64,000 bases of DNA from Eubacteriales bacterium (GTDB lineage Bacteria; Bacillota; Clostridia; Oscillospirales; QAKW01), in the NCBI GenBank assembly GCA_045544255.1, contig JAZPYP010000007.1:10300-74299 (forward strand), in the 5' to 3' direction. The notes below the pieces were generated by a model. That model searched no databases. It had not been told where the DNA came from and saw only the letters and a program-made list of their open reading frames with translations. Positions 1-64,000 of the stretch are shown here, in pieces. Position 1 is the first letter of the stretch. The number at the start of each line of letters is the position of its first letter. Position numbers and translations under genes: made by a program.

Positions 1-25
1 CTGATGATGCAATGCACCTCTATCG
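1..25 (-). ncRNA. 5' end of a probable lysine riboswitch, cut by the window edge
   Basis: Minus strand reads GATAGAGGTGCATTGCATCATCAG directly after a promoter, resembling the AGAGGUGC...AGUA start of lysine riboswitches. Only about 25 nt are visible. Confidence 0.5.
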
Positions 26-33
26 TTGAGTAG

Positions 34-62
34 AGGATAGCATAGGTGCCTCAAAAAGTCAA
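34..62 (-). promoter_or_regulatory. sigma70/sigmaA-type promoter
   Basis: TTGACT-N17-TATCCT with an extended -10 TG on the minus strand. Confidence 0.55.
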
Positions 63-132
63 CCCCTCAAAAGGGATTTTGGCTGACTGCCCAACTTTCA
101 TTTATGCAATAAAGAAAAAATGAGCAGGTTGC

Positions 133-951
133 TTAAAAATCAATCGTCTCGCCCGAATCGATCTTGATCAGATCTTTTCCGTTTGTAGAAAACCAAAGGG
201 TATAAAGGGTGGGATTATAAACCCTTCTGCCATCGGCCGAGAACTGCAGTTGCTTGAATGCCTCAATATAAGCGAAAATCTCCATATTGGTGGCATACCA
301 GATATCTTCTCTGCCGCCCATATATTCCGCAAATTCTTCGATAACATTCCAATTATCGTTATCGTCAAATTCATAGCTATGGCCCCAAAGATAGAAAAGC
401 TCAGAGCGATATTTAACGTTCTTTTCCGCAAAGGTTTTAGCAAGCTCCATCAGGCGGGGGTTATTATGATGGCAGGTGGCGGGAAGGCGCGCCCAATCAT
501 CGGAAATTTTGAATTTTTCGGTGGAAACAGTGGTGCGGGAATAAAGGATCCCCAGATCCTTCAGCCGATCGGCAAGCGCATCGGAAAAGGTGCCCATGGG
601 ATAAGCCATCCCGCGGCAAACGCCGCCGAAAAGCCGCTCGATCTCCTCCCGATCCTTGCGGATCTCCTCAAAGGCAAGATGCAGAGGAAGCTGCTCCAGA
701 AAGGGATGGGTATAGGAGTGCACCGCCACTTCCATGCCGCTGTCGGTATAGAGATCCACTGCTTCTTGCTCGGTCATTCTTCTGCTGATGCCGGGCTCCT
801 TGGCAAAAAGGCCGGTATTGATATTAAAGGTGCCTTTGAGGCCATGCTTTTGCATGATCTCGATCAAGCGTTTATCTTGAATCACAGCATCGTCGTAGCT
901 TAAGGTCAGCGCCTTTTTGAGGCCGTTGGGATAGCGCAGATAGGTATTCAT
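133..951 (-). CDS. Polysaccharide deacetylase (CE4/NodB-like), copy 1
   Basis: TLSYDD, HSYTHP and LWGHSYE motifs; AGGAG Shine-Dalgarno. Confidence 0.9.
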   Translation of the reverse strand: MNTYLRYPNGLKKALTLSYDDAVIQDKRLIEIMQKHGLKGTFNINTGLFAKEPGISRRMTEQEAVDLYTDSGMEVAVHSYTHPFLEQLPLHLAFEEIRKDREEIERLFGGVCRGMAYPMGTFSDALADRLKDLGILYSRTTVSTEKFKISDDWARLPATCHHNNPRLMELAKTFAEKNVKYRSELFYLWGHSYEFDDNDNWNVIEEFAEYMGGREDIWYATNMEIFAYIEAFKQLQFSADGRRVYNPTLYTLWFSTNGKDLIKIDSGETIDF

Positions 952-1027
952 GGCATAGTTCTCCTTTTAGTTATCATACATAATCATTATAACATATCTT
1001 TTTTAAAAGTAAATATATATAAAATAA

Positions 1028-1063
1028 AAAAGAGCGGAAAATTCTGCATTTTTCGCTCTTTTT
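1028..1063 (-). terminator. Terminator-like hairpin, duplicated copy
   Basis: AAAAGAGCGGAAAA...TTTTTCGCTCTTTT, similar to the hairpin at 2010-2045. Confidence 0.6.
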
Positions 1064-1117
1064 ATTTTGATATGTCTTTCGTTGAGCAAGTTCTATAAAG
1101 CAAAATGCGCAGGTTGC

Positions 1118-1936
1118 TTAAAAATCAATCGTCTCGCCCGGATCAACCTTGATCAGGTCTTTTCCGTTGGTGGAAAACCAAAGGGTATAAAGGGTGGGAT
1201 TATAAACCCTTCTGCCATCGGCGGAAAATTGCAGTTGCTTGAAGGCTTCAATATAAGAGAAGATCTCAATATTAGTGGCATACCAGATATCCTCTCTGCC
1301 GCCCATATATTCCGCAAACTCTTCGATAACATTCCAATTATCATTATCATCAAATTCATAGCTATGGCCCCAAAGATAGAAAAGCTCGGAGCGGAATCGC
1401 ACATTTCTTTCCGCAAATTTTTTGGCAAGCTCCATCAGGCGGGGGTTATTATGATGGCAGGTGGCGGGAAGGCGCGCCCAATCGGTGGGCAGAGTGAAGC
1501 CTTCGGTGGAATCGGTGGTGCGGGAATAAAGGATTCCCAGATCCTTCAGCCCATCGGCCAGCGCATCGGTAAAGCTATTATTAGGATAGGCCATCCCGCG
1601 GCAAATTCCGCCGAAAAGCCGCTCGATCTCTTCCCGATCTTTGCGGATCTCTTCAAAGGCAAGATGCAAAGGGAGCAGTTCCAAGAAGGGGTGGGTATAG
1701 GAATGAACTGCCACTTCCATGCCGCTGTCGGTATAGAGTTCCACTGCCTCTTTCTCGGTCATTTTTCTGCTGATGCCGGGTTCCTTGGCAAAAAGGCCGG
1801 TATTGATATTAAAGGTGCCTTTAAGGCCATACTTTTGCATGATTTCGATCAGGCGTTTATCTTGGATAACACCATCGTCGTAGCTTAAGGTGAGCGCCTT
1901 TTTGAGGCCGTCGGGGTAGCGTAAATAGGTATTCAT
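1118..1936 (-). CDS. Polysaccharide deacetylase (CE4/NodB-like), copy 2
   Basis: Close paralog of 133..951. Start set at the second Met, which follows GGAG and matches copy 1. Confidence 0.9.
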   Translation of the reverse strand: MNTYLRYPDGLKKALTLSYDDGVIQDKRLIEIMQKYGLKGTFNINTGLFAKEPGISRKMTEKEAVELYTDSGMEVAVHSYTHPFLELLPLHLAFEEIRKDREEIERLFGGICRGMAYPNNSFTDALADGLKDLGILYSRTTDSTEGFTLPTDWARLPATCHHNNPRLMELAKKFAERNVRFRSELFYLWGHSYEFDDNDNWNVIEEFAEYMGGREDIWYATNIEIFSYIEAFKQLQFSADGRRVYNPTLYTLWFSTNGKDLIKVDPGETIDF

Positions 1937-2009
1937 GGTTTGGTTCTCCATTTATTCAATAATTGAAATTATTATAACGGATCTTTTCCAAATGTAAATA
2001 TTCATAATT

Positions 2010-2045
2010 AAAAGAGCGGAAAACCTTACATTTTCCGCTCTTTTT
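2010..2045 (-). terminator. Intrinsic terminator after ilvE
   Basis: AAAAGAGCGGAAAA-loop-TTTTCCGCTCTTTT. Confidence 0.7.
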
Positions 2046-2054
2046 ATCCTATTT

Positions 2055-3119
2055 TTATTTCACTTCGGTGATCCAGCCGCGGGTATCCTCTTTCTTGCCC
2101 CACTGAATACCGGTCAGCTCATCATAAAGCTTCTGGGTTACAGGGCCGATTTTATTCTCGTTGATGCAGAAAACCTCATCGCCGAGGGCCAGATGGCCAA
2201 CAGGGGAAACCACTGCTGCGGTACCAGTGCCCCACATTTCTTCCAGAGTGCCATCCTTGCAGGCGGCAGTGATCTCATCTACACTGATCCGCCGCTCTTC
2301 CACCTCGTAGCCCATATCTTTAAGCAATTCGATGCAGGATTTTCTGGTAATACCGGGGAGCACAGTGCCGATCAGATCGGGGGTAACGATCTTGCCCGCG
2401 ATCTTGAACATAACGTTCATGGCGCCCACTTCTTCGATATATTTCTGATGCACACCATCCAGCCAAAGCACTTGGGTATAGCCCTTTTGCTCGGCTCTGT
2501 AGCCTGCCCGATTGGAGGCTGCATAGTTACCGCCGCACTTGGCATAGCCGGTGCCGCCCCGCACAGCCCGCACATCCTGGGTTTCGATCATGATCTTCAC
2601 CGGATTGATACCCTCTTTATAATAGCTGCCGCTGGGGGAGGCGATGATCACAAACATGGCATGATGAATGGTATGGAGCCCCAAAGCCGCATCGCTTGCA
2701 AAAAGGAAGGGGCGCAGATAAAGAGAAGTGCCGAAGGAATGGGGAACCCAATCTTTCTCCACTTCCATCAAAGCCATAACTGCTTCCATGAAATCTTCCG
2801 GCTCCACTGCGGGAATGCAAAGGCGCTCGGCGCTATTCTTCAGCCGAATGGCGTTCTCCATGGGGCGGAAGAGCTGCACCTTACCTTCGGCGGTGCGATA
2901 GGCCTTCATGCCCTCGAAAACTTCAGCGCCATAATGGAAAACCGCAGCGCTGGGAGGAAGCTCCAGATTACCATAGGGCACGATTCTTGCATCGTGCCAA
3001 CCCATTCCATCATCATATTCCATAATAAACATATGATCGGAAAAGGCGGTACCAAAGCCAAGGGTGGATTCTTCAGGCTTTTCTTTTGGGGTTTGGGTTT
3101 TAAAAATCTTAATGTCCAT
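2055..3119 (-). CDS. ilvE: Branched-chain amino acid aminotransferase
   Basis: HYGAEVFEGMKAY, AKCGGNYA (PLP lysine), LPGITR and GTGTAAVVSPV motifs. Confidence 0.95.
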   Translation of the reverse strand: MDIKIFKTQTPKEKPEESTLGFGTAFSDHMFIMEYDDGMGWHDARIVPYGNLELPPSAAVFHYGAEVFEGMKAYRTAEGKVQLFRPMENAIRLKNSAERLCIPAVEPEDFMEAVMALMEVEKDWVPHSFGTSLYLRPFLFASDAALGLHTIHHAMFVIIASPSGSYYKEGINPVKIMIETQDVRAVRGGTGYAKCGGNYAASNRAGYRAEQKGYTQVLWLDGVHQKYIEEVGAMNVMFKIAGKIVTPDLIGTVLPGITRKSCIELLKDMGYEVEERRISVDEITAACKDGTLEEMWGTGTAAVVSPVGHLALGDEVFCINENKIGPVTQKLYDELTGIQWGKKEDTRGWITEVK

Positions 3120-3203
3120 TCTTTATATCCTCCTTCGGTGGGCAATGGGAATTTAAAAATATTAGTAAAATAATAGCACCATGAAAAAAAGTTGTCAAGA
3201 TTT

Positions 3204-3881
3204 TCAGGCGCGTTTTTCGATGGAAAGGACTGTTAAAACCTGCCCCTCCACCTTGAATTGCAGGGAATAGGGGCCATAATCCATGGAATAGATCCGCGCG
3301 GGATCCTCCTGATAAGCGGGGCGGGGATCCTGCTCCAAAAGGGAAAGAAGAATCTCCCGCTCCGCAGGGCGCACCTTTTCAAGGAGCGCAGGGGCACATT
3401 CCGCCTTGAGGGGGCCCTGCTTTTTAGTATCGGCAAAGCCGCCGAGGGCTTCGGGGTGCGAGTCGGTATAGGCAAGATAGGGCTTAATATCAAAGATGGG
3501 AGTGCCGTCTAAAAGATCGGCGCCCTCAATAATCAGGATCGGCCCTTCGGGGCTTTGGGGAATGATCTCCAAAAGCCGCACTGATGAGAGCCCCAAGGCA
3601 TTGGGGCGATAGGGGGAGCGAGTGGCGAAAACACCCATGCGGGCATTGCCCCCAAGCCGCGGGGGCCGCACAGTTGGCGACCAGCCCTCCCTTTGGGCTT
3701 TGGAAAATTGCCATATCAGCCAAAGATGCGAAAAATCCGAAAGCCCTTTCAGGGCATCGGCATTCCGATAGGGGGGCTCAAAGATAATTTTTGCGCGGGT
3801 GCCCACCAAGCCGCTTTGCCGAGGAATTCCGAATTTTTCGTTGAAATCGCATCGAATGCGGGCGATGATTTGAAGCTCCAT
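3204..3881 (-). CDS. trmO: tRNA m6t6A37 methyltransferase TrmO (TsaA)
   Basis: KFGIPRQSG, GVFATRSPYRPN, DGTPIFDIKPY and QDPRPAY motifs. Confidence 0.92.
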   Translation of the reverse strand: MELQIIARIRCDFNEKFGIPRQSGLVGTRAKIIFEPPYRNADALKGLSDFSHLWLIWQFSKAQREGWSPTVRPPRLGGNARMGVFATRSPYRPNALGLSSVRLLEIIPQSPEGPILIIEGADLLDGTPIFDIKPYLAYTDSHPEALGGFADTKKQGPLKAECAPALLEKVRPAEREILLSLLEQDPRPAYQEDPARIYSMDYGPYSLQFKVEGQVLTVLSIEKRA

Positions 3882-3890
3882 AAAAATCTC

Positions 3891-4214
3891 CTAAAAGATA
3901 AGTTGAATCAAAAGCATATAGCAAATGGTGCCTGCCGCAATGGAAAGCAGCATATTCCTTCTCCATAAATGTAATCCCACCACAATGGTAATGGAGATCA
4001 GCTCCGGCAGGCCATGGCTCCCCGAAAGGATCGATACATCTTTAAGGCAATATACCACCAGCATGGAAAAGATGGCGGCGGGCAGCGCCTTGCCGAGATA
4101 TTGAATATAGCGGGGCGTTTTGCCGCTGCGAAAGAGTAAAAAGGGAAGAAAGCGGGTCAGCATAGTGCCGCCGGCGCAGATGGCAATGGTAATGATCTCT
4201 TGAGCAAGTGTCAT
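3891..4214 (-). CDS. azlD: AzlD-family branched-chain amino acid exporter, small subunit
   Basis: TRFLPF...YLGKALP motif; 107-aa hydrophobic protein overlapping azlC. Confidence 0.88.
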
Positions 4215-4921
4215 TGAAGGCCACCTGCTTTCTCAATGGGCTTCTTAAAGAAGGTCAGCCCCGCCAAAATGCAGATCATGGTGGGAATCAAGAAGGATTC
4301 GGCCCCAAAGCCCAAAAGGCAAAGAAGGGAAGCAATCAGGCCGATCAGGGCTGTATAATGCTTCTTTTCCTTGAGCCATTGCTCCAAAAAGATCACCACA
4401 AATAAAGCGGTCATTACAAATTCAAGCCCTTCGGGGTTGATGGGAATATAAGCGCCGAAAATCCCGCCGAGAGCGGCGCCGCTTACCCAATAGGATTGAT
4501 TTAAAAGGGTAACGAAAAACATAAACCAACCGGCATCGGCATTTTCGGGGATTTTAGCGGAATAGTTGATAGAAAAGCTTTCGTCGCACATGCCGAAGAT
4601 GAGATATCCCTTCTTCCAACCGGTCCCCTTATATTTTTCCAGCATGGAGATGCCATAGAAAAGATGCCGCGCCTGAATCATCAGCGTTATTAAAAGGGTT
4701 TGCAAGGGGGCAAAGCTCCCCATCAGCAGCGATACCGCCACAAACTCCAAAGAGCCGCCGAAAATGGTAAGGGCCATCAGCATGGGATAGAGAAAGGAAA
4801 ATCCCATAGAGCGCATATAAAAGCCATAGGAGAAGCCCAAAAAGAGAAATCCCGCAAGAATCGGCATGGTTTGGGGAAGGGCCGCAAGAAAGCTTCTTTT
4901 AATCAGAGCGGAGCGCTTCAT
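4211..4921 (-). CDS. azlC: AzlC-family branched-chain amino acid exporter, large subunit
   Basis: [15 protein letters not shown] and MCDESF motifs. Confidence 0.9.
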
Positions 4922-6576
4922 TTTTGCTCGCCTTCCACAATTTCAGTGGCTCTTTTAAGGGCATCATCAATATGGGGCAGAAAATGTTCCTTGCCCACCA
5001 TTTTAATAAAGCCTGCCTTCTTCATGGTGCGCATGGGTTGGGCATTTACATGGGAGAAGACGATATAGATATCTTTCTTTTTGCATCGGGCATAAAGGGC
5101 CTCCAAGGCGTTCATGGCGGTGGCATCAATGGCAGAAACGCTTCTCATGCGCAGCACCAGGCAGCGGGTGCCGCCGCGGGTGCTGATCTCGGCGATGCGG
5201 TCTGCCGCACCGAAGAAGAGGGGGCCGCTGATCTCATAAATACGCACTCCCTTGGGCACCGGCCGCAAAGAGGCGGTATCGTCCCATTCCTCTTCGGAAT
5301 ATTTCCAGCTCCGAATATCGGTTTCCTCGCTCATGCGCTTCATAAAGAGCACGCAAGCAAGCACAATGCCAACAACGATGGCAACCACAAGATCGAAGAT
5401 CACCGTGAGCAAGAAGGTAACCACCAAAACGATGATATCGCTCTTGGGCGCGGTTTTCAAAAGATGAAGGAAGGGCCGCCATTGGCACATATTATAGGCA
5501 ACATGGAAGAGAATCGCCGCGATCACCGGCATGGGGATCAGAGCCGCATAGGGCATCAGCAAAACTAAAATCAGCAGCAGGACCACTGCATGAACCATGC
5601 CTGCAATGGGGCTTTTGCCGCCGCTTTTAATATTGGCAGCGGTGCGGGCGATGGCGCCGGTGGCGGGAATGCCGCCGAAGAGGGCGGAGCCCAGATTGCC
5701 GATTCCCTGCGCCACAAGCTCTGCATTGGAGCGATGCTTGCTATTGGTCATGCCATCGGCCACCACGCAAGAAAGCAGGGATTCAATGGCCGCCAAGATG
5801 GCAATGGTAAAGGCATCGGGCAAAACGGCCTTAACCAGCCCTATATTGAAGGTTGGCAGATGGAATTTGGGAAGGGCGCTGCTAACAGAATAGAGATCAC
5901 CAATGGTATTGACCTGCAGATCAAAGCCGGCCACCAAGCCGATCCCTGCCAAAACAGCCACCAAAGAACCGGGAATCTTATTCAGATAGGGGATCTTGGG
6001 CCAGAAGATGAGAATGGCAAGGGCCAGAAGGCCCACCAAAACAGCCCATAAATTCACAGTATGAAAATGATGAACCACCGCTTCGATCTTTTCAATCGTT
6101 TCGATGGGGGCAACCCCTTCGCCATAGGTGAGGCCGAAGAAATCCTTTAACTGCCCCACCAAAATGGTTACAGCGATGCCGGCAGTAAAGCCGGTGGTAA
6201 TGGTGAAGGGAATGAACTTAATAAGGCTTCCCAACTTGAAAATGCCCATCAGGATCAAAATAATGCCGGCCATCACAGTGGCAATAATCAATCCTTCCAT
6301 TCCGTTGGTGGCCACAATTCCTGCCACAATGGTGGCAAAGGCGGCGGTGGGCCCCGCGATCTGCACCTTGGAGCCGCCGAAGAAGGAAATTAAAAATCCT
6401 GCAATGATCGCGGTATAAAGCCCTTCTTCCGGCCCCACTCCCGAAGCCAGCGCCAAAGCGATGGAAAGGGGCAGGGCGATGATGGCAACGATCACGCCTG
6501 CGATAATATCATTGATCAAATCCTTTCCCTTATATCCTTTAAGGGAAGAGAAAAGCATCGGTTTTAAATCTTTCAT
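4918..6576 (-). CDS. SulP/SLC26 anion permease with STAS domain
   Basis: PLSIALALASG, QIAGPTAAF, GAIARTAAN; C-terminal GPLFFGAA...IDATA STAS domain. Confidence 0.92.
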   Translation of the reverse strand: MKDLKPMLFSSLKGYKGKDLINDIIAGVIVAIIALPLSIALALASGVGPEEGLYTAIIAGFLISFFGGSKVQIAGPTAAFATIVAGIVATNGMEGLIIATVMAGIILILMGIFKLGSLIKFIPFTITTGFTAGIAVTILVGQLKDFFGLTYGEGVAPIETIEKIEAVVHHFHTVNLWAVLVGLLALAILIFWPKIPYLNKIPGSLVAVLAGIGLVAGFDLQVNTIGDLYSVSSALPKFHLPTFNIGLVKAVLPDAFTIAILAAIESLLSCVVADGMTNSKHRSNAELVAQGIGNLGSALFGGIPATGAIARTAANIKSGGKSPIAGMVHAVVLLLILVLLMPYAALIPMPVIAAILFHVAYNMCQWRPFLHLLKTAPKSDIIVLVVTFLLTVIFDLVVAIVVGIVLACVLFMKRMSEETDIRSWKYSEEEWDDTASLRPVPKGVRIYEISGPLFFGAADRIAEISTRGGTRCLVLRMRSVSAIDATAMNALEALYARCKKKDIYIVFSHVNAQPMRTMKKAGFIKMVGKEHFLPHIDDALKRATEIVEGEQK

Positions 6577-6636
6577 AAAATCCTCCGTATTCTATCTTTA
6601 AAAGCAATTTATTATAAATCTATAAAGAGAATGCTG

Positions 6637-7512
6637 TCAAGTATTTTCTCGGCTGCCTTTTTTGCGCCAGCCAAGGGGGGTGCAATGGTAATGTTTTTTA
6701 AATTCCCGAAAGAAGGTATTTTTGTTGGTAAAGCCCATGGAAGCGGCAATTTTTTCAACCCCTTCATCGGAGGAGCGAAGAAGCTCCGCTGCCCCCTGAA
6801 GCCGTCGTTTCAACAAAATTTTACGCAAGGGTTCCCCATAGTTTTTTTCCACAATGCGGGAAAGCTGCCGCTTGCTGATGAACAGAAGCTCTGCAATCTC
6901 TTCGTTGGTGAAATTTTGGGAGAAATTCATATTGATGATGTCATCCAGCTTTAAAAGCCGATCGATATTTTTTTCCGGTTCTTTCGCCTCTTTTTCCATT
7001 CTTTTCTTGGCTGCCGGCAACTTGATGAATTCCGCCAAGAAGGATAAAAGGCCGGAAAGCTCTTCTTGGGCCCCAAGGCGATGGCAACGCTCCATCAGGC
7101 GGCAAAGGGCGGGTTGATTTTGAAAAAGAACGACCTCTTTCCCGCTCAATAGCTGCTTTGCTTTTTCAAATAGATCGGTGGCTTCAATATGGGGGATTTT
7201 GCGGAAGCTGATGCCGATATCAACCCATTTTGCATCGGGGGAGGGATCAAAAAGCATCATATGCTCCACCCCCGAAGGGACAATGGCAAGATCCCCCGCT
7301 TTGAGGGTATGCACCTGCCCGCAAAAATCCAAGATGGAGATCTGCCCCATCAGGCAGCCAAAGAGCTCGGCAAAGGAATGGGTATGCAACTGATGCCGCA
7401 AGGGAGACTCCTCTTGCGGCTGATGGGGATCTTTGCTTTGGAAGAGAAAGCAGATCTGCAGGTTCTCTACCGTTATATTTTTTTGATTGGTTGGGTGAAT
7501 ATTGAAAATCAT
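6637..7512 (-). CDS. AraC-family transcriptional regulator
   Basis: Cupin HTHSFAEL and C-terminal double HTH (GF..KNTFFREFKKHYHCTP). Start trimmed to MIFNIH because the upstream frame overlaps the divergent gene. Confidence 0.85.
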   Translation of the reverse strand: MIFNIHPTNQKNITVENLQICFLFQSKDPHQPQEESPLRHQLHTHSFAELFGCLMGQISILDFCGQVHTLKAGDLAIVPSGVEHMMLFDPSPDAKWVDIGISFRKIPHIEATDLFEKAKQLLSGKEVVLFQNQPALCRLMERCHRLGAQEELSGLLSFLAEFIKLPAAKKRMEKEAKEPEKNIDRLLKLDDIINMNFSQNFTNEEIAELLFISKRQLSRIVEKNYGEPLRKILLKRRLQGAAELLRSSDEGVEKIAASMGFTNKNTFFREFKKHYHCTPLGWRKKGSRENT

Positions 7513-7648
7513 AGATTGATAATACCGATTTGCGCCATAAATGTCAATAAAAAGTGTCAAAAAAAGACATATAAAAATGAAAAATGGCTTTGGGGAGGGT
7601 TTTATTTTGAAAAAAACTATGGTAAAATGCCGCAAGAGGTGATAATTG

Positions 7649-8788
7649 ATGAAAAAATGCGGCAGAGAGGTGCTCTTTATTTCCACCGGCGAGAGAAATC
7701 CTCGCAATGGAGAGGGATCTTTTGTTCGATTAAAAGACGGCGGCATTATGCACGCCTATACCGAATATTTCGGTGATAGCCGAGAGGATGAGGCAATTGC
7801 GCGGCTTTGCGCGGTAATCTCCCATGATGAGGGGGAAAGCTGGGGAGAGCGGCAGGTGCTTTTAGAGAAGGCGCCGGAAGAGCAAAACATTATGTCGCCC
7901 AGCCTTTTTCGCTTGAAAAACGGGGACCTTGGCATGGTTTATCTGCGCAAGATGGATGAAGGGGAGATCGGAATCACTTGCATGCCGGTATTCCGTTCCT
8001 CTGCCGATGAGGGCAAAAGCTGGAGCGATTTTTCCTTTTGCATGGAGGAACTTGGCTATTATTGCGGGATCAATGATGCGATCAATCCCACCCAAAGCGG
8101 AAGGATCTGGCTGCCCCTTTCTTATCATGGCCTTGGCTATCGGGAGGGGCATATGATCCCAAAGGATCGGGCGGCAGAGATCCGCTTCGCCTATTCCGAC
8201 GACGATGGAAAAACCTGGCATTCCCATAATAATGCGATCTGCTCCCCCTATGAAGATATTCGCGGTTTTGCAGAGCCGGGGATCATGGAGCTGCCCGATG
8301 GCAGGCTCTGGAGTTGGTTCCGCAGCGGGTATGGATTTCAATACCAAAGCTATTCTTCCGATGGGGGCAAAACATGGTCGGCGCCCATTCCCAATTTCTT
8401 TTTCACCTCTCCCGATGCGCCCATGCGGGTGCGCAAGGTAGCAAACTATACCGTTGCGATTTGGAACCCTATTCCGCTTCATGCGGCAACCGAGCGAATG
8501 GAGATCTGGGAAAGCGGCAAACGCTCGCCCTTGGCCTGCGCAGTTTCCTTGGATGGCGGCCTCTCCTTTGATTGCAAGGGGAAATGCCTTGCGGGCAGAG
8601 GCTTGAAAGCCTTTAAAGAGCAGGTTATTCTTTTGGAAGATGATCCTATCAATAGCTATTGCTATCCGGCAATTATTGAAGCGGAAGATGGCTTTTTGGT
8701 TTCTTATTACCATTCCAATAATGAGGAAAATTGCCTTAATTGCACCAAAATTATAAAGGTAGGATATGATGAACTGGAAAATATTTAA
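7649..8788 (+). CDS. Sialidase-like/BNR (Asp-box) beta-propeller glycoside hydrolase
   Basis: Several SxDxGxS/TW Asp-boxes (SHDEGESW, SADEGKSW, SDDDGKTW, SSDGGKTW, SLDGGLSF) and a C-terminal YCYP; no signal peptide. Confidence 0.8.
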   Translation: MKKCGREVLFISTGERNPRNGEGSFVRLKDGGIMHAYTEYFGDSREDEAIARLCAVISHDEGESWGERQVLLEKAPEEQNIMSPSLFRLKNGDLGMVYLRKMDEGEIGITCMPVFRSSADEGKSWSDFSFCMEELGYYCGINDAINPTQSGRIWLPLSYHGLGYREGHMIPKDRAAEIRFAYSDDDGKTWHSHNNAICSPYEDIRGFAEPGIMELPDGRLWSWFRSGYGFQYQSYSSDGGKTWSAPIPNFFFTSPDAPMRVRKVANYTVAIWNPIPLHAATERMEIWESGKRSPLACAVSLDGGLSFDCKGKCLAGRGLKAFKEQVILLEDDPINSYCYPAIIEAEDGFLVSYYHSNNEENCLNCTKIIKVGYDELENI

Positions 8789-9449
8789 GCGCCATTGGGA
8801 GCCTTTGGAAATCCTGCTGATGATCACTATGGTTTTGGTTACCATTGCTTCCGTTATTGTGAAGCAGGCAGTGATTCGGGTTATGCCCCTTTATGTATCG
8901 ATGGTGATCTCGCTGCTACTGTCGCGGGTGAATCGCTATGCCTATCTTTTGGGCGGCATCAATTCGATCGCTTATGGATTTATTGCTCTTTATTATAAGA
9001 TCCCCGGCAGCGCCATCAACGCTTTTTGCTTCAGCTTTCCTTTGCAGATCCTTTCCTTTATTCGCTGGAGCAGAAGCCCATGGAAGAATACCACAATATT
9101 GAAAAAAATGACCTTGCGAGGCAGGGCTTTAAATTTGGCGCTGCTGATCGGCGGAGGTTGCGGCTATTATTTTGTCATCCGTGCGCTGGGCTCCGCAAGT
9201 TCACTGATCGATGCGGCGGCCTCTCTCCTTGGAATCTATATCACCATTTTGCAACTGCTGAAATATTCGGAATATACCTATCTGATGATCCCATCGGGGC
9301 TGATGACCATTTCTCTCTATATTTCCCTGATGGCAAAGGGCAATATGGAGCAGCTTCCTTTTTTGGTATATGCCTGTTTCTCGCTCCTTTGCAGTATTCG
9401 GGCGGTGGGGCAGGTAAGGCTTATTTTAAAAGCGCAAAAAGCAACCTGA
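8766..9449 (+). CDS. PnuC-like membrane transporter
   Basis: About 7 hydrophobic segments; pattern (YLLGGINSIAY, FIRWSR, SLIDA) resembles the PnuC family. Confidence 0.6.
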   Translation: MMNWKIFKRHWEPLEILLMITMVLVTIASVIVKQAVIRVMPLYVSMVISLLLSRVNRYAYLLGGINSIAYGFIALYYKIPGSAINAFCFSFPLQILSFIRWSRSPWKNTTILKKMTLRGRALNLALLIGGGCGYYFVIRALGSASSLIDAAASLLGIYITILQLLKYSEYTYLMIPSGLMTISLYISLMAKGNMEQLPFLVYACFSLLCSIRAVGQVRLILKAQKAT

Positions 9450-9467
9450 AATCAGGTTGCTTTTTGC
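9434..9467 (+). terminator. Intrinsic terminator
   Basis: GCAAAAAGCAACCTGA-AA-TCAGGTTGCTTTTTGC followed by a T run. Confidence 0.7.
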
Positions 9468-9529
9468 TTTTTTAGGTTGATTTTTTGCCGATGTTCATGT
9501 AAACTGAAGAAAATGGAGGTGCATAAAAT

Positions 9530-12500
9530 ATGAAAGGTAGTTTATATAAAATTCAAACCACCTGCGAGGTGCTCATGAAGCACGCGGCTACCGCTCTATT
9601 TGCGGTAGAGGGATTAGAGGTTGCGGAATCGGGATATAAAACCGGCAACGAGCCCCCGAAGGAGGGCTGGAAGCCATATTATCCTGTTCAAGGAGAATAT
9701 AAACATTTTTGGGTGCGGGGCACCTTTAAAACACCCGCTGCTGAAGAGGGAAAGTTTTTAACCCTTAATTTTTCCCATACCTTTGACGGCAAGGAGCGTA
9801 GTGCGCCCCATGGTCTTCTCTATTTGAACGGAAAGATGATTCAAGGAGTAGATACCAATCATTTAGAAGCTTTTTTGGATCCTGATACCGATTATGAATT
9901 GGTTTACTATGTTTATAATGAGCATCGCTTGGATCCGGTGCCGGTTTTTATCACCGTTAATGCGGTAGATACCCTGCTGGAAGGGCTTTATTATGACCTT
10001 TGGGTGCCCTATGAGGGGAGCAAATACCTTAATGAGAATACCGCCGAATACCGCGATACCATCTCGGTTTTGGATCAGGCCTGCAATATTATGGATCTAC
10101 GGGCTCCCTTGAGCGAAAAATTTTATGCAAGCGCAAGAGCAGCCAAGGAATTCTTGAAAGAGGAATTCTATGGCAAGCTTTGCTCCACCGAAGGGAAGCC
10201 CATCGTTAATTGCATCGGCCATACTCATATTGACGTTGAATGGCGCTGGGCAAGGGCCCAAACCCGCGAGAAGATGCAAAGAAGCTTCACCAGCGCTGCG
10301 CGGCTGATGGAAAAATATCCCGAATATCAGTTTTCCCTTTCCCAACCCGAACTCTATCGCTATTTGAAAGAGGATGCACCGGAGGCTTATGAAGAACTCA
10401 AAGCCTTGGTGGCGGAAGGGCGCTGGGAGCCGGAAGGCGCCTTCTTCTTGGAATGCGATTGCAATCTGGTAAGTGGCGAGGGCTTTGCTCGCCAACTTTT
10501 GCAGGGTAAGCGCTTCTTTAAAAAAGAATTCGGGAAGGATAGCCGCGTTCTTTTCTTGCCGGATGTATTCGGCTATAGCGCCGCTTTGCCCCAACTTTTG
10601 AAAAAAGCAGGGGTAGATTATTTTATCACCTCAAAAATCAGTTGGAATGATACCAATCAAATTCCCTATGATATGTTCCTTTGGGAAGGAATCGACGGCA
10701 CCGAGCTTTTCTCTACCTTTATCACCGCCCAAAAGGGTTCGCCTGATGCAAAGTCGGTGCGCTATTGCACCTATGTGGGCACTAAATATCCCGCCGAAGT
10801 GAAGGGCACTTGGGAGCGCTTTCAGCAGAAGGAATATTCCAAGCAATCGCTGCTGACCTATGGTTATGGAGATGGTGGCGGCGGCCCCACCAGAAAGATG
10901 CTGGAGATCTTCCGCCGCACAGCCTTCGGCCTGCCCGGTTATCCGGTAACCAAAATGAATCAGTTGATCCCCTATCTTGAGGCGGCAGAGGCGGAATTTA
11001 AAGAAAATACTGCCAAGCTTTGCCGCGCGCCCAAATGGGTGGGTGAGCTTTATCTGGAATATCATCGGGGCACCTATACCTCTCAAGCCGCCACCAAGCG
11101 GGGCAATCGTAAGAGCGAATTTCTGCTCCAGAAGGCGGAGGGGCTTTCCGCTATCCACCATCTTTTGGGCGGTGATTATGATGAGCAGGGGCTTTATGCC
11201 GCATGGCGCAAGGTGCTCCATAATCAGTTCCATGATATTCTGCCCGGCTCCTCTATTCATGAGGTTTATGAAGGGGTTAAGGTGGATTATCAGAAAATCG
11301 CTGAATATGGCGAAGGCGTTGTGGCCGAAAAGCTTGATGCCCTCACCAAAGAGATCAAAACCGATGGCGGTATGTTCGTTTATAATCCTATGGGCTTTGC
11401 CCGCAAGGGTGCGGTTTCCCTTCATGGCAAAACCTATGAGCTGAAGGAAGAAATTCCCGCTTTCGGTTGGAAGGTCCTTCCTGCGGAAGAGCCTGCCTGC
11501 AAGGTGAAAATTGATAGCCTTCTGGCAGAGAATGATTTTTATATCTTAAAATTGGATGAAGCAGGAAGAATTGATTCCCTTTTTGATAAGAGCGCCGGCC
11601 GCGAGGTATTCCTTTCGGGGCAAAAGGGCAATGAGTTCCAGATCTTTGAGGATCATCCCCATAAGTATGATGCATGGGAGCTGGATTGCGGCTATAAGGC
11701 AAAAATGTACCTGATGGACGAGCCTGCCAAGATCGAGCCCATCTTTGAGGGAAGCCGCGCAGGCTTTAAGATCAGCCGCCGCTATATGAATTCTACTCTT
11801 GAGCAAAAACTTTGGCTTTATTCCGAGGGCAGAAGAATCGATTTTGAAAATGAGCTGGATTGGCATGAGCAACATCAGGTTTTGAAGATCGCCTTCCCCT
11901 TCGATCTTTTAACCGATGAGGCAACCTTTGAAATTCAATTCGGCCACTTAAAGCGCCCCACCCATAGCAACACCTCTTGGGATCAGGCGAAATTTGAAGT
12001 CTGCGCCCATAAATGGGCGGATCTTTCGGAGCATGGCTATGGCGTTGCCCTTCTGAACGATTGCAAATATGGCTTTAATACAGAAGGGAGCACCCTGAAG
12101 CTCACTGCTTTGAAATGCCCCACCCATCCCGATGAAAGCGCCGATCAGGGCAAGCATCTCTTTACCTATGCGCTCTTGCCCCATGAGGGAAGCCTTTATG
12201 AGGGCAATGTGATCGAAGAGGCCTATGATCTGAACCAGCCCATGACCGGCAAACTGCTCGATAAGCAAGATGGTTCTCTTGCCGATACCTTCTCGCTGGT
12301 TTCCTGCGATAAGAAGAATATTATTATCGAGGCGGTGAAGAAGGCAGAAGAGAGCGAGGATCTCATTGTGCGCCTTTATGATTCCCAAAAGATGCGCACC
12401 ACTGCTACCATTACTCTTCCCGATGGTACGAAAAAGGCATGGCTTGCCAATCTGATTGAAGAAAAGCAAGAAGAGGTGCCCATTATCGATGGAAAGGTTA

Positions 12501-12550
12501 CCTTACCGGTGAAGAACTTTGAGATCATCACCCTGCGACTGGAAAGATAA
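9530..12550 (+). CDS. Alpha-mannosidase (GH38)
   Basis: GHTHIDVEWRW, LPDVFGYS, GYGDGGGGP, ELYLEYHRG and NQFHDILPGS motifs. Confidence 0.95.
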   Translation: MKGSLYKIQTTCEVLMKHAATALFAVEGLEVAESGYKTGNEPPKEGWKPYYPVQGEYKHFWVRGTFKTPAAEEGKFLTLNFSHTFDGKERSAPHGLLYLNGKMIQGVDTNHLEAFLDPDTDYELVYYVYNEHRLDPVPVFITVNAVDTLLEGLYYDLWVPYEGSKYLNENTAEYRDTISVLDQACNIMDLRAPLSEKFYASARAAKEFLKEEFYGKLCSTEGKPIVNCIGHTHIDVEWRWARAQTREKMQRSFTSAARLMEKYPEYQFSLSQPELYRYLKEDAPEAYEELKALVAEGRWEPEGAFFLECDCNLVSGEGFARQLLQGKRFFKKEFGKDSRVLFLPDVFGYSAALPQLLKKAGVDYFITSKISWNDTNQIPYDMFLWEGIDGTELFSTFITAQKGSPDAKSVRYCTYVGTKYPAEVKGTWERFQQKEYSKQSLLTYGYGDGGGGPTRKMLEIFRRTAFGLPGYPVTKMNQLIPYLEAAEAEFKENTAKLCRAPKWVGELYLEYHRGTYTSQAATKRGNRKSEFLLQKAEGLSAIHHLLGGDYDEQGLYAAWRKVLHNQFHDILPGSSIHEVYEGVKVDYQKIAEYGEGVVAEKLDALTKEIKTDGGMFVYNPMGFARKGAVSLHGKTYELKEEIPAFGWKVLPAEEPACKVKIDSLLAENDFYILKLDEAGRIDSLFDKSAGREVFLSGQKGNEFQIFEDHPHKYDAWELDCGYKAKMYLMDEPAKIEPIFEGSRAGFKISRRYMNSTLEQKLWLYSEGRRIDFENELDWHEQHQVLKIAFPFDLLTDEATFEIQFGHLKRPTHSNTSWDQAKFEVCAHKWADLSEHGYGVALLNDCKYGFNTEGSTLKLTALKCPTHPDESADQGKHLFTYALLPHEGSLYEGNVIEEAYDLNQPMTGKLLDKQDGSLADTFSLVSCDKKNIIIEAVKKAEESEDLIVRLYDSQKMRTTATITLPDGTKKAWLANLIEEKQEEVPIIDGKVTLPVKNFEIITLRLER

Positions 12551-12620
12551 ACGAAATAATGAAAGCCTCCGACCCATCGGCCGGAGGCTCTTATTTTATT
12601 CATAGGTTAAGTTCGGTGCA

Positions 12621-13088
12621 TTATCTGTAGCCAAGCATTTTGGCGTAATCCACCACCTCGCCGCGGTATGTGGGATGGCATTCGGCCCGAAGCAGGGTAT
12701 GGCCGATGCGGGCAAGAAGATGGAACTGATCATCGGCGATAAAAACACGGTAGTTATAGTTGATTCCATTGATTTGCATGGAGGCTGAGGTAACGCTGTA
12801 CTTCTCCTCATAATAGCTAAGGGCGCTTTGGTATGCGGCGGCGCCATGCTCGCTATCGGTCAGTGCATAATATTCTATATCATAGTTTTCGTTGGAAGCG
12901 ATGAGAACGGTATTTGCATATCCCTCCCAATCAAATTCATCGGTAGCATCCGCAACCTCAAAGCCTGCCTCCACCATGGCGGCGGTGAAGCCTTCGGGGG
13001 TTTTAGGCGTTTTGGGGCTGCAGGCGGAAAGGAGCGCAAGAATAATGAGCAGCGCTCCGCAAAGGGCAAGGATTCTGATTTTTTTCAT
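12621..13088 (-). CDS. Hypothetical lipoprotein
   Basis: Signal peptide with LSAC lipobox. Confidence 0.7.
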   Translation of the reverse strand: MKKIRILALCGALLIILALLSACSPKTPKTPEGFTAAMVEAGFEVADATDEFDWEGYANTVLIASNENYDIEYYALTDSEHGAAAYQSALSYYEEKYSVTSASMQINGINYNYRVFIADDQFHLLARIGHTLLRAECHPTYRGEVVDYAKMLGYR

Positions 13089-13143
13089 GAAGGAAGCTCC
13101 TTTTGTGCTTTTTTCTTATTATAGCATAGGGATACGGACGCTT

Positions 13144-13965
13144 TCAAGAGCTGCCCATTCTTTTTTGCTGCTGATATTGCTTGGGGGAGAGCCCAAAATG
13201 CTTTTTGAAGGCGGCGCTGAAATAGGCGGGGGAGGAAAAGCCGAGGGAATCGCCGATCTCTTCGATGGTATGGTTTTCTTCCAAGATCAGTTCTGCCGCG
13301 TGGTCCATGCGGATCCGGTTGCGATAGGCAAGCGGGGTTTGCCCTGTGATCTCTTCGAAAACCCGCAAAAAATGGTGCTTACTCATATGGCAAAGCGCGG
13401 CATAATCGGCAAGGGAAAGGTCGCTGTTATAATAGCGGTTCATATGCTGAACTGCTTTGGCGATCCGAGAAAAGCCTGCGGCCCCCTGCTTTGGCTGATG
13501 GGTGGCATCGCGGGCAAGAGCGGCAAGAAGCCGCAACAGGGAATAGGAAGCGATGCTTTCATAGGCCGGTGCTTTTTGCAGCATTTCTTCCAAAAGCTCT
13601 TCAAAAATTTCCTGCACCATCGGTTTCAGGGGCAGATCATAATGATGGGAGGTTTTGAATCCAAGCTCCTTTGGCAGAGCCTTGCATTGGAAATGAACAT
13701 AATAATATTCGGCGGTTTTATCTCCTTTATAGATATGATGCTGGGGTTCATCGGGAGCAAAAAGGATAAAGGAGCCTGCCGAGAAGGTTTCGGGGCGCTC
13801 TAAATAAAAGATCGGGTTTTCTTTGGCTACATAGAATAAGAGCCAATCTTTCCGCCCCTTGGGGCGATGCACTTCGCGGCCCGATTTGGCAAAAATATGG
13901 CCGCAACTGATGGGAAGGATGCCGCCAATGGGCTCCTTTTGCGAGGAATAGGCATTAAAAATCAT
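13144..13965 (-). CDS. AraC-family transcriptional regulator
   Basis: RPKGRKDW N-terminal domain; GFSSPAYFSAAFKKHFGLSP HTH. Confidence 0.9.
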   Translation of the reverse strand: MIFNAYSSQKEPIGGILPISCGHIFAKSGREVHRPKGRKDWLLFYVAKENPIFYLERPETFSAGSFILFAPDEPQHHIYKGDKTAEYYYVHFQCKALPKELGFKTSHHYDLPLKPMVQEIFEELLEEMLQKAPAYESIASYSLLRLLAALARDATHQPKQGAAGFSRIAKAVQHMNRYYNSDLSLADYAALCHMSKHHFLRVFEEITGQTPLAYRNRIRMDHAAELILEENHTIEEIGDSLGFSSPAYFSAAFKKHFGLSPKQYQQQKRMGSS

Positions 13966-14066
13966 CGTTTCACCGCAATATTTCTAAAGTTTCGGGCAAT
14001 AAAACCCCTTGTTTTAAGGGAATTATAGCACTAAAATGAAAGTATGTAAAGAGGGGAGAGAAAAAG

Positions 14067-15155
14067 ATGGCAATTAAAGAAAAATCCTTCCGCATCGGTT
14101 GCGGAAGATATCTGCAGGAAAAGGGAATTATTCAAACTCTTGGAAGCGAGGTTTTGCGCCTTGGAAAAAGCGCCTTGGTTTTAGGGGGCGAAACCGCATT
14201 ATCGGTTGCCGATGAGGCAATCGAAAAAAGCCTCCTTCTGAATAAGATCCCTTATGAGATCATCGAATATAAGGGAAGCTGCAATAAAGAGAGCGCAAAG
14301 GAATATGCCGATTATGCCAAGAAAGAGAATTTCGAGGTAATCATCGGCGTTGGCGGCGGGGTTTTAATGGATTTTGCCAAGCTGACCGCATCGTTTGCCG
14401 CCCTGCCGGTGATCAATATTCCAACCTCTTCGGCCACCTGCGCAGCGTTCACTCCTTTGAGCGTTTGCTATACCAAAGTGGGGCGCACTGTTGGCACCGC
14501 TCATTTTGAGCGGGAGGTGGATGCGGTATTGGTGGATCCCGAAATCCTTGCAACCCAGCCTTCCCGCCTGCTTTTGGCGGGGATTTTCGATGCCCTTGCG
14601 AAATATTGGGAGATCAAGCATCGGTTTTCCGAAGAGATGGCCGCCTTTCCCCTTGGCCTTGATTGGGCTTATGTTTTGGCCCAAAAATCCTTCCGCCGGC
14701 TTACCGAGCAAACCGAGCTTTGCCTTAAGGAACTGAAAGAGGGCAAATTGGATGGCGCTTTTGAGCAGATCCTTTTTAATACCATTGCGGTAACAGGGGT
14801 GATCAGCGGCATTGCAAGGGGCTCCAATCAAACTGCTCTTGGGCATAAATTCTATGAGCTGACCCGCAAATGCTATTTCGAGGAAAGCCGCCCCTATCTT
14901 CATGGCGAGATGGTGGGTGTGGGGCTTCTTTTGCAAAACCATTATAATGGCGAGATTGAGAATAATGAATTCCTTCTCTCCCTGATGAAAAAATATAAGA
15001 TGCCTGCTTGCCCTTCGGATGTTGGGGTTTGCTTTGATGAGCAGAAGCGGGAGCAGTATTTTGCCCTTCTGAAGGAAAGCAGCGCCATGGAGGGGTGCGG
15101 GGAAGCGGAATATGAGCGGCTTTATCAAGGCCTTTGCTATCTGGGGGCTTTATAA
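14067..15155 (+). CDS. Glycerol dehydrogenase-like (Fe/Zn-ADH, DHQS superfamily) oxidoreductase
   Basis: GVGGGVLMDFAK, IPTSSATCA, GIFDALAK and HGEMVG motifs. Confidence 0.85.
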   Translation: MAIKEKSFRIGCGRYLQEKGIIQTLGSEVLRLGKSALVLGGETALSVADEAIEKSLLLNKIPYEIIEYKGSCNKESAKEYADYAKKENFEVIIGVGGGVLMDFAKLTASFAALPVINIPTSSATCAAFTPLSVCYTKVGRTVGTAHFEREVDAVLVDPEILATQPSRLLLAGIFDALAKYWEIKHRFSEEMAAFPLGLDWAYVLAQKSFRRLTEQTELCLKELKEGKLDGAFEQILFNTIAVTGVISGIARGSNQTALGHKFYELTRKCYFEESRPYLHGEMVGVGLLLQNHYNGEIENNEFLLSLMKKYKMPACPSDVGVCFDEQKREQYFALLKESSAMEGCGEAEYERLYQGLCYLGAL

Positions 15156-16591
15156 TGGATAAATATGCATATGAAGGGTATATTCGGCCGGGGCGCGTTT
15201 TCGGCGAGATCTATTTTGTTGGGGTGCGGAAAGCTTCAACTCATGTGATCAAAACGGAAGAGGGATTGATTGTTATCGACCCCGGTATGCCCGATACCAT
15301 GGAAATTGTTTTTGATAATATGAGGGAGCTTGGGCTGGATCCCCGCGATACCAAATGGATCCTTCTTTCCCATGGGCATTATGATCATGCAGGAGGAGTG
15401 AAGGCCTTTAAGGCTATCAGCGATTGCAAGGTTTATATCGGCGAGGGGGATCTTGCCATGGTGCGGGGCGATGAAGATACCGCCCTTTCCAAAGATCCCG
15501 ATTACAGAAACCTTTATTCCTTTGAGCCGGATGGATTGCTGAAGGAGGAAGAACCCCTTTCCTTTGGGGGAATTCATCTGCGCTGCTTGGCAACCCCCGG
15601 CCACTCGGCGGGAACCATGTCGCTCTTTTTTGAAATTCCTTTTGAAGGAAAACTTTATCTTGCAGGGATGCATGGGGGAGTGGGGCTTAATACCCTCTCC
15701 AAAGGGTTTTTAGAAAAAAATCATCTGCCTCTTTCTACCCGCGATATCTTTAGAAAAGGGCTCATGCGCGCGGCAGAAGAGCCGGTGGAGATCTTTCTTG
15801 GCAACCATATTGGGAATAATGATACTATCGGGAAATTGGAGCGGGTGCGCGCCGGTGAAAAAATGGCTTTTTATGCGCCTGCGGAATGGAAAGCATTTTT
15901 AAAAAATACGGCCGAAGGCCTGAACGAATTGGAAAGGAAAGAGGATAAAATGGAAAAAACCATTGAAAGAATTTTGAAGCATCAGATCATCACTATTGTG
16001 CGCGGGGTGGCAAAGGAAAAACTGATCCCCTTGGCAGAGGCTATGTATGCAGGGGGAATCCGCCTGATGGAATGCACTTTCGATTCCAAGGGGGAAACCC
16101 CCGATGAGGAGGTGGCCGCCAATATTCAGATGCTTGCGGAGCATTTTGGGGAGCGGATGCTGATCGGAAGCGGCACGGTGCTGACCGAGCGTCAAGTGGA
16201 ACTGACTGCAAAGGCAGGCGGAAAATTCGTTATTTCCCCTAATTTTGATCCGGCGGTGATCCGCAAAACCAAGGCCATGAACCTTGTTTCCATCCCCGGC
16301 ATCTTCACTCCCAGCGAAGCGGTGGCTGCGGTGCAGGCGGGGGCAGATTTTGTGAAGCTTTTCCCCATGGGTGCTCTCGGCCCCAAATATTTAAAGGATC
16401 TTACCGTGCCCCTTTCTCATATCCGCTTTTTGGCGGTGGGCGGGGTAAACGCCGAAAACTTAAAGAATCATCGGGATGCAGGGGCTTGCGGCTATGGGAT
16501 CGCCTCGGAAATTGTGCATAAGCCTTCTATCGAGAAGGGGGATTTTGAAGCCATCACGCAAAGAGCATTGAAGCTGACAAGTCAGCTTTAA
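15155..16591 (+). CDS. Fusion of an MBL-fold hydrolase (subclass B3-like) and a KDPG/KHG aldolase (Eda-like)
   Basis: N-terminal HGHYDHAGG, TPGHS, GNH; C-terminal IGSGTVL, FVISP, VKLFP (Schiff-base Lys), AVGGV. Starts at a TAATG overlap with the upstream gene. Confidence 0.85.
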   Translation: MDKYAYEGYIRPGRVFGEIYFVGVRKASTHVIKTEEGLIVIDPGMPDTMEIVFDNMRELGLDPRDTKWILLSHGHYDHAGGVKAFKAISDCKVYIGEGDLAMVRGDEDTALSKDPDYRNLYSFEPDGLLKEEEPLSFGGIHLRCLATPGHSAGTMSLFFEIPFEGKLYLAGMHGGVGLNTLSKGFLEKNHLPLSTRDIFRKGLMRAAEEPVEIFLGNHIGNNDTIGKLERVRAGEKMAFYAPAEWKAFLKNTAEGLNELERKEDKMEKTIERILKHQIITIVRGVAKEKLIPLAEAMYAGGIRLMECTFDSKGETPDEEVAANIQMLAEHFGERMLIGSGTVLTERQVELTAKAGGKFVISPNFDPAVIRKTKAMNLVSIPGIFTPSEAVAAVQAGADFVKLFPMGALGPKYLKDLTVPLSHIRFLAVGGVNAENLKNHRDAGACGYGIASEIVHKPSIEKGDFEAITQRALKLTSQL

Positions 16592-16647
16592 TGAATAGTG
16601 AATAGTGAATAGTGAATAGTGAATAGTGAATAGTGAAGAGTGAATAG
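16592..16647. repeat. Heptamer tandem repeat (TGAATAG)x8
   Basis: Eight units counted directly; the seventh is TGAAGAG. Confidence 0.95.
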
Positions 16648-16655
16648 TTTAGGAG

Positions 16656-16682
16656 AAAACTCGGCTGATGCCGAGTTTTTTT
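16656..16682 (+). terminator. Intrinsic terminator
   Basis: AAAACTCGGC-TGAT-GCCGAGTTTTTTT. Confidence 0.8.
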
Positions 16683-16760
16683 CATTTATGTAGAATTTAT
16701 TGAAAATCAAATGAATTGATAGTATAATACTAATATCTTCAAAAAAAGGAGAATGCAAAA

Positions 16761-17945
16761 TTGAGTTATTCTGTTTTTGATAAAAAAGAGCAATGCTGCG
16801 GCTGCAGCGCTTGCGCTCAGGTCTGCCCCAAGGGTGCTATCGCAATGATGGCCGATGAAGAGGGCTTTCTCTACCCTTCTATCGATGCCGCAAAGTGCGT
16901 AGAATGCGGCCTCTGCAAAAAGATCTGCGCCTTCCAAAAGGAGCAGCCTGCCCTTGAAGCAGAGCCGCAGGTTTATGCGGTGAAGGCTTCTGATGCGATT
17001 CGGGAGCAAAGCTCCTCCGGCGGCGCCTTCACTGCCCTTTCCGATTGCATTTTAAAGCGGGGCGGAGTGGTCTATGGATCGGCCTTTGATGAGCATTTGA
17101 AGGCGGTGCATATCCGCGCCGAGACGGAAGGGGAGCGGGATCGCTGCCGCGGCTCCAAATATTCCCAAAGCGAGATGGGGGATATTTTTCCAAAGGTGAA
17201 AGAGGATCTTAAAGCAGGGCGGGAAGTGCTTTTTACCGGCACCACCTGCCAGACTGCGGCCCTGCGGGAATATCTTGCCAAAGAAAATACCGAGCGGCTT
17301 TATACTGCCGATATTATTTGCCACGGCACTCCCTCGCCGAAGCTTTTTCAGGAATATATTGGCCATATTGAAAAGGTGCGGGGCAAAAAGATCGCCGCCT
17401 ATTATCATCGCCCCAAGGATCTTGGCTGGAGGGGCGGTGAAAAGCTGATCTATACCGATGGCAAAGCAGAATCGGGCACCACCTTGATTGATGCATGGCG
17501 CAATATATTCTATGGGGATCTTGCGCTGCGCCCCTCTTGCTACGAGTGCCGCTATGCTTCCCCCTGCCGCCCTTCGGATATTACTATTGCGGATTTTTGG
17601 GGAATTGATGAATACGCCCCTGCCTTCAATGATGGGAAGGGAGTTTCTTTGGTTTTGATCAATTCCGAAAAAGGAAAAAGCCTCTTTGAAGAATGCAAGC
17701 CTGTTCTGGCAATCACCGAGAAAAAAATGGAGGAGGCAGTTGTTAAAAATCCCAATTTGCAGAATTCAACGAAATATCCGAAGGGGAGAGAGGAGTTTTG
17801 GCGAATTTATTTAAAAGGCGGAATTGGTGCAATTATGGCTGTTTACGGGAAGGATAACCGAAAGCAAAAAATCAAATATATGATCAAAGGGGTTATTCGC
17901 GGCCTTGGCCTTATGAAACTTGCTAAAAAGATTTTAAAAAAATAA
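16761..17945 (+). CDS. 4Fe-4S protein with F420 hydrogenase/dehydrogenase beta (FrhB/FdhB) C-terminal domain
   Basis: CCGCSACAQVCP and CVECGLCKKIC; SSSGGAF, ICHGTPSP, LRPSCYEC and DITIADFWG motifs. Confidence 0.85.
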   Translation: MSYSVFDKKEQCCGCSACAQVCPKGAIAMMADEEGFLYPSIDAAKCVECGLCKKICAFQKEQPALEAEPQVYAVKASDAIREQSSSGGAFTALSDCILKRGGVVYGSAFDEHLKAVHIRAETEGERDRCRGSKYSQSEMGDIFPKVKEDLKAGREVLFTGTTCQTAALREYLAKENTERLYTADIICHGTPSPKLFQEYIGHIEKVRGKKIAAYYHRPKDLGWRGGEKLIYTDGKAESGTTLIDAWRNIFYGDLALRPSCYECRYASPCRPSDITIADFWGIDEYAPAFNDGKGVSLVLINSEKGKSLFEECKPVLAITEKKMEEAVVKNPNLQNSTKYPKGREEFWRIYLKGGIGAIMAVYGKDNRKQKIKYMIKGVIRGLGLMKLAKKILKK

Positions 17946-17951
17946 ATTCAG

Positions 17952-17989
17952 AAAGCGCATCTGTTGGGGATCAATAGATGCGCTTTTTT
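17952..17989 (+). terminator. Intrinsic terminator
   Basis: AAAGCGCATCT...AGATGCGCTTTTTT. Confidence 0.75.
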
Positions 17990-18000
17990 GCGGATAATAC

Positions 18001-18029
18001 TTGAAAAAAGCGAACAGAAGTGGTATAAT
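18001..18029 (+). promoter_or_regulatory. atp operon promoter
   Basis: TTGAAA-N17-TATAAT with extended -10 TG. Confidence 0.65.
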
Positions 18030-18048
18030 TTCATCTGTATGTAAGAAG

Positions 18049-18369
18049 GTGATTTTTATCGAAAAGAATATTGTTGGGGCGGCCCTTGCGCTGCTGATCG
18101 GAATCGGCATTGCCGCTTTGAATTACGGCTTGGGCAGATGGTGTCTGAAAAAGAAACCGGAGCGGTATGCCATGCTGCAACCGGTGCGCTCATTGATCCA
18201 GATCGGCTATCTTTTGCTGATCCTTTTGGTTGGGGGCTATACTCCATGGGATCAAATGTGGCTTTTGGTAGGCGGTGCATTGGGGGTAACTCTGCCGATG
18301 CCCTATTTTACCTATCGTTTGGTTAAACTCAATGATGCAAAAGGAAAGGAGGAGGATCCGAATGGGTGA
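18049..18369 (+). CDS. AtpI-like small membrane protein
   Basis: Hydrophobic ORF first in the atp operon. Start uncertain: the track's TTG at 18001 coincides with the -35 box. Confidence 0.6.
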   Translation: MIFIEKNIVGAALALLIGIGIAALNYGLGRWCLKKKPERYAMLQPVRSLIQIGYLLLILLVGGYTPWDQMWLLVGGALGVTLPMPYFTYRLVKLNDAKGKEEDPNG

Positions 18370-19036
18370 GAAATCGGAAGTGCTTTTCAGCATCTTTGGA
18401 ATTTTAGATGTTACCGGTGAAGTGGTTACCATGTGGATCATTTTAGCGCTGGTGGCGATCCTTTCGCTGATTGTTGGAAAAAATTTAAAGGAGCGGCCCG
18501 GAAAATTTCAAAATATGGTGGAAACGGGCGTGGAATATTTGGATAACTTTTTTGCTGATATTTTGGGAAAGAAGAAATCCAGAAAGTATTTCACTTTTTT
18601 GGCTTCTCTCTTCATCTTTATTTTAATCGGGAACTATTCGGGGCTGATCCCCGGTGTGGGGCTGACTGATTATGTGAAAGCGCCTACCGCCAATCTTTCG
18701 GTAACGATCGGCCTTGGTATTACCACTTTTGTATTTTTGCAATATGTGGGCCTCAGGCATAGTGTAAAAGGCTATTTCAAGCGTTTTGTCAGCCCGATGT
18801 TCTTTATGCTGCCGCTGATCCTGCTGGATGAATTTATTAAACCGGCTTCTTTGGCGCTGCGCCTTTTCGGTAATGTTTTCGGGGAAGAAATGGTTACCGA
18901 AGAGCTTTATCATATCTTCCCCATCGGAATCCCTGTGGTGATGATGGTGCTCTCCATTTTGTTCTGCGCCCTTCAGGCCATGGTCTTTACTATGCTTACC
19001 TCGATCTATCTCGATGAGATGACCGAAGAAGAATAA
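18362..19036 (+). CDS. atpB: F0F1 ATP synthase subunit a
   Basis: APTANL, SLALRLFGN (essential Arg) and LQAMVFTMLT motifs. Confidence 0.95.
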   Translation: MGEKSEVLFSIFGILDVTGEVVTMWIILALVAILSLIVGKNLKERPGKFQNMVETGVEYLDNFFADILGKKKSRKYFTFLASLFIFILIGNYSGLIPGVGLTDYVKAPTANLSVTIGLGITTFVFLQYVGLRHSVKGYFKRFVSPMFFMLPLILLDEFIKPASLALRLFGNVFGEEMVTEELYHIFPIGIPVVMMVLSILFCALQAMVFTMLTSIYLDEMTEEE

Positions 19037-19066
19037 AAAAATTATTTTCAAAGGAGAAATTTAAAA

Positions 19067-19294
19067 ATGACTTCCGGAATTATTGCTATTGCTGCTGCTA
19101 TTACGATTGCTGTGAGCACTATTGGCCCTGCAATCGGTCAGGGAATGACTGCGAAGAGCGCTATGGAGGGCATCGCCCGCCAGCCCGACGCTGCAAAAGA
19201 GATCCGCTCTACTTTGATTATTTCTCTGGCGTTGATGGAAGCGCTGACCATTTATGGTTTGCTGATCGCTTTCATGCTGGTGGCAAAGGTATAA
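19067..19294 (+). CDS. atpE: F0F1 ATP synthase subunit c
   Basis: IARQP loop and LMEALTIYG ion-binding Glu; 75 aa. Confidence 0.96.
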
Positions 19295-19304
19295 GGGTGG
19301 CTCA

Positions 19305-19724
19305 ATGACCATTCAGGTATCGATTACAATCTGGGCGATCCTTTGCTTTATCGCCCTGATGCTGATTTTGCATTTTCTTCTTTTTAAGCCTTGCCTTGCG
19401 CTGATGGACCGCCGAAAGGCGAGAATTGATGCGGCAGCAGCGAAAAAAGAAGAATATGAGCAGATTGCCAAAGAGCAGGAAGCAAAAATGATCGCGCAAA
19501 AGGAAGCGGCTCATAAAGCGATGCGCAAGGCCGCAAAGGATGAAATCGAGAAAATTCGCATGGAAAGCAAAAAAGCCTTGGAGATTGCCAAGCGCGAGCG
19601 GATCCGCGAGCTTGATTTCAGCCATAGCAAGGCCGAAATCGAGCGGGCCGAGATCCTTCGGATCCTTGGCAGCCATGCGCGGGATCTGGCCGAAACTTTT
19701 GCTAAAAGTGTTGTAAAGGAATAA
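19305..19724 (+). CDS. atpF: ATP synthase subunit b/b'-like
   Basis: N-terminal TM, LLFKP..ALMDRRKARI, then an Ala/Glu/Lys coiled coil. Confidence 0.85.
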   Translation: MTIQVSITIWAILCFIALMLILHFLLFKPCLALMDRRKARIDAAAAKKEEYEQIAKEQEAKMIAQKEAAHKAMRKAAKDEIEKIRMESKKALEIAKRERIRELDFSHSKAEIERAEILRILGSHARDLAETFAKSVVKE

Positions 19725-19734
19725 GTAGGAATCA

Positions 19735-21945
19735 ATGGAAATCCAATATGTGATCATCAACTTTTTGATCCTTGCCGCAATTATTATTCTCTTTTGCCGC
19801 AAAACCATTGTGCGCCTTTTCCGCTCCAGAAGGGAGCAGATCGAAGCGGCTCTCGATGAAGCGGAGCGGCTGGAGCAGGCAAAGCCGCCGGTGATGCCTG
19901 CCCTTGAAGGGAAGATTGCGCCCGATGCAGTGAATGAAGAGGTTCTTTTGGAGCGAGCCGATGCGGAAGAAAAGATCGCTCAGGTGAAGGCCTTTGGAAA
20001 GCGGGAATGCGATGAGATTCATCGCATGATGATCGAAAAGGTTAAAAAAGAATTCTTTTTATGCCTCAAGGAGAATGTGGCGCAGGTTTTTGCCAAGGAT
20101 CCTTATTATAGCAAAATGCGGGCCTTGGAAGAGAGCCAGATCGATGAGATTTTGAAGCTTATTAAGCTCACCCCCGGTGATATGGCTTATTTAAAGCGCC
20201 ATGATGTGCTTTATGTAACCCTTACCTCGACCTATCCGCTCTCTGAAGAGTTGGTTCAAAAGGTGGATCGGGCTACCACCGAGCTTTTGAAGACTGTTGG
20301 AGGCAAAACCTCTCTTTGGGTGCTGCAGGATCCCTCTTTTATCGGAGGATTGCGGCTGCGCATTGGTGATACGGTTTACGATGGCACCGTTGCCGAAGAA
20401 CTTTATCATTTCGAGAGCAGCATCAAAAAAGATCCCATTTCTTCGGATGAGGCTGCAAAGGAAGTTTTGGCCGAATATGAAGAAAAGGTCAGGAACTATA
20501 CCCCGAAGATCCATGAGTACCAGCTTGGGCGCGTGATGCAGATCTCCGATGGTATTTGCTGGATGGATGGCCTTGCCGATATTATGTATGGCGAGGTTGT
20601 GGAATTCGAATGCGGCGAGCGGGGCATGGTGCTGGATATTCAGCCCGACCGCATCGGTTGCGTTATCTACGGGGAATATGAAAATATCGAAAGCGGCAGT
20701 AAGGTGCGGCGGGTTGGCCGCATTGCTTCTGTGCCGGTGGGCGAAAGCCTTCTCGGGCGCGTGGTAGATGCAGTGGGCAATCCGGTGGATGGCAAAGGCC
20801 ATCTTCCGTTTACCGATCGCCGCCCCATTGAGCATCCCGCACCCGGCATTTTGGATCGGGCGCCTGTTTGCAAACCGCTCCATACCGGCCTGAAGGCCAT
20901 CGATGCCTTGGTACCCATCGGCAGAGGTCAGCGGGAGCTGATCATCGGCGATCGGCAGACCGGTAAGAGCGCCATCGCCCTTGATGCTATCATTAATCAA
21001 AAGGGCAAGGATACCATTTGCGTCTATGTTGCAATCGGGCAGAAGGAAACCTCTATCGCCGAAATTAAGGATCGCTTGGAGCGAAGCGGCGCCATGGAAT
21101 ATACTACCATTGTGGCGGCCCCTGCTTCCGGCTCGGCGGCAACCCAGTATATTGCCCCCTTCTCCGGTACCGCTATGGCGGAATACTTTATGTATGCCGG
21201 CAAGGATGTCTTGATCGTTTATGATGATCTTTCCAAGCATGCGGTGGCTTATCGGGAGCTTTCGCTCTTGCTCCATCGCCCTTCGGGAAGAGAAGCCTAT
21301 CCCGGCGATATTTTCTATCTTCATTCCAGATTGCTGGAGCGCTCCGCCCATCTTTCGGAAGAATTCGGCGGCGGTTCTATAACGGCTCTGCCTATTATTG
21401 AAACCTTGGCCGGCGATATCTCGGCCTATATTCCCACCAATGTCATCTCTATTACCGATGGTCAGATCTTCTTGGAGAGCGAGCTTTTCCATGAGGGCCA
21501 GCGGCCTGCGATCAATGTGGGCCTTTCGGTTTCGCGGGTAGGTGGCGCGGCTCAAACCAAGCTGATGAAGCAGATGGCGGCCTCCTTGCGCACCCGCCTT
21601 GCCCAATATCGGGAACTTGCGGATTTCACCCAGCTTGGCACCGATGTTGATGAAGATACCAAGCGCACGCTGAATGCAGGCGCTCATCTGATGGAAGCCC
21701 TTAAGCAGGGCCGCTATCAGCCGATGGAAGACTGGGCGCAGGCGCTTTTGCTCTTTGCAGTATCCGAAGGCTATGCCGATCAGTTGCCCCTTGAGCAAAT
21801 GGCAGAATTTGAGCGGGAATTGGTTCATTATTTTGCCGATGAACAGGGCGGGATCGTTGATGAATTGAAAACCGGCGCCAAGGCCGATGCCGCTCTTTTG
21901 GAAAAGATGCGGGCAGCCCTTGGAGCATTTTCTGCGAGGGCATAA
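19735..21945 (+). CDS. atpA: Fused ATP synthase b - delta(C-terminal domain) - alpha polypeptide
   Basis: aa 1-~145 b-like (INFLIL TM, RREQIEAALDEAE); aa ~158-230 delta C-domain (VTLTSTYPLSEE, DPSFIGGLRLRIGDTVYDGTV); aa ~236-736 alpha (GDRQTGKS, PSGREAYPGD, ISITDGQI). No stop codon between the parts. Confidence 0.92.
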   Translation: MEIQYVIINFLILAAIIILFCRKTIVRLFRSRREQIEAALDEAERLEQAKPPVMPALEGKIAPDAVNEEVLLERADAEEKIAQVKAFGKRECDEIHRMMIEKVKKEFFLCLKENVAQVFAKDPYYSKMRALEESQIDEILKLIKLTPGDMAYLKRHDVLYVTLTSTYPLSEELVQKVDRATTELLKTVGGKTSLWVLQDPSFIGGLRLRIGDTVYDGTVAEELYHFESSIKKDPISSDEAAKEVLAEYEEKVRNYTPKIHEYQLGRVMQISDGICWMDGLADIMYGEVVEFECGERGMVLDIQPDRIGCVIYGEYENIESGSKVRRVGRIASVPVGESLLGRVVDAVGNPVDGKGHLPFTDRRPIEHPAPGILDRAPVCKPLHTGLKAIDALVPIGRGQRELIIGDRQTGKSAIALDAIINQKGKDTICVYVAIGQKETSIAEIKDRLERSGAMEYTTIVAAPASGSAATQYIAPFSGTAMAEYFMYAGKDVLIVYDDLSKHAVAYRELSLLLHRPSGREAYPGDIFYLHSRLLERSAHLSEEFGGGSITALPIIETLAGDISAYIPTNVISITDGQIFLESELFHEGQRPAINVGLSVSRVGGAAQTKLMKQMAASLRTRLAQYRELADFTQLGTDVDEDTKRTLNAGAHLMEALKQGRYQPMEDWAQALLLFAVSEGYADQLPLEQMAEFERELVHYFADEQGGIVDELKTGAKADAALLEKMRAALGAFSARA

Positions 21946-21948
21946 GCC

Positions 21949-22770
21949 ATGGCAGCAATTCAAAGCTTGAAAAAGCAATTAAAAGGCATTCGATCCACCC
22001 AAAAACTTACCAAGGCGATGAAAACCATCTCCACAGTGAAGTTTTCCAAGTTGAACGGGCTTTATAGCGATTATTCTGCCTATGGAAAAGAATGCGCCGC
22101 TCTTCTCTCTCAATTTGGGGGCGCTTTTGCGGCCTCGATCGGCATGGAGGCGCCCGATGCTCCCGCTGCAGTGGTGGTTATTGCAGGGAATAAGGGCTTA
22201 TGCGGAAGCTTCAATGCGGAACTTTTGCATTTTGCCGAAAGCAAATTGGAAGAGTTTGATGAGCTGAAGCTCTATACTTGCGGGAAAAAAGCAAGCCAAT
22301 ATTTCAAGGGCAAAAAACGGCCCTTGGAGCGGGAAGCGGTTTTTGCCGATCTTCCCGATTATGATGAGGTCTCTTCTCTTCTGGAAGAGTTGCTGGAGCG
22401 CCGCAAGCGCGGCGAGATCGGCCGCATCTGCGTGATTTATCCCGAATATCGGAATATGATGATTCAGCGCCCTGTGATCCGCGATCTTTTCAGCGCTCCC
22501 GAAGGGGGGGCAGAAGCGCCTTGCCTTTATTTTCCCGATCAGCAAACCTTGGTGGATCGGGCGGCGAAAACGATCTTTCGGGCTGTTTTCTATGGCTGGG
22601 TGCTGGAGGCGGCCATCGGCGCCCAAGCGGCCACTTTGATGACCATGCGCTCCGCTTTCGATACAGCGACCGAATATTGCGCCCAACTGGAAGGGCAGAT
22701 CAATCGCCAAAGGCAGAGCGCAGTTACCGCGGATGTAATCGAAACCTCCTCTGAACGGAGCGAGAGTTAA
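21949..22770 (+). CDS. atpG: ATP synthase gamma subunit
   Basis: TQKLTKAMK, NKGLCGSFN and NRQRQSAVT motifs. Confidence 0.93.
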   Translation: MAAIQSLKKQLKGIRSTQKLTKAMKTISTVKFSKLNGLYSDYSAYGKECAALLSQFGGAFAASIGMEAPDAPAAVVVIAGNKGLCGSFNAELLHFAESKLEEFDELKLYTCGKKASQYFKGKKRPLEREAVFADLPDYDEVSSLLEELLERRKRGEIGRICVIYPEYRNMMIQRPVIRDLFSAPEGGAEAPCLYFPDQQTLVDRAAKTIFRAVFYGWVLEAAIGAQAATLMTMRSAFDTATEYCAQLEGQINRQRQSAVTADVIETSSERSES

Positions 22771-22856
22771 AAGTGTAATTTTACACCGCTATTTTTCGCA
22801 TAACAAAGCGGTTTTATGAAAATTCGCCCTTTTGGCGAAAATGAGAAATTAAGTGA

Positions 22857-24260
<1,404 letters not shown>

Positions 24261-24265
24261 AGGTT

Positions 24266-24544
24266 ATGAGCATTACATTGAAGATAGTAACCCCTGCAGG
24301 AATTGTGGGGCCTCTTTCCTGCGATTCTGTGCGGCTGACTCTTTCCGACGATCTTTCGGAGAGGGGCGGCGGCTCTTTCGGAATTCGCGAGGGGCATAGC
24401 AAATCCTTGCTTTCCTTAATGGAAGGGCCCATGGAGGCTTTAATGGAGGAAAAAACCATTTTAAAGGGGCGCCATGGTCAGGGTTTTGCAACCATTGAAA
24501 ATAATGAGGTTAAAATCATAACGGAACGCTTCGAAAAAGAATAA
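24266..24544 (+). CDS. atpC: ATP synthase epsilon subunit, N-terminal domain only
   Basis: LKIVTPAG, GSFGIREGH and GFATIENNEVKIITE; 92 aa. Confidence 0.8.
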   Translation: MSITLKIVTPAGIVGPLSCDSVRLTLSDDLSERGGGSFGIREGHSKSLLSLMEGPMEALMEEKTILKGRHGQGFATIENNEVKIITERFEKE

Positions 24545-24566
24545 TATTCATTTTGGAATTCACTTG

Positions 24567-24608
24567 CAAAAGACCGCGGTGCGCAGCAGCGTTACCGCGG
24601 CCTTTTTC
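24567..24608 (+). terminator. Terminator-like hairpin after the atp operon
   Basis: AAAAGACCGCGGT...ACCGCGGCCTTTTT. Confidence 0.6.
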
Positions 24609-24683
24609 TGCAAAGAGGAATTTTTTTGCTTTTTCAGGAAAAAAAGTAAAATATAAATGTTCACAGTTGGAAATGTTTTTTAC

Positions 24684-24712
24684 TTGACAATTATAGTAAT
24701 ATAAATTAAAAT
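24684..24712 (+). promoter_or_regulatory. rnf operon promoter
   Basis: TTGACA-N17-TAAAAT. Confidence 0.6.
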
Positions 24713-24776
24713 TTCTATTATATAATGGGTTGTTGTGTGGTTATAAGCAGATAGCCCAAAGAAAGGTGAAAGAAGA

Positions 24777-26093
24777 ATGGCATTTTATCTTCCGGGAACC
24801 CATGTTCCCCATCGAAAAAATACGCTGAAAACCCCGATTGCTTCCTTGGGTGCGCCCAAAACTGTATCCATTCCCATGGCGATGCATATCGGAAAGCCTG
24901 CTGTTCCTATTGTGAAGGTGGGCGATTTGGTAAAGGTCGGCACCAAGATCGGCGAGGCAGATGGATATATCTCCTCTCCTGTTTACTCCAGTGTATCCGG
25001 CAAGGTGATCAAACTGCAGGATTATCTGCAAATGAATGGGATGATGACCACTGCTGTGGTGATCGAATCCGATGGTGCCATGGAGCGGGAAGCGCTTTCT
25101 GCCCCCTCTATTAATAGCAGAGAAGATCTGATCAATGCAGTGAAAGAAAGCGGCATTGTGGGCCTTGGGGGCGCAGGGTTTCCCACTTATGTGAAGCTTG
25201 ATGCGGATCCTGCGCGCATGGAATATTTGATTATCAACGGCGCCGAATGCGAGCCTTATGTTACCAGCGATACCGTAACCATGCTGAATCGGGCTGAAGA
25301 GATGGCCTTTGCCCTTAAAGCCCTTCATCGGTGGCTTGGGATTAAGCAGGTAATTATCGGAATCGAAAATAATAAGAAGGAAGCAATCCTTCAGATGAAA
25401 AAAATGGCCGCTTCCATTGAGGAATGCAAGGTTGAGGTAAAGAGCCTTCCCGCTCTTTACCCCCAAGGGGGCGAAAAGGTGCTGGTCTACCATACCACAG
25501 GGCGCAAAATTCCCATGAATAAGCTTCCTATCGAAGTGGGATGCGTGGTAATGAACTGCACCACTTTGGCCGCCATCGGCGGCTATCTGCAAACCGGTAT
25601 GCCTTTGGTGGAAAAATGCGTTACGGTTGATGGCGGCGCGGTGAAGGAGCCGAAAAATGTGGTTGCCCCTATCGGAGCATCCTTTAAGGATCTCTTTGAT
25701 TGCTGCGGCGGCCTTTCGGAAGAGCCTGCCAAGCTGATCTATGGGGGGCCCATGATGGGCATTACCGTTGCCAGTGCGGATGCTCCCATTATGAAAAATA
25801 CCAATGCGATCCTGGCGCTGACCGAAAAGGAAACCAAGCTGCCGAAAACTACTGCCTGCATTCGTTGCGGCGCGTGCGTGAATACCTGCCCCTTCGGCCT
25901 TGCGCCTATGGCCATTGCCTCTGCTTATGATAAAGAGGATGCCGAGGAGCTTTCCGCCCTTAAGGTGGAGGCCTGCATGGAATGCGGTTGCTGCAGCTAT
26001 GTTTGCCCCGCAAATCGCCCCTTGGTGCAGATCAATAAGCTTTCCAAGCAATTATTGAAAGAAATCAGAATGAAGGAGGAAAAGAAGGCATGA
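24777..26093 (+). CDS. rnfC: Rnf complex subunit C
   Basis: GIVGLGGAGFPT, INGAECEPY, GGPMMG and two CxxCxxCxxxCP motifs. Confidence 0.95.
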   Translation: MAFYLPGTHVPHRKNTLKTPIASLGAPKTVSIPMAMHIGKPAVPIVKVGDLVKVGTKIGEADGYISSPVYSSVSGKVIKLQDYLQMNGMMTTAVVIESDGAMEREALSAPSINSREDLINAVKESGIVGLGGAGFPTYVKLDADPARMEYLIINGAECEPYVTSDTVTMLNRAEEMAFALKALHRWLGIKQVIIGIENNKKEAILQMKKMAASIEECKVEVKSLPALYPQGGEKVLVYHTTGRKIPMNKLPIEVGCVVMNCTTLAAIGGYLQTGMPLVEKCVTVDGGAVKEPKNVVAPIGASFKDLFDCCGGLSEEPAKLIYGGPMMGITVASADAPIMKNTNAILALTEKETKLPKTTACIRCGACVNTCPFGLAPMAIASAYDKEDAEELSALKVEACMECGCCSYVCPANRPLVQINKLSKQLLKEIRMKEEKKA

Positions 26094-27010
26094 GTTCTTT
26101 ATCGAAACTGACTGTTTCTCCCCATATTCATAGCGGCCGCTCCACAAGCGGGATCATGCTTGAGGTTTTGATCGCGCTGCTGCCTGCCACCTTTATGGGG
26201 GCCTATATCTTCGGCCTGCGCTCCCTTTTGGTGGTTGCCCTTTGCATGATCTGCTCTGTTGGCTTTGAGGCGCTCTTTAATCTGATCATGAAGCGGGAGC
26301 AGACCATCGGCGATCTTTCCACCGCGGTTACCGGCCTGCTGCTTGCTTTGAACCTGCCTGCCAATATCCCCCTTTGGCAATGCGCGGTGGGCAGCCTTTT
26401 TGCCATCATTTTGGTAAAATGCTTATTTGGCGGAATCGGCCAGAATCTGGTGAACCCCGCCATTGCGGCGCGGGTATTTATGCTGGTAGCCTTCGGCTCG
26501 ATGGCAAAAGCCGCATTCCCTGCAGATGCAGTGGCATCGGCAACGCCTTTGGCGGCAGAGAAAATGCCCTCTCTGATGGATCTTTTCTTTGGGAACCATG
26601 GAGGCGCCATCGGCGAAACCTGCGCCTTTGCGCTCCTGATCGGCGGGATCTATCTTTTGGTGCGCAAGATCATCACTTGGCATATTCCTGCATCTTTTAT
26701 TGCTACTGTATTTATCTTTTCCCTCTTCATGGAGGGCTTTGATGCTTCGGCCGCTCTTGCGCAGGTTTTGGCCGGCGGGCTTTTGATCGGCGCCTTCTTT
26801 ATGGCCACCGATTATGTTACCTCTCCCGAAACCCCTTGGGGCAAGATCATCTTCGGCCTTGGGGCAGGGCTTTTAACCTGCCTGATCCGCTATTTCGGCA
26901 GCTATCCTGAAGGGGTATCCTTCGCCATTCTCTTTATGAATATTCTTACTCCCTATATCACCCGCTGGACGCGTAGAAAAGTTTTCGGAACAGGAGGGGA
27001 GCAAAAATGA
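26090..27010 (+). CDS. rnfD: Rnf complex subunit D
   Basis: SPHIH, FGGIGQNLVNPA, ASATPL (FMN Thr) and MATDYVTSP motifs. Confidence 0.95.
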   Translation: MSSLSKLTVSPHIHSGRSTSGIMLEVLIALLPATFMGAYIFGLRSLLVVALCMICSVGFEALFNLIMKREQTIGDLSTAVTGLLLALNLPANIPLWQCAVGSLFAIILVKCLFGGIGQNLVNPAIAARVFMLVAFGSMAKAAFPADAVASATPLAAEKMPSLMDLFFGNHGGAIGETCAFALLIGGIYLLVRKIITWHIPASFIATVFIFSLFMEGFDASAALAQVLAGGLLIGAFFMATDYVTSPETPWGKIIFGLGAGLLTCLIRYFGSYPEGVSFAILFMNILTPYITRWTRRKVFGTGGEQK

Positions 27011-28161
27011 TCAAGAGCATTAAAAATATTGCGGTTTTGGTTTGCATCTGCAGCGCTATTGTATTGCTCTTGGCGCTCACCAATTCCATTACCGCTCCTG
27101 CTATCGAAAAAAATCAAAATGCTGCCGCTAATGCGGCCCTTCTCGAAGTGATGCCGGAAGGCAAGGGCTTCGAGGTGATGGATCTTGGGGGATTTGAGCT
27201 TCCCGCCACCGTTACCGAAGTGCATAAGGAGACCGAAGGCCTTGGCTATGTGGTGAAGCTTACCACCTCCGGTTATGGTTCGGATATGGTCATTATGTGT
27301 GGCGTGGGGGCCGATGGAGTGGTAACCGGTGCGGTATGCCTCTCTTCCAATGAAACCCTTGGCCATGAAAAAACCTATGGTGCAAATTTTGCCGAAAAAG
27401 ATGCGGCAGGAGTGGAAGCGGTAGATACCCTTGCAGGGGCTACCAAAACCACCGAGGCTTATAAAAACGCTGTGAAGGATGCATTGAACGCCGCAATCAT
27501 TTTGGGCGGCGGTTCGGTAGATATTCGCACCGAAGAGCAGATCCTTGCCGATAATCTTGCCGCCGCTCTTCCCGCAGGCGATACCTTTGAGAAGGTATTT
27601 ATCGTTGAAGAGTTGGCAGGCGTTGATGCCATTTATGCCGCCAAGAACGGCGCAGGGTATGTCTGCCTGATCGGTGAGGAATTTATCGGCGTTGGCGCCG
27701 ATGGAGCTTCCGCCGATGAAAAGGCGGCAGATGCAGTGGCTAAAATCAAGGCGACCTCCTTTGAGGAACTGGACGCATCCGCCCATGAAGAGATCGCGGA
27801 TTTTGTGGTCTCTGCGAAAAAGACCGATAGCGGCAACTATTTGATCGAAACCAAAGGCGCCGGCTATGGCATTAAGGGCGGCAACGAATGGCATCCTGCC
27901 TCCGGCGAATATATTGTTGTGAAGGTGGCAATTTCTGCCGCCGGCAAGATTCTTGATTGCGCAACTGTTTCGGAAGCGGAAACTGATGGCTTGGGCGATG
28001 CCTGCGCCGATGAGAGCTTCTATGGCCAGTTTATCGGCAAAGAGGAAGCAAACTATACCGAAATTGATGGGATCAGTGGCGCGACCATGACCACCGATGG
28101 CTATAAGCAAGCCATTCAAAGAGCTTATGAAGCGATGAAGATTTTGAAAGGAGGTGCCTGA
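27007..28161 (+). CDS. rnfG: RnfG-like subunit with two FMN-binding domains
   Basis: N-terminal TM, then two domains with NETLG/AETDGLG and flavinylation motifs DTLAGAT and DGISGAT. Confidence 0.88.
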   Translation: MIKSIKNIAVLVCICSAIVLLLALTNSITAPAIEKNQNAAANAALLEVMPEGKGFEVMDLGGFELPATVTEVHKETEGLGYVVKLTTSGYGSDMVIMCGVGADGVVTGAVCLSSNETLGHEKTYGANFAEKDAAGVEAVDTLAGATKTTEAYKNAVKDALNAAIILGGGSVDIRTEEQILADNLAAALPAGDTFEKVFIVEELAGVDAIYAAKNGAGYVCLIGEEFIGVGADGASADEKAADAVAKIKATSFEELDASAHEEIADFVVSAKKTDSGNYLIETKGAGYGIKGGNEWHPASGEYIVVKVAISAAGKILDCATVSEAETDGLGDACADESFYGQFIGKEEANYTEIDGISGATMTTDGYKQAIQRAYEAMKILKGGA

Positions 28162-28892
28162 TGATGAAGAAAACCAATGATAAAAATACAGAGATGTGGC
28201 TTAATAATTTTCTTGTAAATCTTGAAACTTTTTGTAACGGAATTATCAAAGAAAATCCCGTTTTGGTGCTCATTCTCGGCACCTGCCCCACTCTGGCTAC
28301 CACCACAACTGTGAATGGCGCTTTGGGTATGGGGATCGCGGCTTTGGCAGTGCTTGTATGCTCCAATGTATTTATCTCTCTTTTGAGAAAGATCATTCCC
28401 GAATCCATGCGGATCCCTTGCTATATCGTTATTATCGCAGGGTTTGTTACCATTGTTAAATTAATTGTGCAGGCCTTCCTGCCCGATCTTTATGCCACCC
28501 TTGGCGTTTATCTTGATTTGATCACGGTCAACTGCATTATCCTTGGCCGCGCCGAAATGTTTGCGGGGAAAAACCCTGTGGTCCGCTCCGCTCTCGATGG
28601 AGTGGGAATGGGGCTTGGATTTACCCTTGCCCTCGGCGCCATGGCCTTTATCCGCGAGGTTTTCGGCAATGGCTCTATTGCGGGGGTTGCCATTCCTTTT
28701 ATGGAAAATTATAAGATCGAGTTTCTCACCAAGGCCCCCGGCGGCTTAGTGGTATATGGATTGCTGATCGCTTTGATCCATGCGGTAACCAAGGGGAAGG
28801 CTCCATTAAAGAAATCCTTCTCCTGCGAGGGTTGCCCCAATGCGAGCACCTGCCATGCTGAATCTTGCGCCAAGAAAGGAGAGAAAGAATAA
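28161..28892 (+). CDS. rnfE: Rnf complex subunit E
   Basis: ENPVLVLILGTCPTLA and LITVNCIILGRAE motifs. Confidence 0.95.
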   Translation: MMKKTNDKNTEMWLNNFLVNLETFCNGIIKENPVLVLILGTCPTLATTTTVNGALGMGIAALAVLVCSNVFISLLRKIIPESMRIPCYIVIIAGFVTIVKLIVQAFLPDLYATLGVYLDLITVNCIILGRAEMFAGKNPVVRSALDGVGMGLGFTLALGAMAFIREVFGNGSIAGVAIPFMENYKIEFLTKAPGGLVVYGLLIALIHAVTKGKAPLKKSFSCEGCPNASTCHAESCAKKGEKE

Positions 28893-29491
28893 TGGAAATG
28901 TTTAAAGTATTAATCATCATCCTGCTCTCTTCTGTTTTGGTAGATAACTATGTTTTAAGCCGCTTTCTCGGAATCTGCCCCTTCCTTGGGGTTTCCAAAA
29001 AGCTGGATCAGGCCACCGGCATGGGCGTTGCGGTAACGATTGTGATGCTGATCGCCACCGCTGTAACTTGGCCGATTCAATATTTTGTATTGAATACGCT
29101 GAATCTTGGCTATCTGCAAAATATTGTATTTATTCTTGTGATTGCCACTTTGGTTCAGATGCTGGAGTTGGTGCTGAAGAAGCTTTCGCCCGCCCTTTAT
29201 AAGGGCCTTGGCGTTTATCTGCCGCTCATCACCACCAACTGCGCGGTGCTGGGTGTAACCATTAATAATATCATTGATGGCTATTCCTTTATTGAATCTA
29301 TGGTCAGCTCTTTGGGTTGCGGCCTTGGCTTCCTTTTGGCAATGGTTCTCTTTTCGGGTTTGCGCTCCCGCATTAATGAGAGCAATGTGCCCGAACCCTT
29401 TAAGGGCTTGGCTGTTACCCTGATTGCCGCCTCCTTCATCTCCCTTGCTTTTATGGGCTTTGGCGGCATTGTTGAAAATATTTTTGCATAA
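28892..29491 (+). CDS. rnfA: Rnf complex subunit A
   Basis: FLGICPFLGVS and LPLITTNCAVLG motifs. Confidence 0.95.
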   Translation: MEMFKVLIIILLSSVLVDNYVLSRFLGICPFLGVSKKLDQATGMGVAVTIVMLIATAVTWPIQYFVLNTLNLGYLQNIVFILVIATLVQMLELVLKKLSPALYKGLGVYLPLITTNCAVLGVTINNIIDGYSFIESMVSSLGCGLGFLLAMVLFSGLRSRINESNVPEPFKGLAVTLIAASFISLAFMGFGGIVENIFA

Positions 29492-29511
29492 AGCAAGGAA
29501 AGGAGAAAAGA

Positions 29512-30345
29512 ATGGATATTTTAATTGCATTTCTTGTGATGGTTGCGGTGGCTTTGATCGCCGGAATCCTGATCGCTGTTTTCTCTCATTTCTTCGCTGT
29601 TGCTGAAAATCCCCTTAAAAAGCAGCTTCGGGAATGCCTGCCCGGCATTAATTGCGGCGCATGCGGCTATAAGGGCTGCGATGATTATGCCGAAGCTTTG
29701 GCAGAGGGCGGAGTGAAGCCCAATCTTTGCATTCCCGGCGCGCAGGATGTGGCCGATGAGATCGGCGGCATCCTCGGTGTTGAGGCGGAGCCTTTTAAAG
29801 ATGTTGTGGCTTTTGTGGCATGCAATGGCCATTGCGAGGCCGCTTCCAAAAAGGCGGAATATGAAGGGGTGCAGACCTGCGCCGCCGCCTCCATGCTCTT
29901 TGGCGGCGATAATGCCTGTCGCTTCGGTTGCCTTGGTTTTGGCGATTGCGCCGCCGCTTGCCCTGCCGATGCCATCTGCATGGAAGAGGGAATTGCGCGG
30001 ATCAATACCGCTCGCTGCCTTGGCTGCGGCATCTGCGCCAATACCTGCCCCAAGGGAATTATTTCCATGCTCTCGCAGCATGCAGAAACCGTTGTAATGT
30101 GCAGCAGCAAGGATAAGGGCGGGGAGGCCCGCAAGGCCTGCAAAAACGCTTGTATCGGCTGCAAAAAATGCGAAAAGACCTGCCCCCATGGAGCAATCAC
30201 TGTGCAGGATAATCTGGCGGTGATCGATTATGAAAAGTGCGTAAATTGCGGAAGTTGCGTGGCAGTTTGCCCCACCGGTTGCCTCAAAACCGTATTCTTC
30301 CCCAACCTGCCCGAAGGGGTGGATCATGAGGATCTGATCGGTTGA
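29512..30345 (+). CDS. rnfB: Rnf complex subunit B
   Basis: LPGINCGACGYKGC and several ferredoxin motifs. Confidence 0.95.
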   Translation: MDILIAFLVMVAVALIAGILIAVFSHFFAVAENPLKKQLRECLPGINCGACGYKGCDDYAEALAEGGVKPNLCIPGAQDVADEIGGILGVEAEPFKDVVAFVACNGHCEAASKKAEYEGVQTCAAASMLFGGDNACRFGCLGFGDCAAACPADAICMEEGIARINTARCLGCGICANTCPKGIISMLSQHAETVVMCSSKDKGGEARKACKNACIGCKKCEKTCPHGAITVQDNLAVIDYEKCVNCGSCVAVCPTGCLKTVFFPNLPEGVDHEDLIG

Positions 30346-30734
30346 TAGAGAATAATTCTTCAAAAAAGCGCTATTGGCGCAATGATATTTTGCTGATCGG
30401 CGGTATTTTGCTGGCGGCGGCAATCGGCGGGCTCTGCCTTCTTCTTTTTCGAGGGCAGGGGGCGGCGGTAGAAGTGCGGATCGATGGAAAGCTTTATGGC
30501 ACCTATTCACTTTCGGAGGATCGCATAGAAGAGATCCGCACCGGAGAGGATCAACTGAATCGCTTGGTGATCCGCGATGGAAAAGCATCGGTAGATCTGG
30601 CCACCTGCCCCGATGGTATCTGCGCCGCTCATCACCCGATCTCCAGAGAAGGGGAGAGCATTATCTGCCTTCCTCATCGGGTGGTGGTCGCAGTGGTGAA
30701 AGAAGAGAAGAACGGCGCGGATATAATAGTTTAA
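30342..30734 (+). CDS. NusG domain II-containing membrane-anchored protein
   Basis: ATCPDGICAAH...IICLPHRVVV motif. Confidence 0.88.
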   Translation: MIENNSSKKRYWRNDILLIGGILLAAAIGGLCLLLFRGQGAAVEVRIDGKLYGTYSLSEDRIEEIRTGEDQLNRLVIRDGKASVDLATCPDGICAAHHPISREGESIICLPHRVVVAVVKEEKNGADIIV

Positions 30735-30749
30735 TTTGGGAGAAGACGA

Positions 30750-31259
30750 TTGATGAAAAGCAAGGCGAAGTTAACTGCCTTTTTGGGGCTGTGCACAGCG
30801 CTGGCCTTAGTTCTGGCCTATGCCGAGGCGATCCTGCCGCCCCTCTTTCCGGCGGTGCCGGGCATCAAGATGGGGCTGCCGAATATTATTATAATATTTC
30901 TGCTTTACCGCAAAGGCCCGAAGGCTGCGGCGGCGGTATCCCTCTTGCGGATCTTGCTTGCTACCATGCTTTTTGGCAATGTGATGGCGCTTTTCTATAG
31001 CCTTGCAGGCGGCGCTTTGAGCTTTTTGGTGATGCTTCTTCTGAAGAAAATCAATGGATTTTCTGCCGTTGGCGTTAGTGTGGCAGGGGCGGTGAGCCAT
31101 AATCTTGGCCAAATTTTAGTGGCGATGCTCTTATTGGAAACCATGGAGCTTGGCTATTATATGGTGGTGCTTACCGTTACCGGCTCTATCGCAGGGGTGC
31201 TGATCGGCCTTTGCGGCGGGGCCCTGATTCGAAAATTGCCGAATACCCTATTAAAATAG
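30750..31259 (+). CDS. Gx transporter family protein (often annotated heptaprenyl diphosphate synthase component I)
   Basis: PGIKMGLPN, YSLAGG and GAVSHNLGQ motifs. Confidence 0.88.
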   Translation: MMKSKAKLTAFLGLCTALALVLAYAEAILPPLFPAVPGIKMGLPNIIIIFLLYRKGPKAAAAVSLLRILLATMLFGNVMALFYSLAGGALSFLVMLLLKKINGFSAVGVSVAGAVSHNLGQILVAMLLLETMELGYYMVVLTVTGSIAGVLIGLCGGALIRKLPNTLLK

Positions 31260-31373
31260 TATATACCCGCTATGCGAAATCTGCATAGTGGGTATTGTAT
31301 TTTTTATTGACAGACAGTGCAAAATAATATAGAATAAAATTAATGTAAAATATAAAATAGGAGAGTATGTGTT

Positions 31374-32351
31374 ATGAAAAGATTCTTAGCAATTTCCCTC
31401 TGTGTTCTTTTGGCTCTTTCTACCCTTCTGATGGGCGGATGCGCCAAGGAAGAAGCGCTGAAATTCGGCGCAGGTGTTTATGTGGGTGCTCCCGCTACTG
31501 CTGATGCTACCGCAGATAAAGAAGGTACCGGCGAGTTTGCCGCTACTGTTGCGGCAGTTACTGTTGATGCCGATGGCAAGATTGTGGCTTGCGCGCTGGA
31601 TACCATGAGCAGCGCAGTGAAGTTCACTGCTGATGGCAAGGCCATCGCTAACCAAGAGTTCAAAACCAAATATGAGCTTGGCAAGGATTATAATATGGTT
31701 GCTTATGGCAATGCCAAGAAGGAATGGTTTGAGCAGGCAGATGCTTTTGAGGGCGTTGTTGCCGGCAAAACTCTTGAAGAGGTAAAGGCTTTGGTTGCCG
31801 AAGGCAATAAGGGGACCGACGATGTGGTTGAAGCAGGCTGCACCATTATGATCAATGAGTTTGTTGGTGCAATCGAGAAGGCTTATAATGCTGCCGCAGA
31901 ATCCGAGGTTACTGCCGAGAATACTTTGAAGGTAACGGTTGCTACCGAGCAGACCTGCACCGATGCCACCGCTGATAAGAATGGCTCCAATAAGGTTGCC
32001 AATTATTTCTTTGCCGCCGCATTGGATGCCGATGGCAAGGTGGTTGCCGCTGCCAGCGATTGCGTTGAGGTGGAATTCACCTTCGATACCAAGGGCAAGG
32101 CTACTCTTGATACCACCAAAGCAGTAAAGACCAAGAAGGAGCAAGGCTCCGATTATGGTATGGTTGCTTATGGCGGCGCTACCAAAGAATGGTTCGAGCA
32201 GGCTGCTGCCTTCGATGCAAACTGCATTGGTAAGACCGGCGAAGAGATTGCCAAGCTTCAGGGCGAAGATGGCAAGGGTGTTGAAGCGCTGCAAACTGCA
32301 GGCTGCACCATCTATGTAACCGGCTTTGTTAAGGCCGCTTCCAAGATCTGA
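31374..32351 (+). CDS. Lipoprotein with two internally repeated FMN-binding-like domains
   Basis: MGGC lipobox; duplicated KTK.E.G.DY.MVAYG...EWFEQA..F and AGCTI; lies between Gx and apbE. Confidence 0.75.
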   Translation: MKRFLAISLCVLLALSTLLMGGCAKEEALKFGAGVYVGAPATADATADKEGTGEFAATVAAVTVDADGKIVACALDTMSSAVKFTADGKAIANQEFKTKYELGKDYNMVAYGNAKKEWFEQADAFEGVVAGKTLEEVKALVAEGNKGTDDVVEAGCTIMINEFVGAIEKAYNAAAESEVTAENTLKVTVATEQTCTDATADKNGSNKVANYFFAAALDADGKVVAAASDCVEVEFTFDTKGKATLDTTKAVKTKKEQGSDYGMVAYGGATKEWFEQAAAFDANCIGKTGEEIAKLQGEDGKGVEALQTAGCTIYVTGFVKAASKI

Positions 32352-32370
32352 AAAAATCTGAAGATAGGAT

Positions 32371-32398
32371 AAAACGGGAGGCGTGCCTCCCGTTTTTC
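32371..32398 (+). terminator. Terminator-like hairpin
   Basis: AAAACGGGAGGC-GT-GCCTCCCGTTTTT. Confidence 0.65.
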
Positions 32399-32406
32399 TT
32401 CAATGA

Positions 32407-33453
32407 ATGATGAAAAGAAGAATTTTTTGTATGGCGCTGGCGGTGATTTTGCTGCTGGGCAATCTATCCGGTTGCGCCGCGATGAAAAAGCAAAAATACA
32501 GCGCTTATTCCTTTGATTATTTTGATACTGCCTCTACCATTACCGGCTATGCAGAAAGCAAAGAGGAATTTGATCAGGTGGCTGATGAGATCTTGGCCAT
32601 GCTGGAGGAATATCATCAGCTTTATTCCATCTACCATCGCTTTGATGGAATTGAAAATCTTTGCACTGTTAATGAATTGGCAGATGGTGCGCACCGCAAG
32701 GTGAAGGTAGACCAAAAGATTATTGATCTATTGCTTTATGCAAAAGAAATGTATGAAAAAACCGATGGTGTTTTGAATGTTGCCATGGGGAGCGTGCTCT
32801 CTATCTGGCATGATCATCGCTCCATCGGAATGGATGCGCCGGAAGAGGCTTCCCTGCCTTCCATGCAGATCCTTTGGGAGGCCGCAAGGCATACCGATAT
32901 TAATAATATTGAAATTGATGAAAAAGCGTCTACTGTTTATATCATCGATGCGCTCACCACTATAGATGTGGGCGCTATTGCCAAGGGCTATGCCACCGAG
33001 AGAATTGCCCGATCCTTGGAGGAGCAGGGAATCGAGGGTTATGTGCTCAATATTGGCGGCAATGTGCGCACGATTGGGCAAAAGCCCGATGGCGAGCTTT
33101 GGACGATTGGTATTGAGAATCCCCAAGGCGGCGATCATCTTGCTTATATGGAGCTTGGGGGGCAATCCCTTGTAACCAGCGGATCCTATCAGCGGTATTA
33201 TACCGTTGATGGCAAGCGCTATCATCATATTATCCACCCCGATACCCTGATGCCCGCCGAAGGCTTTTTATCGGTTTCGGTGATCAGCCAAGATTCCGGC
33301 CTTGCCGATGCCCTCTCCACCGCTCTTTTCTGCATGCCCTTGAAGGAGGGGCAGAAAATGGTGGCGGAGCTTCCCGATGCAGAGGTTATGTGGGTGCTGG
33401 AGGATGGCAGCCAAATTACCTCCTCCGGCTGGGATTTCTATTTAAAGCAATAA
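32407..33453 (+). CDS. apbE: FAD:protein FMN transferase
   Basis: LSGC lipobox; DVGAIAKGY, NIGGNV, TSGSYQRY, HHIIHP and ADALSTA motifs. Confidence 0.95.
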   Translation: MMKRRIFCMALAVILLLGNLSGCAAMKKQKYSAYSFDYFDTASTITGYAESKEEFDQVADEILAMLEEYHQLYSIYHRFDGIENLCTVNELADGAHRKVKVDQKIIDLLLYAKEMYEKTDGVLNVAMGSVLSIWHDHRSIGMDAPEEASLPSMQILWEAARHTDINNIEIDEKASTVYIIDALTTIDVGAIAKGYATERIARSLEEQGIEGYVLNIGGNVRTIGQKPDGELWTIGIENPQGGDHLAYMELGGQSLVTSGSYQRYYTVDGKRYHHIIHPDTLMPAEGFLSVSVISQDSGLADALSTALFCMPLKEGQKMVAELPDAEVMWVLEDGSQITSSGWDFYLKQ

Positions 33454-33481
33454 AAAAGAACCCCTCGGGGGTTCTTTTTTT
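33452..33481. terminator. Bidirectional terminator
   Basis: AAAAAAGAACCCC-TCG-GGGGTTCTTTTTT between convergent genes. Confidence 0.8.
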
Positions 33482-35186
33482 ATTGCTGATTCAGTTCCTC
33501 TTCCTCTAAAACCCGATAGGCCACCTTGCCCACTAAAGTTTTTGGAAGCTCTTCTCTAAAGGCAATATCATAGGGAAGGGCATATTTGGCAATATGCTCC
33601 CTGCAATAATCCATCAGCAGCGCTTTGGTGGCTTCATCGGCCTTTGCGTCGGGCGCAAGCTTGATAAAGGCTTTCACCTTTTGCATCTTTAAGGAATCGG
33701 GCACACCGATAATGCAGCTCATCTGCACCAGCGGATGGGCATCTAAAATATTTTCCAGTTGGGCGGGATAAATGTTATAACCGGAGGATACAATCATGCG
33801 CTTGGCGCGCCCCTTGAAATAAACAAAGCCTTGCTCATCCATAGTGCCCAGATCGCCGGTATAAACCCAAGTCAGCCCATCGGCATGGGTGCGCAGGGTT
33901 TTGGCGGTCTCTTCAGGGTGGTCCATATATTCCTTCATCACCGTTGGCCCTGCCAAAAGGATCTCGCCCTCTTCCCCGTAGGGTAGCTCCCGATCGGTAT
34001 CGGGCTCCACAATTTTAATATAGGTATCGGGGAAGGGCAGGCCGATAGAGCCTTCTTTTGCCATATGGGCGGGAGTGAGGCAGCAGGCAGTAACGGTTTC
34101 GGTAGTGCCATAGCCTTCCCGCACCTGAATGGTGGCATTATGGTCTTTAAGGAATTGATCCAATTTCTTTTTCAGCTCAATGGAAAGGGAATCTCCGCCG
34201 GAGAAAACACCTTTGAGGCAAGAAAGATCCTTGCCCTCCATATTGGGCAGCCGCAAAAGGGCTTCATAAAGAGTGGGTACTCCTGCAATAAAGTTGCATT
34301 GATATTTAATAAGGTCCTTGGCATAGGTCTTCGGGGTAAAGCGAGGCACCAAAATGCATCTGCCGCCTTGGCTGAGCATGGTATGAATGCAAACGCCAAG
34401 ACCAAAGCCATGGAAGATCGGCATGGCCGCCAGCATCTTATCGCCGATTTTAAAGATCGGGTTGGCCGCGATCACCTGCTGCCCTAAAGCATTAAAATTA
34501 AGGTTCGTTAAAATAATTCCTTTGGTGGTGCCGGTGGTGCCGCCGGAATAGAGGATTACCGCAGGATCTTCGGCGCGGCGCTCAAGGCGCGCCGCTTTCT
34601 CTTTTGCGCCGAGGCGCAAAAATTCCCGCCAGAAAAGCACCGGCGCATCATGGGGCAGTTTTTTGATCTTGCGCCCCGATGTAAGGCTATAGCCAATCTT
34701 CAAGAGGGGTTTAAGCTCATCTTTAATGGAGGCGATGATCAGGTGCTTAAGGCCTGTATTTTCCCGAATATGGGCAAATTTTTCATAGAATTGATCCAAG
34801 GTGATGGCAGCAACCGATTTGGATTCATTAAGATAGAATTCAATCTCTTTTTCCGCCGAAAGGGGATGGATCATATTGGCAACGGCACCGATTTTATTGA
34901 TTGCATAGAAAAGATAAATCCCTTGGGGGCAGTTGGGCAGGGCGATGGTAATGCGGTCGCCTTCCTTGATGCCAAGCTTTTTAAGGGAGGAGGCGCAACG
35001 GTTGATCTCCTGCACCATTTTTTGATAGGTTGTGGCCCTGCCCATAAAATCAAAGGCGATATTTTGGGGATATTTTTGGGCGATTTTTTCAACTGCCTCA
35101 ACCATAGTCCCTTTAAAATAATGGAGGCTCTTGGGCAGATCGCCAAGATAGGGAATCCAAGGGGCTTTTGCTGTTATTTCATTCAT
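33480..35186 (-). CDS. Long-chain acyl-CoA ligase / AMP-binding protein
   Basis: YSGGTTGTTKG, EGYGTTE, TGDLG and LPKTLVGK motifs. Confidence 0.92.
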   Translation of the reverse strand: MNEITAKAPWIPYLGDLPKSLHYFKGTMVEAVEKIAQKYPQNIAFDFMGRATTYQKMVQEINRCASSLKKLGIKEGDRITIALPNCPQGIYLFYAINKIGAVANMIHPLSAEKEIEFYLNESKSVAAITLDQFYEKFAHIRENTGLKHLIIASIKDELKPLLKIGYSLTSGRKIKKLPHDAPVLFWREFLRLGAKEKAARLERRAEDPAVILYSGGTTGTTKGIILTNLNFNALGQQVIAANPIFKIGDKMLAAMPIFHGFGLGVCIHTMLSQGGRCILVPRFTPKTYAKDLIKYQCNFIAGVPTLYEALLRLPNMEGKDLSCLKGVFSGGDSLSIELKKKLDQFLKDHNATIQVREGYGTTETVTACCLTPAHMAKEGSIGLPFPDTYIKIVEPDTDRELPYGEEGEILLAGPTVMKEYMDHPEETAKTLRTHADGLTWVYTGDLGTMDEQGFVYFKGRAKRMIVSSGYNIYPAQLENILDAHPLVQMSCIIGVPDSLKMQKVKAFIKLAPDAKADEATKALLMDYCREHIAKYALPYDIAFREELPKTLVGKVAYRVLEEEELNQQ

Positions 35187-36040
35187 TCGTAATCTACCTC
35201 TTCTTCAAAGGGGCGCTCCAAAAGCTCCGGATTTTCCAAAAGATGCTGCATCAGCCGCAGGGTTTTAGCATAATAGTAGCCATCGGCGATCCGCTCATCA
35301 ATCGTCATGCTGATATTCACGCTCTCGCGCATGGTTACCGCGCCCTCTTCATCATAAAAGGGGCGCTTTTTGATCATACCGATGACGCAAAATACAGAAT
35401 TTGTGCCCCAGTTGGTCATATGATGATAGCCTGCATCTAGCTTCAGGGAGCCAAGATTGGTCAGCACCACCGAGCAATAATAAGGATCGGTGGCAATGAT
35501 GGAAGCGGGCATCCGGCCATGGCGATCCAGCCAGCGGGCAATGGAACCGATCAGATGCTTACCGGGGATTTTTTGAATGGCATCCATGCTGGCGGTGGAT
35601 TGGTCTTTTTTATCGCTTCTGCAGAAAGAAACCTGCCGATAGATCTCATCATGAATGGTATCGATGGTATCGCTGCCGCTTGCCTTGATGCGGGCAAGGG
35701 CCTCGCCGCCATGGTCGGAAAAGATCTTCTTCACCGTGAAGGCGGCGGTCAGCTCATTCCGCTCATACATATTGCCGTTGGCAATAAAATAATTCATCTT
35801 GGGCCGAAGGGCAATCGTTTTCAGATTGGCGGCCAAAATAAGTTGAAATAAATTATATTTATAGGCGGGTTCCCCCTCGTTTTTCTTACGGAGATATTCC
35901 GTTGCATTGGTCAGGTCGATGGTGAAATTCATGCAGGCTTCATTATCGCATCGATTGGGATACATCAGCGGCATGATATAGTGCATGGAATCGATTTTGC
36001 GAAGGAGCGTTCCATCCTTCCGATCTCCCCATTTTCTCAT
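35183..36040 (-). CDS. Stand-alone 2-oxoacid dehydrogenase E2-like acyltransferase catalytic domain
   Basis: LTNLGS and TIDERIADG motifs, C-terminal LLENPELL; no lipoyl domain. Confidence 0.8.
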   Translation of the reverse strand: MRKWGDRKDGTLLRKIDSMHYIMPLMYPNRCDNEACMNFTIDLTNATEYLRKKNEGEPAYKYNLFQLILAANLKTIALRPKMNYFIANGNMYERNELTAAFTVKKIFSDHGGEALARIKASGSDTIDTIHDEIYRQVSFCRSDKKDQSTASMDAIQKIPGKHLIGSIARWLDRHGRMPASIIATDPYYCSVVLTNLGSLKLDAGYHHMTNWGTNSVFCVIGMIKKRPFYDEEGAVTMRESVNISMTIDERIADGYYYAKTLRLMQHLLENPELLERPFEEEVDYE

Positions 36041-36162
36041 CTTTTTTATTCCTCTCTATTTTTAAAATGGCCATAAGAGACGTGCGAATTATATCATATT
36101 TCATCTTTTTTTTCAAGCAAAAAGCAATAAAAAAGGCACTCCGAAGAGTGCCTATGAAAGGG

Positions 36163-37119
36163 TTATTTTATTTCTATCTTAATATCGCCGGTATCGGTAT
36201 GAATCTCGCATCTTCCGCCGCTAACAGAAGAGGGAAGATCAATGCGGCCGGTATCGGTTTTTGTAATAAATATTTTTTCCGAAAGCAGCGTTCCGCGCAC
36301 ATCGCCGGTATCGGTTTCTATAAAGATTTCCGCGCCGTCGGAGCAATCGAATCTTATATCGCCGGTATCCCGCTCAATCGTGATTTTCCCCTCGGCAACA
36401 ACATTTTCCAGCAAGAGATCGCCGGTGCTGCCGTTGGAGATCAAATTTTTGCATGAAACATGGCTCAGCTCGGTTTCTCCGGTGGATACTTCTGCCTTTA
36501 GGTCGCCGCAGGTGATATGGGAGGCGGTGATCTTGCCTGTTGAGGCGGAAAGGTCGATGGCGCCTGCAGAAAGATTTTCGAGATGGATCCCGCCGGTGCT
36601 TGTTTCGATTTTGATCAGGGCGGAGGCAGAGGCCGAAAAGCGAACCTCTCCGGTGCTCGATGCAATGGTTGCGGTTTCGAATTTAAAGGAGCGCGGCAGC
36701 TCGATATCACCGGTATTTCCTTGAATCAAAAGGTTGGCATACTGCGTTTTCGGAAGGTGAATAATTAATTTCGGAGATTTGAAGTTGATGCCGATATACT
36801 CATACCATGCCTTTTTATCCACTTTAATGGTAAGGGTTTCCCCCTCCACCGCAACGCTATGCTTTGCGTTTTCTTCTTCGTAGCATTCAACCTTGCAGGT
36901 TTCGCCGTTTGATGCCGTAAAGGTGATGTCTGCAGTGTCGGCATTGATTGCGATATTGGCGAAGGGCTTTGCTATTTCATGGGTATTGGTTTCAAAGCGG
37001 CTTGTATCGAGCTTTGAAAAATCCCATTGATGATGGGCCATAACCCCAGTAAAGAGAATCGCGCCGATAAGGATGAATAAAACTGCGGCAAAAAGCCAGA
37101 TCTTTGTTGAAAGCTTCAT
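36163..37119 (-). CDS. DUF4097-type beta-strand repeat protein
   Basis: N-terminal TM and repeated (S/T)TGD(I/V) strands. Confidence 0.8.
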   Translation of the reverse strand: MKLSTKIWLFAAVLFILIGAILFTGVMAHHQWDFSKLDTSRFETNTHEIAKPFANIAINADTADITFTASNGETCKVECYEEENAKHSVAVEGETLTIKVDKKAWYEYIGINFKSPKLIIHLPKTQYANLLIQGNTGDIELPRSFKFETATIASSTGEVRFSASASALIKIETSTGGIHLENLSAGAIDLSASTGKITASHITCGDLKAEVSTGETELSHVSCKNLISNGSTGDLLLENVVAEGKITIERDTGDIRFDCSDGAEIFIETDTGDVRGTLLSEKIFITKTDTGRIDLPSSVSGGRCEIHTDTGDIKIEIK

Positions 37120-37718
37120 GATGCGTCCTCCTTTTTGATGATGCAGTTTTTCGTTCCGAATGCGATTCTTTTGGTGAGAAGTACAATGCCTTTAGTGGCT
37201 CCTTTGCAGCCAAAGAAAGCAAAGATTGAAAGCCCAAGGCAGATCAGTCCCGCCGAAAGCATCAGGCAACCGGTGAGCGGATCGCTATGAAGAAGAAAGA
37301 TCGATCCTGCCGCCAAACCGCCGATGGAGCCACCAATCAGCGAGCCGAAAACCGCCCAAAGAGAAATAATGATGGCCCATAGGGAAATATAAAGAGAAAG
37401 GATAACCGCCGCCGCGGCAATTCCCAAGGAAAGCCAGATCGGGGAGCCAAGCACCAAAAGAATGATTTCCCATGGGGCCGGCTTTCTTTTTGGCTTGATG
37501 CGCTCTTTGGCAATTTTTGCAAGGGGAGTTTCGTTAATGATCTGGGCGGCGATTTTTTCAGTTGGACCAATCGCCAGAATCGCTTCTTTCTCCGAGCAAC
37601 CTTCTTCCATTCGATCATCGATCATTTCCTCATAAAAGGAAAGCCGCTCCTCAATATCTTTTTGGGGCAATCCAAATAAATTTTTGCGAAGCTGCAGAAG
37701 AAATTCCTGCTTATTCAT
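37116..37718 (-). CDS. DUF1700-type membrane protein
   Basis: MNKQEFL..L...L..LP...FYEEMIDD...EG.SE.EA..IG motif; typical PadR-DUF1700-DUF4097 context. Confidence 0.85.
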   Translation of the reverse strand: MNKQEFLLQLRKNLFGLPQKDIEERLSFYEEMIDDRMEEGCSEKEAILAIGPTEKIAAQIINETPLAKIAKERIKPKRKPAPWEIILLVLGSPIWLSLGIAAAAVILSLYISLWAIIISLWAVFGSLIGGSIGGLAAGSIFLLHSDPLTGCLMLSAGLICLGLSIFAFFGCKGATKGIVLLTKRIAFGTKNCIIKKEDAS

Positions 37719-38031
37719 TGCTCTTCTTCTCCTTGCTTATAAATTGATATATAGATAAAATCTCTTTCCATTCTTTCTTGAATTCTTCAAGGCGCTGCGC
37801 TCCTTCCGGAGTGATATGATAATATTTTCGCAATCGCCCGTTATGCTCTGCTTTATGAATGGTCAGCATTTTTGCGCCTTCCAAACGTTTTAGAATGGTA
37901 TATAATGTGGATTCCGAAAGTTCAATATAGGGCTTTAAATCCTTGATGATTTTGTAGCCATAGGAATCTTCGGGCTTGATGGCCGCTAAAACGCAAACAT
38001 CTAAAAGCCCCCGCTTTAACTGAATGTCCAT
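37711..38031 (-). CDS. PadR-family transcriptional regulator
   Basis: QLKRGLLD, SYGY, STLYTILKRL and RKYYHIT; GGAGG Shine-Dalgarno before the ATG at 38031. Confidence 0.92.
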   Translation of the reverse strand: MDIQLKRGLLDVCVLAAIKPEDSYGYKIIKDLKPYIELSESTLYTILKRLEGAKMLTIHKAEHNGRLRKYYHITPEGAQRLEEFKKEWKEILSIYQFISKEKKSNE

Positions 38032-38051
38032 AATATACCTCCCTTCATGTA

Positions 38052-38084
38052 ATACATCGTAACACGAAGTATAAAGAATGTCAA
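38052..38084 (-). promoter_or_regulatory. padR promoter with imperfect inverted repeat (possible autoregulatory operator)
   Basis: TTGACA at 38084-38079; ATAC-A-TCGT-AAC-ACGA-A-GTAT at 38052-38072. Confidence 0.45.
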
Positions 38085-38107
38085 GGCTTTTTGAATCTTT
38101 TAAAATA

Positions 38108-38139
38108 AAAAATCGACAGGTTGAAACCTGTCGATTTTT
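38108..38139. terminator. Terminator-like hairpin
   Basis: AAAAATCGACAGGTT-GA-AACCTGTCGATTTTT. Confidence 0.7.
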
Positions 38140-38201
38140 GGGTAAGGGCTGCAAAAAAGATATTTTTACCGTTTTGCGTATGAATTCGAACCTTTGCATA
38201 A

Positions 38202-38371
38202 ATGAAATCCTTGCTGATGCAAGGATGAAATCAGCTAACGCTGATGAAATCTTCGGCTTTGCCTCAGATGAAATTAAATCCACCCACTCGCCGTCGAGGC
38301 GAATTTCATCCAACGAAGTTGGATTTCATCGTCGAAGACGATTTCACCCACCCGCAAGGGTGGATTTAGTT
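38202..38371. repeat. Multi-hairpin palindromic element built from GATGAAATC/GATTTCATC units
   Basis: Four forward units (38202, 38224, 38243, 38267) and three inverted units (38302, 38322, 38340), separated by short stem-loops. Confidence 0.85.
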
Positions 38372-38404
38372 GAAAAAAGCACCGACAAAGTCGATGCTTT
38401 TTTC
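38372..38404 (-). terminator. Terminator directly after the tRNA
   Basis: GAAAAAAGCACCGAC-AAA-GTCGATGCTTTTTTC. Confidence 0.7.
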
Positions 38405-38491
38405 TGGTGCCGGTGGCGGGGGTCGAACCCGCACGGTATCGCTACCACTGGATTTTGAGTCCAGCACGTCTGCCAATTCCATCACACCGGC
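38405..38491 (-). tRNA. tRNA-Leu (anticodon CAA)
   Basis: Minus strand GCCGGTG...CTGGA-CTCAAAA-TCCAG, long variable arm, GGTTCGAC T-loop and encoded CCA; 87 nt. Confidence 0.96.
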
Positions 38492-38662
38492 GCACCTTTA
38501 CTATATTATCATACATTTTCGCATTTTGCAAGATGTTTTTCAAAAAAAATTCCGTTTTGCTTGATTTTTTTAATTTAATCTTGCCGAAAGCGATATTTGA
38601 TTTATCTTTTTTTTAATAACCGGCCTTGCAGATCTTTTATCAGGCGCTTCGTCAAATAAAGA

Positions 38663-38691
38663 TTGACACGCATGATATTGCGTGATATAAT
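38663..38691 (+). promoter_or_regulatory. Consensus promoter of the helicase gene with a palindrome in the spacer
   Basis: TTGACA-N17-TATAAT with TG; CACGCA-N6-TGCGTG at 38667-38684. Confidence 0.75.
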
Positions 38692-38724
38692 GGTGTTTAC
38701 CTTAGTTATATAGGAGGCATCAGT

Positions 38725-41001
38725 ATGTCGGACGTATTTTATAAATTTTCTCCGTTTATCCAGGACTACATTTACAAAAATAACTGGTCATCTTTAAGAA
38801 GCATCCAGCTTGCGTGCGCAGAGGTATTATTTGAAAGCGACAGTAATCTTCTTGTAACATCGGGAACTGCATCAGGAAAGACCGAAGCGGCTTTTTTTCC
38901 TATAATATCAATGATGGCATCAGATATGCCAAAAAGTATAGGCGCGCTGTATATAGCGCCGTTAAAAAGCCTTATCAACGATCAGTTTCTCCGTCTTGAT
39001 GAAATTCTGGACGAATGTGAAATACCTGTATTTCATTGGCACGGCGATGTTGCCGCATCGCACAAGAACAAGCTGCTTAAAAATCCCAGAGGAATACTGC
39101 AAATAACACCTGAATCACTCGAAAGCATGCTTATGAACCGTCCGAACGACATAGTTCGGCTGTTCTGCGATCTAAGATTTATCGTTATTGACGAAATACA
39201 CATTCTCACAGGCACAGACAGGGGAAATCAGATAATATGTCAGCTCAACAGAATATCCCGCATTATCGGCTCTGACGTGCGCAGAATAGGGCTTTCCGCA
39301 ACGGTGGGCGATGTTGAAACGGCAAAAAAATGGCTTTGCGGAGGCTCACAGCGTAAATGTGAATGCCCCATAGTTGAGGAAGGAAAAACATCGTGGCGTC
39401 TTGCTCTTGAGCATTTCTATATTCAAAACGAACGCTTTGACCAAACGGGCAAAAGCGTTGCATTTTCCGACATTAACATACAGTCAGAGCTGAATGCACA
39501 AAATCAGTCAGAGAAAAAAGTACAAGCGCCCGCCAGGGCAAAGATCGATGCAGGATACGAGTACATCTACGATTGTGTAAAAAAGAAAAAGAGTCTTGTG
39601 TTTTCAAATTCCCGTGAGGAGACTGAATATATTACAGCCACTCTCCGTCAGATAGCGGAAAACAGATCAGAGCCTGATATTTTCCTCATTCACCACGGAA
39701 ATCTTTCCGCGTCGCTGCGTGAGGAGGCTGAATATAAAATGAAGCGTGACGATTACAATGTCGTGACGTGTGCAACAGTTACTCTTGAATTGGGAGTGGA
39801 TATAGGAAGACTTGAAAGGATAGTGCAAAACGGCTCTGCAAATTCAGTATCCAGCTTTTTGCAACGCCTCGGACGAAGCGGCAGACGGGGAGAACCGCCT
39901 GAAATGTTTATGGTGTTCCGTGAGGAAAACCCTTTGCCTGAAACGCCGCTGCCGCAGCTTATTCCATGGGAGCTTATCCGCGCCATTGCTATAATACGCC
40001 TTTATACAGAGGAAAGGTTTATTGAGCCGCCAAGCAGAAAGCTCATGCCCTTCTCTCTTCTGTTTCAGCAAACTCTATCAATTCTTTTCGCAACAGGTGA
40101 GCTTACCGCAAAGCAGCTTGCGCAGAGAGTTTTGTCACTGCCGCCGTTTGAGGAGGTAGCAAAGGAGGACTACAAAGAGCTTCTTATCAGTATGATAAAA
40201 AATGACTATATACAGATGACAGATGAAAAAACTCTGATAATCGGTATGGCGGGCGAGCGTATAGTAAACAGCTTTAAATTCTACGCTGTATTCAAGGACA
40301 GTGAAAACTTTTCCGTAAGATGTGAGTCTGATGAGATCGGCACTATAACAACACCGCCCCCTGTTGGAGACAGATTTGCTCTTGCGGGCAGAGTCTGGGA
40401 GGTAACAGAGCTGGACATTCCGAGAAGACTTATATACGTTAAGAGTGTAAAAGGAAAAATGCAGGTATCCTGGCCGGGTGACAGCGGAGAGATACACACA
40501 AGGATACTCGAAAAAATGAAGGATGTGCTTTGCTATGATACAACGCTGTATCCTTATCTGAAGCCCAATGCTCGCAAAAGACTTGATATTGCAAGACACA
40601 TAGCATTAAATGCACATCTTGATAAAAGCCATATCATATCACTCGGGGGAATGACATACTGCTTTTTCCCGTGGCTTGGGACACGAAGCTTCAGGACCTT
40701 ACGCAAGCTGATGGCAAAAAACGCAAAATATCTAATGATCTCGAATATCGAATTTGAGGGCTGTTATTATATCACCTTCAAATACGAAGGTCCTTCGGTC
40801 GATGATCTTATATACAGGCTTCACGAATTATGTAAAAGAGGATTTGAAACCGTAGAGCTTGTATCACAGTCTGAAGTACCGATATTCGAAAAATATGACG
40901 AATATATACCTCACGAGCTGCTACGTAAGGCATACGGCGCAGACCGTCTGAGAAAGGACGAGCTGATCTGTCGCATAGACCAAATATATAAAAATTTATA
41001 A
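38725..41001 (+). CDS. Lhr-like DEAD/DEAH-box helicase
   Basis: SGTASGKTEA, DEIH, LSAT, HHGNLS, TLELGVDIG and QRLGRSGRR motifs. Confidence 0.92.
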   Translation: MSDVFYKFSPFIQDYIYKNNWSSLRSIQLACAEVLFESDSNLLVTSGTASGKTEAAFFPIISMMASDMPKSIGALYIAPLKSLINDQFLRLDEILDECEIPVFHWHGDVAASHKNKLLKNPRGILQITPESLESMLMNRPNDIVRLFCDLRFIVIDEIHILTGTDRGNQIICQLNRISRIIGSDVRRIGLSATVGDVETAKKWLCGGSQRKCECPIVEEGKTSWRLALEHFYIQNERFDQTGKSVAFSDINIQSELNAQNQSEKKVQAPARAKIDAGYEYIYDCVKKKKSLVFSNSREETEYITATLRQIAENRSEPDIFLIHHGNLSASLREEAEYKMKRDDYNVVTCATVTLELGVDIGRLERIVQNGSANSVSSFLQRLGRSGRRGEPPEMFMVFREENPLPETPLPQLIPWELIRAIAIIRLYTEERFIEPPSRKLMPFSLLFQQTLSILFATGELTAKQLAQRVLSLPPFEEVAKEDYKELLISMIKNDYIQMTDEKTLIIGMAGERIVNSFKFYAVFKDSENFSVRCESDEIGTITTPPPVGDRFALAGRVWEVTELDIPRRLIYVKSVKGKMQVSWPGDSGEIHTRILEKMKDVLCYDTTLYPYLKPNARKRLDIARHIALNAHLDKSHIISLGGMTYCFFPWLGTRSFRTLRKLMAKNAKYLMISNIEFEGCYYITFKYEGPSVDDLIYRLHELCKRGFETVELVSQSEVPIFEKYDEYIPHELLRKAYGADRLRKDELICRIDQIYKNL

Positions 41002-41091
41002 TATATCCCCGTTTGTCAATTCATAATATCATTATGATAATGAAAAATCATTTTGATTAAGATAGAATGATTGCAAACGGGGGTTTAATTT

Positions 41092-41373
41092 ATGGTTTAT
41101 GCAAAAATAAAGACTTTACGTATGCAGCACGGAATGACGCAGTCGGATCTTGCGAAGAAATTAGGTGTAACACGCTCTTGCGTCAATGCGTGGGAAATGG
41201 GAATATCCGTTCCGTCAACGCAATATATAGTACAGTTAGCGCTTCTTTTCAAGGTTTCGTCAGATTATCTTCTGGGCATAGACAGTACCTCGACGGTGAA
41301 TGTTGCAGGGCTTGACAGCGACGATCTTAAGATTGTAAATGCACTCATCAACCATCTGAAAAGCAGGCATTAA
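41092..41373 (+). CDS. XRE-family HTH regulator
   Basis: MTQSDLAKKLGVTRSCVNAWE...VSSDYLLG. Confidence 0.9.
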   Translation: MVYAKIKTLRMQHGMTQSDLAKKLGVTRSCVNAWEMGISVPSTQYIVQLALLFKVSSDYLLGIDSTSTVNVAGLDSDDLKIVNALINHLKSRH

Positions 41374-41374
41374 C

Positions 41375-41404
41375 TTGACAAGAACGCAGCTTTAATGGTA
41401 TAAT
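41375..41404 (+). promoter_or_regulatory. Promoter
   Basis: TTGACA-N18-TATAAT with extended TG. Confidence 0.55.
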
Positions 41405-41451
41405 CATATCGGGAAAGCAGAAAGGAGGATAGGGTCATCAGCTTTTTAAAT

Positions 41452-42261
41452 TTGTTCAATGGCAAGAAAAAATCAAACGCTCTGGTATTTGTCGATTATG
41501 AGCATTGGCATGTTTCAATATATAAAAATTATGCCGCACGGCCTGAGATAAAAGCATGGAAAAACGCACTCGATCAAAAATACAATATAGTTGATATGTT
41601 TTTTTTCGGAGATTTTTCAAATTCCGGTATGCGTTACGATATACCAAAAATACGTGAGGTCACAAACAATGTTATCGAAACGCAAAACACAAGTCAGCAC
41701 TATAAAAAGGATTTTACAGATTTCATAATGCTTGATTATATATATCAGCGCGCTATGGCAAGTAAAAGCATCGATACGTTTATAATTTTCACAGGCGACG
41801 GACACTTTACATCTGTCGTTAAATTTCTTACGAACGTATGCAAAAAGGAAGTTGTGGTATATGCCGTAAGGGACTGTCTTTCGGGAATGCTCAAAAACGC
41901 TTGTACTCATTATGAAGAGATACCGACATCTGAGGATATAGAAAAAGCACGTATATCAACAGTAGTTCAATATATGGCTAACAGAAAAAGCGAAAAGGGA
42001 GCGCGCAGATACGTAACCTTTTTATCGACCATGGAGGCCGTTTCCGAAAAGAACGGAATTGACTGCGAGGAAGTACGGGAAACAATGACTGATATGCTGC
42101 AGAAGAATTATCTTCGTCAGGAAAGAAAATTTCTTCCCGGCGGAAAGCAGCTCAAGGCATTATATCTGAATGAAGAAAAATTAAAGCAAGACGGATATGA
42201 GGCGGCATTTGATGTAAAACCGTCTGCATCTGAAAGAACAACTCAAAAAATAAAAAAATAG
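41452..42261 (+). CDS. NYN (LabA/DUF88, PIN-like) domain protein
   Basis: FVDYEH, KDFTDFIMLD, FTGDGHF and SGMLKNAC motifs, plus a C-terminal helical domain. Confidence 0.85.
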   Translation: MFNGKKKSNALVFVDYEHWHVSIYKNYAARPEIKAWKNALDQKYNIVDMFFFGDFSNSGMRYDIPKIREVTNNVIETQNTSQHYKKDFTDFIMLDYIYQRAMASKSIDTFIIFTGDGHFTSVVKFLTNVCKKEVVVYAVRDCLSGMLKNACTHYEEIPTSEDIEKARISTVVQYMANRKSEKGARRYVTFLSTMEAVSEKNGIDCEEVRETMTDMLQKNYLRQERKFLPGGKQLKALYLNEEKLKQDGYEAAFDVKPSASERTTQKIKK

Positions 42262-42273
42262 TTTGTAAAGGTT

Positions 42274-43215
42274 ATGTACGGTAACGTATTTTTAAACGAA
42301 TATCTGAACAACGAGTTACCTGCCATATGGGTAAATTCACATTTTGAAATAACTGAATACAATGCAGCCTTTCACAAGATTTTCACTTCTTGTGACATAG
42401 GTACGGCAGTCACCGTATACACGCTCAGCACGGTATCGGATAAACGCTTTCCCTATACTGCCGTTCTGAAGCTGCTCGGAGAAAAATATATCTGTTGTAT
42501 AAGCCATGAAAGGAATGGTAGCGTTATATATTTTTCCACATCAGGCAACGATGGTATTTGCGGTCTCATATTTGCCCGCTATGCAATAGAAAGCAAAAAA
42601 TGTGAGCTTTTTCGCAGATCTGATATAAAGATGCACGAAAGAAACGCAGCTGAATATGCTCATTCTCTTCACGTTCTGGCAACGTGTCTTGAAATGTTTC
42701 CGAGCAGTCCGCACACATCGTTGAAAAATGATGAAGCGTACCGTCTTGTCGAATATACAGTACGCCGTTTCAAAGCCCTGAAGATGTCTGCAAAGGATAT
42801 AGTATTCCGATTTCACTGCTTTGAAAGCGCAGAGGAAATAAGTATTCAGATCGTACCTGTGATGGTATGTCTGATAATATCGGCAATGTCCTTTTCAAAA
42901 AGCGGTATCACTTTTCTGATAGAACGCACACTTAACGAATATATATTCCATCTGGAATTTGACGAAACCGATCTTGAGTTTGATTATATGAATTACGGAT
43001 ACGCCGGCTGGGTGTTGGAAAAAGCAGCAAAAAATAACGGCTGGCACATAACACAAACAAAAAACACCGACAAATATTCCGTTTCGGTAACGTTCAGAGT
43101 ACCTTCGTACAAGGATAAATACACGTTGCATTCCCAAAGCCGACATTTTGATACAAACGATTTTATCGCCTTATGTCTTAAATCGTTTCTCGGTGAGCCG
43201 TCAGATTTTGTTTAA
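42274..43215 (+). CDS. Hypothetical protein, possibly a degenerate PAS/GHKL sensor-kinase-like protein
   Basis: 313-aa ORF; PAS-like start (ITEYNAAFHKIF) and weak HATPase-like end, without intact N/G boxes. Confidence 0.55.
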   Translation: MYGNVFLNEYLNNELPAIWVNSHFEITEYNAAFHKIFTSCDIGTAVTVYTLSTVSDKRFPYTAVLKLLGEKYICCISHERNGSVIYFSTSGNDGICGLIFARYAIESKKCELFRRSDIKMHERNAAEYAHSLHVLATCLEMFPSSPHTSLKNDEAYRLVEYTVRRFKALKMSAKDIVFRFHCFESAEEISIQIVPVMVCLIISAMSFSKSGITFLIERTLNEYIFHLEFDETDLEFDYMNYGYAGWVLEKAAKNNGWHITQTKNTDKYSVSVTFRVPSYKDKYTLHSQSRHFDTNDFIALCLKSFLGEPSDFV

Positions 43216-43272
43216 AACAAGAATATCCGCCCGAAGTCTGTTTGACTGCGGGCGGAGCTTTTTATATCCGTA

Positions 43273-44166
43273 TTATCTATGTATACGCCATCTGCCGAAC
43301 ACCTCGTTTACCTTCTGGAAGCTGGCAAACGTATCAGGATAACGCTTTATTATTTTCATCATTGCACCGATCTGGCGTTTATTCACTATGCAAACGAGCA
43401 TATATTTATCAGTATCGGAATACATTCCGTGTACGCTTATCTGAGTGACACCGTGCTTTAATGATGTCATCAGCTCTCTTGCAAGATTTTCAGGATCGTT
43501 CGTCACTATTTCGAATTTATATCCGTTGCGTATACCGTTCAAGCCGTTATCAACGATGATATTCGCAATAAACAGGTTGAGCAGGGTACATATTACGGGG
43601 GTAACCTTCATTCCGTAAACGAAAAAGGCAATAAATACAACGCAAGCGTCCATAATAAACGAAACGTAAGCCACGTTCGTTTCAGGACGTGCTTTTTTTA
43701 TAAGAGCAGATATACCGTACGTGCCGCCGCTTGCGCCGAAGCGTCTGAGCATTATCGAAAAGCCGAAGCCTGAAACAACACCCGTTGCAATGCAGGCAAA
43801 CACTACGTTGAAGTCCTCTGCGCTGTATGCCTGACAATACGGTCTTACACCTGCGCTTTCAAGGAGCTTTGGAACAAGCGCCTGCACTATCATATACAGG
43901 CTCAGTATAATTCCGAGCTTTCTGTCAAGAACTATCGTTATGATCAAAAAGATAGGCAAATTGAATGCTATCATCAAAAATGACCAACTTATCCTGTCGC
44001 CCAGCAAATAGTGTGTTATAGTGGCAAGACCACCAACCCCTCCGGGAGCAAATCCGTTACTGTTCTGAAAGAAAAAGTACGCAGCTCCGACGATCATCCC
44101 GGCGGCAATAGCGCAAAGAATATCGAAGATCAACACTCTTACCTTTTTTGCATTTTCCGTTTTCAT
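43273..44166 (-). CDS. YitT family membrane protein (DUF161/DUF2179)
   Basis: APGGVGGLA, FNLPI, GASGGT, HGVT...GMYS and YPDTF motifs. Confidence 0.9.
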   Translation of the reverse strand: MKTENAKKVRVLIFDILCAIAAGMIVGAAYFFFQNSNGFAPGGVGGLATITHYLLGDRISWSFLMIAFNLPIFLIITIVLDRKLGIILSLYMIVQALVPKLLESAGVRPYCQAYSAEDFNVVFACIATGVVSGFGFSIMLRRFGASGGTYGISALIKKARPETNVAYVSFIMDACVVFIAFFVYGMKVTPVICTLLNLFIANIIVDNGLNGIRNGYKFEIVTNDPENLARELMTSLKHGVTQISVHGMYSDTDKYMLVCIVNKRQIGAMMKIIKRYPDTFASFQKVNEVFGRWRIHR

Positions 44167-44295
44167 AACTATCCTATTCTGCCGAGTTACATCAGTATGC
44201 ATTTCGGCTGTACAGTATTTATAGCTACGCTATTATATCACAGTATCATACCGTTTATCAAGACGTTATCAAAAAAAATATGCCATAATCGCTAT

Positions 44296-44988
44296 TTATT
44301 CCGATATTTCGTCATAGATCGGTATCAGATCAAACCATACGGCTCTGAAGCGTTGATCTATGCTTTTATCGTAATGCCAATGGCCGAAAAACCACCTTTT
44401 GAATTCCACCTCACACATTACCCATTCAAGAAATCCCGTAAGCTCCATATCGTGCATATCGGGAAACTTTCCCATCATTCTTATCACATGGCGTGGTGCT
44501 GTGTGAGTAACTATATAATCGACCTTACAGTTATGCTCCTTTAATGAGCTTATTCCCTCTTTATACTCGGAATCACTCGGTAATTCCTGACTCCACCACG
44601 AAGTGCCCTCTGTGCGTATATACTTATCTATACTGTATGCGCCGCCCATTGTGAATATCTTTTTTCCGTTTACAGTAAATACCTGTCCACGCATAAGATG
44701 AAGAACGTTTCGTCTTATTCTGTGAATATAGCCGCCGTTCCAGATTTCCTTAGGATAACTGTATATCCGTGAAAAATTCTCGTGATTTCCGTCACAGAAG
44801 CATATCGTATACGGCTTTTTTGAAAGGACGTCAAGAAACTCTTCCTCCTGCTGCGAGCCTGTGAAAATAAATCCGAAATCGCCGCAGACGATAAGAACAT
44901 CATCAACTGTCCATTTATCCTCATTTCGTAAATATTCCTTTCTGAAGCGATTTGTATCGCCGTGCATATCTCCTGTTATGTATATCAT
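44296..44988 (-). CDS. Calcineurin-like metallophosphoesterase
   Basis: GDMHG, GDFG, GNHE, THTAP and FGHWH motifs. Confidence 0.92.
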   Translation of the reverse strand: MIYITGDMHGDTNRFRKEYLRNEDKWTVDDVLIVCGDFGFIFTGSQQEEEFLDVLSKKPYTICFCDGNHENFSRIYSYPKEIWNGGYIHRIRRNVLHLMRGQVFTVNGKKIFTMGGAYSIDKYIRTEGTSWWSQELPSDSEYKEGISSLKEHNCKVDYIVTHTAPRHVIRMMGKFPDMHDMELTGFLEWVMCEVEFKRWFFGHWHYDKSIDQRFRAVWFDLIPIYDEISE

Positions 44989-45130
44989 AGTAAACCACCT
45001 GTCTTTGATCTGTATTTCAGTATTCTATCACGCTTTAATGTCATTGTCAAGTATGACGCATAACGGCATATATAAGCCTTTTATAATCCTGTACCGTATG
45101 TCATTAACGGTAATAAAACATAAAAACATC

Positions 45131-45159
45131 TTGACTATTGATAAAAGATGTGATATAAT
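45131..45159 (+). promoter_or_regulatory. Promoter
   Basis: TTGACT-N17-TATAAT with extended TG. Confidence 0.7.
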
Positions 45160-45164
45160 ACGCA

Positions 45165-45383
45165 TTGCCAAGCTAACTTAATATGTGTGAAATACGGGTG
45201 TGCTATCTTTATTTATCGGGATAGTTATACTCTTTTTTGAGCATAATATCATTCATTGAATTTGACAAAATGCAAATTCCATTTATGATGATATTATGGT
45301 TACACCCAATTTCACGTAAAGTTAGTTTGGCGACTATCGGAGTTTGCGTTTTTGTGCGGTTGCTTCGGTAGCCGCACTTTTTT
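45165..45383 (+). ncRNA. Candidate structured ncRNA or leader RNA ending in an intrinsic terminator
   Basis: Outer stem 45165-45201/45302-45333; inner stem 45242-45264/45273-45298; terminator GTGCGGTTGC-TTCG-GTAGCCGCAC-T6. Confidence 0.55.
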
Positions 45384-45411
45384 ATTTTATTCATTTCAGA
45401 AAGGAAAGAAA

Positions 45412-46197
45412 ATGAAAAACAAACTCAAAACACCTTTAACGCTTTTGCTCGCCTTCGCAACCTGTATGACTTTTGCCGCCTGCACGGGTCAGATCAGTTC
45501 AACAGACGCGTCTTCCGATTACAACACATCATCAAACGAAGAAGCAACACTTGCAGAAATATCTACGTCGGCTATAACGACAGCTCCCGCAGAAGATTCC
45601 GCAACAAACGCTACTGTTACCGATGCACCCGTTACCGACACCCCTGTAACAAATGCCCCTGTAACAAATGAACCTGCAACAACTCCCGAAACGAAAGCTC
45701 CTGCAAAGGACACGACAAAAACGCCCGAAACGGAAGCACCCGTAGAGGACACGACGAAAGCCCCCGAAACATCTGCACCTGAAGAAGAAACAAAAGCTCC
45801 CGAAACGGCGAAGCATATATTGACGATTCCTCCGGAAGATCCTTCTGTGGATTATTACGAATTAGGTAAATACGGTTTTGAAAAAATGCTTCCCGAAGCA
45901 TTGCCGTTCAGTGATGAAGAAGCAAACTGGTTAAATATAAAATTTGATGTTGATTCAGATTCCGGTTCCTTTATTACGTATTCTATTATTTCCGGAAATG
46001 TAATGTATTCTACAGACGAAGAACGTGCAGTTTGCTATGACATACTCGATGAATATGCAAATTCATTAAAAAAATATGGGTATGGTTTATATAAGACTTA
46101 CCGCTATTGGAAATTAACTGACGATTTAAATAACACAATACTCATAGCTTTAACCCAAAATATCATATCAATTGACATTACACCCGCAAAAGTGTAA
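45412..46197 (+). CDS. Lipoprotein with Thr/Pro-rich repeat stalk
   Basis: FAAC lipobox; VT(D/N)xP x4 and PETxAP repeats; AAGGA Shine-Dalgarno. Confidence 0.8.
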   Translation: MKNKLKTPLTLLLAFATCMTFAACTGQISSTDASSDYNTSSNEEATLAEISTSAITTAPAEDSATNATVTDAPVTDTPVTNAPVTNEPATTPETKAPAKDTTKTPETEAPVEDTTKAPETSAPEEETKAPETAKHILTIPPEDPSVDYYELGKYGFEKMLPEALPFSDEEANWLNIKFDVDSDSGSFITYSIISGNVMYSTDEERAVCYDILDEYANSLKKYGYGLYKTYRYWKLTDDLNNTILIALTQNIISIDITPAKV

Positions 46198-46286
46198 CTT
46201 ATATTGTAAAGATACTGTCTTCATATTCAGCACTGCACAGATCAGCCGTGTATATTTTTTTCTATATGCCATAAGCAACAGTTCAC

Positions 46287-46315
46287 TTGACAAAGGAATA
46301 TGCCTGTGATATAAT
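46287..46315 (+). promoter_or_regulatory. mntP promoter
   Basis: TTGACA-N17-TATAAT with TG. Confidence 0.7.
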
Positions 46316-46349
46316 GCATAAACATATTGTGAATTGCGGAGAGTGTGTT

Positions 46350-46934
46350 TTGAATATAGGATTTTTTATTAAAAGTGTTTTACTCGGCGTAGGTCTTGCT
46401 ATGGATGCATTTTCCGTATCTCTGGCAAACGGCCTGCACGAGCCGAATATGAAAAAAATGCGTATGGGCGGTATTTCGTGCGTTTTTGCTTTTTTTCAGT
46501 TTTTGATGCCTATGATAGGCTGGGTATGCGTTCATACGGCGGCTGAAAAATTCAAAATGTTTGAAAAGCTGATCCCATGGATAGCGCTTATATTGCTGCT
46601 GTTTATAGGCGGAAAAATGCTTATTGAGGGCATAAAAAATAAATCCGAGCAGGAGGAAGCATCATCATCCGAAGTCGGAGTATTCGCCTTACTTTTGCAG
46701 GGCGTTGCAACGAGCATTGATGCTCTGTCCGTAGGTTTTACGATCTCTGATTACGGATATACGCAAGCGTTGGCCTGCTGTGCAGTCATAGCCGCCGTCA
46801 CGTTCATCATATGTATGGCAGGCGTTGCCATCGGCAAACGGTTCGGTATGAGCCTTGCCGAAAAGGCGTCTGTATTGGGCGGTGCAATACTGATATTTAT
46901 CGGACTTGAAATATTTATTACAGGCGTTTTTTGA
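46350..46934 (+). CDS. mntP: Manganese efflux pump MntP family protein
   Basis: GLAMDAFSVS, FQFLMP and ATSIDALSVG motifs; TTG start after GGAG. Confidence 0.9.
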   Translation: MNIGFFIKSVLLGVGLAMDAFSVSLANGLHEPNMKKMRMGGISCVFAFFQFLMPMIGWVCVHTAAEKFKMFEKLIPWIALILLLFIGGKMLIEGIKNKSEQEEASSSEVGVFALLLQGVATSIDALSVGFTISDYGYTQALACCAVIAAVTFIICMAGVAIGKRFGMSLAEKASVLGGAILIFIGLEIFITGVF

Positions 46935-47074
46935 TATCATCCCTCATTATCGCACAAGCGGTAATGAGGGTGTTTTGTTATAAAAGTGCTGAAAATTATA
47001 TACTATAAAGTGCTTTTCATGCTTTTTCCCCTTCGCTATTAACTTTTTTAAATATCGTTATTAATATTATTCTC

Positions 47075-47103
47075 TTGACAAACATTTAAAGCGGTAGTAT
47101 AAT
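47075..47103 (+). promoter_or_regulatory. Promoter
   Basis: TTGACA-N17-TATAAT. Confidence 0.7.
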
Positions 47104-47136
47104 TTACGTATACTTTAACACAAAGGAGATGCTCCA

Positions 47137-48444
47137 ATGGCAAATTACTATCAGCCCGAGCTTGAATGTGCCTCTCGCGAAAAGATGCGGGCTATACAGA
47201 ATGAAAAGCTTGTAAAGCAAGTAAAGCACGTGTATGAAAACGTAAAGTATTACCGTGATCTTATGGACGAAAAGGGCGTAAAGCCTGATGATATCAAATC
47301 TGTTGACGATCTGCACAAGCTGCCGTTTTTAACAAAGGCAGACCTGCGTGATGCATATCCGTACGGTCTTTTGGGTACTGACCTTAAAAACTGCGTACGT
47401 ATACAGTCAACAAGCGGCACTACCGGCAGACGTGTCGTTGCATTTTATACCCAAAAGGACGTTGATCTGTGGGAAGAATGCTGCGCGAGAGCGATCGTTG
47501 CCGTTGGCGGCACTAATGAGGATGTATGCCAGGTAGCTTACGGCTACGGACTTTTCACAGGCGGTCCTGGGCTTAACGGCGGCTCACACAAGGTAGGATG
47601 TCTTACACTTCCTATGTCATCCGGAAACACCGAGCGACAGATACAGTTTATGCAGGATCTGCACGCAACTATTCTTTGCTGCACCCCCTCTTACGCTGCA
47701 TACATAGGCGAAACACTCAAGGAAATGGGGCTTAAGCCTGAGGATATTGACCTTAAGGCAGGTATATTCGGCGCTGAGCCTTGGACTGAGGAAATGCGCA
47801 GAGATATAGAAAAGTCGCTCGGCATCAAGGCGTATGACATTTACGGCCTCACAGAAACGAGCGGCCCCGGTGTTGCCTTCGAATGTGAGGAGCAAACGGG
47901 TATGCATATCAACGAGGACCACTTCTTAGCTGAGATAATCGATCCTGAAACAGGCGAGGTTCTCCCCGAAGGATCGAAGGGTGAGCTTGTATTTACAAGC
48001 CTTGACAAAGAAGGCTTTCCTCTGCTTCGTTACCGCACAAGAGATATATGTATTCTCTCCCGCAAAAAATGCTCCTGCGGCCGTACGCTTATAAAAATGT
48101 GCAAGCCTATGGGCAGAAGCGACGATATGCTTATAATCAGAGGTGTCAACGTATTCCCCTCGCAGATAGAATCCGTTCTTCTTAAGGAAGGATACTCCGC
48201 AAACTATCTTATCGAGGTTGACAGAGCCAACAACACAGACACGCTTGACGTTTCCGTCGAGCTTACGCCTGAGCAGTTCTCTGACACAATGAAGGATCTT
48301 GCGGCAAAAGAAAAATCACTCGCTAACGCTATCAAGACGATGCTCGGTATCAATCCTAAGGTACACCTTGTTGCGCCCAAGACGATCACCAGAAGCGAAG
48401 GCAAAGCCGTACGTGTTATTGATAAGCGAAAGCTACACGATTAA
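47137..48444 (+). CDS. paaK: Phenylacetate-CoA ligase family protein
   Basis: STSGTTG, YGYGLFTGG, GAEPW, DIYGLTE and GRSDDMLIIRGVNVFPSQIE motifs. Confidence 0.93.
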   Translation: MANYYQPELECASREKMRAIQNEKLVKQVKHVYENVKYYRDLMDEKGVKPDDIKSVDDLHKLPFLTKADLRDAYPYGLLGTDLKNCVRIQSTSGTTGRRVVAFYTQKDVDLWEECCARAIVAVGGTNEDVCQVAYGYGLFTGGPGLNGGSHKVGCLTLPMSSGNTERQIQFMQDLHATILCCTPSYAAYIGETLKEMGLKPEDIDLKAGIFGAEPWTEEMRRDIEKSLGIKAYDIYGLTETSGPGVAFECEEQTGMHINEDHFLAEIIDPETGEVLPEGSKGELVFTSLDKEGFPLLRYRTRDICILSRKKCSCGRTLIKMCKPMGRSDDMLIIRGVNVFPSQIESVLLKEGYSANYLIEVDRANNTDTLDVSVELTPEQFSDTMKDLAAKEKSLANAIKTMLGINPKVHLVAPKTITRSEGKAVRVIDKRKLHD

Positions 48445-48455
48445 AGGAGGATATT

Positions 48456-48878
48456 ATGAGCGTTAAACAAATTTCGGTATTTATCGAAAACAAAAAAGGC
48501 AAGCTCGCAGAAACTACAAGATTTATTGCAGATCACAACATAAATCTTAAGGCTCTTTCCATTGCCGACACGCAGGATTACGGTATTTTGCGTATAATAT
48601 GCGACGATACTGCTGCAGCGCAGGCGGCGCTGACAAGCGGCGGATACATCACACTTGTAAATGACGTTCTCGCCTGCGCAATATCCGACAGGCCCGGAAG
48701 CCTTGCTACGATCCTTGAGGTTCTTTCAGAGGCTAATGTATCAGTTGAGTACACATACGCATTTCTTTCCAATAAAACGGGGGCGTATATGATCTTCCGT
48801 GTTGATGATAATCAGTCTGCCGCCGCCGCACTTGCAGGTGCAGGCATAAAAACGGTAAACGAAAACGAGCTGTTTTAA
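48456..48878 (+). CDS. Tandem ACT-domain protein
   Basis: KQISVFIENKKG...DRPGSL...VEYTYAF; typical paaK neighbour. Confidence 0.9.
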   Translation: MSVKQISVFIENKKGKLAETTRFIADHNINLKALSIADTQDYGILRIICDDTAAAQAALTSGGYITLVNDVLACAISDRPGSLATILEVLSEANVSVEYTYAFLSNKTGAYMIFRVDDNQSAAAALAGAGIKTVNENELF

Positions 48879-48881
48879 AGG

Positions 48882-49262
48882 ATGTCCGCAGTAAAAAGGA
48901 TAATTTCACTGCTGTTCGCATCAGCACTTTTATTCAGCATCATCGGTTGCAGCGCATCCGAGCGTGAGTATCACGAGGATATCGTCATAGCCTTGCAGGA
49001 TCCGTCTGAGAAGATCATCATCCGAGAATGGCAGTATCTTTTGGGAAGCGGTGCGGACGTTTATTATCAAAAGGGTAATGCAGATGCGGTCTTATTAGGC
49101 AAAACGACAGGTGCTGACGACGGCTTTTGCCCGTTCAAGGAGGGCTTGTACGAGCTGATACAGAACGGTGATGAAATAACGGTCAGATGGTGCTTTTCAC
49201 CGTCCGACAGCAAGGACATATGGAGATACGGATCGTTCAGTATACCTGCACCAAATAACTGA
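48882..49262 (+). CDS. Hypothetical lipoprotein
   Basis: IIGC lipobox. Confidence 0.65.
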   Translation: MSAVKRIISLLFASALLFSIIGCSASEREYHEDIVIALQDPSEKIIIREWQYLLGSGADVYYQKGNADAVLLGKTTGADDGFCPFKEGLYELIQNGDEITVRWCFSPSDSKDIWRYGSFSIPAPNN

Positions 49263-49277
49263 AAAGCTAAAAGAATA

Positions 49278-49306
49278 AAGCGGCAGGAGGCTTCCTGCCG
49301 CTTTTA
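49278..49306. terminator. Bidirectional terminator
   Basis: AAAGCGGCAGGA-GGCT-TCCTGCCGCTTTT between convergent genes. Confidence 0.75.
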
Positions 49307-49318
49307 CGTTCACGAGCG

Positions 49319-49858
49319 TTAATTATTTGCCGTTTTGTCCTTTGACGTTCTTATCACACGGTTGTCCTTCAGATAAAACAAAAGCTCAACAAACGACTTG
49401 TGATACGGGATAAATTCTCCGTCTTCTATCATTTTCAATATTTCGTCAAGCGTTGCCCATTTTACCGCTTTAACCTCTTCATATTGCAACGACAGAGAAT
49501 TTATATCTACGTCGCTTTTTACAATAAACGTATCTCCGATCACCCTTTCGCTGATAAGGGTAATATTTGGGGAGATACCGTCAAAAGAGCGATCTATTCC
49601 GATCTCCTCTTTTAATTCCCTTTGTGCCGCCATCTGCGTAGTTTCTCCCGCTATGACGCTTCCGCCAACGGTAAGATCCCACATACCCGACCAGCTATCC
49701 TTAAACGGCTGACGCTGCTGGATAAGCATCATCTCTTTGCTATTGAAAATGCATATATGAACGATAAGTCTGTAATATTTGCAAGGCTGCTTTTCCCCTC
49801 TGACCATCGTTTTTCCTGTTTTTTCACGGTTTTCCGTGTAAAGATCCCATAATTCCAT
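49319..49858 (-). CDS. NUDIX hydrolase (IDI-like subfamily)
   Basis: GGSVIAGETTQMAAQRELKEEIG Nudix box. Confidence 0.9.
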   Translation of the reverse strand: MELWDLYTENREKTGKTMVRGEKQPCKYYRLIVHICIFNSKEMMLIQQRQPFKDSWSGMWDLTVGGSVIAGETTQMAAQRELKEEIGIDRSFDGISPNITLISERVIGDTFIVKSDVDINSLSLQYEEVKAVKWATLDEILKMIEDGEFIPYHKSFVELLFYLKDNRVIRTSKDKTANN

Positions 49859-49932
49859 ATATCCACCCTTACTGAAATTCGTTATTGCAAATATTGAATT
49901 TGGGTGCGGCTTTTATACCGCACCCATTTTTA

Positions 49933-51243
49933 TCAGAATAGTATTATCAAGAACTGTGACACGAGAACGACAGCTATCAAGGCTATCGGGTACGTTGCCG
50001 CATAAGCCGCCGCAACGTCTTCCGTTTTTGCAACACCGATAAGTGTTCCGAGTGCGGGAGTACTCGTCATACCGCCCGTGATCGCGCCGAGGTTGTTGAG
50101 AAGCGAAAGCTTCAGAACATACTTTGCAAACAGGAATCCTATGATCATAGGAACGACCGTCATGATAACGCCGTATACAAAATACATAGGGTCAAAGCAG
50201 TTAACGAACTCTGCGCCGCCCGCAATACCTGCACCTGCAAGGAAAAGAACGAGTCCAAGCTCACGGAAAAGCTTAAGCGTTGTTTCAAGAGGCATCATTG
50301 AGATCTTTCCAAATCTTCCGAAGTGACCTATCACAAGCGCTACAAGTAAGCAACCGCCCGTTGTTGTAAGCGAAAAGCAAGTTCCGTCAAGTCCCTTAGC
50401 AGAAAGCGGTATCTTGATCGCGCCTATAAATGTACCAAGAACTGCTGCAAAAGAGAACGCCGCAAAGCCCATGTGGTCGATGTGGAGAAGCTTTAACGCT
50501 TTTTTTGCCTTTTCATCTTTATTAGCAGGAGCGATAGAGATAGCGGCTCTTTCCTTGTCCATATCAGCTTTAACGATCTTAGGAATAAGCTGAACAAAAA
50601 GAACAACACCTATTACGCCGAAAATATACGAAATTCCGTGACCGACTGAAACTATATCCTCAAGCCTGCTTGCAATTTCAGGTGTAGCGGCTACATCCGC
50701 GACCGTTGCTTTAGCGGCTGAAAACGCAGGAGTAGACGTAAGAGATCCTGAAAGAAGACCTACTATCATCGCAACGAACTCATCAAGATTCTCAGCACCT
50801 GAGCCAAATCCGATACCCTTGCCGATGAAAATACAAGCTACGGCTGAAAGTCCGCCGGCGAGAATGATGATAAGACCCAAGAGCACGTAAGATTTAAAGT
50901 TCTTCTTCATATTTGCAAAGAACTTCGGACCTGCAATAAATCCAACTGATGTGACGAACAGGATAAGACCTAAGCTTTCAATGATCTTAAGAGCCTTTTT
51001 AATGTATTCGACCTTTATCGGTTCACCGTCAGCAATTACTTTTGTAATAGTAAGCTGATCTGCAAGCGGTGAAAACAGCAATGCACCGAACACAAGTGCT
51101 ATAATGAACACGCCTGCATCGCCGAGCGAGACACCTTTGATAGTTATACGTCCGAGAGCATATCCTACAAAAAGAATACCAAACAGACAAAACAGTAAAA
51201 ATGAGATTTCCTTAATAGGAATTACTCCACCAAACAAATTCAT
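49933..51243 (-). CDS. AspT/YidE/YbjL (AAEx) family transporter, candidate succinate exporter
   Basis: Duplicated GSLTSTPAF and GGMTSTPAL motifs, YAATYP; no TrkA-C domains. Confidence 0.85.
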   Translation of the reverse strand: MNLFGGVIPIKEISFLLFCLFGILFVGYALGRITIKGVSLGDAGVFIIALVFGALLFSPLADQLTITKVIADGEPIKVEYIKKALKIIESLGLILFVTSVGFIAGPKFFANMKKNFKSYVLLGLIIILAGGLSAVACIFIGKGIGFGSGAENLDEFVAMIVGLLSGSLTSTPAFSAAKATVADVAATPEIASRLEDIVSVGHGISYIFGVIGVVLFVQLIPKIVKADMDKERAAISIAPANKDEKAKKALKLLHIDHMGFAAFSFAAVLGTFIGAIKIPLSAKGLDGTCFSLTTTGGCLLVALVIGHFGRFGKISMMPLETTLKLFRELGLVLFLAGAGIAGGAEFVNCFDPMYFVYGVIMTVVPMIIGFLFAKYVLKLSLLNNLGAITGGMTSTPALGTLIGVAKTEDVAAAYAATYPIALIAVVLVSQFLIILF

Positions 51244-51270
51244 TTTAAAATTACCTCTTTTTCGAATATA

Positions 51271-52866
51271 TTACTTTCTTCTGTAATCCGGCAAAAGCTT
51301 GGGAGATACAGCTTCCGTTTCGATACCCGCATCGGCAATTTCCTTTTCAAAGCTGTCGATGTGTGCAAGTGTGAGCTTACCTACACTTACGTTTTTGCAT
51401 TTAGCTGCCGCATTTTTACCCGCGCTTCTGCCAAACACAATTATGTCCAAAAGTGAGTTACCCATAAGGCGATTTCTTCCGTGAATACCGCCTACCGCCT
51501 CACCTGCTACGAACAGATTTTCCACATTCGTAGTCATGCAGTCGGCATTTATATCAAGTCCGCCATTCTGATAGTGGAGCGTGGGATAAACGAGGATCGG
51601 CTCTTTACGTATGTCAATGCCGTATTTACCGAACATTCTCATCATTGCGGGAATTCTCGCCTCGATCGTTCCCTCTCCGCCTATCTTTTCGATCATAGGC
51701 GTATCAAGCCATACTGCAAGACCGTTTTCAGTATCAACGCCGTTGCCTCTTGTGGAGCATTCTCTGATGATAGATGCCGCTGAAACGTCACGCGTTTCAA
51801 GCGGATGCATAAATGCCTCGCCCTTTACATTTATGAGCTTTGCGCCAAGTGAACGAACCTTTTCTGTAACGAGCGCACCGAATATCTGTTCAGGATAAGC
51901 AGCGCCCGTGGGGTGATATTGGAGCGTATCTGCATAAAGCAGCTTTGCGCCTACTCTGTAACCGAGCACAAGACCGTCAGCCGTTGCACCGTAGTGGTTT
52001 GACGTGGGGAAGCCCTGATAATGCATTCTTCCTGCACCGCCCGTTGCAATAATAACAGTTTTTGCTCTTGCAACGAGAAGCTCCTGCGTTTCCATATTCA
52101 TAAGCACCGCACCTGCTGCGTTGCCGTTTTCATCAAGAATAAGCTCTACTGCAGAGGTAAAGTCTACAACGGGAATGCCTCTGTTAAGGACCTCATCACG
52201 CAGCGTACGCATAATTTCAGCGCCTGAATAGTCCTTTGCCGCATGCATACGCTTGCGGGATGTACCGCCTCCGTGCGTAGTTACCATATTGCCGTCAGCG
52301 TCCTTGTCAAATTCAACGCCGAGATCGTTAAGCCACTGAATAGCCTCAGGAGCGTCGCACACGAGCTTTGACAAAAGCTCTCTTTTTGCCGCATAGTGAC
52401 CGCCGCCGAACGCATCTACAAAGTGTATTGCAGGTGAGTCGTTTGCCTTGTCCGCAGCCTGAATACCGCCCTCAGCCATCATCGTATTTGCATCGCCTAT
52501 ACGCAGCTTTGTTACGATCATAACATCAGCGCCCGCCTCGTGCGCTTCTATCGCCGCAGACGAGCCTGCGCCGCCGCCGCCTATAACGAGAACGTCAACA
52601 TCATAGTTGGGATTTTCAAGATCAACTGCATCAGATGTTATACGGCTGTGTGCCTGAAGCATCTGTGCAAGCTCAACGGGAACCTTTTCGCCCTTGTTCG
52701 GACCTATCTTAAGCTGAGCAAATTCATCTGTTTTATAGTCGGGGTGATATGCTTTAAGAAGATCTTCCTTTTGCTGCGCCGTCATTCTTGCCGGCTCGAG
52801 CTTGATATTTGCCTCTCTTGCGGCTTCAACTGCCTTAAGAGATTCTGAAAATTTTTCCGGATACAT
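51271..52866 (-). CDS. Fumarate reductase/succinate dehydrogenase-type flavoprotein, soluble
   Basis: GGGGAG, QYHPTG, TEKVR, ETRDV, LHYQNGG and HGRNRLMGNSL motifs. Confidence 0.9.
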   Translation of the reverse strand: MYPEKFSESLKAVEAAREANIKLEPARMTAQQKEDLLKAYHPDYKTDEFAQLKIGPNKGEKVPVELAQMLQAHSRITSDAVDLENPNYDVDVLVIGGGGAGSSAAIEAHEAGADVMIVTKLRIGDANTMMAEGGIQAADKANDSPAIHFVDAFGGGHYAAKRELLSKLVCDAPEAIQWLNDLGVEFDKDADGNMVTTHGGGTSRKRMHAAKDYSGAEIMRTLRDEVLNRGIPVVDFTSAVELILDENGNAAGAVLMNMETQELLVARAKTVIIATGGAGRMHYQGFPTSNHYGATADGLVLGYRVGAKLLYADTLQYHPTGAAYPEQIFGALVTEKVRSLGAKLINVKGEAFMHPLETRDVSAASIIRECSTRGNGVDTENGLAVWLDTPMIEKIGGEGTIEARIPAMMRMFGKYGIDIRKEPILVYPTLHYQNGGLDINADCMTTNVENLFVAGEAVGGIHGRNRLMGNSLLDIIVFGRSAGKNAAAKCKNVSVGKLTLAHIDSFEKEIADAGIETEAVSPKLLPDYRRK

Positions 52867-52878
52867 ATTTTCCCCTCC

Positions 52879-53553
52879 TTATTTCTCTATTTCTCTGTTG
52901 TTGTAAAGCTCTTTGATCTCGTCAATGGGCTTTTGCATAAGTGCTTCGATAAGCTCTGCAAATGTGCCGTCCTTGATTTCACGTACACGGTCCTCAAGGT
53001 GAGCAGACTTCGGAGCAAGATATTTACCGTTAAGTCTGCGTGCAAGCATCGCTACCTGTGGATGTGAGATGCCTGCAGGACAGCGTGAGGAGCATACACC
53101 GCACATTACGCAGTCAAACGATTCCTCAGCGCACTTTTCATACTCGCCTCTCTGAGCGTATGCAATATACTGCATAACGTTAAGCTCCTGTGTGCAGCTC
53201 TTTGTGCAGGCATTGCATCCGATGCAGGCGTATATTTCAGGGTAAAGCTGCATCATTATCTGTTCTGTGGGCTTTACCTTTTCAATATCGTACACTTGCT
53301 TTACAAGTGGGAAAAACGGAAGTGTAGCTATGTACATATTTTCCTGCACCTTCGTCTGACAAGCAAGGCACGCCTTTAATTCTCTGTCGCCCTTTATTCT
53401 GTATATCGTAGCGCATGCGCCGCAAAATCCGTTACGGCAGCCGCACCCTCTTACCAGCTGATAGCCGGCATATTCCATAGCGCTCATTATAGTAAGATTT
53501 TCAGGAACGCTGTACTTTTTTCCGAAAAGAAATATATTAACCATATTTTCCAT
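52879..53553 (-). CDS. FrdB/SdhB-like Fe-S subunit
   Basis: GCRNGFCGAC 2Fe-2S motif plus two 4Fe-4S motifs; start after AAGGAGG. Confidence 0.88.
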   Translation of the reverse strand: MENMVNIFLFGKKYSVPENLTIMSAMEYAGYQLVRGCGCRNGFCGACATIYRIKGDRELKACLACQTKVQENMYIATLPFFPLVKQVYDIEKVKPTEQIMMQLYPEIYACIGCNACTKSCTQELNVMQYIAYAQRGEYEKCAEESFDCVMCGVCSSRCPAGISHPQVAMLARRLNGKYLAPKSAHLEDRVREIKDGTFAELIEALMQKPIDEIKELYNNREIEK

Positions 53554-53566
53554 CTTATTTTCCTCC

Positions 53567-54403
53567 TTAATATTCATCCGGCAGCTCTTCAAGCTCATCG
53601 CAACGGAAAACGGGTCCGTCCTTGCAAACGTACTTTGAACCGATATTGCATCTGCCGCATTTACCGACACCGCACTTCATACGCAGCTCCATCGTCGTAT
53701 AGACCTGTGTTTTATCATATCCCATAGAGATCAATCCCTCAAGGGTAAACTTGATCATTATGGGCGGACCGCATATAATAACTGTTTTGTCTGTGGGAAA
53801 ATCAAGCTCTTTTACATAATTGGGAACAAATCCTACGTGACCGTCCCAGCCTTCCTGTTCTCTGTCTATGGTAAGATGAACGTCTATACCGTCGTCCTTT
53901 ACCCACTCAGAGATTATTTCATCATAATCAACAAGATCGTCCTTACTTCTTGAACCGTAAACTATATCGATCTTGCCGTATTTATCTCTATAATGTCTGC
54001 AATAGTTGATCACAGAACGCAACGGCGCAAGACCGATACCGCCTGCAACAAACAAAAGATCCTTACCTGCGAACACATCATCGACAGGAAACGGCTTTCC
54101 GTAAGGGCCTCTGATCGTTATCATCTGACCTACCTCTGCCTGATGGAGCCATTCCGTAACGCAACCGCATTTTTTAATGGAAAACTCCATATATTCGGTA
54201 TTTGTAGGAGATGAGGTTATTGAAAACATAGCCTCTCCGACTGCAGGTATTGAAAGCATTGCACACTGACCGGGCTTATGGTCAAATGCCTTTTTACCGT
54301 CGGGCGTTACAACACGGAACGTCTTAACATCCGGTGTATCTATTCTCACGTCGGTTATAACTCCGACCTTCGGGATAAGTACTTCTTCCATATTATTCAT
54401 CAT
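53567..54403 (-). CDS. FlxA/AsrB-like FAD/NAD(P)-binding subunit
   Basis: RGPYG, AGGIGLAP, CGPPIM and MKCGVGKCGRC motifs. Confidence 0.9.
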   Translation of the reverse strand: MMNNMEEVLIPKVGVITDVRIDTPDVKTFRVVTPDGKKAFDHKPGQCAMLSIPAVGEAMFSITSSPTNTEYMEFSIKKCGCVTEWLHQAEVGQMITIRGPYGKPFPVDDVFAGKDLLFVAGGIGLAPLRSVINYCRHYRDKYGKIDIVYGSRSKDDLVDYDEIISEWVKDDGIDVHLTIDREQEGWDGHVGFVPNYVKELDFPTDKTVIICGPPIMIKFTLEGLISMGYDKTQVYTTMELRMKCGVGKCGRCNIGSKYVCKDGPVFRCDELEELPDEY

Positions 54404-55424
54404 CCTTTCCTGAAAGTCCCTTCATTACCTTGACGATATTCATTGATACGGGACATTTTGAAAGACACCTGCCGCATCCTACGCATCCGAAAACACCGTC
54501 GTTATTCGTGGGATAGTATACCAGCTTGTGCATAAATCTCTGACGGAAGCGCTCAAGCTGTGAAACTCTGTTGTTTCCGTGAGCCATACGGGTAAATTCC
54601 GAATACATACAGGAATCCCAGCAGCGATAACGGATAACGCCGTGGCCTGTATCATAATCCCTTATATCGTAGCATTGGCACGTAGGACAAACGAACGTAC
54701 ACGTTCCGCAGCCTATGCAAGTTCTCGAAAGATCTGCCCATTCGGGACTGTCGAAGAATTTCGCCGTCTTATCCTTGCCGAAATCCTTCGTTTTAAGATC
54801 TGCCAAGGGGAGCCTTTTCATTATTTCAGCGGTTTTTGCCTTCTGCTCACACACAGCCTTATCGTCGCATTCCTCTGTGAGAGATTCGATGACAGCCATA
54901 AGAGATGCACCCTTTTCGGTGTTAGCATTGAAATATATATCCGTATCAGTCTTCCAGCACGTGATATCACCTGCGGGAGATGCTGCATCTATTCCGAATG
55001 ATGAGCAAAAGCACGTTTCAGCAGGACGTGTGCAAGCCATTGAAATTATCGTTGAATGAGCGCGTCTGTTTGCATAGTAGCTGTCACGCGGCTCTGAAAG
55101 AAATACGCTGTCAAGTATATCAAAGCTCTTAACATCACACGCTCTGACACCGAACACTACGAAATCCTCGTTTTCCTCTCTTGTATCGATAACCTCTATC
55201 TCTTTGCCCTGCACCTTGAACTGCATAAGATCTTCCATCTGGGGAAAGAAGAAATCCTTAGCCGATCTGTTTGTATTAAGGCAATCACTGAGCTGAACGC
55301 CCTGAGACCACTTTTTATAATCAGCACCGCTGTCTGTATTTACAGGCAGATACAATGCTTGCGCTTGTGCTATTTTGGCAAAAATGCTGTCAAGAGCAGT
55401 CAATGAACATTTACGCATACTCAT
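54393..55424 (-). CDS. FlxB/AsrA-like 4Fe-4S protein
   Basis: GVRACD, CFC, CIGCGTCTFVCPTCQC, RCWDSC and CVGCGRC motifs. Confidence 0.88.
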   Translation of the reverse strand: MSMRKCSLTALDSIFAKIAQAQALYLPVNTDSGADYKKWSQGVQLSDCLNTNRSAKDFFFPQMEDLMQFKVQGKEIEVIDTREENEDFVVFGVRACDVKSFDILDSVFLSEPRDSYYANRRAHSTIISMACTRPAETCFCSSFGIDAASPAGDITCWKTDTDIYFNANTEKGASLMAVIESLTEECDDKAVCEQKAKTAEIMKRLPLADLKTKDFGKDKTAKFFDSPEWADLSRTCIGCGTCTFVCPTCQCYDIRDYDTGHGVIRYRCWDSCMYSEFTRMAHGNNRVSQLERFRQRFMHKLVYYPTNNDGVFGCVGCGRCLSKCPVSMNIVKVMKGLSGKDDE

Positions 55425-56407
55425 TCCCCTTTCTTAACTGCATCATTAGGCTCGATATCATCAGTTGTGTAATTCACAAGCGGAGCGCGGCTTCCAACCG
55501 TTTCTCCTGCCTGATAATCGCCGTAGAAGCTGTTTATATCCTTAATAAATTTTCTGTTGAGCAAATGCAAAGGTATGTTCTGAGGGCATACTCTTGAGCA
55601 TTCGCCGCAGTCCGTGCATCTTCCTGCAACGTGGAAGGCGCGTATGATGTGGAACATTTTTTCTTCAAAGCTGTCCTCTGTCGGATTCTTCGTTTCCGCG
55701 CCCGATTTTGGATTGTCAAATACGCATTTTTCGCACGTACAAGCAGGACATATATTACGGCATGCATTGCATCTGATACAGCGTGAAAGCTCACCCTGCC
55801 AGAATTCAAATCGCTCATCCTCTGTCATATTTTCGAGCTTTTCTACCTCGTCAAAGCGCTTGCTGTCAAGCACCTGACCGTCATCGCCCAAAAGCTCGTC
55901 ATACGCAACGTGCTTTTTACTTTTGCAGTTAATGCATCTTTCAGCTAATATATCCTCAAACGCGATCGTTTTCACACCGTCATAAAGCGTTTCTACCTTA
56001 ACGTCCGTGCCGCTTTCTTCAATCGACAGTATTCCGTCGCCCGCAAGAGTCTTCAGCTTTGTCACATCTGCCATACCCTCGCAGGGAATGCCTATTGCAT
56101 ATACATTTTCTCTGTCAAAGCGATGCTCTGTCAGAAGCTGATTGAAGCTGTATGTATCGCAGGGCTTAAGAAATACAAGGAGTTTTCCGCCCTTTCTTTT
56201 TTCTGATACGAGATACTTGGAGAAGTTTGCACCGCAAAATCCGTTATAAACGAAATTGTTCTTTATATCATCGCAATCGGTGAATACGGCGGGGGCAATA
56301 TCGTAATCAAATTCGCCCTTTTTCCAGCAGAGCACACGGTCAACAGCGCCGCTTTTGAGCATTTCGCACGCCTTTTCCACCAATGCATCACGGGTTATTT
56401 TTTGCAT
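55421..56407 (-). CDS. FlxC-like 4Fe-4S protein (FrhB/FdhB-related)
   Basis: LKPCD, RCIRCNACRNICPACTC and HVAGRCTDCGEC motifs. Confidence 0.85.
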   Translation of the reverse strand: MQKITRDALVEKACEMLKSGAVDRVLCWKKGEFDYDIAPAVFTDCDDIKNNFVYNGFCGANFSKYLVSEKRKGGKLLVFLKPCDTYSFNQLLTEHRFDRENVYAIGIPCEGMADVTKLKTLAGDGILSIEESGTDVKVETLYDGVKTIAFEDILAERCINCKSKKHVAYDELLGDDGQVLDSKRFDEVEKLENMTEDERFEFWQGELSRCIRCNACRNICPACTCEKCVFDNPKSGAETKNPTEDSFEEKMFHIIRAFHVAGRCTDCGECSRVCPQNIPLHLLNRKFIKDINSFYGDYQAGETVGSRAPLVNYTTDDIEPNDAVKKGE

Positions 56408-56832
56408 CGTAGATCCTCCAATCTCTTGTTTTCTCCGAGAGCTGCAACTGCGGAAGTGAAATCATTCATAGTTGCGGCAAACTTTGCGCCCTCTGCAGCA
56501 GATACCCATTCAAGACGGATCCTTTCCTTCTCAATACCGAGATAATTTAGCATCGAGAACAAAAGCGCCATTCTTCTTCTTGTATAATAATTGCCTGATG
56601 TATAGTGGCAGTCGCCGGGGTGGCATCCGCATATAATAACTCCGTCCGCACCTCTTTGAAACGCACGAAGGATGAATATCGGATTTACTCTGCAAGAGCA
56701 CGGCACCTTGATTATCTTTACGTTTTCAGGATAAGCAAGTCTGTTATTACCCGCAAGATCCGCACCTGCATAAGAGCACCAGTTGCAGCAAAAAGCAACT
56801 ATCTTCGGCTTGAATTCGTTATTTATTTGCAT
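56395..56832 (-). CDS. mvhD: MvhD/FlxD 2Fe-2S subunit
   Basis: FCCNWCSYAGAD, PCSCRV, GCHPGDCHY and WVSAAEG motifs. Confidence 0.92.
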   Translation of the reverse strand: MQINNEFKPKIVAFCCNWCSYAGADLAGNNRLAYPENVKIIKVPCSCRVNPIFILRAFQRGADGVIICGCHPGDCHYTSGNYYTRRRMALLFSMLNYLGIEKERIRLEWVSAAEGAKFAATMNDFTSAVAALGENKRLEDLRCKK

Positions 56833-58817
56833 ATCGCATCTACCTCCGCAATTATTTGCGCGCTTGCGAAGCCCTTAAGGTCCATTGCCCCCGAAGGACA
56901 CGCAACGGTACAAGCACCGCAGCCCTGACATACCGCTTCGTTTACCGTAGCTATGCGTCTTATCGCAGTCGTTCTGTCGGGCATACGGAATTCCTTATCA
57001 ATGTAGGTAATAGCACCGTAAGGACATACCCTTTCACACGATGAGCAGCCGTTACACATAAGCTCATTCGGCTGTGCAACGCACGGGTTGCCTGTGAGCT
57101 TATCCTTTGCCAGAAGTCCTATGACCTTTGCAGCTGCCGCAGATGCCTGAGAAACTGTTTCGGGAATATCCTTAGGACCTTGGCAGGTACCCGACAGGAA
57201 TACGCCTGCCGTCGGGCTTTCAACGGGACGGAGCTTGGGGTGTGCTTCGGTAAAGAAATCGTTCGTATCCATACTTGCTGTAAGCATTGTAGCTATGGAA
57301 CGGGCTGATTTGTCAGGCTCTATCGCCGCAGCGAGAACCACAAGATCTGCCTGTATATTAAGCTGCTTGTTTGCAAGAAGGTCTGACGCTCTGACATTCA
57401 GCTTGTCGCCCTCGGGGAACACCTTTCCTACCATGCCCTTGATATAGTGTACTCCGTATTCCTCTACGGCACGGCGATAAAATTCATCAAACGCCTTACC
57501 CGGTGTACGCACATCAATGTAGAACACATATACCTCTGTATCGGGATATTTGTCTCTCGTCAGCATTGCATGCTTTGCAGTATACATACAACATATCTTC
57601 GAGCAATATTCTTTGCCCTTTTCAGCGCATGCAGCACATCTTGAGCCAACGCACTGAACGAAAACTATCGTATGCGGATGCTTTCCGTCTGACGGACGGA
57701 GCAGCTTGCCCGCCGTAGGACCTGCGGCGTTTGTCAGACGCTCAAATTCAAGCGACGTTATTACATCCTTGGATTGATTGTATGCATACTCGTCGAATTT
57801 ATCCATGCTTATGGGATTAAATCCCGTAGCTGCAACGATAGCGCCGTAGCTTTCTTCTATTATCTCATCCTTTTGGGTGTAGTCGATGGCTCCTGCCGTA
57901 CATACCTTTGAGCATATACCGCATTTACCTGTTTTAAGCATTGTACAGTAATTGGGGTCTATCGTTGCTACCTTCGGAACTGCCTGTGCGAACGGAATAT
58001 ACACTGCACGGCGGTTATCCATACCCATATTGAATTCGTTGGGAACCTTCTTTTGAGGACACTTTTCGGTGCATATACCGCAGCCTGTGCAAATATCCTC
58101 TTTTACGTATCTTGCCTTCTTTCTTATCTTGACCTTGAAGTTACCGACAAAGCCGCCAACCTCTTCGACCTCGCTGTAAGAAAATATTCTGATATTCTCA
58201 TTCTGCGCCACATCAACCATTTTAGGTGTAAGAATACACGCTGCACAGTCAAGCGTCGGGAACGTTTTATCAAGCTGAGCCATTTTACCGCCGATCGTGG
58301 GCTTCTTTTCCACAATATCAACGGGGAAGCCTGCCTCTGCAATATCAAGAGCGGTCTGAATACCTGCAATACCGCCGCCTATTACAAGAGCGCGCTTTGT
58401 TACGGGGCTTTCGCCGGGCATAAGCGGAGCATTAAGATTGACCTTTGCAACTGCCGCTTTACCTAAAATTATCGCTTTTTCCGTACCCGTAGCCATATCC
58501 TTATGTACCCACGAGCACTGCTCGCGGATATTGGCTATCTCCACCATATACGGATTAAGACCTGCCGCTGAAGCAGTCTTACGGAATGTTGCCTCGTGCA
58601 TACGCGGTGAGCAGGAGCAAACAACGATGCCTGTGAGCTTATGCTCAGTTATCGCCTGCTTTATTATATCCTGACCCGCCTGTGAGCACATATACTGATA
58701 GTTGGTGGAAAAGACAACGCCCGGCTCGTTTTTCAACGCGTCTGACACCGCCTGTACATCTACAGTACCTGCAATATTACTGCCGCACCAACATACAAAT
58801 ACGCCGATTCTCTGCAT
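56823..58817 (-). CDS. hdrA: Heterodisulfide reductase subunit A
   Basis: RIGVFVCWCG, CSPRMHE, NIREQC, DKTFPTLDC, QCVGSR, YCSKICC and GPKDIP motifs. Confidence 0.95.
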   Translation of the reverse strand: MQRIGVFVCWCGSNIAGTVDVQAVSDALKNEPGVVFSTNYQYMCSQAGQDIIKQAITEHKLTGIVVCSCSPRMHEATFRKTASAAGLNPYMVEIANIREQCSWVHKDMATGTEKAIILGKAAVAKVNLNAPLMPGESPVTKRALVIGGGIAGIQTALDIAEAGFPVDIVEKKPTIGGKMAQLDKTFPTLDCAACILTPKMVDVAQNENIRIFSYSEVEEVGGFVGNFKVKIRKKARYVKEDICTGCGICTEKCPQKKVPNEFNMGMDNRRAVYIPFAQAVPKVATIDPNYCTMLKTGKCGICSKVCTAGAIDYTQKDEIIEESYGAIVAATGFNPISMDKFDEYAYNQSKDVITSLEFERLTNAAGPTAGKLLRPSDGKHPHTIVFVQCVGSRCAACAEKGKEYCSKICCMYTAKHAMLTRDKYPDTEVYVFYIDVRTPGKAFDEFYRRAVEEYGVHYIKGMVGKVFPEGDKLNVRASDLLANKQLNIQADLVVLAAAIEPDKSARSIATMLTASMDTNDFFTEAHPKLRPVESPTAGVFLSGTCQGPKDIPETVSQASAAAAKVIGLLAKDKLTGNPCVAQPNELMCNGCSSCERVCPYGAITYIDKEFRMPDRTTAIRRIATVNEAVCQGCGACTVACPSGAMDLKGFASAQIIAEVDAICK

Positions 58818-58831
58818 TTTGTCTTTTCTCC

Positions 58832-59230
58832 TTACTTACTGTATTTTCTGAGTGCGCTTACTATCGCCTGCTGAGGAATATCCTCGTCAAGCAACGCAGG
58901 AATATCATCTGCTGTAAGATGATTTGCACCCTGCTTGCGAATTACCGCAAGTCTTACCGATTCAACCAGCTTTGCCGGCTCGACTCCTCTGGGACATCTG
59001 TCAACACACGCAAAGCAGGTAAGACACTTGTAAAGTGACTTTGATTGCATAAGCGGCTCTATATCGCCGTTTTCAACCATATATACGAACTGATGCGGAT
59101 GATATTCCATCTCATCAAAAGCGGGGCATGTAGCGGTGCATTTACCGCATCTCATACACTTTTTCGGATTTACGCCGCTGGAACGGATGATCTCATCTCT
59201 TATCTTTGCAGTTTCCTTATTCATTTTCAT
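58832..59230 (-). CDS. hdrC: Heterodisulfide reductase subunit C-like protein
   Basis: CMRCGKCTATCP and CLTCFACVDRCP motifs. Confidence 0.88.
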   Translation of the reverse strand: MKMNKETAKIRDEIIRSSGVNPKKCMRCGKCTATCPAFDEMEYHPHQFVYMVENGDIEPLMQSKSLYKCLTCFACVDRCPRGVEPAKLVESVRLAVIRKQGANHLTADDIPALLDEDIPQQAIVSALRKYSK

Positions 59231-60008
59231 CCCCCTTTACGCCGAGAGCCTGCGCCAAAAGCTCCGTAAAGTATACCACCTTGACGTCGGATGCATTCTT
59301 TTCAAGATTATATTTGCACAAAGGACATGCAGTAACCACGATATCCGCGCCTGCCTGCTTTGCCGACTCAAGAACGCTTACGCTCTTTTTCTTTGCCGAA
59401 TCAGCATCCTCAAGCGCTATGTATCCGCCGCAGCATTCATTTCTGTAAGGATAAATAACAGGCTCTGCACCGAGCGCCGTTATAAGATCCTCGATTATTC
59501 TGGGGTTTTCGGGATCGTCCATCTGCATTACGGAATTGGGACGGAGCAAAAGACATCCGTAATATGCGCCGATCTTCACACCCTTAAGAGAATTTACCAC
59601 CTTTTGCGCTACGTTATCAAAGCCGACCTCGTCGCGCAGATATTCAAGATAGTGCATAACACGCGCTGTGCCGTGATATGTCTCATCCTTAAGATAGTTG
59701 TTCACATGGGACGCAAATTCGCTGTCATTACGCATTGCATTATCAGTTTGCTTTATTACGTTATGACACGCAGAGCAGACCGTAAGCAGTATTTCATTAT
59801 TTTTTTCTGCATATGCAAGTGCTCTTACGGATGAAAGCTTCGTTGCAATTTCATCCTTTGCGGTCGTAAATACGCCGCCGCAGCACTGCCAGTTTTCTAT
59901 TTCTTCAAGCGAAAAGCCAAGTGCGCTTGCACTGTCTTTAGCATATTTATCCAGATCCTTCGCCTTGGTTCTCAACGTGCAGCCGGGAAAGTATGCCACT
60001 TTTTTCAT
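59217..60008 (-). CDS. hdrB: Heterodisulfide reductase subunit B-like protein
   Basis: YFPGC, WQCCGG, CSAC, YYGCLLLRP, ECCGG and CPLC (two CCG domains). Confidence 0.92.
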   Translation of the reverse strand: MKKVAYFPGCTLRTKAKDLDKYAKDSASALGFSLEEIENWQCCGGVFTTAKDEIATKLSSVRALAYAEKNNEILLTVCSACHNVIKQTDNAMRNDSEFASHVNNYLKDETYHGTARVMHYLEYLRDEVGFDNVAQKVVNSLKGVKIGAYYGCLLLRPNSVMQMDDPENPRIIEDLITALGAEPVIYPYRNECCGGYIALEDADSAKKKSVSVLESAKQAGADIVVTACPLCKYNLEKNASDVKVVYFTELLAQALGVKGDENE

Positions 60009-60094
60009 TTGTATGACCGTTCCTTTCTTTCAAATTGCCGTATTAACGGATTTCCGAAACCGAAAACCCGTTAATAAGCCTTGATAATCTTTAA

Positions 60095-61471
60095 TTAAAC
60101 CATCTGCTCAGGATGGAATACCTCATCGAATTTTTCCTCTGTCAAAAAGCCGAGCTGAACGCAGGCTTCTTTAAGGGATATATTATCTTTGTAAGCCTTT
60201 TTCGCAGTCTTCGCGGCGTTTTCGTATCCGATATAAGGATTGAGTGCCGTAACGAGCATCAAGGAGTTGTGCAGATTGTGATGCATTTTTTCCTTGTTTG
60301 CGGTTATACCGACAGCGCAATTCTTGTTAAAGGATACTATCGCTTCAGCAAGAAGCCTTGCTGACTGCAAAAAGTTATATGCGCAAACGGGCATAAATAC
60401 ATTAAGCTCAAAGTTGCCCTGCGATGCCGCCATACCGACAGCAACATCGTTTCCCATTACCTGAACGGCAACCATAGTCACCGCCTCACACTGCGTGGGA
60501 TTTACCTTACCCGGCATTATTGACGAGCCGGGCTCGTTTTCGGGAATAAATATCTCTCCCAAGCCGTCACGAGGACCGCTGGCAAGCCAACGCACGTCAT
60601 TTGCTATCTTCATCATATCGCACGCAAGCGCCTTTACTGCGCCGTGTGCAAATACTATTTCATCCTTTGAGGTAAGAGAATGGAACTTATTTGCAGCAGT
60701 TACGAACGGCTTTCCTGTAAGATCAGCCACCTTCTTTGCCACAAGCTCACCAAAGCCCTTGGGGGCATTGAGTCCTGTGCCTACTGCCGTACCGCCTAGA
60801 GCAAGCTCACACAACGGCTTTACAGCCATCTTAAGAAGCTCCACATCTCTTTCAAGGCTTGAACGCCAGCCGCTTATCTCCTGGCTGAATTTTATGGGAG
60901 TTGCATCCTGTAAATGCGTTCTTCCGCTTTTTACTATGCCTTCATTTTCCTCTTCAAGACGCTTGAAGGTATCAATAAGAGTCTGTGCGGCGGGAATGAG
61001 CTTATCTTCAAGTGCAAGAACAGCCGCAATATGCATTGCCGTAGGAAAAGTGTCATTCGAGGATTGGCTCATATTAACATCGTCATTGGGATGAAGCAGC
61101 TTTGCATCAGCTATCTGATTGCCCCTGTTTGCAATAACCTCGTTTGCATTCATATTGGACTGTGTGCCCGAGCCGGTCTGCCACACCACAAGCGGAAAAT
61201 TATCATAAAGCTTGCCGCTTATGATCTCATCACATGCAGCACATATCGCTTTTACCTTTTCCTGTGTCATTTTTTCAGGACGAAGCTCACCGTTTGCCTG
61301 CGAAGCTGCTTTTTTCAGTATACCGAATGCATACGTTATCTCGCGGGGCATCGTTTCGATACCAACGCCGATCTCAAAGTTCTGACAGCTTCTTTGCGTC
61401 TGAGCAGCCCACAGCTTATCTGCCGGAACCTTCATTTCGCCCATAGAATCATGCTCTATACGGTATTCCAT
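60095..61471 (-). CDS. fumC: Class II fumarate hydratase
   Basis: GSSIMPGKVNP, QSSNDTFPT and GRTHLQDA motifs. Confidence 0.96.
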   Translation of the reverse strand: MEYRIEHDSMGEMKVPADKLWAAQTQRSCQNFEIGVGIETMPREITYAFGILKKAASQANGELRPEKMTQEKVKAICAACDEIISGKLYDNFPLVVWQTGSGTQSNMNANEVIANRGNQIADAKLLHPNDDVNMSQSSNDTFPTAMHIAAVLALEDKLIPAAQTLIDTFKRLEEENEGIVKSGRTHLQDATPIKFSQEISGWRSSLERDVELLKMAVKPLCELALGGTAVGTGLNAPKGFGELVAKKVADLTGKPFVTAANKFHSLTSKDEIVFAHGAVKALACDMMKIANDVRWLASGPRDGLGEIFIPENEPGSSIMPGKVNPTQCEAVTMVAVQVMGNDVAVGMAASQGNFELNVFMPVCAYNFLQSARLLAEAIVSFNKNCAVGITANKEKMHHNLHNSLMLVTALNPYIGYENAAKTAKKAYKDNISLKEACVQLGFLTEEKFDEVFHPEQMV

Positions 61472-61489
61472 AATTATATTCTCCCAAAA

Positions 61490-62437
61490 TTATATATTTG
61501 TCGCCTTTATTATAGCCTTAAGTGTATCTGCACTGTGACGGAGCTTTGCTATTTCATCATCGTTCAAAGGCAGATTTACCTTGCTGCGTATGCCTTTGTT
61601 TCCTACTATGCTGAGCGTACTGAGACAAACGTCGTCAATACCGTACTCACCGTGCATCATCGTTGAGACTGTCATAGTTGTATCCACACCGCTGAGCAAG
61701 CACTTGCATATGTAGCACACTGCAGTGGAAACGGCGTAGAAGGTAGCACCCTTGCGCGCGATTATCTCGCCGCCCGACTTCTGAACGTAATGTACTGCGT
61801 AATCGTAATCAAATTCGGGAAGAAGCTTTCCGTTCTTGCCCATAAATGAATTATGGCAGTCAGCTATATTGACGTTTGATACGTTGGCAAGAGACCACGG
61901 AATAAACGATGAGTCGCCGTGCTCGCCCAGAACATAGGCGTGTGCGTTATTCTGGCTGACAGAATAAAACTCTGACATTCTTGCGCGAAGGCGCGCAGTA
62001 TCAAGTATTGTACCCGAACCGATAATACGGCTTTCGGGGATACCTGAGCGCTTGCAAAATGCATATGTAAGAATATCAACAGGATTGCTTACCAGCAGAT
62101 ATACCGCATCAGGTGCAGCATGTGTGATCTCCTTCATGATCTGCTTGAGAATGTCGATATTCGTCTGAGCAAGCTCAAGGCGGGACTGTCCTGCCTTTCT
62201 CGCAACACCGGAGGTGATTATTACAATGTCTGAATTTGCGGCATCCTCGTAAGAACCTGCATTAACAGTACAAGGATTGCAGAACGGCAGACACTGTTTG
62301 ATGTCAAGCGCTTCGCCGACAGCTTTCTCGTTGTTGATGTCGATCATTACTATCTCAGATGTAAGACCCATAACAGCCAGTGTGTAGGAAATCGTTGCGC
62401 CAACGCTTCCGCTTCCGATAATTGTGATTTTGTTCAT
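61490..62437 (-). CDS. LDH/MDH-family dehydrogenase, probably malate dehydrogenase
   Basis: GSGSVG, SNPVD, LDTAR and GEHGDS motifs; specificity loop GVARKAG has Arg. Confidence 0.85.
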   Translation of the reverse strand: MNKITIIGSGSVGATISYTLAVMGLTSEIVMIDINNEKAVGEALDIKQCLPFCNPCTVNAGSYEDAANSDIVIITSGVARKAGQSRLELAQTNIDILKQIMKEITHAAPDAVYLLVSNPVDILTYAFCKRSGIPESRIIGSGTILDTARLRARMSEFYSVSQNNAHAYVLGEHGDSSFIPWSLANVSNVNIADCHNSFMGKNGKLLPEFDYDYAVHYVQKSGGEIIARKGATFYAVSTAVCYICKCLLSGVDTTMTVSTMMHGEYGIDDVCLSTLSIVGNKGIRSKVNLPLNDDEIAKLRHSADTLKAIIKATNI

Positions 62438-62702
62438 AATTATATCCTCTTTTATTTTTATTCGCCTTTTACAAGCGGAATAACTTCTTTCACACCAAAT
62501 TACAGTATACCACACGCACAGCTTCTTTTCAATATATTCAACGCTTGCAAATTAAGGAAGCCGACATAACATAAACCGCACAATCGAAATGAAAAAATTC
62601 ACATCCGCAATTAATCGCATCTATTATAATATATGCGCACGCTTTTTTCAAGGGATTTTGACAAAAAAAACAGAAAATATGGTGTACATTTTTTTAAATA
62701 AA

Positions 62703-62737
62703 ATGTGATTTTGTGAACCATTTTCACAAAATCACAT
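62703..62737. repeat. Perfect 15-bp inverted repeat with 5-nt spacer
   Basis: ATGTGATTTTGTGAA-CCATT-TTCACAAAATCACAT. Confidence 0.85.
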
Positions 62738-62921
62738 CACGCTCTTTCTTTTGTCGTCAAACAAATCATTTTTATATCACAACCTTTAAAAATAAAGAAA
62801 GTCACTTGAAATCTATCCTTTCATATGATATAATCTTTTTGGGCACTATATCTGCGCACCCACACAATAGCATCATAAAAGGAATTTGTTTTTAACCAAA
62901 AATCAAAGGAGATCGGTCTTA

Positions 62922-64000
62922 ATGGATGTATTATTAATTCTAAATTCAATGTATCCAAAACGTGATCATAACTCAAATATAATAATGAAGCTTGTCCCCT
63001 TTTGGTCGCCCAATTCACGCATAAAAATAATCACAGAGGGGAAAAAGAATACAAAAGCACATTTCCCGCAGCTAATTGATAAAACGCCTGTAAAATTCAT
63101 CACTGTAAATAAAATCGAAAAAGCGCTTATAAGCATATTCAAGAATTTCAAAGATGAAGGGGATCTGGTATATCTATTAGTTCATTTTAAAATGAAATTC
63201 CATGTTTTTCTCTCATCCCGCAGCAAGCAGGTCCTGCTTTCAACATATATGAAATTAGACCCTCCTAATATAACATCAAAAATAAATCGGAAATGTGTCA
63301 AAGCATTGTTTCTTATGGATCCGACAGATGCTATGGTTTATGAAAACAAAACTGTGAATGACGAAAGTATTGTTTTTCTTGATATGTTGAAAAACTATGA
63401 TATCATCTTTACAACACGATTTATCAACGAAGCAATGATAAAAAAAGGATATGAACCGTATATTAAACGCGTTTCTGAAATATCCTTTCCAATGGTAACA
63501 GGCTTCGACAATACCGTATTGAAAGATGATGACGGAAAGATTAAGCTTCTGTTTTGCGGTGTAATGTACAGTGATATCAGATCACCGGAATATTTACTCA
63601 AAATCGTTTCCAGACTTGACAAAAGATTTGTCATCAGTTTTATAGGTGTGCACTGTGAGCATATGATAAACAGCTTCAATGTAAAAACTGATGCTCAGAT
63701 AATAACACATCCACCTATGGATTACGATCAAATAAAACAAGTAATCGCCAATTCCGATATCCTTATTAACATCGGCAATTCTGTGCCGGTTCACATTCCT
63801 TCAAAAACCCTTGAATACATAAATACAGGAAAACCTTTTATTAACTTCTACAAATTCGACGATTGTCCAACACTGCATTATACACGCTCTTATCCTCTAT
63901 GTCTCAATATCAATGAGCAAGACATGGATCTGGAATCTGCTACACGCCGTTTTATAGATTTCTGCATAGGTACAAAAGGAAAAAGGCTTGATCAAGAATG
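62922..64000 (+). CDS. Glycosyltransferase-like (GT-B/GT4-type) protein, runs off the window end
   Basis: Hand translation from the ATG after AAGGAG stays open to the end: LLFCGVMYSDIRSP...SDILINIGNSVPVHIPSKTLEYINTGKP. Absent from the ORF track. Confidence 0.75.
   Translation, partial: MDVLLILNSMYPKRDHNSNIIMKLVPFWSPNSRIKIITEGKKNTKAHFPQLIDKTPVKFITVNKIEKALISIFKNFKDEGDLVYLLVHFKMKFHVFLSSRSKQVLLSTYMKLDPPNITSKINRKCVKALFLMDPTDAMVYENKTVNDESIVFLDMLKNYDIIFTTRFINEAMIKKGYEPYIKRVSEISFPMVTGFDNTVLKDDDGKIKLLFCGVMYSDIRSPEYLLKIVSRLDKRFVISFIGVHCEHMINSFNVKTDAQIITHPPMDYDQIKQVIANSDILINIGNSVPVHIPSKTLEYINTGKPFINFYKFDDCPTLHYTRSYPLCLNINEQDMDLESATRRFIDFCIGTKGKRLDQE

Follow-up and report, generated by a model that had tools for sequence, protein, structure and literature searches.

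[quoted passage not shown]

The numbers of stalks and a-subunits in F-type ATP synthases were long assumed to be fixed at one. [quoted passage not shown] The assumption was overturned in 2025, by engineering (three stalks) and by the Chloroflexus enzyme (two stalks). In the engineered enzyme, delta lacking its N-domain was fused to alpha of Bacillus PS3, which yielded up to three stalks and up to three a-subunits and an H+/ATP ratio of 5.8 compared with 3.0 (Ueno et al., Nat Commun 2025; PMC12229609). The stalks observed always kept their a-subunit; few particles had three stalks, and protons were pumped more slowly (PMC12229609). Because the b homodimer of this enzyme is free and can come off, the mean stalk occupancy was about two, and the loss of stalks blurred the link between the number of a-subunits and H+/ATP; the authors call a stable multi-stalk enzyme still needed (PMC12229609). 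The three-stalk design has so far been shown by engineering only. The F1Fo of Chloroflexus aurantiacus contains two stalks and two a-subunits (PDB 9ITJ; PNAS 2025, PMC12002316), a multiplicity that arises from a dimer of shortened delta N-domains, with nothing fused. Natural delta(C)-alpha fusions have also been named, with a multi-stalk prediction (Acidaminococcus fermentans; UniProt G4Q3K6, A0A1I2C5T3; PMC12229609), and a preprint describes 'delta or its C-terminal part at the N-terminus of alpha' (bioRxiv 10.64898/2026.10.01.756066). The link between delta-alpha fusions and extra stalks, which a preliminary description of the present DNA had mentioned, is correct (Ueno et al., 2025; PMC12229609).

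The window analyzed here is a stretch of 64,000 nucleotides from contig JAZPYP010000007.1 of an Eubacteriales bacterium of the gut (assembly GCA_045544255.1). The features of its ATP synthase operon are summarized in Table 1. [quoted passage not shown] Pfam, NCBIfam and the frame itself, which has no internal stop, agree on this reading.

Table 1. Coordinates of the ATP synthase operon and of the segments of the fusion protein in the window.
Feature	Position	Strand	Basis or remark
Promoter-like site, TTGAAA-17-TATAAT, TG before -10	18001..18029	+	11/12 hexamer matches; consensus match only
atpI-like small membrane protein, start uncertain	18001..18369	+	PF03899 ATP-synt_I, E 2.5e-4, 21.9 bits, cut-off 25.1
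atpB, Fo subunit a, 234 aa	18332..19036	+	PF00119, 161.6 bits
atpE, Fo subunit c, 75 aa	19067..19294	+	PF00137, 68.5 bits
Free b-type stalk subunit, 139 aa	19305..19724	+	PF00430, 27.0 bits, cut-off 28
b-delta(C)-alpha fusion gene	19735..21945	+	736 aa plus stop, ATG start
Fused b, membrane helix, residues 4-22	19744..19800	+	Kyte-Doolittle; PS3 b alignment
Fused b, stalk part, residues 23-145	19801..20169	+	Profile homology to solved b
Fused b, Pro-rich segment of variable length, residues 49-68	19879-19938	+	
Conserved TPGD turn and delta C-terminal domain, residues 146-232	20170..20430	+	OSCP match
Short linker, residues 233-237; site of former alpha start codon (residue 236)	20431..20445	+	
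Complete alpha including N-terminal helix, residues 238-736	20446..21942	+	TIGR00962
atpG, gamma, 273 aa	21949..22770	+	PF00231, 165.9 bits
atpD, beta, 464 aa	22866..24260	+	PF00006, 249.6 bits
atpC, epsilon, beta-sandwich only, 92 aa	24266..24544	+	PF02823, 27.9 bits, residues 4-88

The N-terminal part of the fusion protein carries one hydrophobic helix (Kyte-Doolittle maximum over 19 residues of 2.66, starting at residue 3), in which N9, F10 and L13 are invariant and which aligns with the membrane helix of PS3 b. The Pfam model ATP-synt_B (PF00430) covers residues 4–48 only and scores 26.9 bits, just below its 28-bit cut-off; at E ≤ 0.001 it matches 42 of 43 members of the fusion family. A profile built from 42 fused-b sequences aligns with PS3 b (6n2y_b2) over residues 3–118 against 11–131 of 168 (E 2.2e-10), and also matches chloroplast b and, weakly, the mycobacterial b-delta chains (7JG5 chain d, E 0.003; 8J0S chain d, E 0.018). 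By these alignments, the fused b module covers nearly the whole length of a stalk subunit. The Pro-rich segment of the module holds P52 in 112 of 117 relatives and accepts insertions of up to 9 residues among them, to which nothing corresponds in the free b. In this lineage the fused b is therefore no canonical, rigid, in-register coiled coil from end to end.

[quoted passage not shown] The OSCP model (PF00213) aligns residues 154–229 with profile positions 98–171 of 172 (39.8 bits, cut-off 22.3), its C-terminal part matches all 43 of 43 relatives, and the NCBIfam delta models likewise match the fusion over their C-terminal part only (about 100–178). The N-terminal helical bundle of delta, which caps F1 and contacts the N-termini of alpha (OSCP profile positions 1–97), finds no match within the fusion protein. 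Since these positions are unmatched in both the protein and the genome, the delta region is a fragment and not a full delta. The linker to alpha shows at most one gap among 117 relatives and no indels, and residue 238 aligns with residue 3 of PS3 alpha. From there alpha is complete: the three alpha domains of Pfam lie at residues 265–328, 385–600 and 607–731, and TIGR00962 (atpA) aligns residues 241–734 with profile positions 4–499 of 503 (719.7 bits, cut-off 484.45). The P-loop GDRQTGKS is present, with G405–K411 invariant among 43 sequences. [quoted passage not shown]

The best solved match of residues 136–340 is chain 9jc1_I, named 'delta subunit, alpha subunit' (580 aa; E 1.1e-29; three such chains per entry). 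The alignment is collinear through the delta C-terminal domain, the linker and alpha, with one 2-residue and one 1-residue gap. PDB 9JC1 and 9JC2 are the construct of Ueno et al. (2025; PMC12229609). As in that construct, the delta N-domain is gone, the delta C-terminal domain stands in frame with the alpha N-terminus behind a short linker, and epsilon lacks its C-terminal domain. In contrast to the construct, the window gene is natural, it holds one b in the same chain and is accompanied by a separate b of a different kind, and its Fo resembles that of chloroplasts rather than that of Bacillus. Compared with the class of N-truncated delta-alpha fusions in general, the window gene has the absent N-domain, the in-frame joint of delta and alpha and no separate delta, but one b lies within the reading frame instead of being separate and binding each delta C-terminal domain. 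The published natural delta(C)-alpha fusions share with the window the loss of the delta N-domain and the joining of the remainder to alpha; as they are described in the texts of that paper and of the 2026 preprint, their b is a separate gene (PMC12229609). The preliminary description knew of no fusion that also includes b, and none appeared in the published texts that our literature searches covered. Natural delta(C)-alpha fusions and their multi-stalk prediction are already known, and what is added here is the covalent b module.

The mycobacterial b-delta protein (atpFH; 7JG5, 8J0S) resembles the window in that b stands N-terminal to delta and a free b is encoded just upstream; the order of the genes, a-c-b-(b-delta)-alpha, agrees too. 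Unlike the window fusion, however, it contains a full-length delta with its N-domain, its alpha is separate, and the enzyme has one stalk. Chloroplast and cyanobacterial synthases (6FKF, 22VL) share the presence of two different b-type genes (b and b'): the free-b profile leads to chloroplast b' and the fused-b profile to chloroplast b. The window a and c are also nearest to the chloroplast subunits, and the ion-binding stretch MEALTIYGL of c is identical, which by sequence places the Fo with the chloroplast/cyanobacterial type. In contrast to the window, delta in these enzymes is complete and, like alpha, a protein of its own, and there is one stalk. The N-ATPase model TIGR03324 scores 602.2 bits on the window alpha, below its cut-off of 750.5.

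The operon runs in the order atpI-like, a, c, free b, fusion, gamma, beta, epsilon. This canonical order, which does not start with beta-epsilon, confirms the earlier statement that the operon is not N-ATPase-like, and Pfam over the operon reading frames likewise finds no separate atpH or atpA. The promoter-like site overlaps the TTG start of the atpI-like frame, so that this start is uncertain; a frame of about 104–134 aa occupies the same position in relatives. The nearest solved chains of subunit a are those of chloroplasts (22vl_a, E 7.8e-39; 6fkf_a, 1.4e-29). Subunit c is nearest to 2wie_A (E 2.8e-20), from what we take to be a c15 ring, then to chloroplast c (3v3c, 2w5j, 4mjn; 14 chains per entry), and reaches Bacillus PS3 c at 1.7e-11 only. 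The free b occupies a position like that of cyanobacterial atpG (b'). A profile of 41 orthologues matches Chloroflexus b best (9itj_U, E 3.7e-15), from an enzyme with two unfused stalks, then chloroplast b' (22vl_p, 5.8e-10); it aligns with PS3 b over residues 8–138 against 11–141 of 168 and ends about 25 residues short of canonical b. A free b immediately precedes the fusion gene in 80 of 83 distinct loci and in all 58 of 58 further loci. BLASTP finds no match between the free and the fused b, and their relation is visible by profiles only (hhalign probability 95.8%). The hydrophobic periodicity of the free b fits a b-type coiled coil weakly (peak 3.65, reached by 4.3% of shuffles). Epsilon lacks the C-terminal helical (inhibitory) domain and is short in 8 of 8 relatives; six measure 90–96 aa, and the two frames called at 107 and 119 aa both start inside the end of beta. 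The rnfCDGEAB genes adjoin the operon downstream, but a lasting linkage was rejected, with rnfC or rnfD found within about 3.7 kb of epsilon in none of 8 relatives.

The fusion operon is the only rotary ATPase in the genome, a draft assembly of 2.17 Mb in 85 contigs that is 97.26% complete. PF00006 matches this alpha, one beta, one sub-threshold sequence and nothing else, and no V-type enzyme is found in the genome. PF00213 at E ≤ 1 matches the fusion only, and the delta N-domain was not found with it across the 97.26%-complete genome; the domain is deleted from the fusion and encoded nowhere else in this genome. Subunits a and c are each encoded once, and nothing points to a raised dosage of a. 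In other carrier genomes, the fusion belongs to the only alpha/beta pair in 12 of 17.

Since the source is a draft assembly, we considered whether a lost stop, a frameshift or a chimeric assembly could have wrongly joined three genes. Three DNA runs, each from a different other study, give contigs that span both junctions (19300–20951, 19300–20611 and 19300–21240) with zero indels and no stop, which supplies the support across the junctions that the preliminary description had asked for. Of 35 substitutions listed inside the frame, 30 affect the third base of a codon; 31 leave the amino acid unchanged and none introduces a stop, a pattern of purifying selection. One RNA run gave short pieces on conserved stretches of alpha and one piece at 21783–22000, none of them spanning a junction. 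Together with intact orthologues whose N-terminal parts are 36–89% identical, and with the fusion being the sole alpha gene of the genome, the bridging contigs and the substitution pattern refute an artefact or pseudogene, for which we see next to no probability. The fusion is a real gene under selection.

A search of proteins that combine b, delta and alpha, as had been suggested, verified 133 distinct intact triple-fusion loci in gut and rumen Clostridia genomes, with record titles naming Oscillospiraceae, Acutalibacteraceae and Ruminococcaceae. These counts rest on per-locus checks of the reading frame; raw frame lengths read through stops in at least two loci. Residues 1–260 of the fusion match 1561 database proteins at E ≤ 1e-3, and among the best 120 of these 117 measure 700–800 aa. 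The 46 shorter matches have scattered lengths, and all six that were inspected run into alpha or end in aberrant tails, so these are fragments and not split genes. In a tree of 117 alpha domains, all 34 triple fusions form one exclusive split (support 0.993), while 10 of 11 double fusions stand in a split of their own, apart from the triple clade. Delta(C)-alpha double fusions of 570–609 aa occur in species of the genus and of the family to which the window belongs. Their operons, where inspected within the family, contain a single b of 161–180 aa, and 8 of 9 encode a longer a and an N-terminally extended c. The double-fusion alpha domains are of a different lineage, and a recent origin of the triple fusion from a double fusion was rejected, as two trees separate the alpha lineages. 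Fusions of a full-length delta to alpha (664–711 aa) were found in 6 genomes of the same order.

F1 contains three alpha subunits and the fusion is the only alpha gene, so three covalently attached stalks are most likely. Each fused stalk would pair with one free b, as b/b' heterodimers do, and, by analogy with the engineered PS3 enzyme, each would probably hold its own a-subunit against the c-ring. The predicted composition is about (b-deltaC-alpha)3 beta3 gamma epsilon b3 a(2-3) c(n). Each c would exchange an ion at every a that it passes, so that the ions per ATP could rise up to threefold. The c-rings of chloroplasts and cyanobacteria are large and proton-driven; with an a and a c nearest to theirs and a large ring, the ion/ATP ratio could be very high. 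Such an enzyme may synthesize ATP at a very low ion-motive force and, in reverse, could move many ions per ATP. We thus infer a multi-stator enzyme with several a-subunits and a higher ion/ATP ratio. Three a-subunits may carry a kinetic cost, given the slower pumping of the engineered enzyme. On the whole of the evidence, we consider it more likely than not that the product of this selected triple-fusion gene forms three covalent stalks, each probably with its own a.

In the full-length delta-alpha fusions, three delta N-domains cannot all occupy the canonical central site, so that fusion by itself is no proof of every copy remaining joined and in use. Alpha might be freed from most copies, by proteolysis or by initiation within the gene close to the former alpha start, which would leave one fused and two free copies in an ordinary synthase whose stalk happens to be covalently attached. 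Such processing would also resolve how the full-length delta-alpha fusions of related genomes can be packed. Some relatives may initiate internally at residue 236, where the ancestral alpha had its Met1: 31 of 79 relatives have a start codon there (ATG in 30). The window itself has Ser at this position and no Met or other start codon between M150 and M268, as the preliminary description had observed for the alpha boundary. A ribosome-binding-like motif (a 4-mer) precedes only 1 of the 31 start codons at 236 and 2 of the 48 found at M268 (48 of 79 relatives), compared with 55 of 79 at the true start of the fusion; no in-frame start within residues 140–290 has a conserved motif of this kind in the 79 relatives. 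Synonymous variability does not drop at the boundary (0.827 over codons 225–270; gene mean 0.770, sd 0.162), and the junction mRNA shows no unusual structure (fold z = -0.19). Searches for Rfam elements and repeats gave nothing relevant, and those for promoters within the fusion gene gave chance-level matches only. A -1 frameshift that would yield b-deltaC was rejected, since the A-rich codons 231–232 are not conserved (K38/N35/S18 and R74/K23/Q11 of 117). The gap-free, conserved linker suggests a structural constraint over a cleavage loop. By these comparisons, the alpha boundary is without a conserved internal start codon, ribosome-binding site or RNA element, and release of most of the alpha appears quite improbable.

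Another possibility is that three stalks form around a single a, in which case the extra arms would be braces or tethers that stiffen the stator, and the ion/ATP ratio would stay at one third of the c-ring size. There is one a gene whose dosage is not visibly raised, and the Pro-rich segment of variable length gives the fused b a flexible look. A/V-type enzymes have two or three stalks and a single a (PMC12002316), and the engineered triple-a enzyme is slower at pumping (PMC12229609). However, the A/V stalks lack a membrane anchor, whereas each fused arm here brings a membrane helix of its own and is accompanied by a conserved free b. Every stalk seen in the engineered enzyme bore an a (PMC12229609), and the two stalks of Chloroflexus come with two a-subunits (PMC12002316). 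We regard three stalks on one a as unlikely, though it deserves more weight than the release of free alpha. The fullest form of the multi-stator enzyme is a natural, obligate three-stator synthase, (b-deltaC-alpha)3 beta3 gamma epsilon b3 a3 c(n), with a ring of perhaps 13–15 and about 13–15 H+/ATP, in which a stalk could not be lost, being covalently welded to alpha. It would be just the stable multi-stalk enzyme that Ueno et al. find lacking. We give this form slightly less than an even chance.

The window gene is the natural version of the engineered design with the stalk tied on. Its carriers form a whole clade of abundant Clostridia of the rumen and gut, with at least 133 species-level genomes from animal guts, and in most of the carrier genomes checked it belongs to the sole ATP synthase. 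To our knowledge, no natural delta(C)-alpha fusion has been examined so far. Source annotations, where they name these proteins, call them 'subunit alpha' or 'subunit delta', and either name alone hides the b and delta parts. The gene is a construct ready for use in asking whether a single c-ring can serve three a-subunits and which coupling ratio follows, and it raises the question of why fermenting gut anaerobes would want a low-gear enzyme. If the three-stator form with about 13–15 H+/ATP were true, its ratio would amount to two to three times that of any enzyme known from nature, and the minimum ion-motive force for ATP synthesis by life would have to be set lower.

The triple fusion is an open reading frame of 736 codons without internal stops. 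Residues 4–48 match a b-type Pfam profile at 26.9 bits, slightly below the 28-bit cut-off, and residues 154–229 cover only positions 98–171 of the 172-position OSCP/delta profile, which corresponds to the C-terminal domain (deltaC). Three alpha domains follow (residues 265–328, 385–600 and 607–731). Residues 241–734 score 719.7 bits against the NCBIfam atpA model (cut-off 484.45); the N-ATPase alpha model gives 602.2 bits, below its cut-off of 750.5. [quoted passage not shown] The gene order is atpI-like, a, c, free b (139 aa), fusion, gamma, beta and epsilon. In the whole genome (2.17 Mb), PF00006 hits are limited to this alpha, a single beta and a third match below threshold, the fusion is the sole PF00213 match at E≤1, and subunits a and c have one gene each. 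On the basis of these searches, no free alpha, free delta, delta N-domain or V-type enzyme was found in the 97.26%-complete genome, so the lack of separate atpH and atpA, described earlier for the operon, extends genome-wide.

Coordinates of the atp operon features and neighboring genes in the window
Feature	Coordinates	Strand	Description
Metallo-beta-lactamase/aldolase ORF	15134–16591		485 aa; metallo-beta-lactamase-fold domain (30–167) and KDPG/KHG aldolase domain (279–476)
FrhB/FdhB-like protein	16761–17945		394 aa; two 4Fe-4S motifs, FrhB/FdhB N and C domains
Promoter-like site	18001–18029		ahead of the atp operon
Triple fusion	19735–21945	+	b-deltaC-alpha
Codon 236	20440–20442		aligned with canonical alpha Met1
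Epsilon	24266–24544		92 aa; beta-sandwich only
Promoter-like site	24684–24712		ahead of rnfC
rnfCDGEAB	24777–30345		complete operon directly downstream of the atp operon

RnfG is long (384 aa) and has two FMN_bind stretches. The atp-rnf adjacency is not conserved, as rnfC/rnfD lie within ~3.7 kb downstream of epsilon in none of eight relatives. The 394-aa protein resembles the F420 hydrogenase/dehydrogenase beta subunit, and the host is a non-methanogen.

As judged by profile comparison, the fused N-terminal module is a genuine, nearly full-length b. It begins with one strongly hydrophobic helix, and PF00430 is matched by 42 of 43 fusion members. A profile of 42 fused-b sequences aligns with PS3 b (E 2.2e-10; 3–118 against 11–131 of 168); further matches are chloroplast b and, at weak significance, the b-delta fusion of mycobacteria, and hhalign gives 95.8% for fused against free b. 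The free-b profile matches Chloroflexus b (9itj_U, E 3.7e-15), PS3 b and chloroplast b'. Since its alignment with PS3 b (8–138 against 11–141 of 168) ends at 141, free b lacks ~25 C-terminal residues of canonical b. The window's subunits a and c most closely resemble those of the chloroplast enzyme. Gene position and best hits together assign the operon, at the sequence level, to the cyanobacterial b'/b type; the b gene adjoining delta has been joined to deltaC and alpha, with loss of the delta N-domain. The C-terminal helical (inhibitory) domain is missing from epsilon in the window and in all eight triple-fusion relatives compared (L126–L133), and window epsilon has no match among solved chains at E≤0.01.

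The best solved match to residues 136–340 is PDB 9jc1 chain I (E 1.1e-29), a 580-aa chain named 'ATP synthase delta subunit, ATP synthase subunit alpha' and present three times per entry; this entry describes the fusion enzyme engineered in Bacillus PS3 (Ueno et al., 2025, PMC12229609). The alignment is collinear from deltaC over the linker into the N-terminus of alpha, interrupted by one 2-residue and one 1-residue gap. Residue 236, at the old alpha Met1 position, is Ser in the window, in agreement with the reported lack of a Met at the alpha boundary; among 79 relatives, 30 have an ATG codon there, apparently a relic of the ancestral alpha start codon. The linker shows no indels across 117 sequences (at most one gap), and the b-deltaC turn (T146, G148, D149 and Y152) is invariant.

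With residues 1–260 as query, 1561 of 7998 scored candidate proteins matched at E≤1e-3; among the best 120 of these, 117 are 700–800 aa long and 86 exactly 736 aa. Species-representative genomes were scanned with a window query and with two proteins, P0137 and P0140, all counts being lower bounds. The window query gave at least 83 distinct intact fusions (733–745 aa), P0137 at least 14 loci (742–759 aa) and P0140 at least 40 additional fusions under a strict test, together with 8 further loci that have a similar N-terminus and fall below a crude membrane-helix test. The search for other proteins combining b, delta and alpha thus yields, with one more locus (L134), at least 133 distinct N-termini. 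Carriers are labeled throughout as uncultured gut or rumen Clostridia (Acutalibacteraceae, Ca. Fimenecus, Oscillospiraceae, Ruminococcaceae, Vescimonas, Oscillibacter and Ca. Limivicinus), apart from a few oddly labeled bins. The full-length fusion occurs in 17 of 401 genomes, from three families, in an even sample of the order and in 2 of 399 scored genomes of the class, the second carrier being from another order and also having an a-c-b-fusion operon; in an even phylum sample of 401 genomes, the window's own genome is the sole carrier. Free b lies directly upstream in 80/83 and 58/58 loci, and 55 of the 58 retain the c-subunit motif E-x-L-[T/A]-I-Y. Of 17 other carrier genomes, 12 have no alpha/beta pair beyond that of the fusion operon.

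A FastTree built from 117 alpha domains unites the 34 triple fusions in a single exclusive split (support 0.993), and other groups are formed by double fusions, deltaC-alpha without b (10/11), and full delta-alpha fusions (5/6). A quick IQ-TREE with 34 rows is in agreement. This exclusive split points to a single origin of the triple fusion, which would then have been kept over deep divergence. Double fusions of ~570–609 aa with a separate b of 159–180 aa occur at ten loci (L014, L118–L125 and L142) in species of the window's genus, family and class; within one genus, species carry either the triple or the double fusion. Eight of these loci (L118–L125) have a long a-subunit (278–291 aa) and an N-terminally extended c-subunit (111–127 aa, motif IETAIIY or VETVVIY), a pattern unlike that of L014 and L142. 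Six genomes of the window's order (L223–L228) join full delta, N-domain included, to alpha in single ORFs of 664–711 aa, which pose their own stoichiometry puzzle because the canonical central F1 site cannot take three N-domains. Two apparent delta-alpha fusions (L034 and L036; 694 and 700 aa) were rejected, as in-frame stop codons separate the two genes; apparent open-frame length in genome scans is insufficient alone for calling fusions.

Ueno et al. (2025, PMC12229609) report that, when deltaC is joined to alpha and the delta N-domain is missing, up to three stalks bind, every stalk observed keeps an a-subunit, three a-subunits fit on the c10 ring and H+/ATP rises from 3.0 to 5.8. We consider it probable that the window's enzyme, too, has several stators and more than one a-subunit. 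Several observations count against this reading: segment 49–68 of fused b is Pro-rich and length-variable in this lineage, free b is truncated and the periodicity test for a b-type coiled coil is weak, full-length delta-alpha fusions occur in the same order, and the engineered enzyme pumps more slowly (Ueno et al., 2025). An enzyme with three stalks and a single a-subunit seems unlikely to us. An assembly artefact would be exceedingly improbable, since contigs from three DNA runs of three studies span the fusion junctions (19300–20951, 19300–20611 and 19300–21240) without insertions or deletions, which provides the sequence support sought over 20150–20520. Twenty runs from 11 studies are listed for 19300–22000, nine with at least half of the sampled words; the sequence recovered from the RNA run lies outside both junctions. 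Among 35 substitutions listed within the ORF, 30 affect the third position of a codon; 31 leave the amino acid unchanged, four are conservative and none creates a stop.

That processing leaves a single stalk we regard as quite unlikely. Tests of internal starts, synonymous variability, RNA fold and promoters gave no sign of separately made free alpha. No in-frame ATG, GTG or TTG in codons 140–290 of 79 aligned genes has a conserved ribosome-binding-like 4-mer (1/31 at position 236 and 2/48 at M268, against 55/79 at the real start). Synonymous-site variability in codons 225–270 is not reduced (0.827 versus a gene mean of 0.770, sd 0.162), the junction RNA has no unusual structure (z = -0.19) and no Rfam match, and promoter matches inside the gene stay at chance level. 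A search for shorter forms returned 46 proteins of scattered lengths on short contigs; the six inspected all continue into alpha or finish in aberrant tails, and were rejected as split genes, being fragments.

Multi-stalk enzymes built on natural deltaC-alpha fusions were already proposed in the Discussion of Ueno et al. (2025), bearing out the link between delta-alpha fusions and extra stalks drawn in the preliminary description. A 2026 preprint (bioRxiv 10.64898/2026.10.01.756066) notes b-delta and delta-alpha fusions separately, and Chloroflexus has two stalks via a delta N-domain dimer (PMC12002316). A full-text literature search found no description of a single chain combining b, deltaC and alpha, as the preliminary description had supposed, although supplementary material could hold a case; sources name the triple-fusion proteins 'subunit alpha' or 'subunit delta, partial'. 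The multi-stalk idea for deltaC-alpha is therefore known, and what is added here is b in the same chain. In the engineered enzyme stalks are lost by b2 detachment, and a stably bound multi-stalk enzyme was called for (Ueno et al., 2025), whereas the fused b of the window is covalently continuous with deltaC and alpha. A b on each alpha would make all three stalks obligatory, and each fused stalk would pair with one free b. Because each stalk probably clamps an a-subunit, the ions translocated per turn would equal the c-ring size multiplied by the number of a-subunits.

Follow-up and report, generated by a model that had tools for sequence, protein, structure and literature searches.

How might a fumarate reductase that has no membrane anchor, and whose genes sit beside those for Hdr and Flx subunits, obtain its electrons? 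This question is raised by 12 co-oriented genes on the minus strand (49933–62437) of a gut Clostridia genome, within the window, i.e., the whole stretch of 64,000 nt analysed here. Their order is mdh, fumC, hdrB, hdrC, hdrA, mvhD/flxD, flxC, flxB, flxA, frdB, frdA and a gene for an AAEx permease (Table 1). Pfam and NCBIfam assigned all 12 to the families named in an earlier sequence-only reading of this DNA, and its description of a tightly spaced series was confirmed: the spacing ranges from -14 to +86 nt, with five overlapping junctions. The mdh gene begins with an ATG at 62437, preceded by a ribosome-binding site. A consensus scan, a pattern match only, picked out two promoter-like sites farther upstream, TTGAAA-17-TATAAT at 62651–62623 (11 of 12 consensus positions) and a second one at 62532–62504 (10 of 12, with an extended TG). 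At the other end, a hairpin of nine pairs, seven of them G-C, for which the scan scored a T-tail on the plus strand only, likely marks the operon end.

Table 1. Genes of the operon and flanking features, with positions counted from the first letter of the window.
Feature	Position	Strand	Basis
mdh, 315 aa	61490–62437	-	Ldh_1_N and Ldh_1_C domains
fumC, class II fumarate hydratase, 458 aa	60095–61471	-	TIGR00979, Lyase_1, FumaraseC_C
hdrB, CCG-domain subunit, 263 aa	59217–60008	-	PF02754, two copies
hdrC, 132 aa	58832–59230	-	Fer4 dicluster domains, HdrC-family matches
hdrA, flavoprotein of bifurcating type, 664 aa	56823–58817	-	5odc_A, NF040770
mvhD/flxD, 145 aa	56395–56832	-	PF02662 FlpD
flxC-like iron-sulfur protein, 328 aa	55421–56407	-	Fer4 dicluster domains
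flxB-like, sulfhydrogenase-beta/AsrA type, 343 aa	54393–55424	-	PF17179 Fer4_22
flxA, NAD(P)H/FAD-binding and [2Fe-2S], 278 aa	53567–54403	-	FAD_binding_6, NAD_binding_1, DHODB_Fe-S_bind
frdB, iron-sulfur subunit, 224 aa	52879–53553	-	Fer2 and Fer4 dicluster domains
frdA, fumarate reductase flavoprotein, 531 aa	51271–52866	-	FAD_binding_2
Short AAEx-family permease, 436 aa	49933–51243	-	PF06826 Asp-Al_Ex, two copies
Two promoter-like sites 5' of mdh	62504–62651	-	Consensus scan, pattern match only
GC-rich hairpin between AAEx stop and nudix gene	49901–49926		Terminator-like scan

The genes at both ends of the operon bear out the claimed route from oxaloacetate through malate and fumarate to succinate, followed by export, of which the exported substrate is the presumed part. 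The mdh product passes two LDH models of NCBIfam (NF000824, 347.3 against a cut-off of 339; TIGR01771, 312.6 against 303.55) and reaches the cut-off of none of its MDH models. Position 102 sets the specificity, being Gln in LDH and Arg in MDH. Alignment to solved LDHs revealed an Arg at this position, as in 46 of the 47 operon-linked mdh orthologs, the remaining one being off-pattern; by this residue the product is a malate dehydrogenase on an LDH-type scaffold, and it is the sole LDH/MDH homolog in its genome. The fumC product scores 702.6 bits with TIGR00979 (cut-off 664.75). The AAEx permease passes the duplication-domain model TIGR01625 (121.8 against 71.95) with its two Asp-Al_Ex halves. 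Members of this family (AspT/YidE/YbjL/SucE type) have ~550 aa and central TrkA_C domains, whereas Pfam and NCBIfam reported no TrkA_C (RCK_C) domain in this shorter protein, which has no counterpart to the middle of the full-length models. The gene lies directly 3' of frdA in 54 of 74 related loci, and its product is presumed to be a succinate exporter.

FrdA carries FAD_binding_2 at residues 91–472, behind a conserved N-terminal extension of 87 aa; it ends without a C-terminal domain, Pfam reporting no Succ_DH_flav_C. Compared with E. coli FrdA, all the fumarate-site residues are kept (H318, T320, E335, R338, R359, H431 and R466), while the His that binds FAD covalently in E. coli FrdA and SdhA is replaced by Asn127. 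These seven residues and Asn127 are invariant in 54 of 54 sequences. The FAD of FrdA is thus predicted to be non-covalent, and a His to Asn replacement at this site in Frd/Sdh enzymes favours fumarate reduction over succinate oxidation. The predicted structure (pLDDT 77, pTM 0.81) best matched soluble flavocytochrome c3 fumarate reductases (Z 30), E. coli FrdA reaching Z 28.7. FrdB, with a mean column identity of 90% over 54 sequences, has Cys motifs for one [2Fe-2S] and two four-Cys [4Fe-4S] clusters, and its N-terminal part matches both TfrB and dhsB. The longest frdB ORF runs into flxA, and the likely start is 53553. Some database entries show FlxA-FrdB and FrdB-FrdA 'fusions'; as their junctions vary from entry to entry, they may be read-through of spacers or frameshifts.

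The seven genes between fumC and frdB encode what defines HdrABC and FlxABCD. The hdrA product aligns over residues 3–661 with HdrA of the solved Mvh-Hdr complex (5odc_A, E = 4e-206) and scores 785.7 bits with HdrA2 (NF040770); Pfam reported an FAD/Rossmann domain and ferredoxin domains, inserted as well as C-terminal. By these alignments HdrA is full length, with the entire architecture of the solved bifurcating enzyme retained, both ferredoxin domains included. HdrB contains exactly 10 Cys (10/42/43/78/81 and 152/192/193/228/231), which make two complete CCG motifs and are invariant among 55 sequences. It matches the solved HdrB 8rvv_B (E = 1e-34). Its best NCBIfam scores are both below cut-off: 158.6 bits for SdhE of methylmenaquinol:fumarate reductase and 148.2 bits for HdrB. 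It should be noted that intact CCG sites would suit some thiol/disulfide substrate equally well. The eight Cys of HdrC, all invariant, form two CxxCxxCxxxC motifs and thus two predicted [4Fe-4S] clusters. As for the Flx part, the mvhD/flxD product matches FlpD (E = 8e-56) and aligns to that C-terminal part of HdrA2 which corresponds to MvhD. The flxC product has 19 Cys, including two CxxCxxCxxxC motifs, and that of flxB, also an iron-sulfur protein, matches the ShyB, HydB and AsrA models as well as the solved sulfhydrogenase I beta subunit (9nez_B, E = 2e-43). FlxA, which has binding sites for FAD and NAD(P)H as well as a [2Fe-2S] site, matches the sulfhydrogenase gamma and AsrB models; by its sequence it may use either NADH or NADPH.

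A survey of operon conservation had been proposed along with the sequence-only reading. In a contig scan from which the best 80 loci were taken, the nine-gene core hdrBCA-mvhD-flxCBA-frdBA was colinear in all 53 related loci with enough upstream DNA, fumC being present in 52 of them and both mdh and fumC in 48. All 12 more distant genomes (FrdA identity 62–78%) have the same core in colinear order, and in none of the 65 loci examined was frdBA found apart from Hdr-Flx. Since the order is the same in every related locus that reaches far enough, the arrangement is not due to chance. Nor is it rare, as had been supposed: an FrdA relative was found in at least 593 species-level genomes and, within the class, in 91 of the 399 genomes sampled. 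In some relatives Rex (four loci), PEPCK (one) or an [FeFe] hydrogenase (one) is encoded 3' of the operon. Moreover, copies of FrdA in other families reach 89–92% identity where RpoB reaches only 67–71%, and FrdA was not found in a same-genus genome; the module therefore seems to be passed horizontally among families of Clostridia. Metatranscriptome contigs from one study may represent its RNA, but DNA carry-over is possible there.

The rest of the genome, which is 97.3% complete, encodes a single FrdA and a single Hdr/Flx set. Searches with Sdh_cyt and Fumarate_red_C gave no match in the genome, nor was an anchor found within the operon, in agreement with the original claim. UbiA and MenA were not found either, although the UbiA control was positive in 14 of 14 reference genomes, and neither DsrC (PF04358), which serves bacterial Hdr as its disulfide partner in the way that CoM-S-S-CoB serves that of methanogens, nor a Rex gene was found. 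The genome does encode a GTP-PEPCK, two [FeFe] hydrogenase homologs and two Rnf clusters, one of which adjoins the ATP synthase inside the window. The absence of anchors, UbiA, MenA and DsrC, together with the presence of Rnf and ATP synthase, fits an NADH electron split between fumarate and ferredoxin.

We therefore consider it probable that the encoded enzymes reduce fumarate with NADH, without quinones and with ferredoxin being reduced at the same time, as part of a route from oxaloacetate to exported succinate. The LDH-type malate dehydrogenase with Arg102 and the class II fumarase would convert oxaloacetate to malate and then to fumarate. FrdAB, which has neither an anchor nor an NADH site of its own, would reduce fumarate with electrons from FlxABCD-HdrABC, presumably within one physical complex. 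NADH would enter at FlxA, and its electrons would reach the flavin of HdrA by way of FlxB/FlxC and MvhD. The pair would be split at this flavin: one electron would move uphill to ferredoxin via the ferredoxin domains of HdrA, and the other downhill through HdrC, HdrB and FrdB to the FAD of FrdA and fumarate. Overall, 2 NADH, oxidised ferredoxin and fumarate would yield 2 NAD+, reduced ferredoxin and succinate, the last being exported by the AAEx permease. Rnf could re-oxidise ferredoxin and build an ion gradient for ATP synthase, so that fumarate reduction would conserve energy without quinones. The potentials given in the available part of PMC5861303, +33 mV for fumarate/succinate and -320 mV for NAD, allow the reaction.

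One alternative is an NAD(P)H:fumarate oxidoreductase that does not bifurcate, in which Hdr-Flx would be a mere electron wire and no ferredoxin would be reduced. It would do without ferredoxin reduction, a step that we infer, and FrdAB needs a donor in any case, FlxA being the sole NAD(P)H site of the operon. However, seven extra subunits would make a costly wire, HdrA keeps the architecture of a bifurcating enzyme with both ferredoxin domains, and ~350 mV would be lost in an organism with two Rnf clusters; we regard this explanation as unlikely. Flx-Hdr could also bifurcate to ferredoxin and to a disulfide at HdrB, from which a diffusible thiol would carry electrons to fumarate reduction by a separate enzyme, much as a thiol is the donor for the thiol:fumarate reductase of methanogens. 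Both CCG motifs of HdrB are indeed intact and invariant, TfrA is the best family match of FrdA, and a DsrC-like carrier is allowed in models of tubeworm symbionts, according to the accessible text of PMC11636981. But FrdB has no CCG domain for thiol oxidation, HdrB is the only CCG protein in the Hdr set of the genome, no DsrC was detected at its level of completeness, and the TfrA and TfrB scores are far under their cut-offs, which makes a diffusible thiol rather improbable.

Least probable of all, and in our opinion very doubtful, is that FrdA acts on another substrate, as an L-aspartate oxidase or other enoate reductase, or that FrdAB is fed directly by reduced ferredoxin. FrdA is the only FAD_binding_2 protein of the genome, and its fold is common to NadB, urocanate reductase and ketosteroid dehydrogenases. 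Against another substrate, the NadB model gave only 264 bits (cut-off 453), every residue of the fumarate site is kept, and mdh and fumC are co-encoded in most of the related loci; the constant company of Hdr-Flx argues against another substrate and direct feeding alike.

How does NADH-driven fumarate reduction by FrdAB and Flx-Hdr compare with known systems? FlxABCD-HdrABC of Desulfovibrio vulgaris was reportedly described by Ramos et al. in 2015 and linked to ethanol metabolism. The seven subunit families are the same, and in both cases NADH oxidation is proposed to be bifurcated between ferredoxin and an acceptor of high potential. For D. vulgaris the DsrC disulfide has been proposed as this acceptor, whereas here it would be FrdAB, and the gene order here, hdrBCA-flxDCBA, differs. 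With E. coli FrdABCD (1kf6) the operon shares the flavoprotein fold, the catalytic residues and the [2Fe-2S] N-terminal domain of the iron-sulfur subunit. Unlike complex II, it comes without anchor, UbiA/MenA, covalent-FAD His or Succ_DH_flav_C, and FrdB has a four-Cys motif at the site expected to be [3Fe-4S]. A quinol:fumarate reductase or SQR was accordingly rejected as an identity, as Sdh_cyt, Fumarate_red_C and UbiA searches revealed neither an anchor nor a quinone pool and the covalent-FAD His is replaced.

The thiol:fumarate reductase TfrAB of Methanothermobacter, said to have been characterised by Heim et al. in 1998, is closer. TfrA is the best NCBIfam match of FrdA, and FrdB, HdrC and HdrB cover successive segments of TfrB (positions 10–99, 132–220 and 262–487, respectively). 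The Cys motifs of the iron-sulfur subunit, all of [4Fe-4S] type as presumably in TfrB, were counted as a further likeness. The CCG domain is on a separate HdrB here, and FrdA differs from TfrA in having the N-terminal extension and missing the last ~120 model positions. TfrAB was rejected as an identity, since the 718-bit cut-off of TfrA is far above the 334.5 bits of FrdA, the match of FrdB is limited to the first of these TfrB segments and the CCG domain lies on HdrB. A bolder proposal, which we hold only tentatively, is that HdrB has no thiol/disulfide substrate and that its two non-cubane clusters relay electrons directly from HdrC to FrdB; HdrBC together with FrdBA would then correspond to a split TfrAB fed by NADH, and the complex would represent a distinct class of flavin-based bifurcating enzyme.

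The operon belongs to an already proposed kind, the idea having been in print since 2019–2020. A succinate operon of Pseudoclostridium thermosuccinogenes was reportedly presented in a 2019 preprint by Koendjbiharie and van Kranenburg. This is the precedent from a succinate-producing clostridium that the sequence-only reading had mentioned: the available part of PMC7282089 describes a 'succinate operon' with a predicted Flx-Hdr-linked fumarate reductase, comprising a fumarate hydratase, seven Flx-Hdr genes, two frd genes and a putative succinate transporter, and gives expression data only, without an enzyme assay. As compared by this description, the gene series and the proposed mechanism are the same, and both organisms are Clostridia with a GTP-dependent PEPCK (PMC7282089, same part). 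The operon studied here differs in having mdh added at the front and AAEx in the place of a last gene called 'hypothetical protein' there. In the literature on Flx-Hdr-linked fumarate reductases we found no Frd-Hdr/Flx complex, ferredoxin reduction or enzyme assay. Related clusters occur elsewhere: tfrAB accompanies flxABCD-hdrABC in rTCA clusters of tubeworm symbionts and Thioflavicoccus, as reported in the accessible parts of PMC6315080 and PMC11636981, and Antarctic Cloacimonadota have TFR-Hdr-Mvh clusters, where the electron input is the Mvh hydrogenase (PMC8542988). These also embed an anchor-less fumarate reductase in an Hdr module, and in the text available their authors suggest a shared complex; they serve autotrophic CO2 fixation and include korABCD, whereas the genes described here would form a fermentative succinate branch with an exporter.

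If the bolder proposal of a relay through HdrB is correct, the bifurcating complex combined with Rnf would provide gut Clostridia with a quinone-free fumarate respiration. Moreover, given its apparent horizontal spread, the module could supply much of the succinate that Clostridia produce in guts and rumens.

The twelve co-directional ORFs described in the sequence-only reading were confirmed on the minus strand at exactly the stated span (table below), and all of them were placed by Pfam and NCBIfam. With starts chosen to fit ribosome-binding sites and orthologs, neighbouring genes lie between -14 and +86 nt apart, with overlaps at five junctions (hdrB/hdrC, hdrA/mvhD, mvhD/flxC, flxC/flxB and flxB/flxA), and the spacers flxA-frdB, frdB-frdA and frdA-AAEx measure 13, 12 and 27 nt, respectively. 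From mdh onwards, the products are an LDH/MDH-family dehydrogenase, a class II fumarase (TIGR00979, 702.6 bits, above cut-off), HdrB with two CCG domains, HdrC, HdrA, MvhD/FlxD, a FlxC-like iron-sulfur protein, a sulfhydrogenase-beta/AsrA-like FlxB, FlxA with FAD, NAD(P)H and [2Fe-2S] sites, FrdB with a [2Fe-2S] and a dicluster part, the FAD_binding_2 flavoprotein FrdA, and AAEx, a short form of 436 aa with two Asp-Al_Ex halves for which the central TrkA_C domains were not reported.

Coordinates of the features discussed (sequence, positions, strand and remarks)
Feature	Sequence	Positions	Strand	Remarks
Twelve-gene operon	window	49933-62437	-	mdh to AAEx
mdh	window	61490-62437	-	LDH/MDH family
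frdB	window	start at 53553	-	224 aa
Inverted repeat	window	62702-62738		perfect; 15-nt arms, 5-nt loop, then T-rich run
FrhB/FdhB-like gene	window	16761-17945		F420 hydrogenase/dehydrogenase beta family
F-type ATP synthase	window	18332-24544		directly precedes Rnf cluster
736-aa ORF	window	19735-21945		OSCP (delta) segment and complete alpha subunit in one frame
Rnf cluster rnfCDGEAB	window	24777-30345		directly after ATP synthase, before ApbE flavin transferase; region 18001-33453
Second fumarase/aspartase-family gene	source genome (G000), contig C70	46688-48043		class II; 61% identical to operon fumC
Homolog of PQ-loop-like protein	source genome, contig C3	16707-16991		42% identical
PQ-loop-like protein	related locus L065	11625-11936		one of 15 aligned (alignment A5)
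frdB with internal stop	related locus L004	9314-9988
frdA with internal stop	related locus L036	10001-11596

A pattern scan found two good promoter-like sites 5' of mdh and a GC-rich hairpin 3' of the AAEx stop, while promoter-like and terminator-like hits inside the operon were at chance level (30 found against 24.1 expected, and 12 against 12.5, respectively). The inverted repeat lies approximately 50 nt 5' of the better of these two sites and holds TTGTGAA/TTCACAA half-sites separated by 5 nt, one base more than in the Rex box. We do not accept it as a conserved Rex box, given this spacer and given that even a loose Rex-operator pattern, with up to 2 mismatches allowed, occurred upstream of only 5 of the 34 operons compared, the window included; nor was a Rex N-domain found in the source genome. 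Contigs from four metatranscriptome runs, all belonging to a single study of animal guts and containing 26-72% of sampled words, cover all twelve genes and likewise the operon flanks, and bridge frdB/flxA, flxB/flxC, hdrA/hdrC/hdrB and fumC/mdh, among others; they do not reveal transcript, strand or level, and DNA carry-over is possible, so that they are compatible with expression of the operon but do not prove it.

The nine genes from hdrB to frdA form a core that does not vary and is widespread among gut Clostridia. A scan with FrdA, using one genome per species, gave at least 593 relatives, the best 80 of which (78-94% identity) all come from MAGs of gut, rumen or faecal Clostridia. The sequence-only reading had proposed a survey of operon conservation: the core occurs in the same order in all 53 loci within the best 80 that include 9.6 kb or more 5' of frdA, and in 12 of 12 more distant carriers (62-78% identity), in which mdh, fumC and AAEx vary. 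Among the 53, fumC is found in 52, and mdh together with fumC in 48. Wherever the contig permits, each core gene is present, namely frdB (74/74), flxA (68/68), flxB (65/65), flxC (63/63), mvhD (59/59), hdrA (55/55), hdrC (54/54) and hdrB (54/54). Single internal stops in frdB of L004, frdA of L036 and flxA of L074 may reflect errors of assembly or pseudogenes of recent origin in these MAGs, and the three were left out of the respective alignments.

When the class was sampled evenly, a full-length FrdA ortholog (63-92% identity) was present in 91 of 399 scored genomes and 54 of 218 genera, two further genomes being impossible to score. The arrangement had been called rare on first reading, which these numbers contradict. 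Moreover, four other families have FrdA copies with 92, 90, 90 and 89% identity to that of the source genome, whereas their RpoB identity is only 67, 69, 70 and 71%, and a genome of the same genus (RpoB 91% identity) gave no FrdA match; this contrast is suggestive of horizontal spread (genomes compared: G133, G292, G269, G300 and G163). RpoB served as the yardstick after AtpD was dropped, since four of the five genomes gave no F-type AtpD at E <= 1e-50.

FrdA (531 aa) was aligned to E. coli FrdA and SdhA and to M. smegmatis Sdh1. It has Asn127 where these enzymes have the covalent-FAD histidine, and it keeps the His-Pro-Thr hinge, the Glu/Arg pair, the proton-donor Arg and the dicarboxylate-holding His and Arg, all of which are invariant across 54 aligned sequences. 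The complex-II C-terminal domain is lacking: Succ_DH_flav_C was not reported, and the TfrA model was matched to position 425 of 546 only. At the other end, a conserved and confidently folded extension of 87 residues has no Pfam match; neither the N-terminal 90 aa nor the C-terminal 44 aa gave one even at E <= 10, and residues 1-67 were barely covered by structural searches. The AlphaFold model (pLDDT 77, pTM 0.81) is closest to the soluble flavocytochrome c3 fumarate reductases (Z ~30, rmsd 2.9 Å, ~381 residues) and to E. coli FrdA (Z 28.7 over 418 residues). FrdB has a plant-type [2Fe-2S] cysteine pattern and two complete CxxCxxCxxxC motifs, and because of the latter it is likely to hold two [4Fe-4S] clusters and no [3Fe-4S], as do TfrB and the type-E enzymes.

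A search for longer FrdB proteins returned 24 matches, including ~11 FlxA-FrdB and ~6 FrdB-FrdA forms and none with a CCG domain. We rejected these as natural fusions that could give Rosetta-stone support, since the junctions are inconsistent: they all differ among the five sequences read and resemble spacer read-through, frameshift or deletion (the ~11 apparent FlxA-FrdB database clusters, among P0003-P0014, are of 485-548 aa).

How electrons would reach FrdA is suggested by the other subunits. FlxA holds the operon's sole NAD(P)H site, and FrdAB, itself lacking a donor site, was found apart from Hdr-Flx in none of the 65 loci examined. In the predicted complex, electrons from NADH would pass through FlxABC and MvhD to the HdrA flavin, where the descent of one electron by way of HdrC, HdrB, FrdB and FrdA to fumarate would drive the other onto ferredoxin; the reduced ferredoxin would then be harvested by Rnf and ATP synthase. 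This NADH-fed bifurcating Hdr-Flx-Frd scheme, as published, is the best supported, and we consider it reasonably probable. HdrA matches the solved bifurcating HdrA end to end (5odc_A, E = 4e-206); a wire through the same subunits that does not bifurcate is unlikely, in our estimate. The reverse reaction, that is succinate oxidation by confurcation, was rejected on the potentials (fumarate/succinate +33 mV and NAD -320 mV, as given in the available text of PMC5861303) and on the missing covalent-FAD histidine.

FrdB, HdrC and HdrB align one after another with methanogen TfrB (positions 10-99, 132-220 and 262-487, respectively), so that HdrBC and FrdBA resemble a thiol:fumarate reductase in split form, its CCG module being shared with HdrA. 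The cysteines of HdrB number exactly ten, make up two CCG motifs and are all invariant; HdrC has eight. A scheme in which two separate enzymes are joined by a thiol is improbable, with DsrC not found in the source genome. That the enzyme uses another substrate or another donor we hold to be very improbable, next to the invariant dicarboxylate site of FrdA and the linkage of FrdAB to Hdr-Flx in all loci examined.

Supply of fumarate and removal of the product appear to be encoded alongside the preferred NADH-fed bifurcating enzyme. The product of mdh scores above the NCBI cut-offs for L-lactate dehydrogenase and below those for MDH, and the top matches of solved structure are without exception LDHs. 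It has Arg at the position of LDH Gln102, as do 46 of 47 operon-linked orthologs, and by the Q102R rule, under which we take such an Arg to mark a malate dehydrogenase, it would be a malate dehydrogenase. It is the sole LDH/MDH superfamily member in the source genome, and automatic annotation would probably misname it as LDH. The genome also has a second fumarase/aspartase-family paralog.

Of the 74 loci that extend far enough beyond frdA, 54 have AAEx directly 3' of it. Most other loci have in place of AAEx a conserved protein of ~105 residues with three transmembrane helices, which has no Pfam match and is grouped by the ESM Atlas with PQ-loop repeat proteins (score 0.97); a homolog of it is encoded elsewhere in the source genome. 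The exporter position thus alternates between the two, the PQ-loop-like protein occurring in 21 of 80 loci and AAEx also in only two of these 21. Two unrelated small-solute carriers alternating at one site would fit product export, and the solute carried by AAEx would be succinate. Genes 3' of the PQ-loop-like protein encode a Rex-type redox repressor in four loci, an [FeFe] hydrogenase in one and ATP-PEPCK in one, neighbours that fit an NADH-linked succinate branch.

The source genome (2.17 Mb, 85 contigs, 97.3% complete) holds one FrdA, one Hdr/Flx set, a GTP-dependent PEPCK, two [FeFe] hydrogenase homologs and two Rnf clusters, the second on contig C28; ATP-dependent PEPCK was not found in it. 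A membrane anchor for Frd was noted as absent from the operon, and in the genome as a whole neither Sdh_cyt nor Fumarate_red_C was found. A UbiA-family prenyltransferase was not found either, all 14 control genomes being positive. Given these absences and the Rnf and ATP synthase genes, the organism has, as judged from its gene content, no evident means for a quinol-dependent fumarate reductase, yet is equipped to draw an ion gradient and ATP from reduced ferredoxin. It should be noted that the RnfG-like protein is long (384 aa), with two FMN_bind stretches, that one ORF joins the OSCP segment to the alpha subunit, and that an FrhB/FdhB-like protein is encoded, in a bacterium, just upstream of the ATP synthase genes.

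Unlike complex II, the operon comes without anchor, quinone synthesis or covalent-FAD histidine, which places it outside that family; it also lies outside TfrAB, as its proteins score far below cut-off and the CCG part is on a separate protein. The catalytic half works like both. The locus belongs to a type predicted since 2019-2020 and still hypothetical. In the available text of PMC7282089, the 'succinate operon' of Pseudoclostridium thermosuccinogenes comprises genes for fumarate hydratase, seven for a Flx-Hdr complex, two for fumarate reductase and a last one for a hypothetical protein, a possible succinate exporter; there the authors assume that ferredoxin is reduced 'as proposed previously', with reference to a 2019 preprint (10.20944/preprints201912.0288.v1), and give transcript changes but no enzyme assay. 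A later CRISPRi study of the same organism left these genes untargeted (PMC9044749). Moreover, the accessible parts of two reports on tubeworm symbionts describe rTCA clusters with tfrAB interleaved with flxABCD-hdrABC and suggest a joint complex (PMC6315080, PMC11636981), and Cloacimonadota have TFR-Hdr-Mvh clusters (PMC8542988). The literature searched contained no biochemical test or purification of an Hdr-Flx-linked fumarate reductase. The interpretation first drawn from the sequence is plausible and coincides with this published hypothesis.

The window thus offers a clean, complete example of the predicted enzyme type, to which we add the invariant common core, an LDH-named dehydrogenase with the MDH residue, the AAEx/PQ-loop alternation and a horizontal-looking distribution. 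Succinate is a key cross-feeding metabolite in gut and rumen. If the proposed chemistry is true, reducing fumarate would conserve energy with neither quinones nor cytochromes involved, a new acceptor would be added to those of the bifurcating HdrA family, and the succinate from many uncultured gut and rumen Clostridia would be accounted for.
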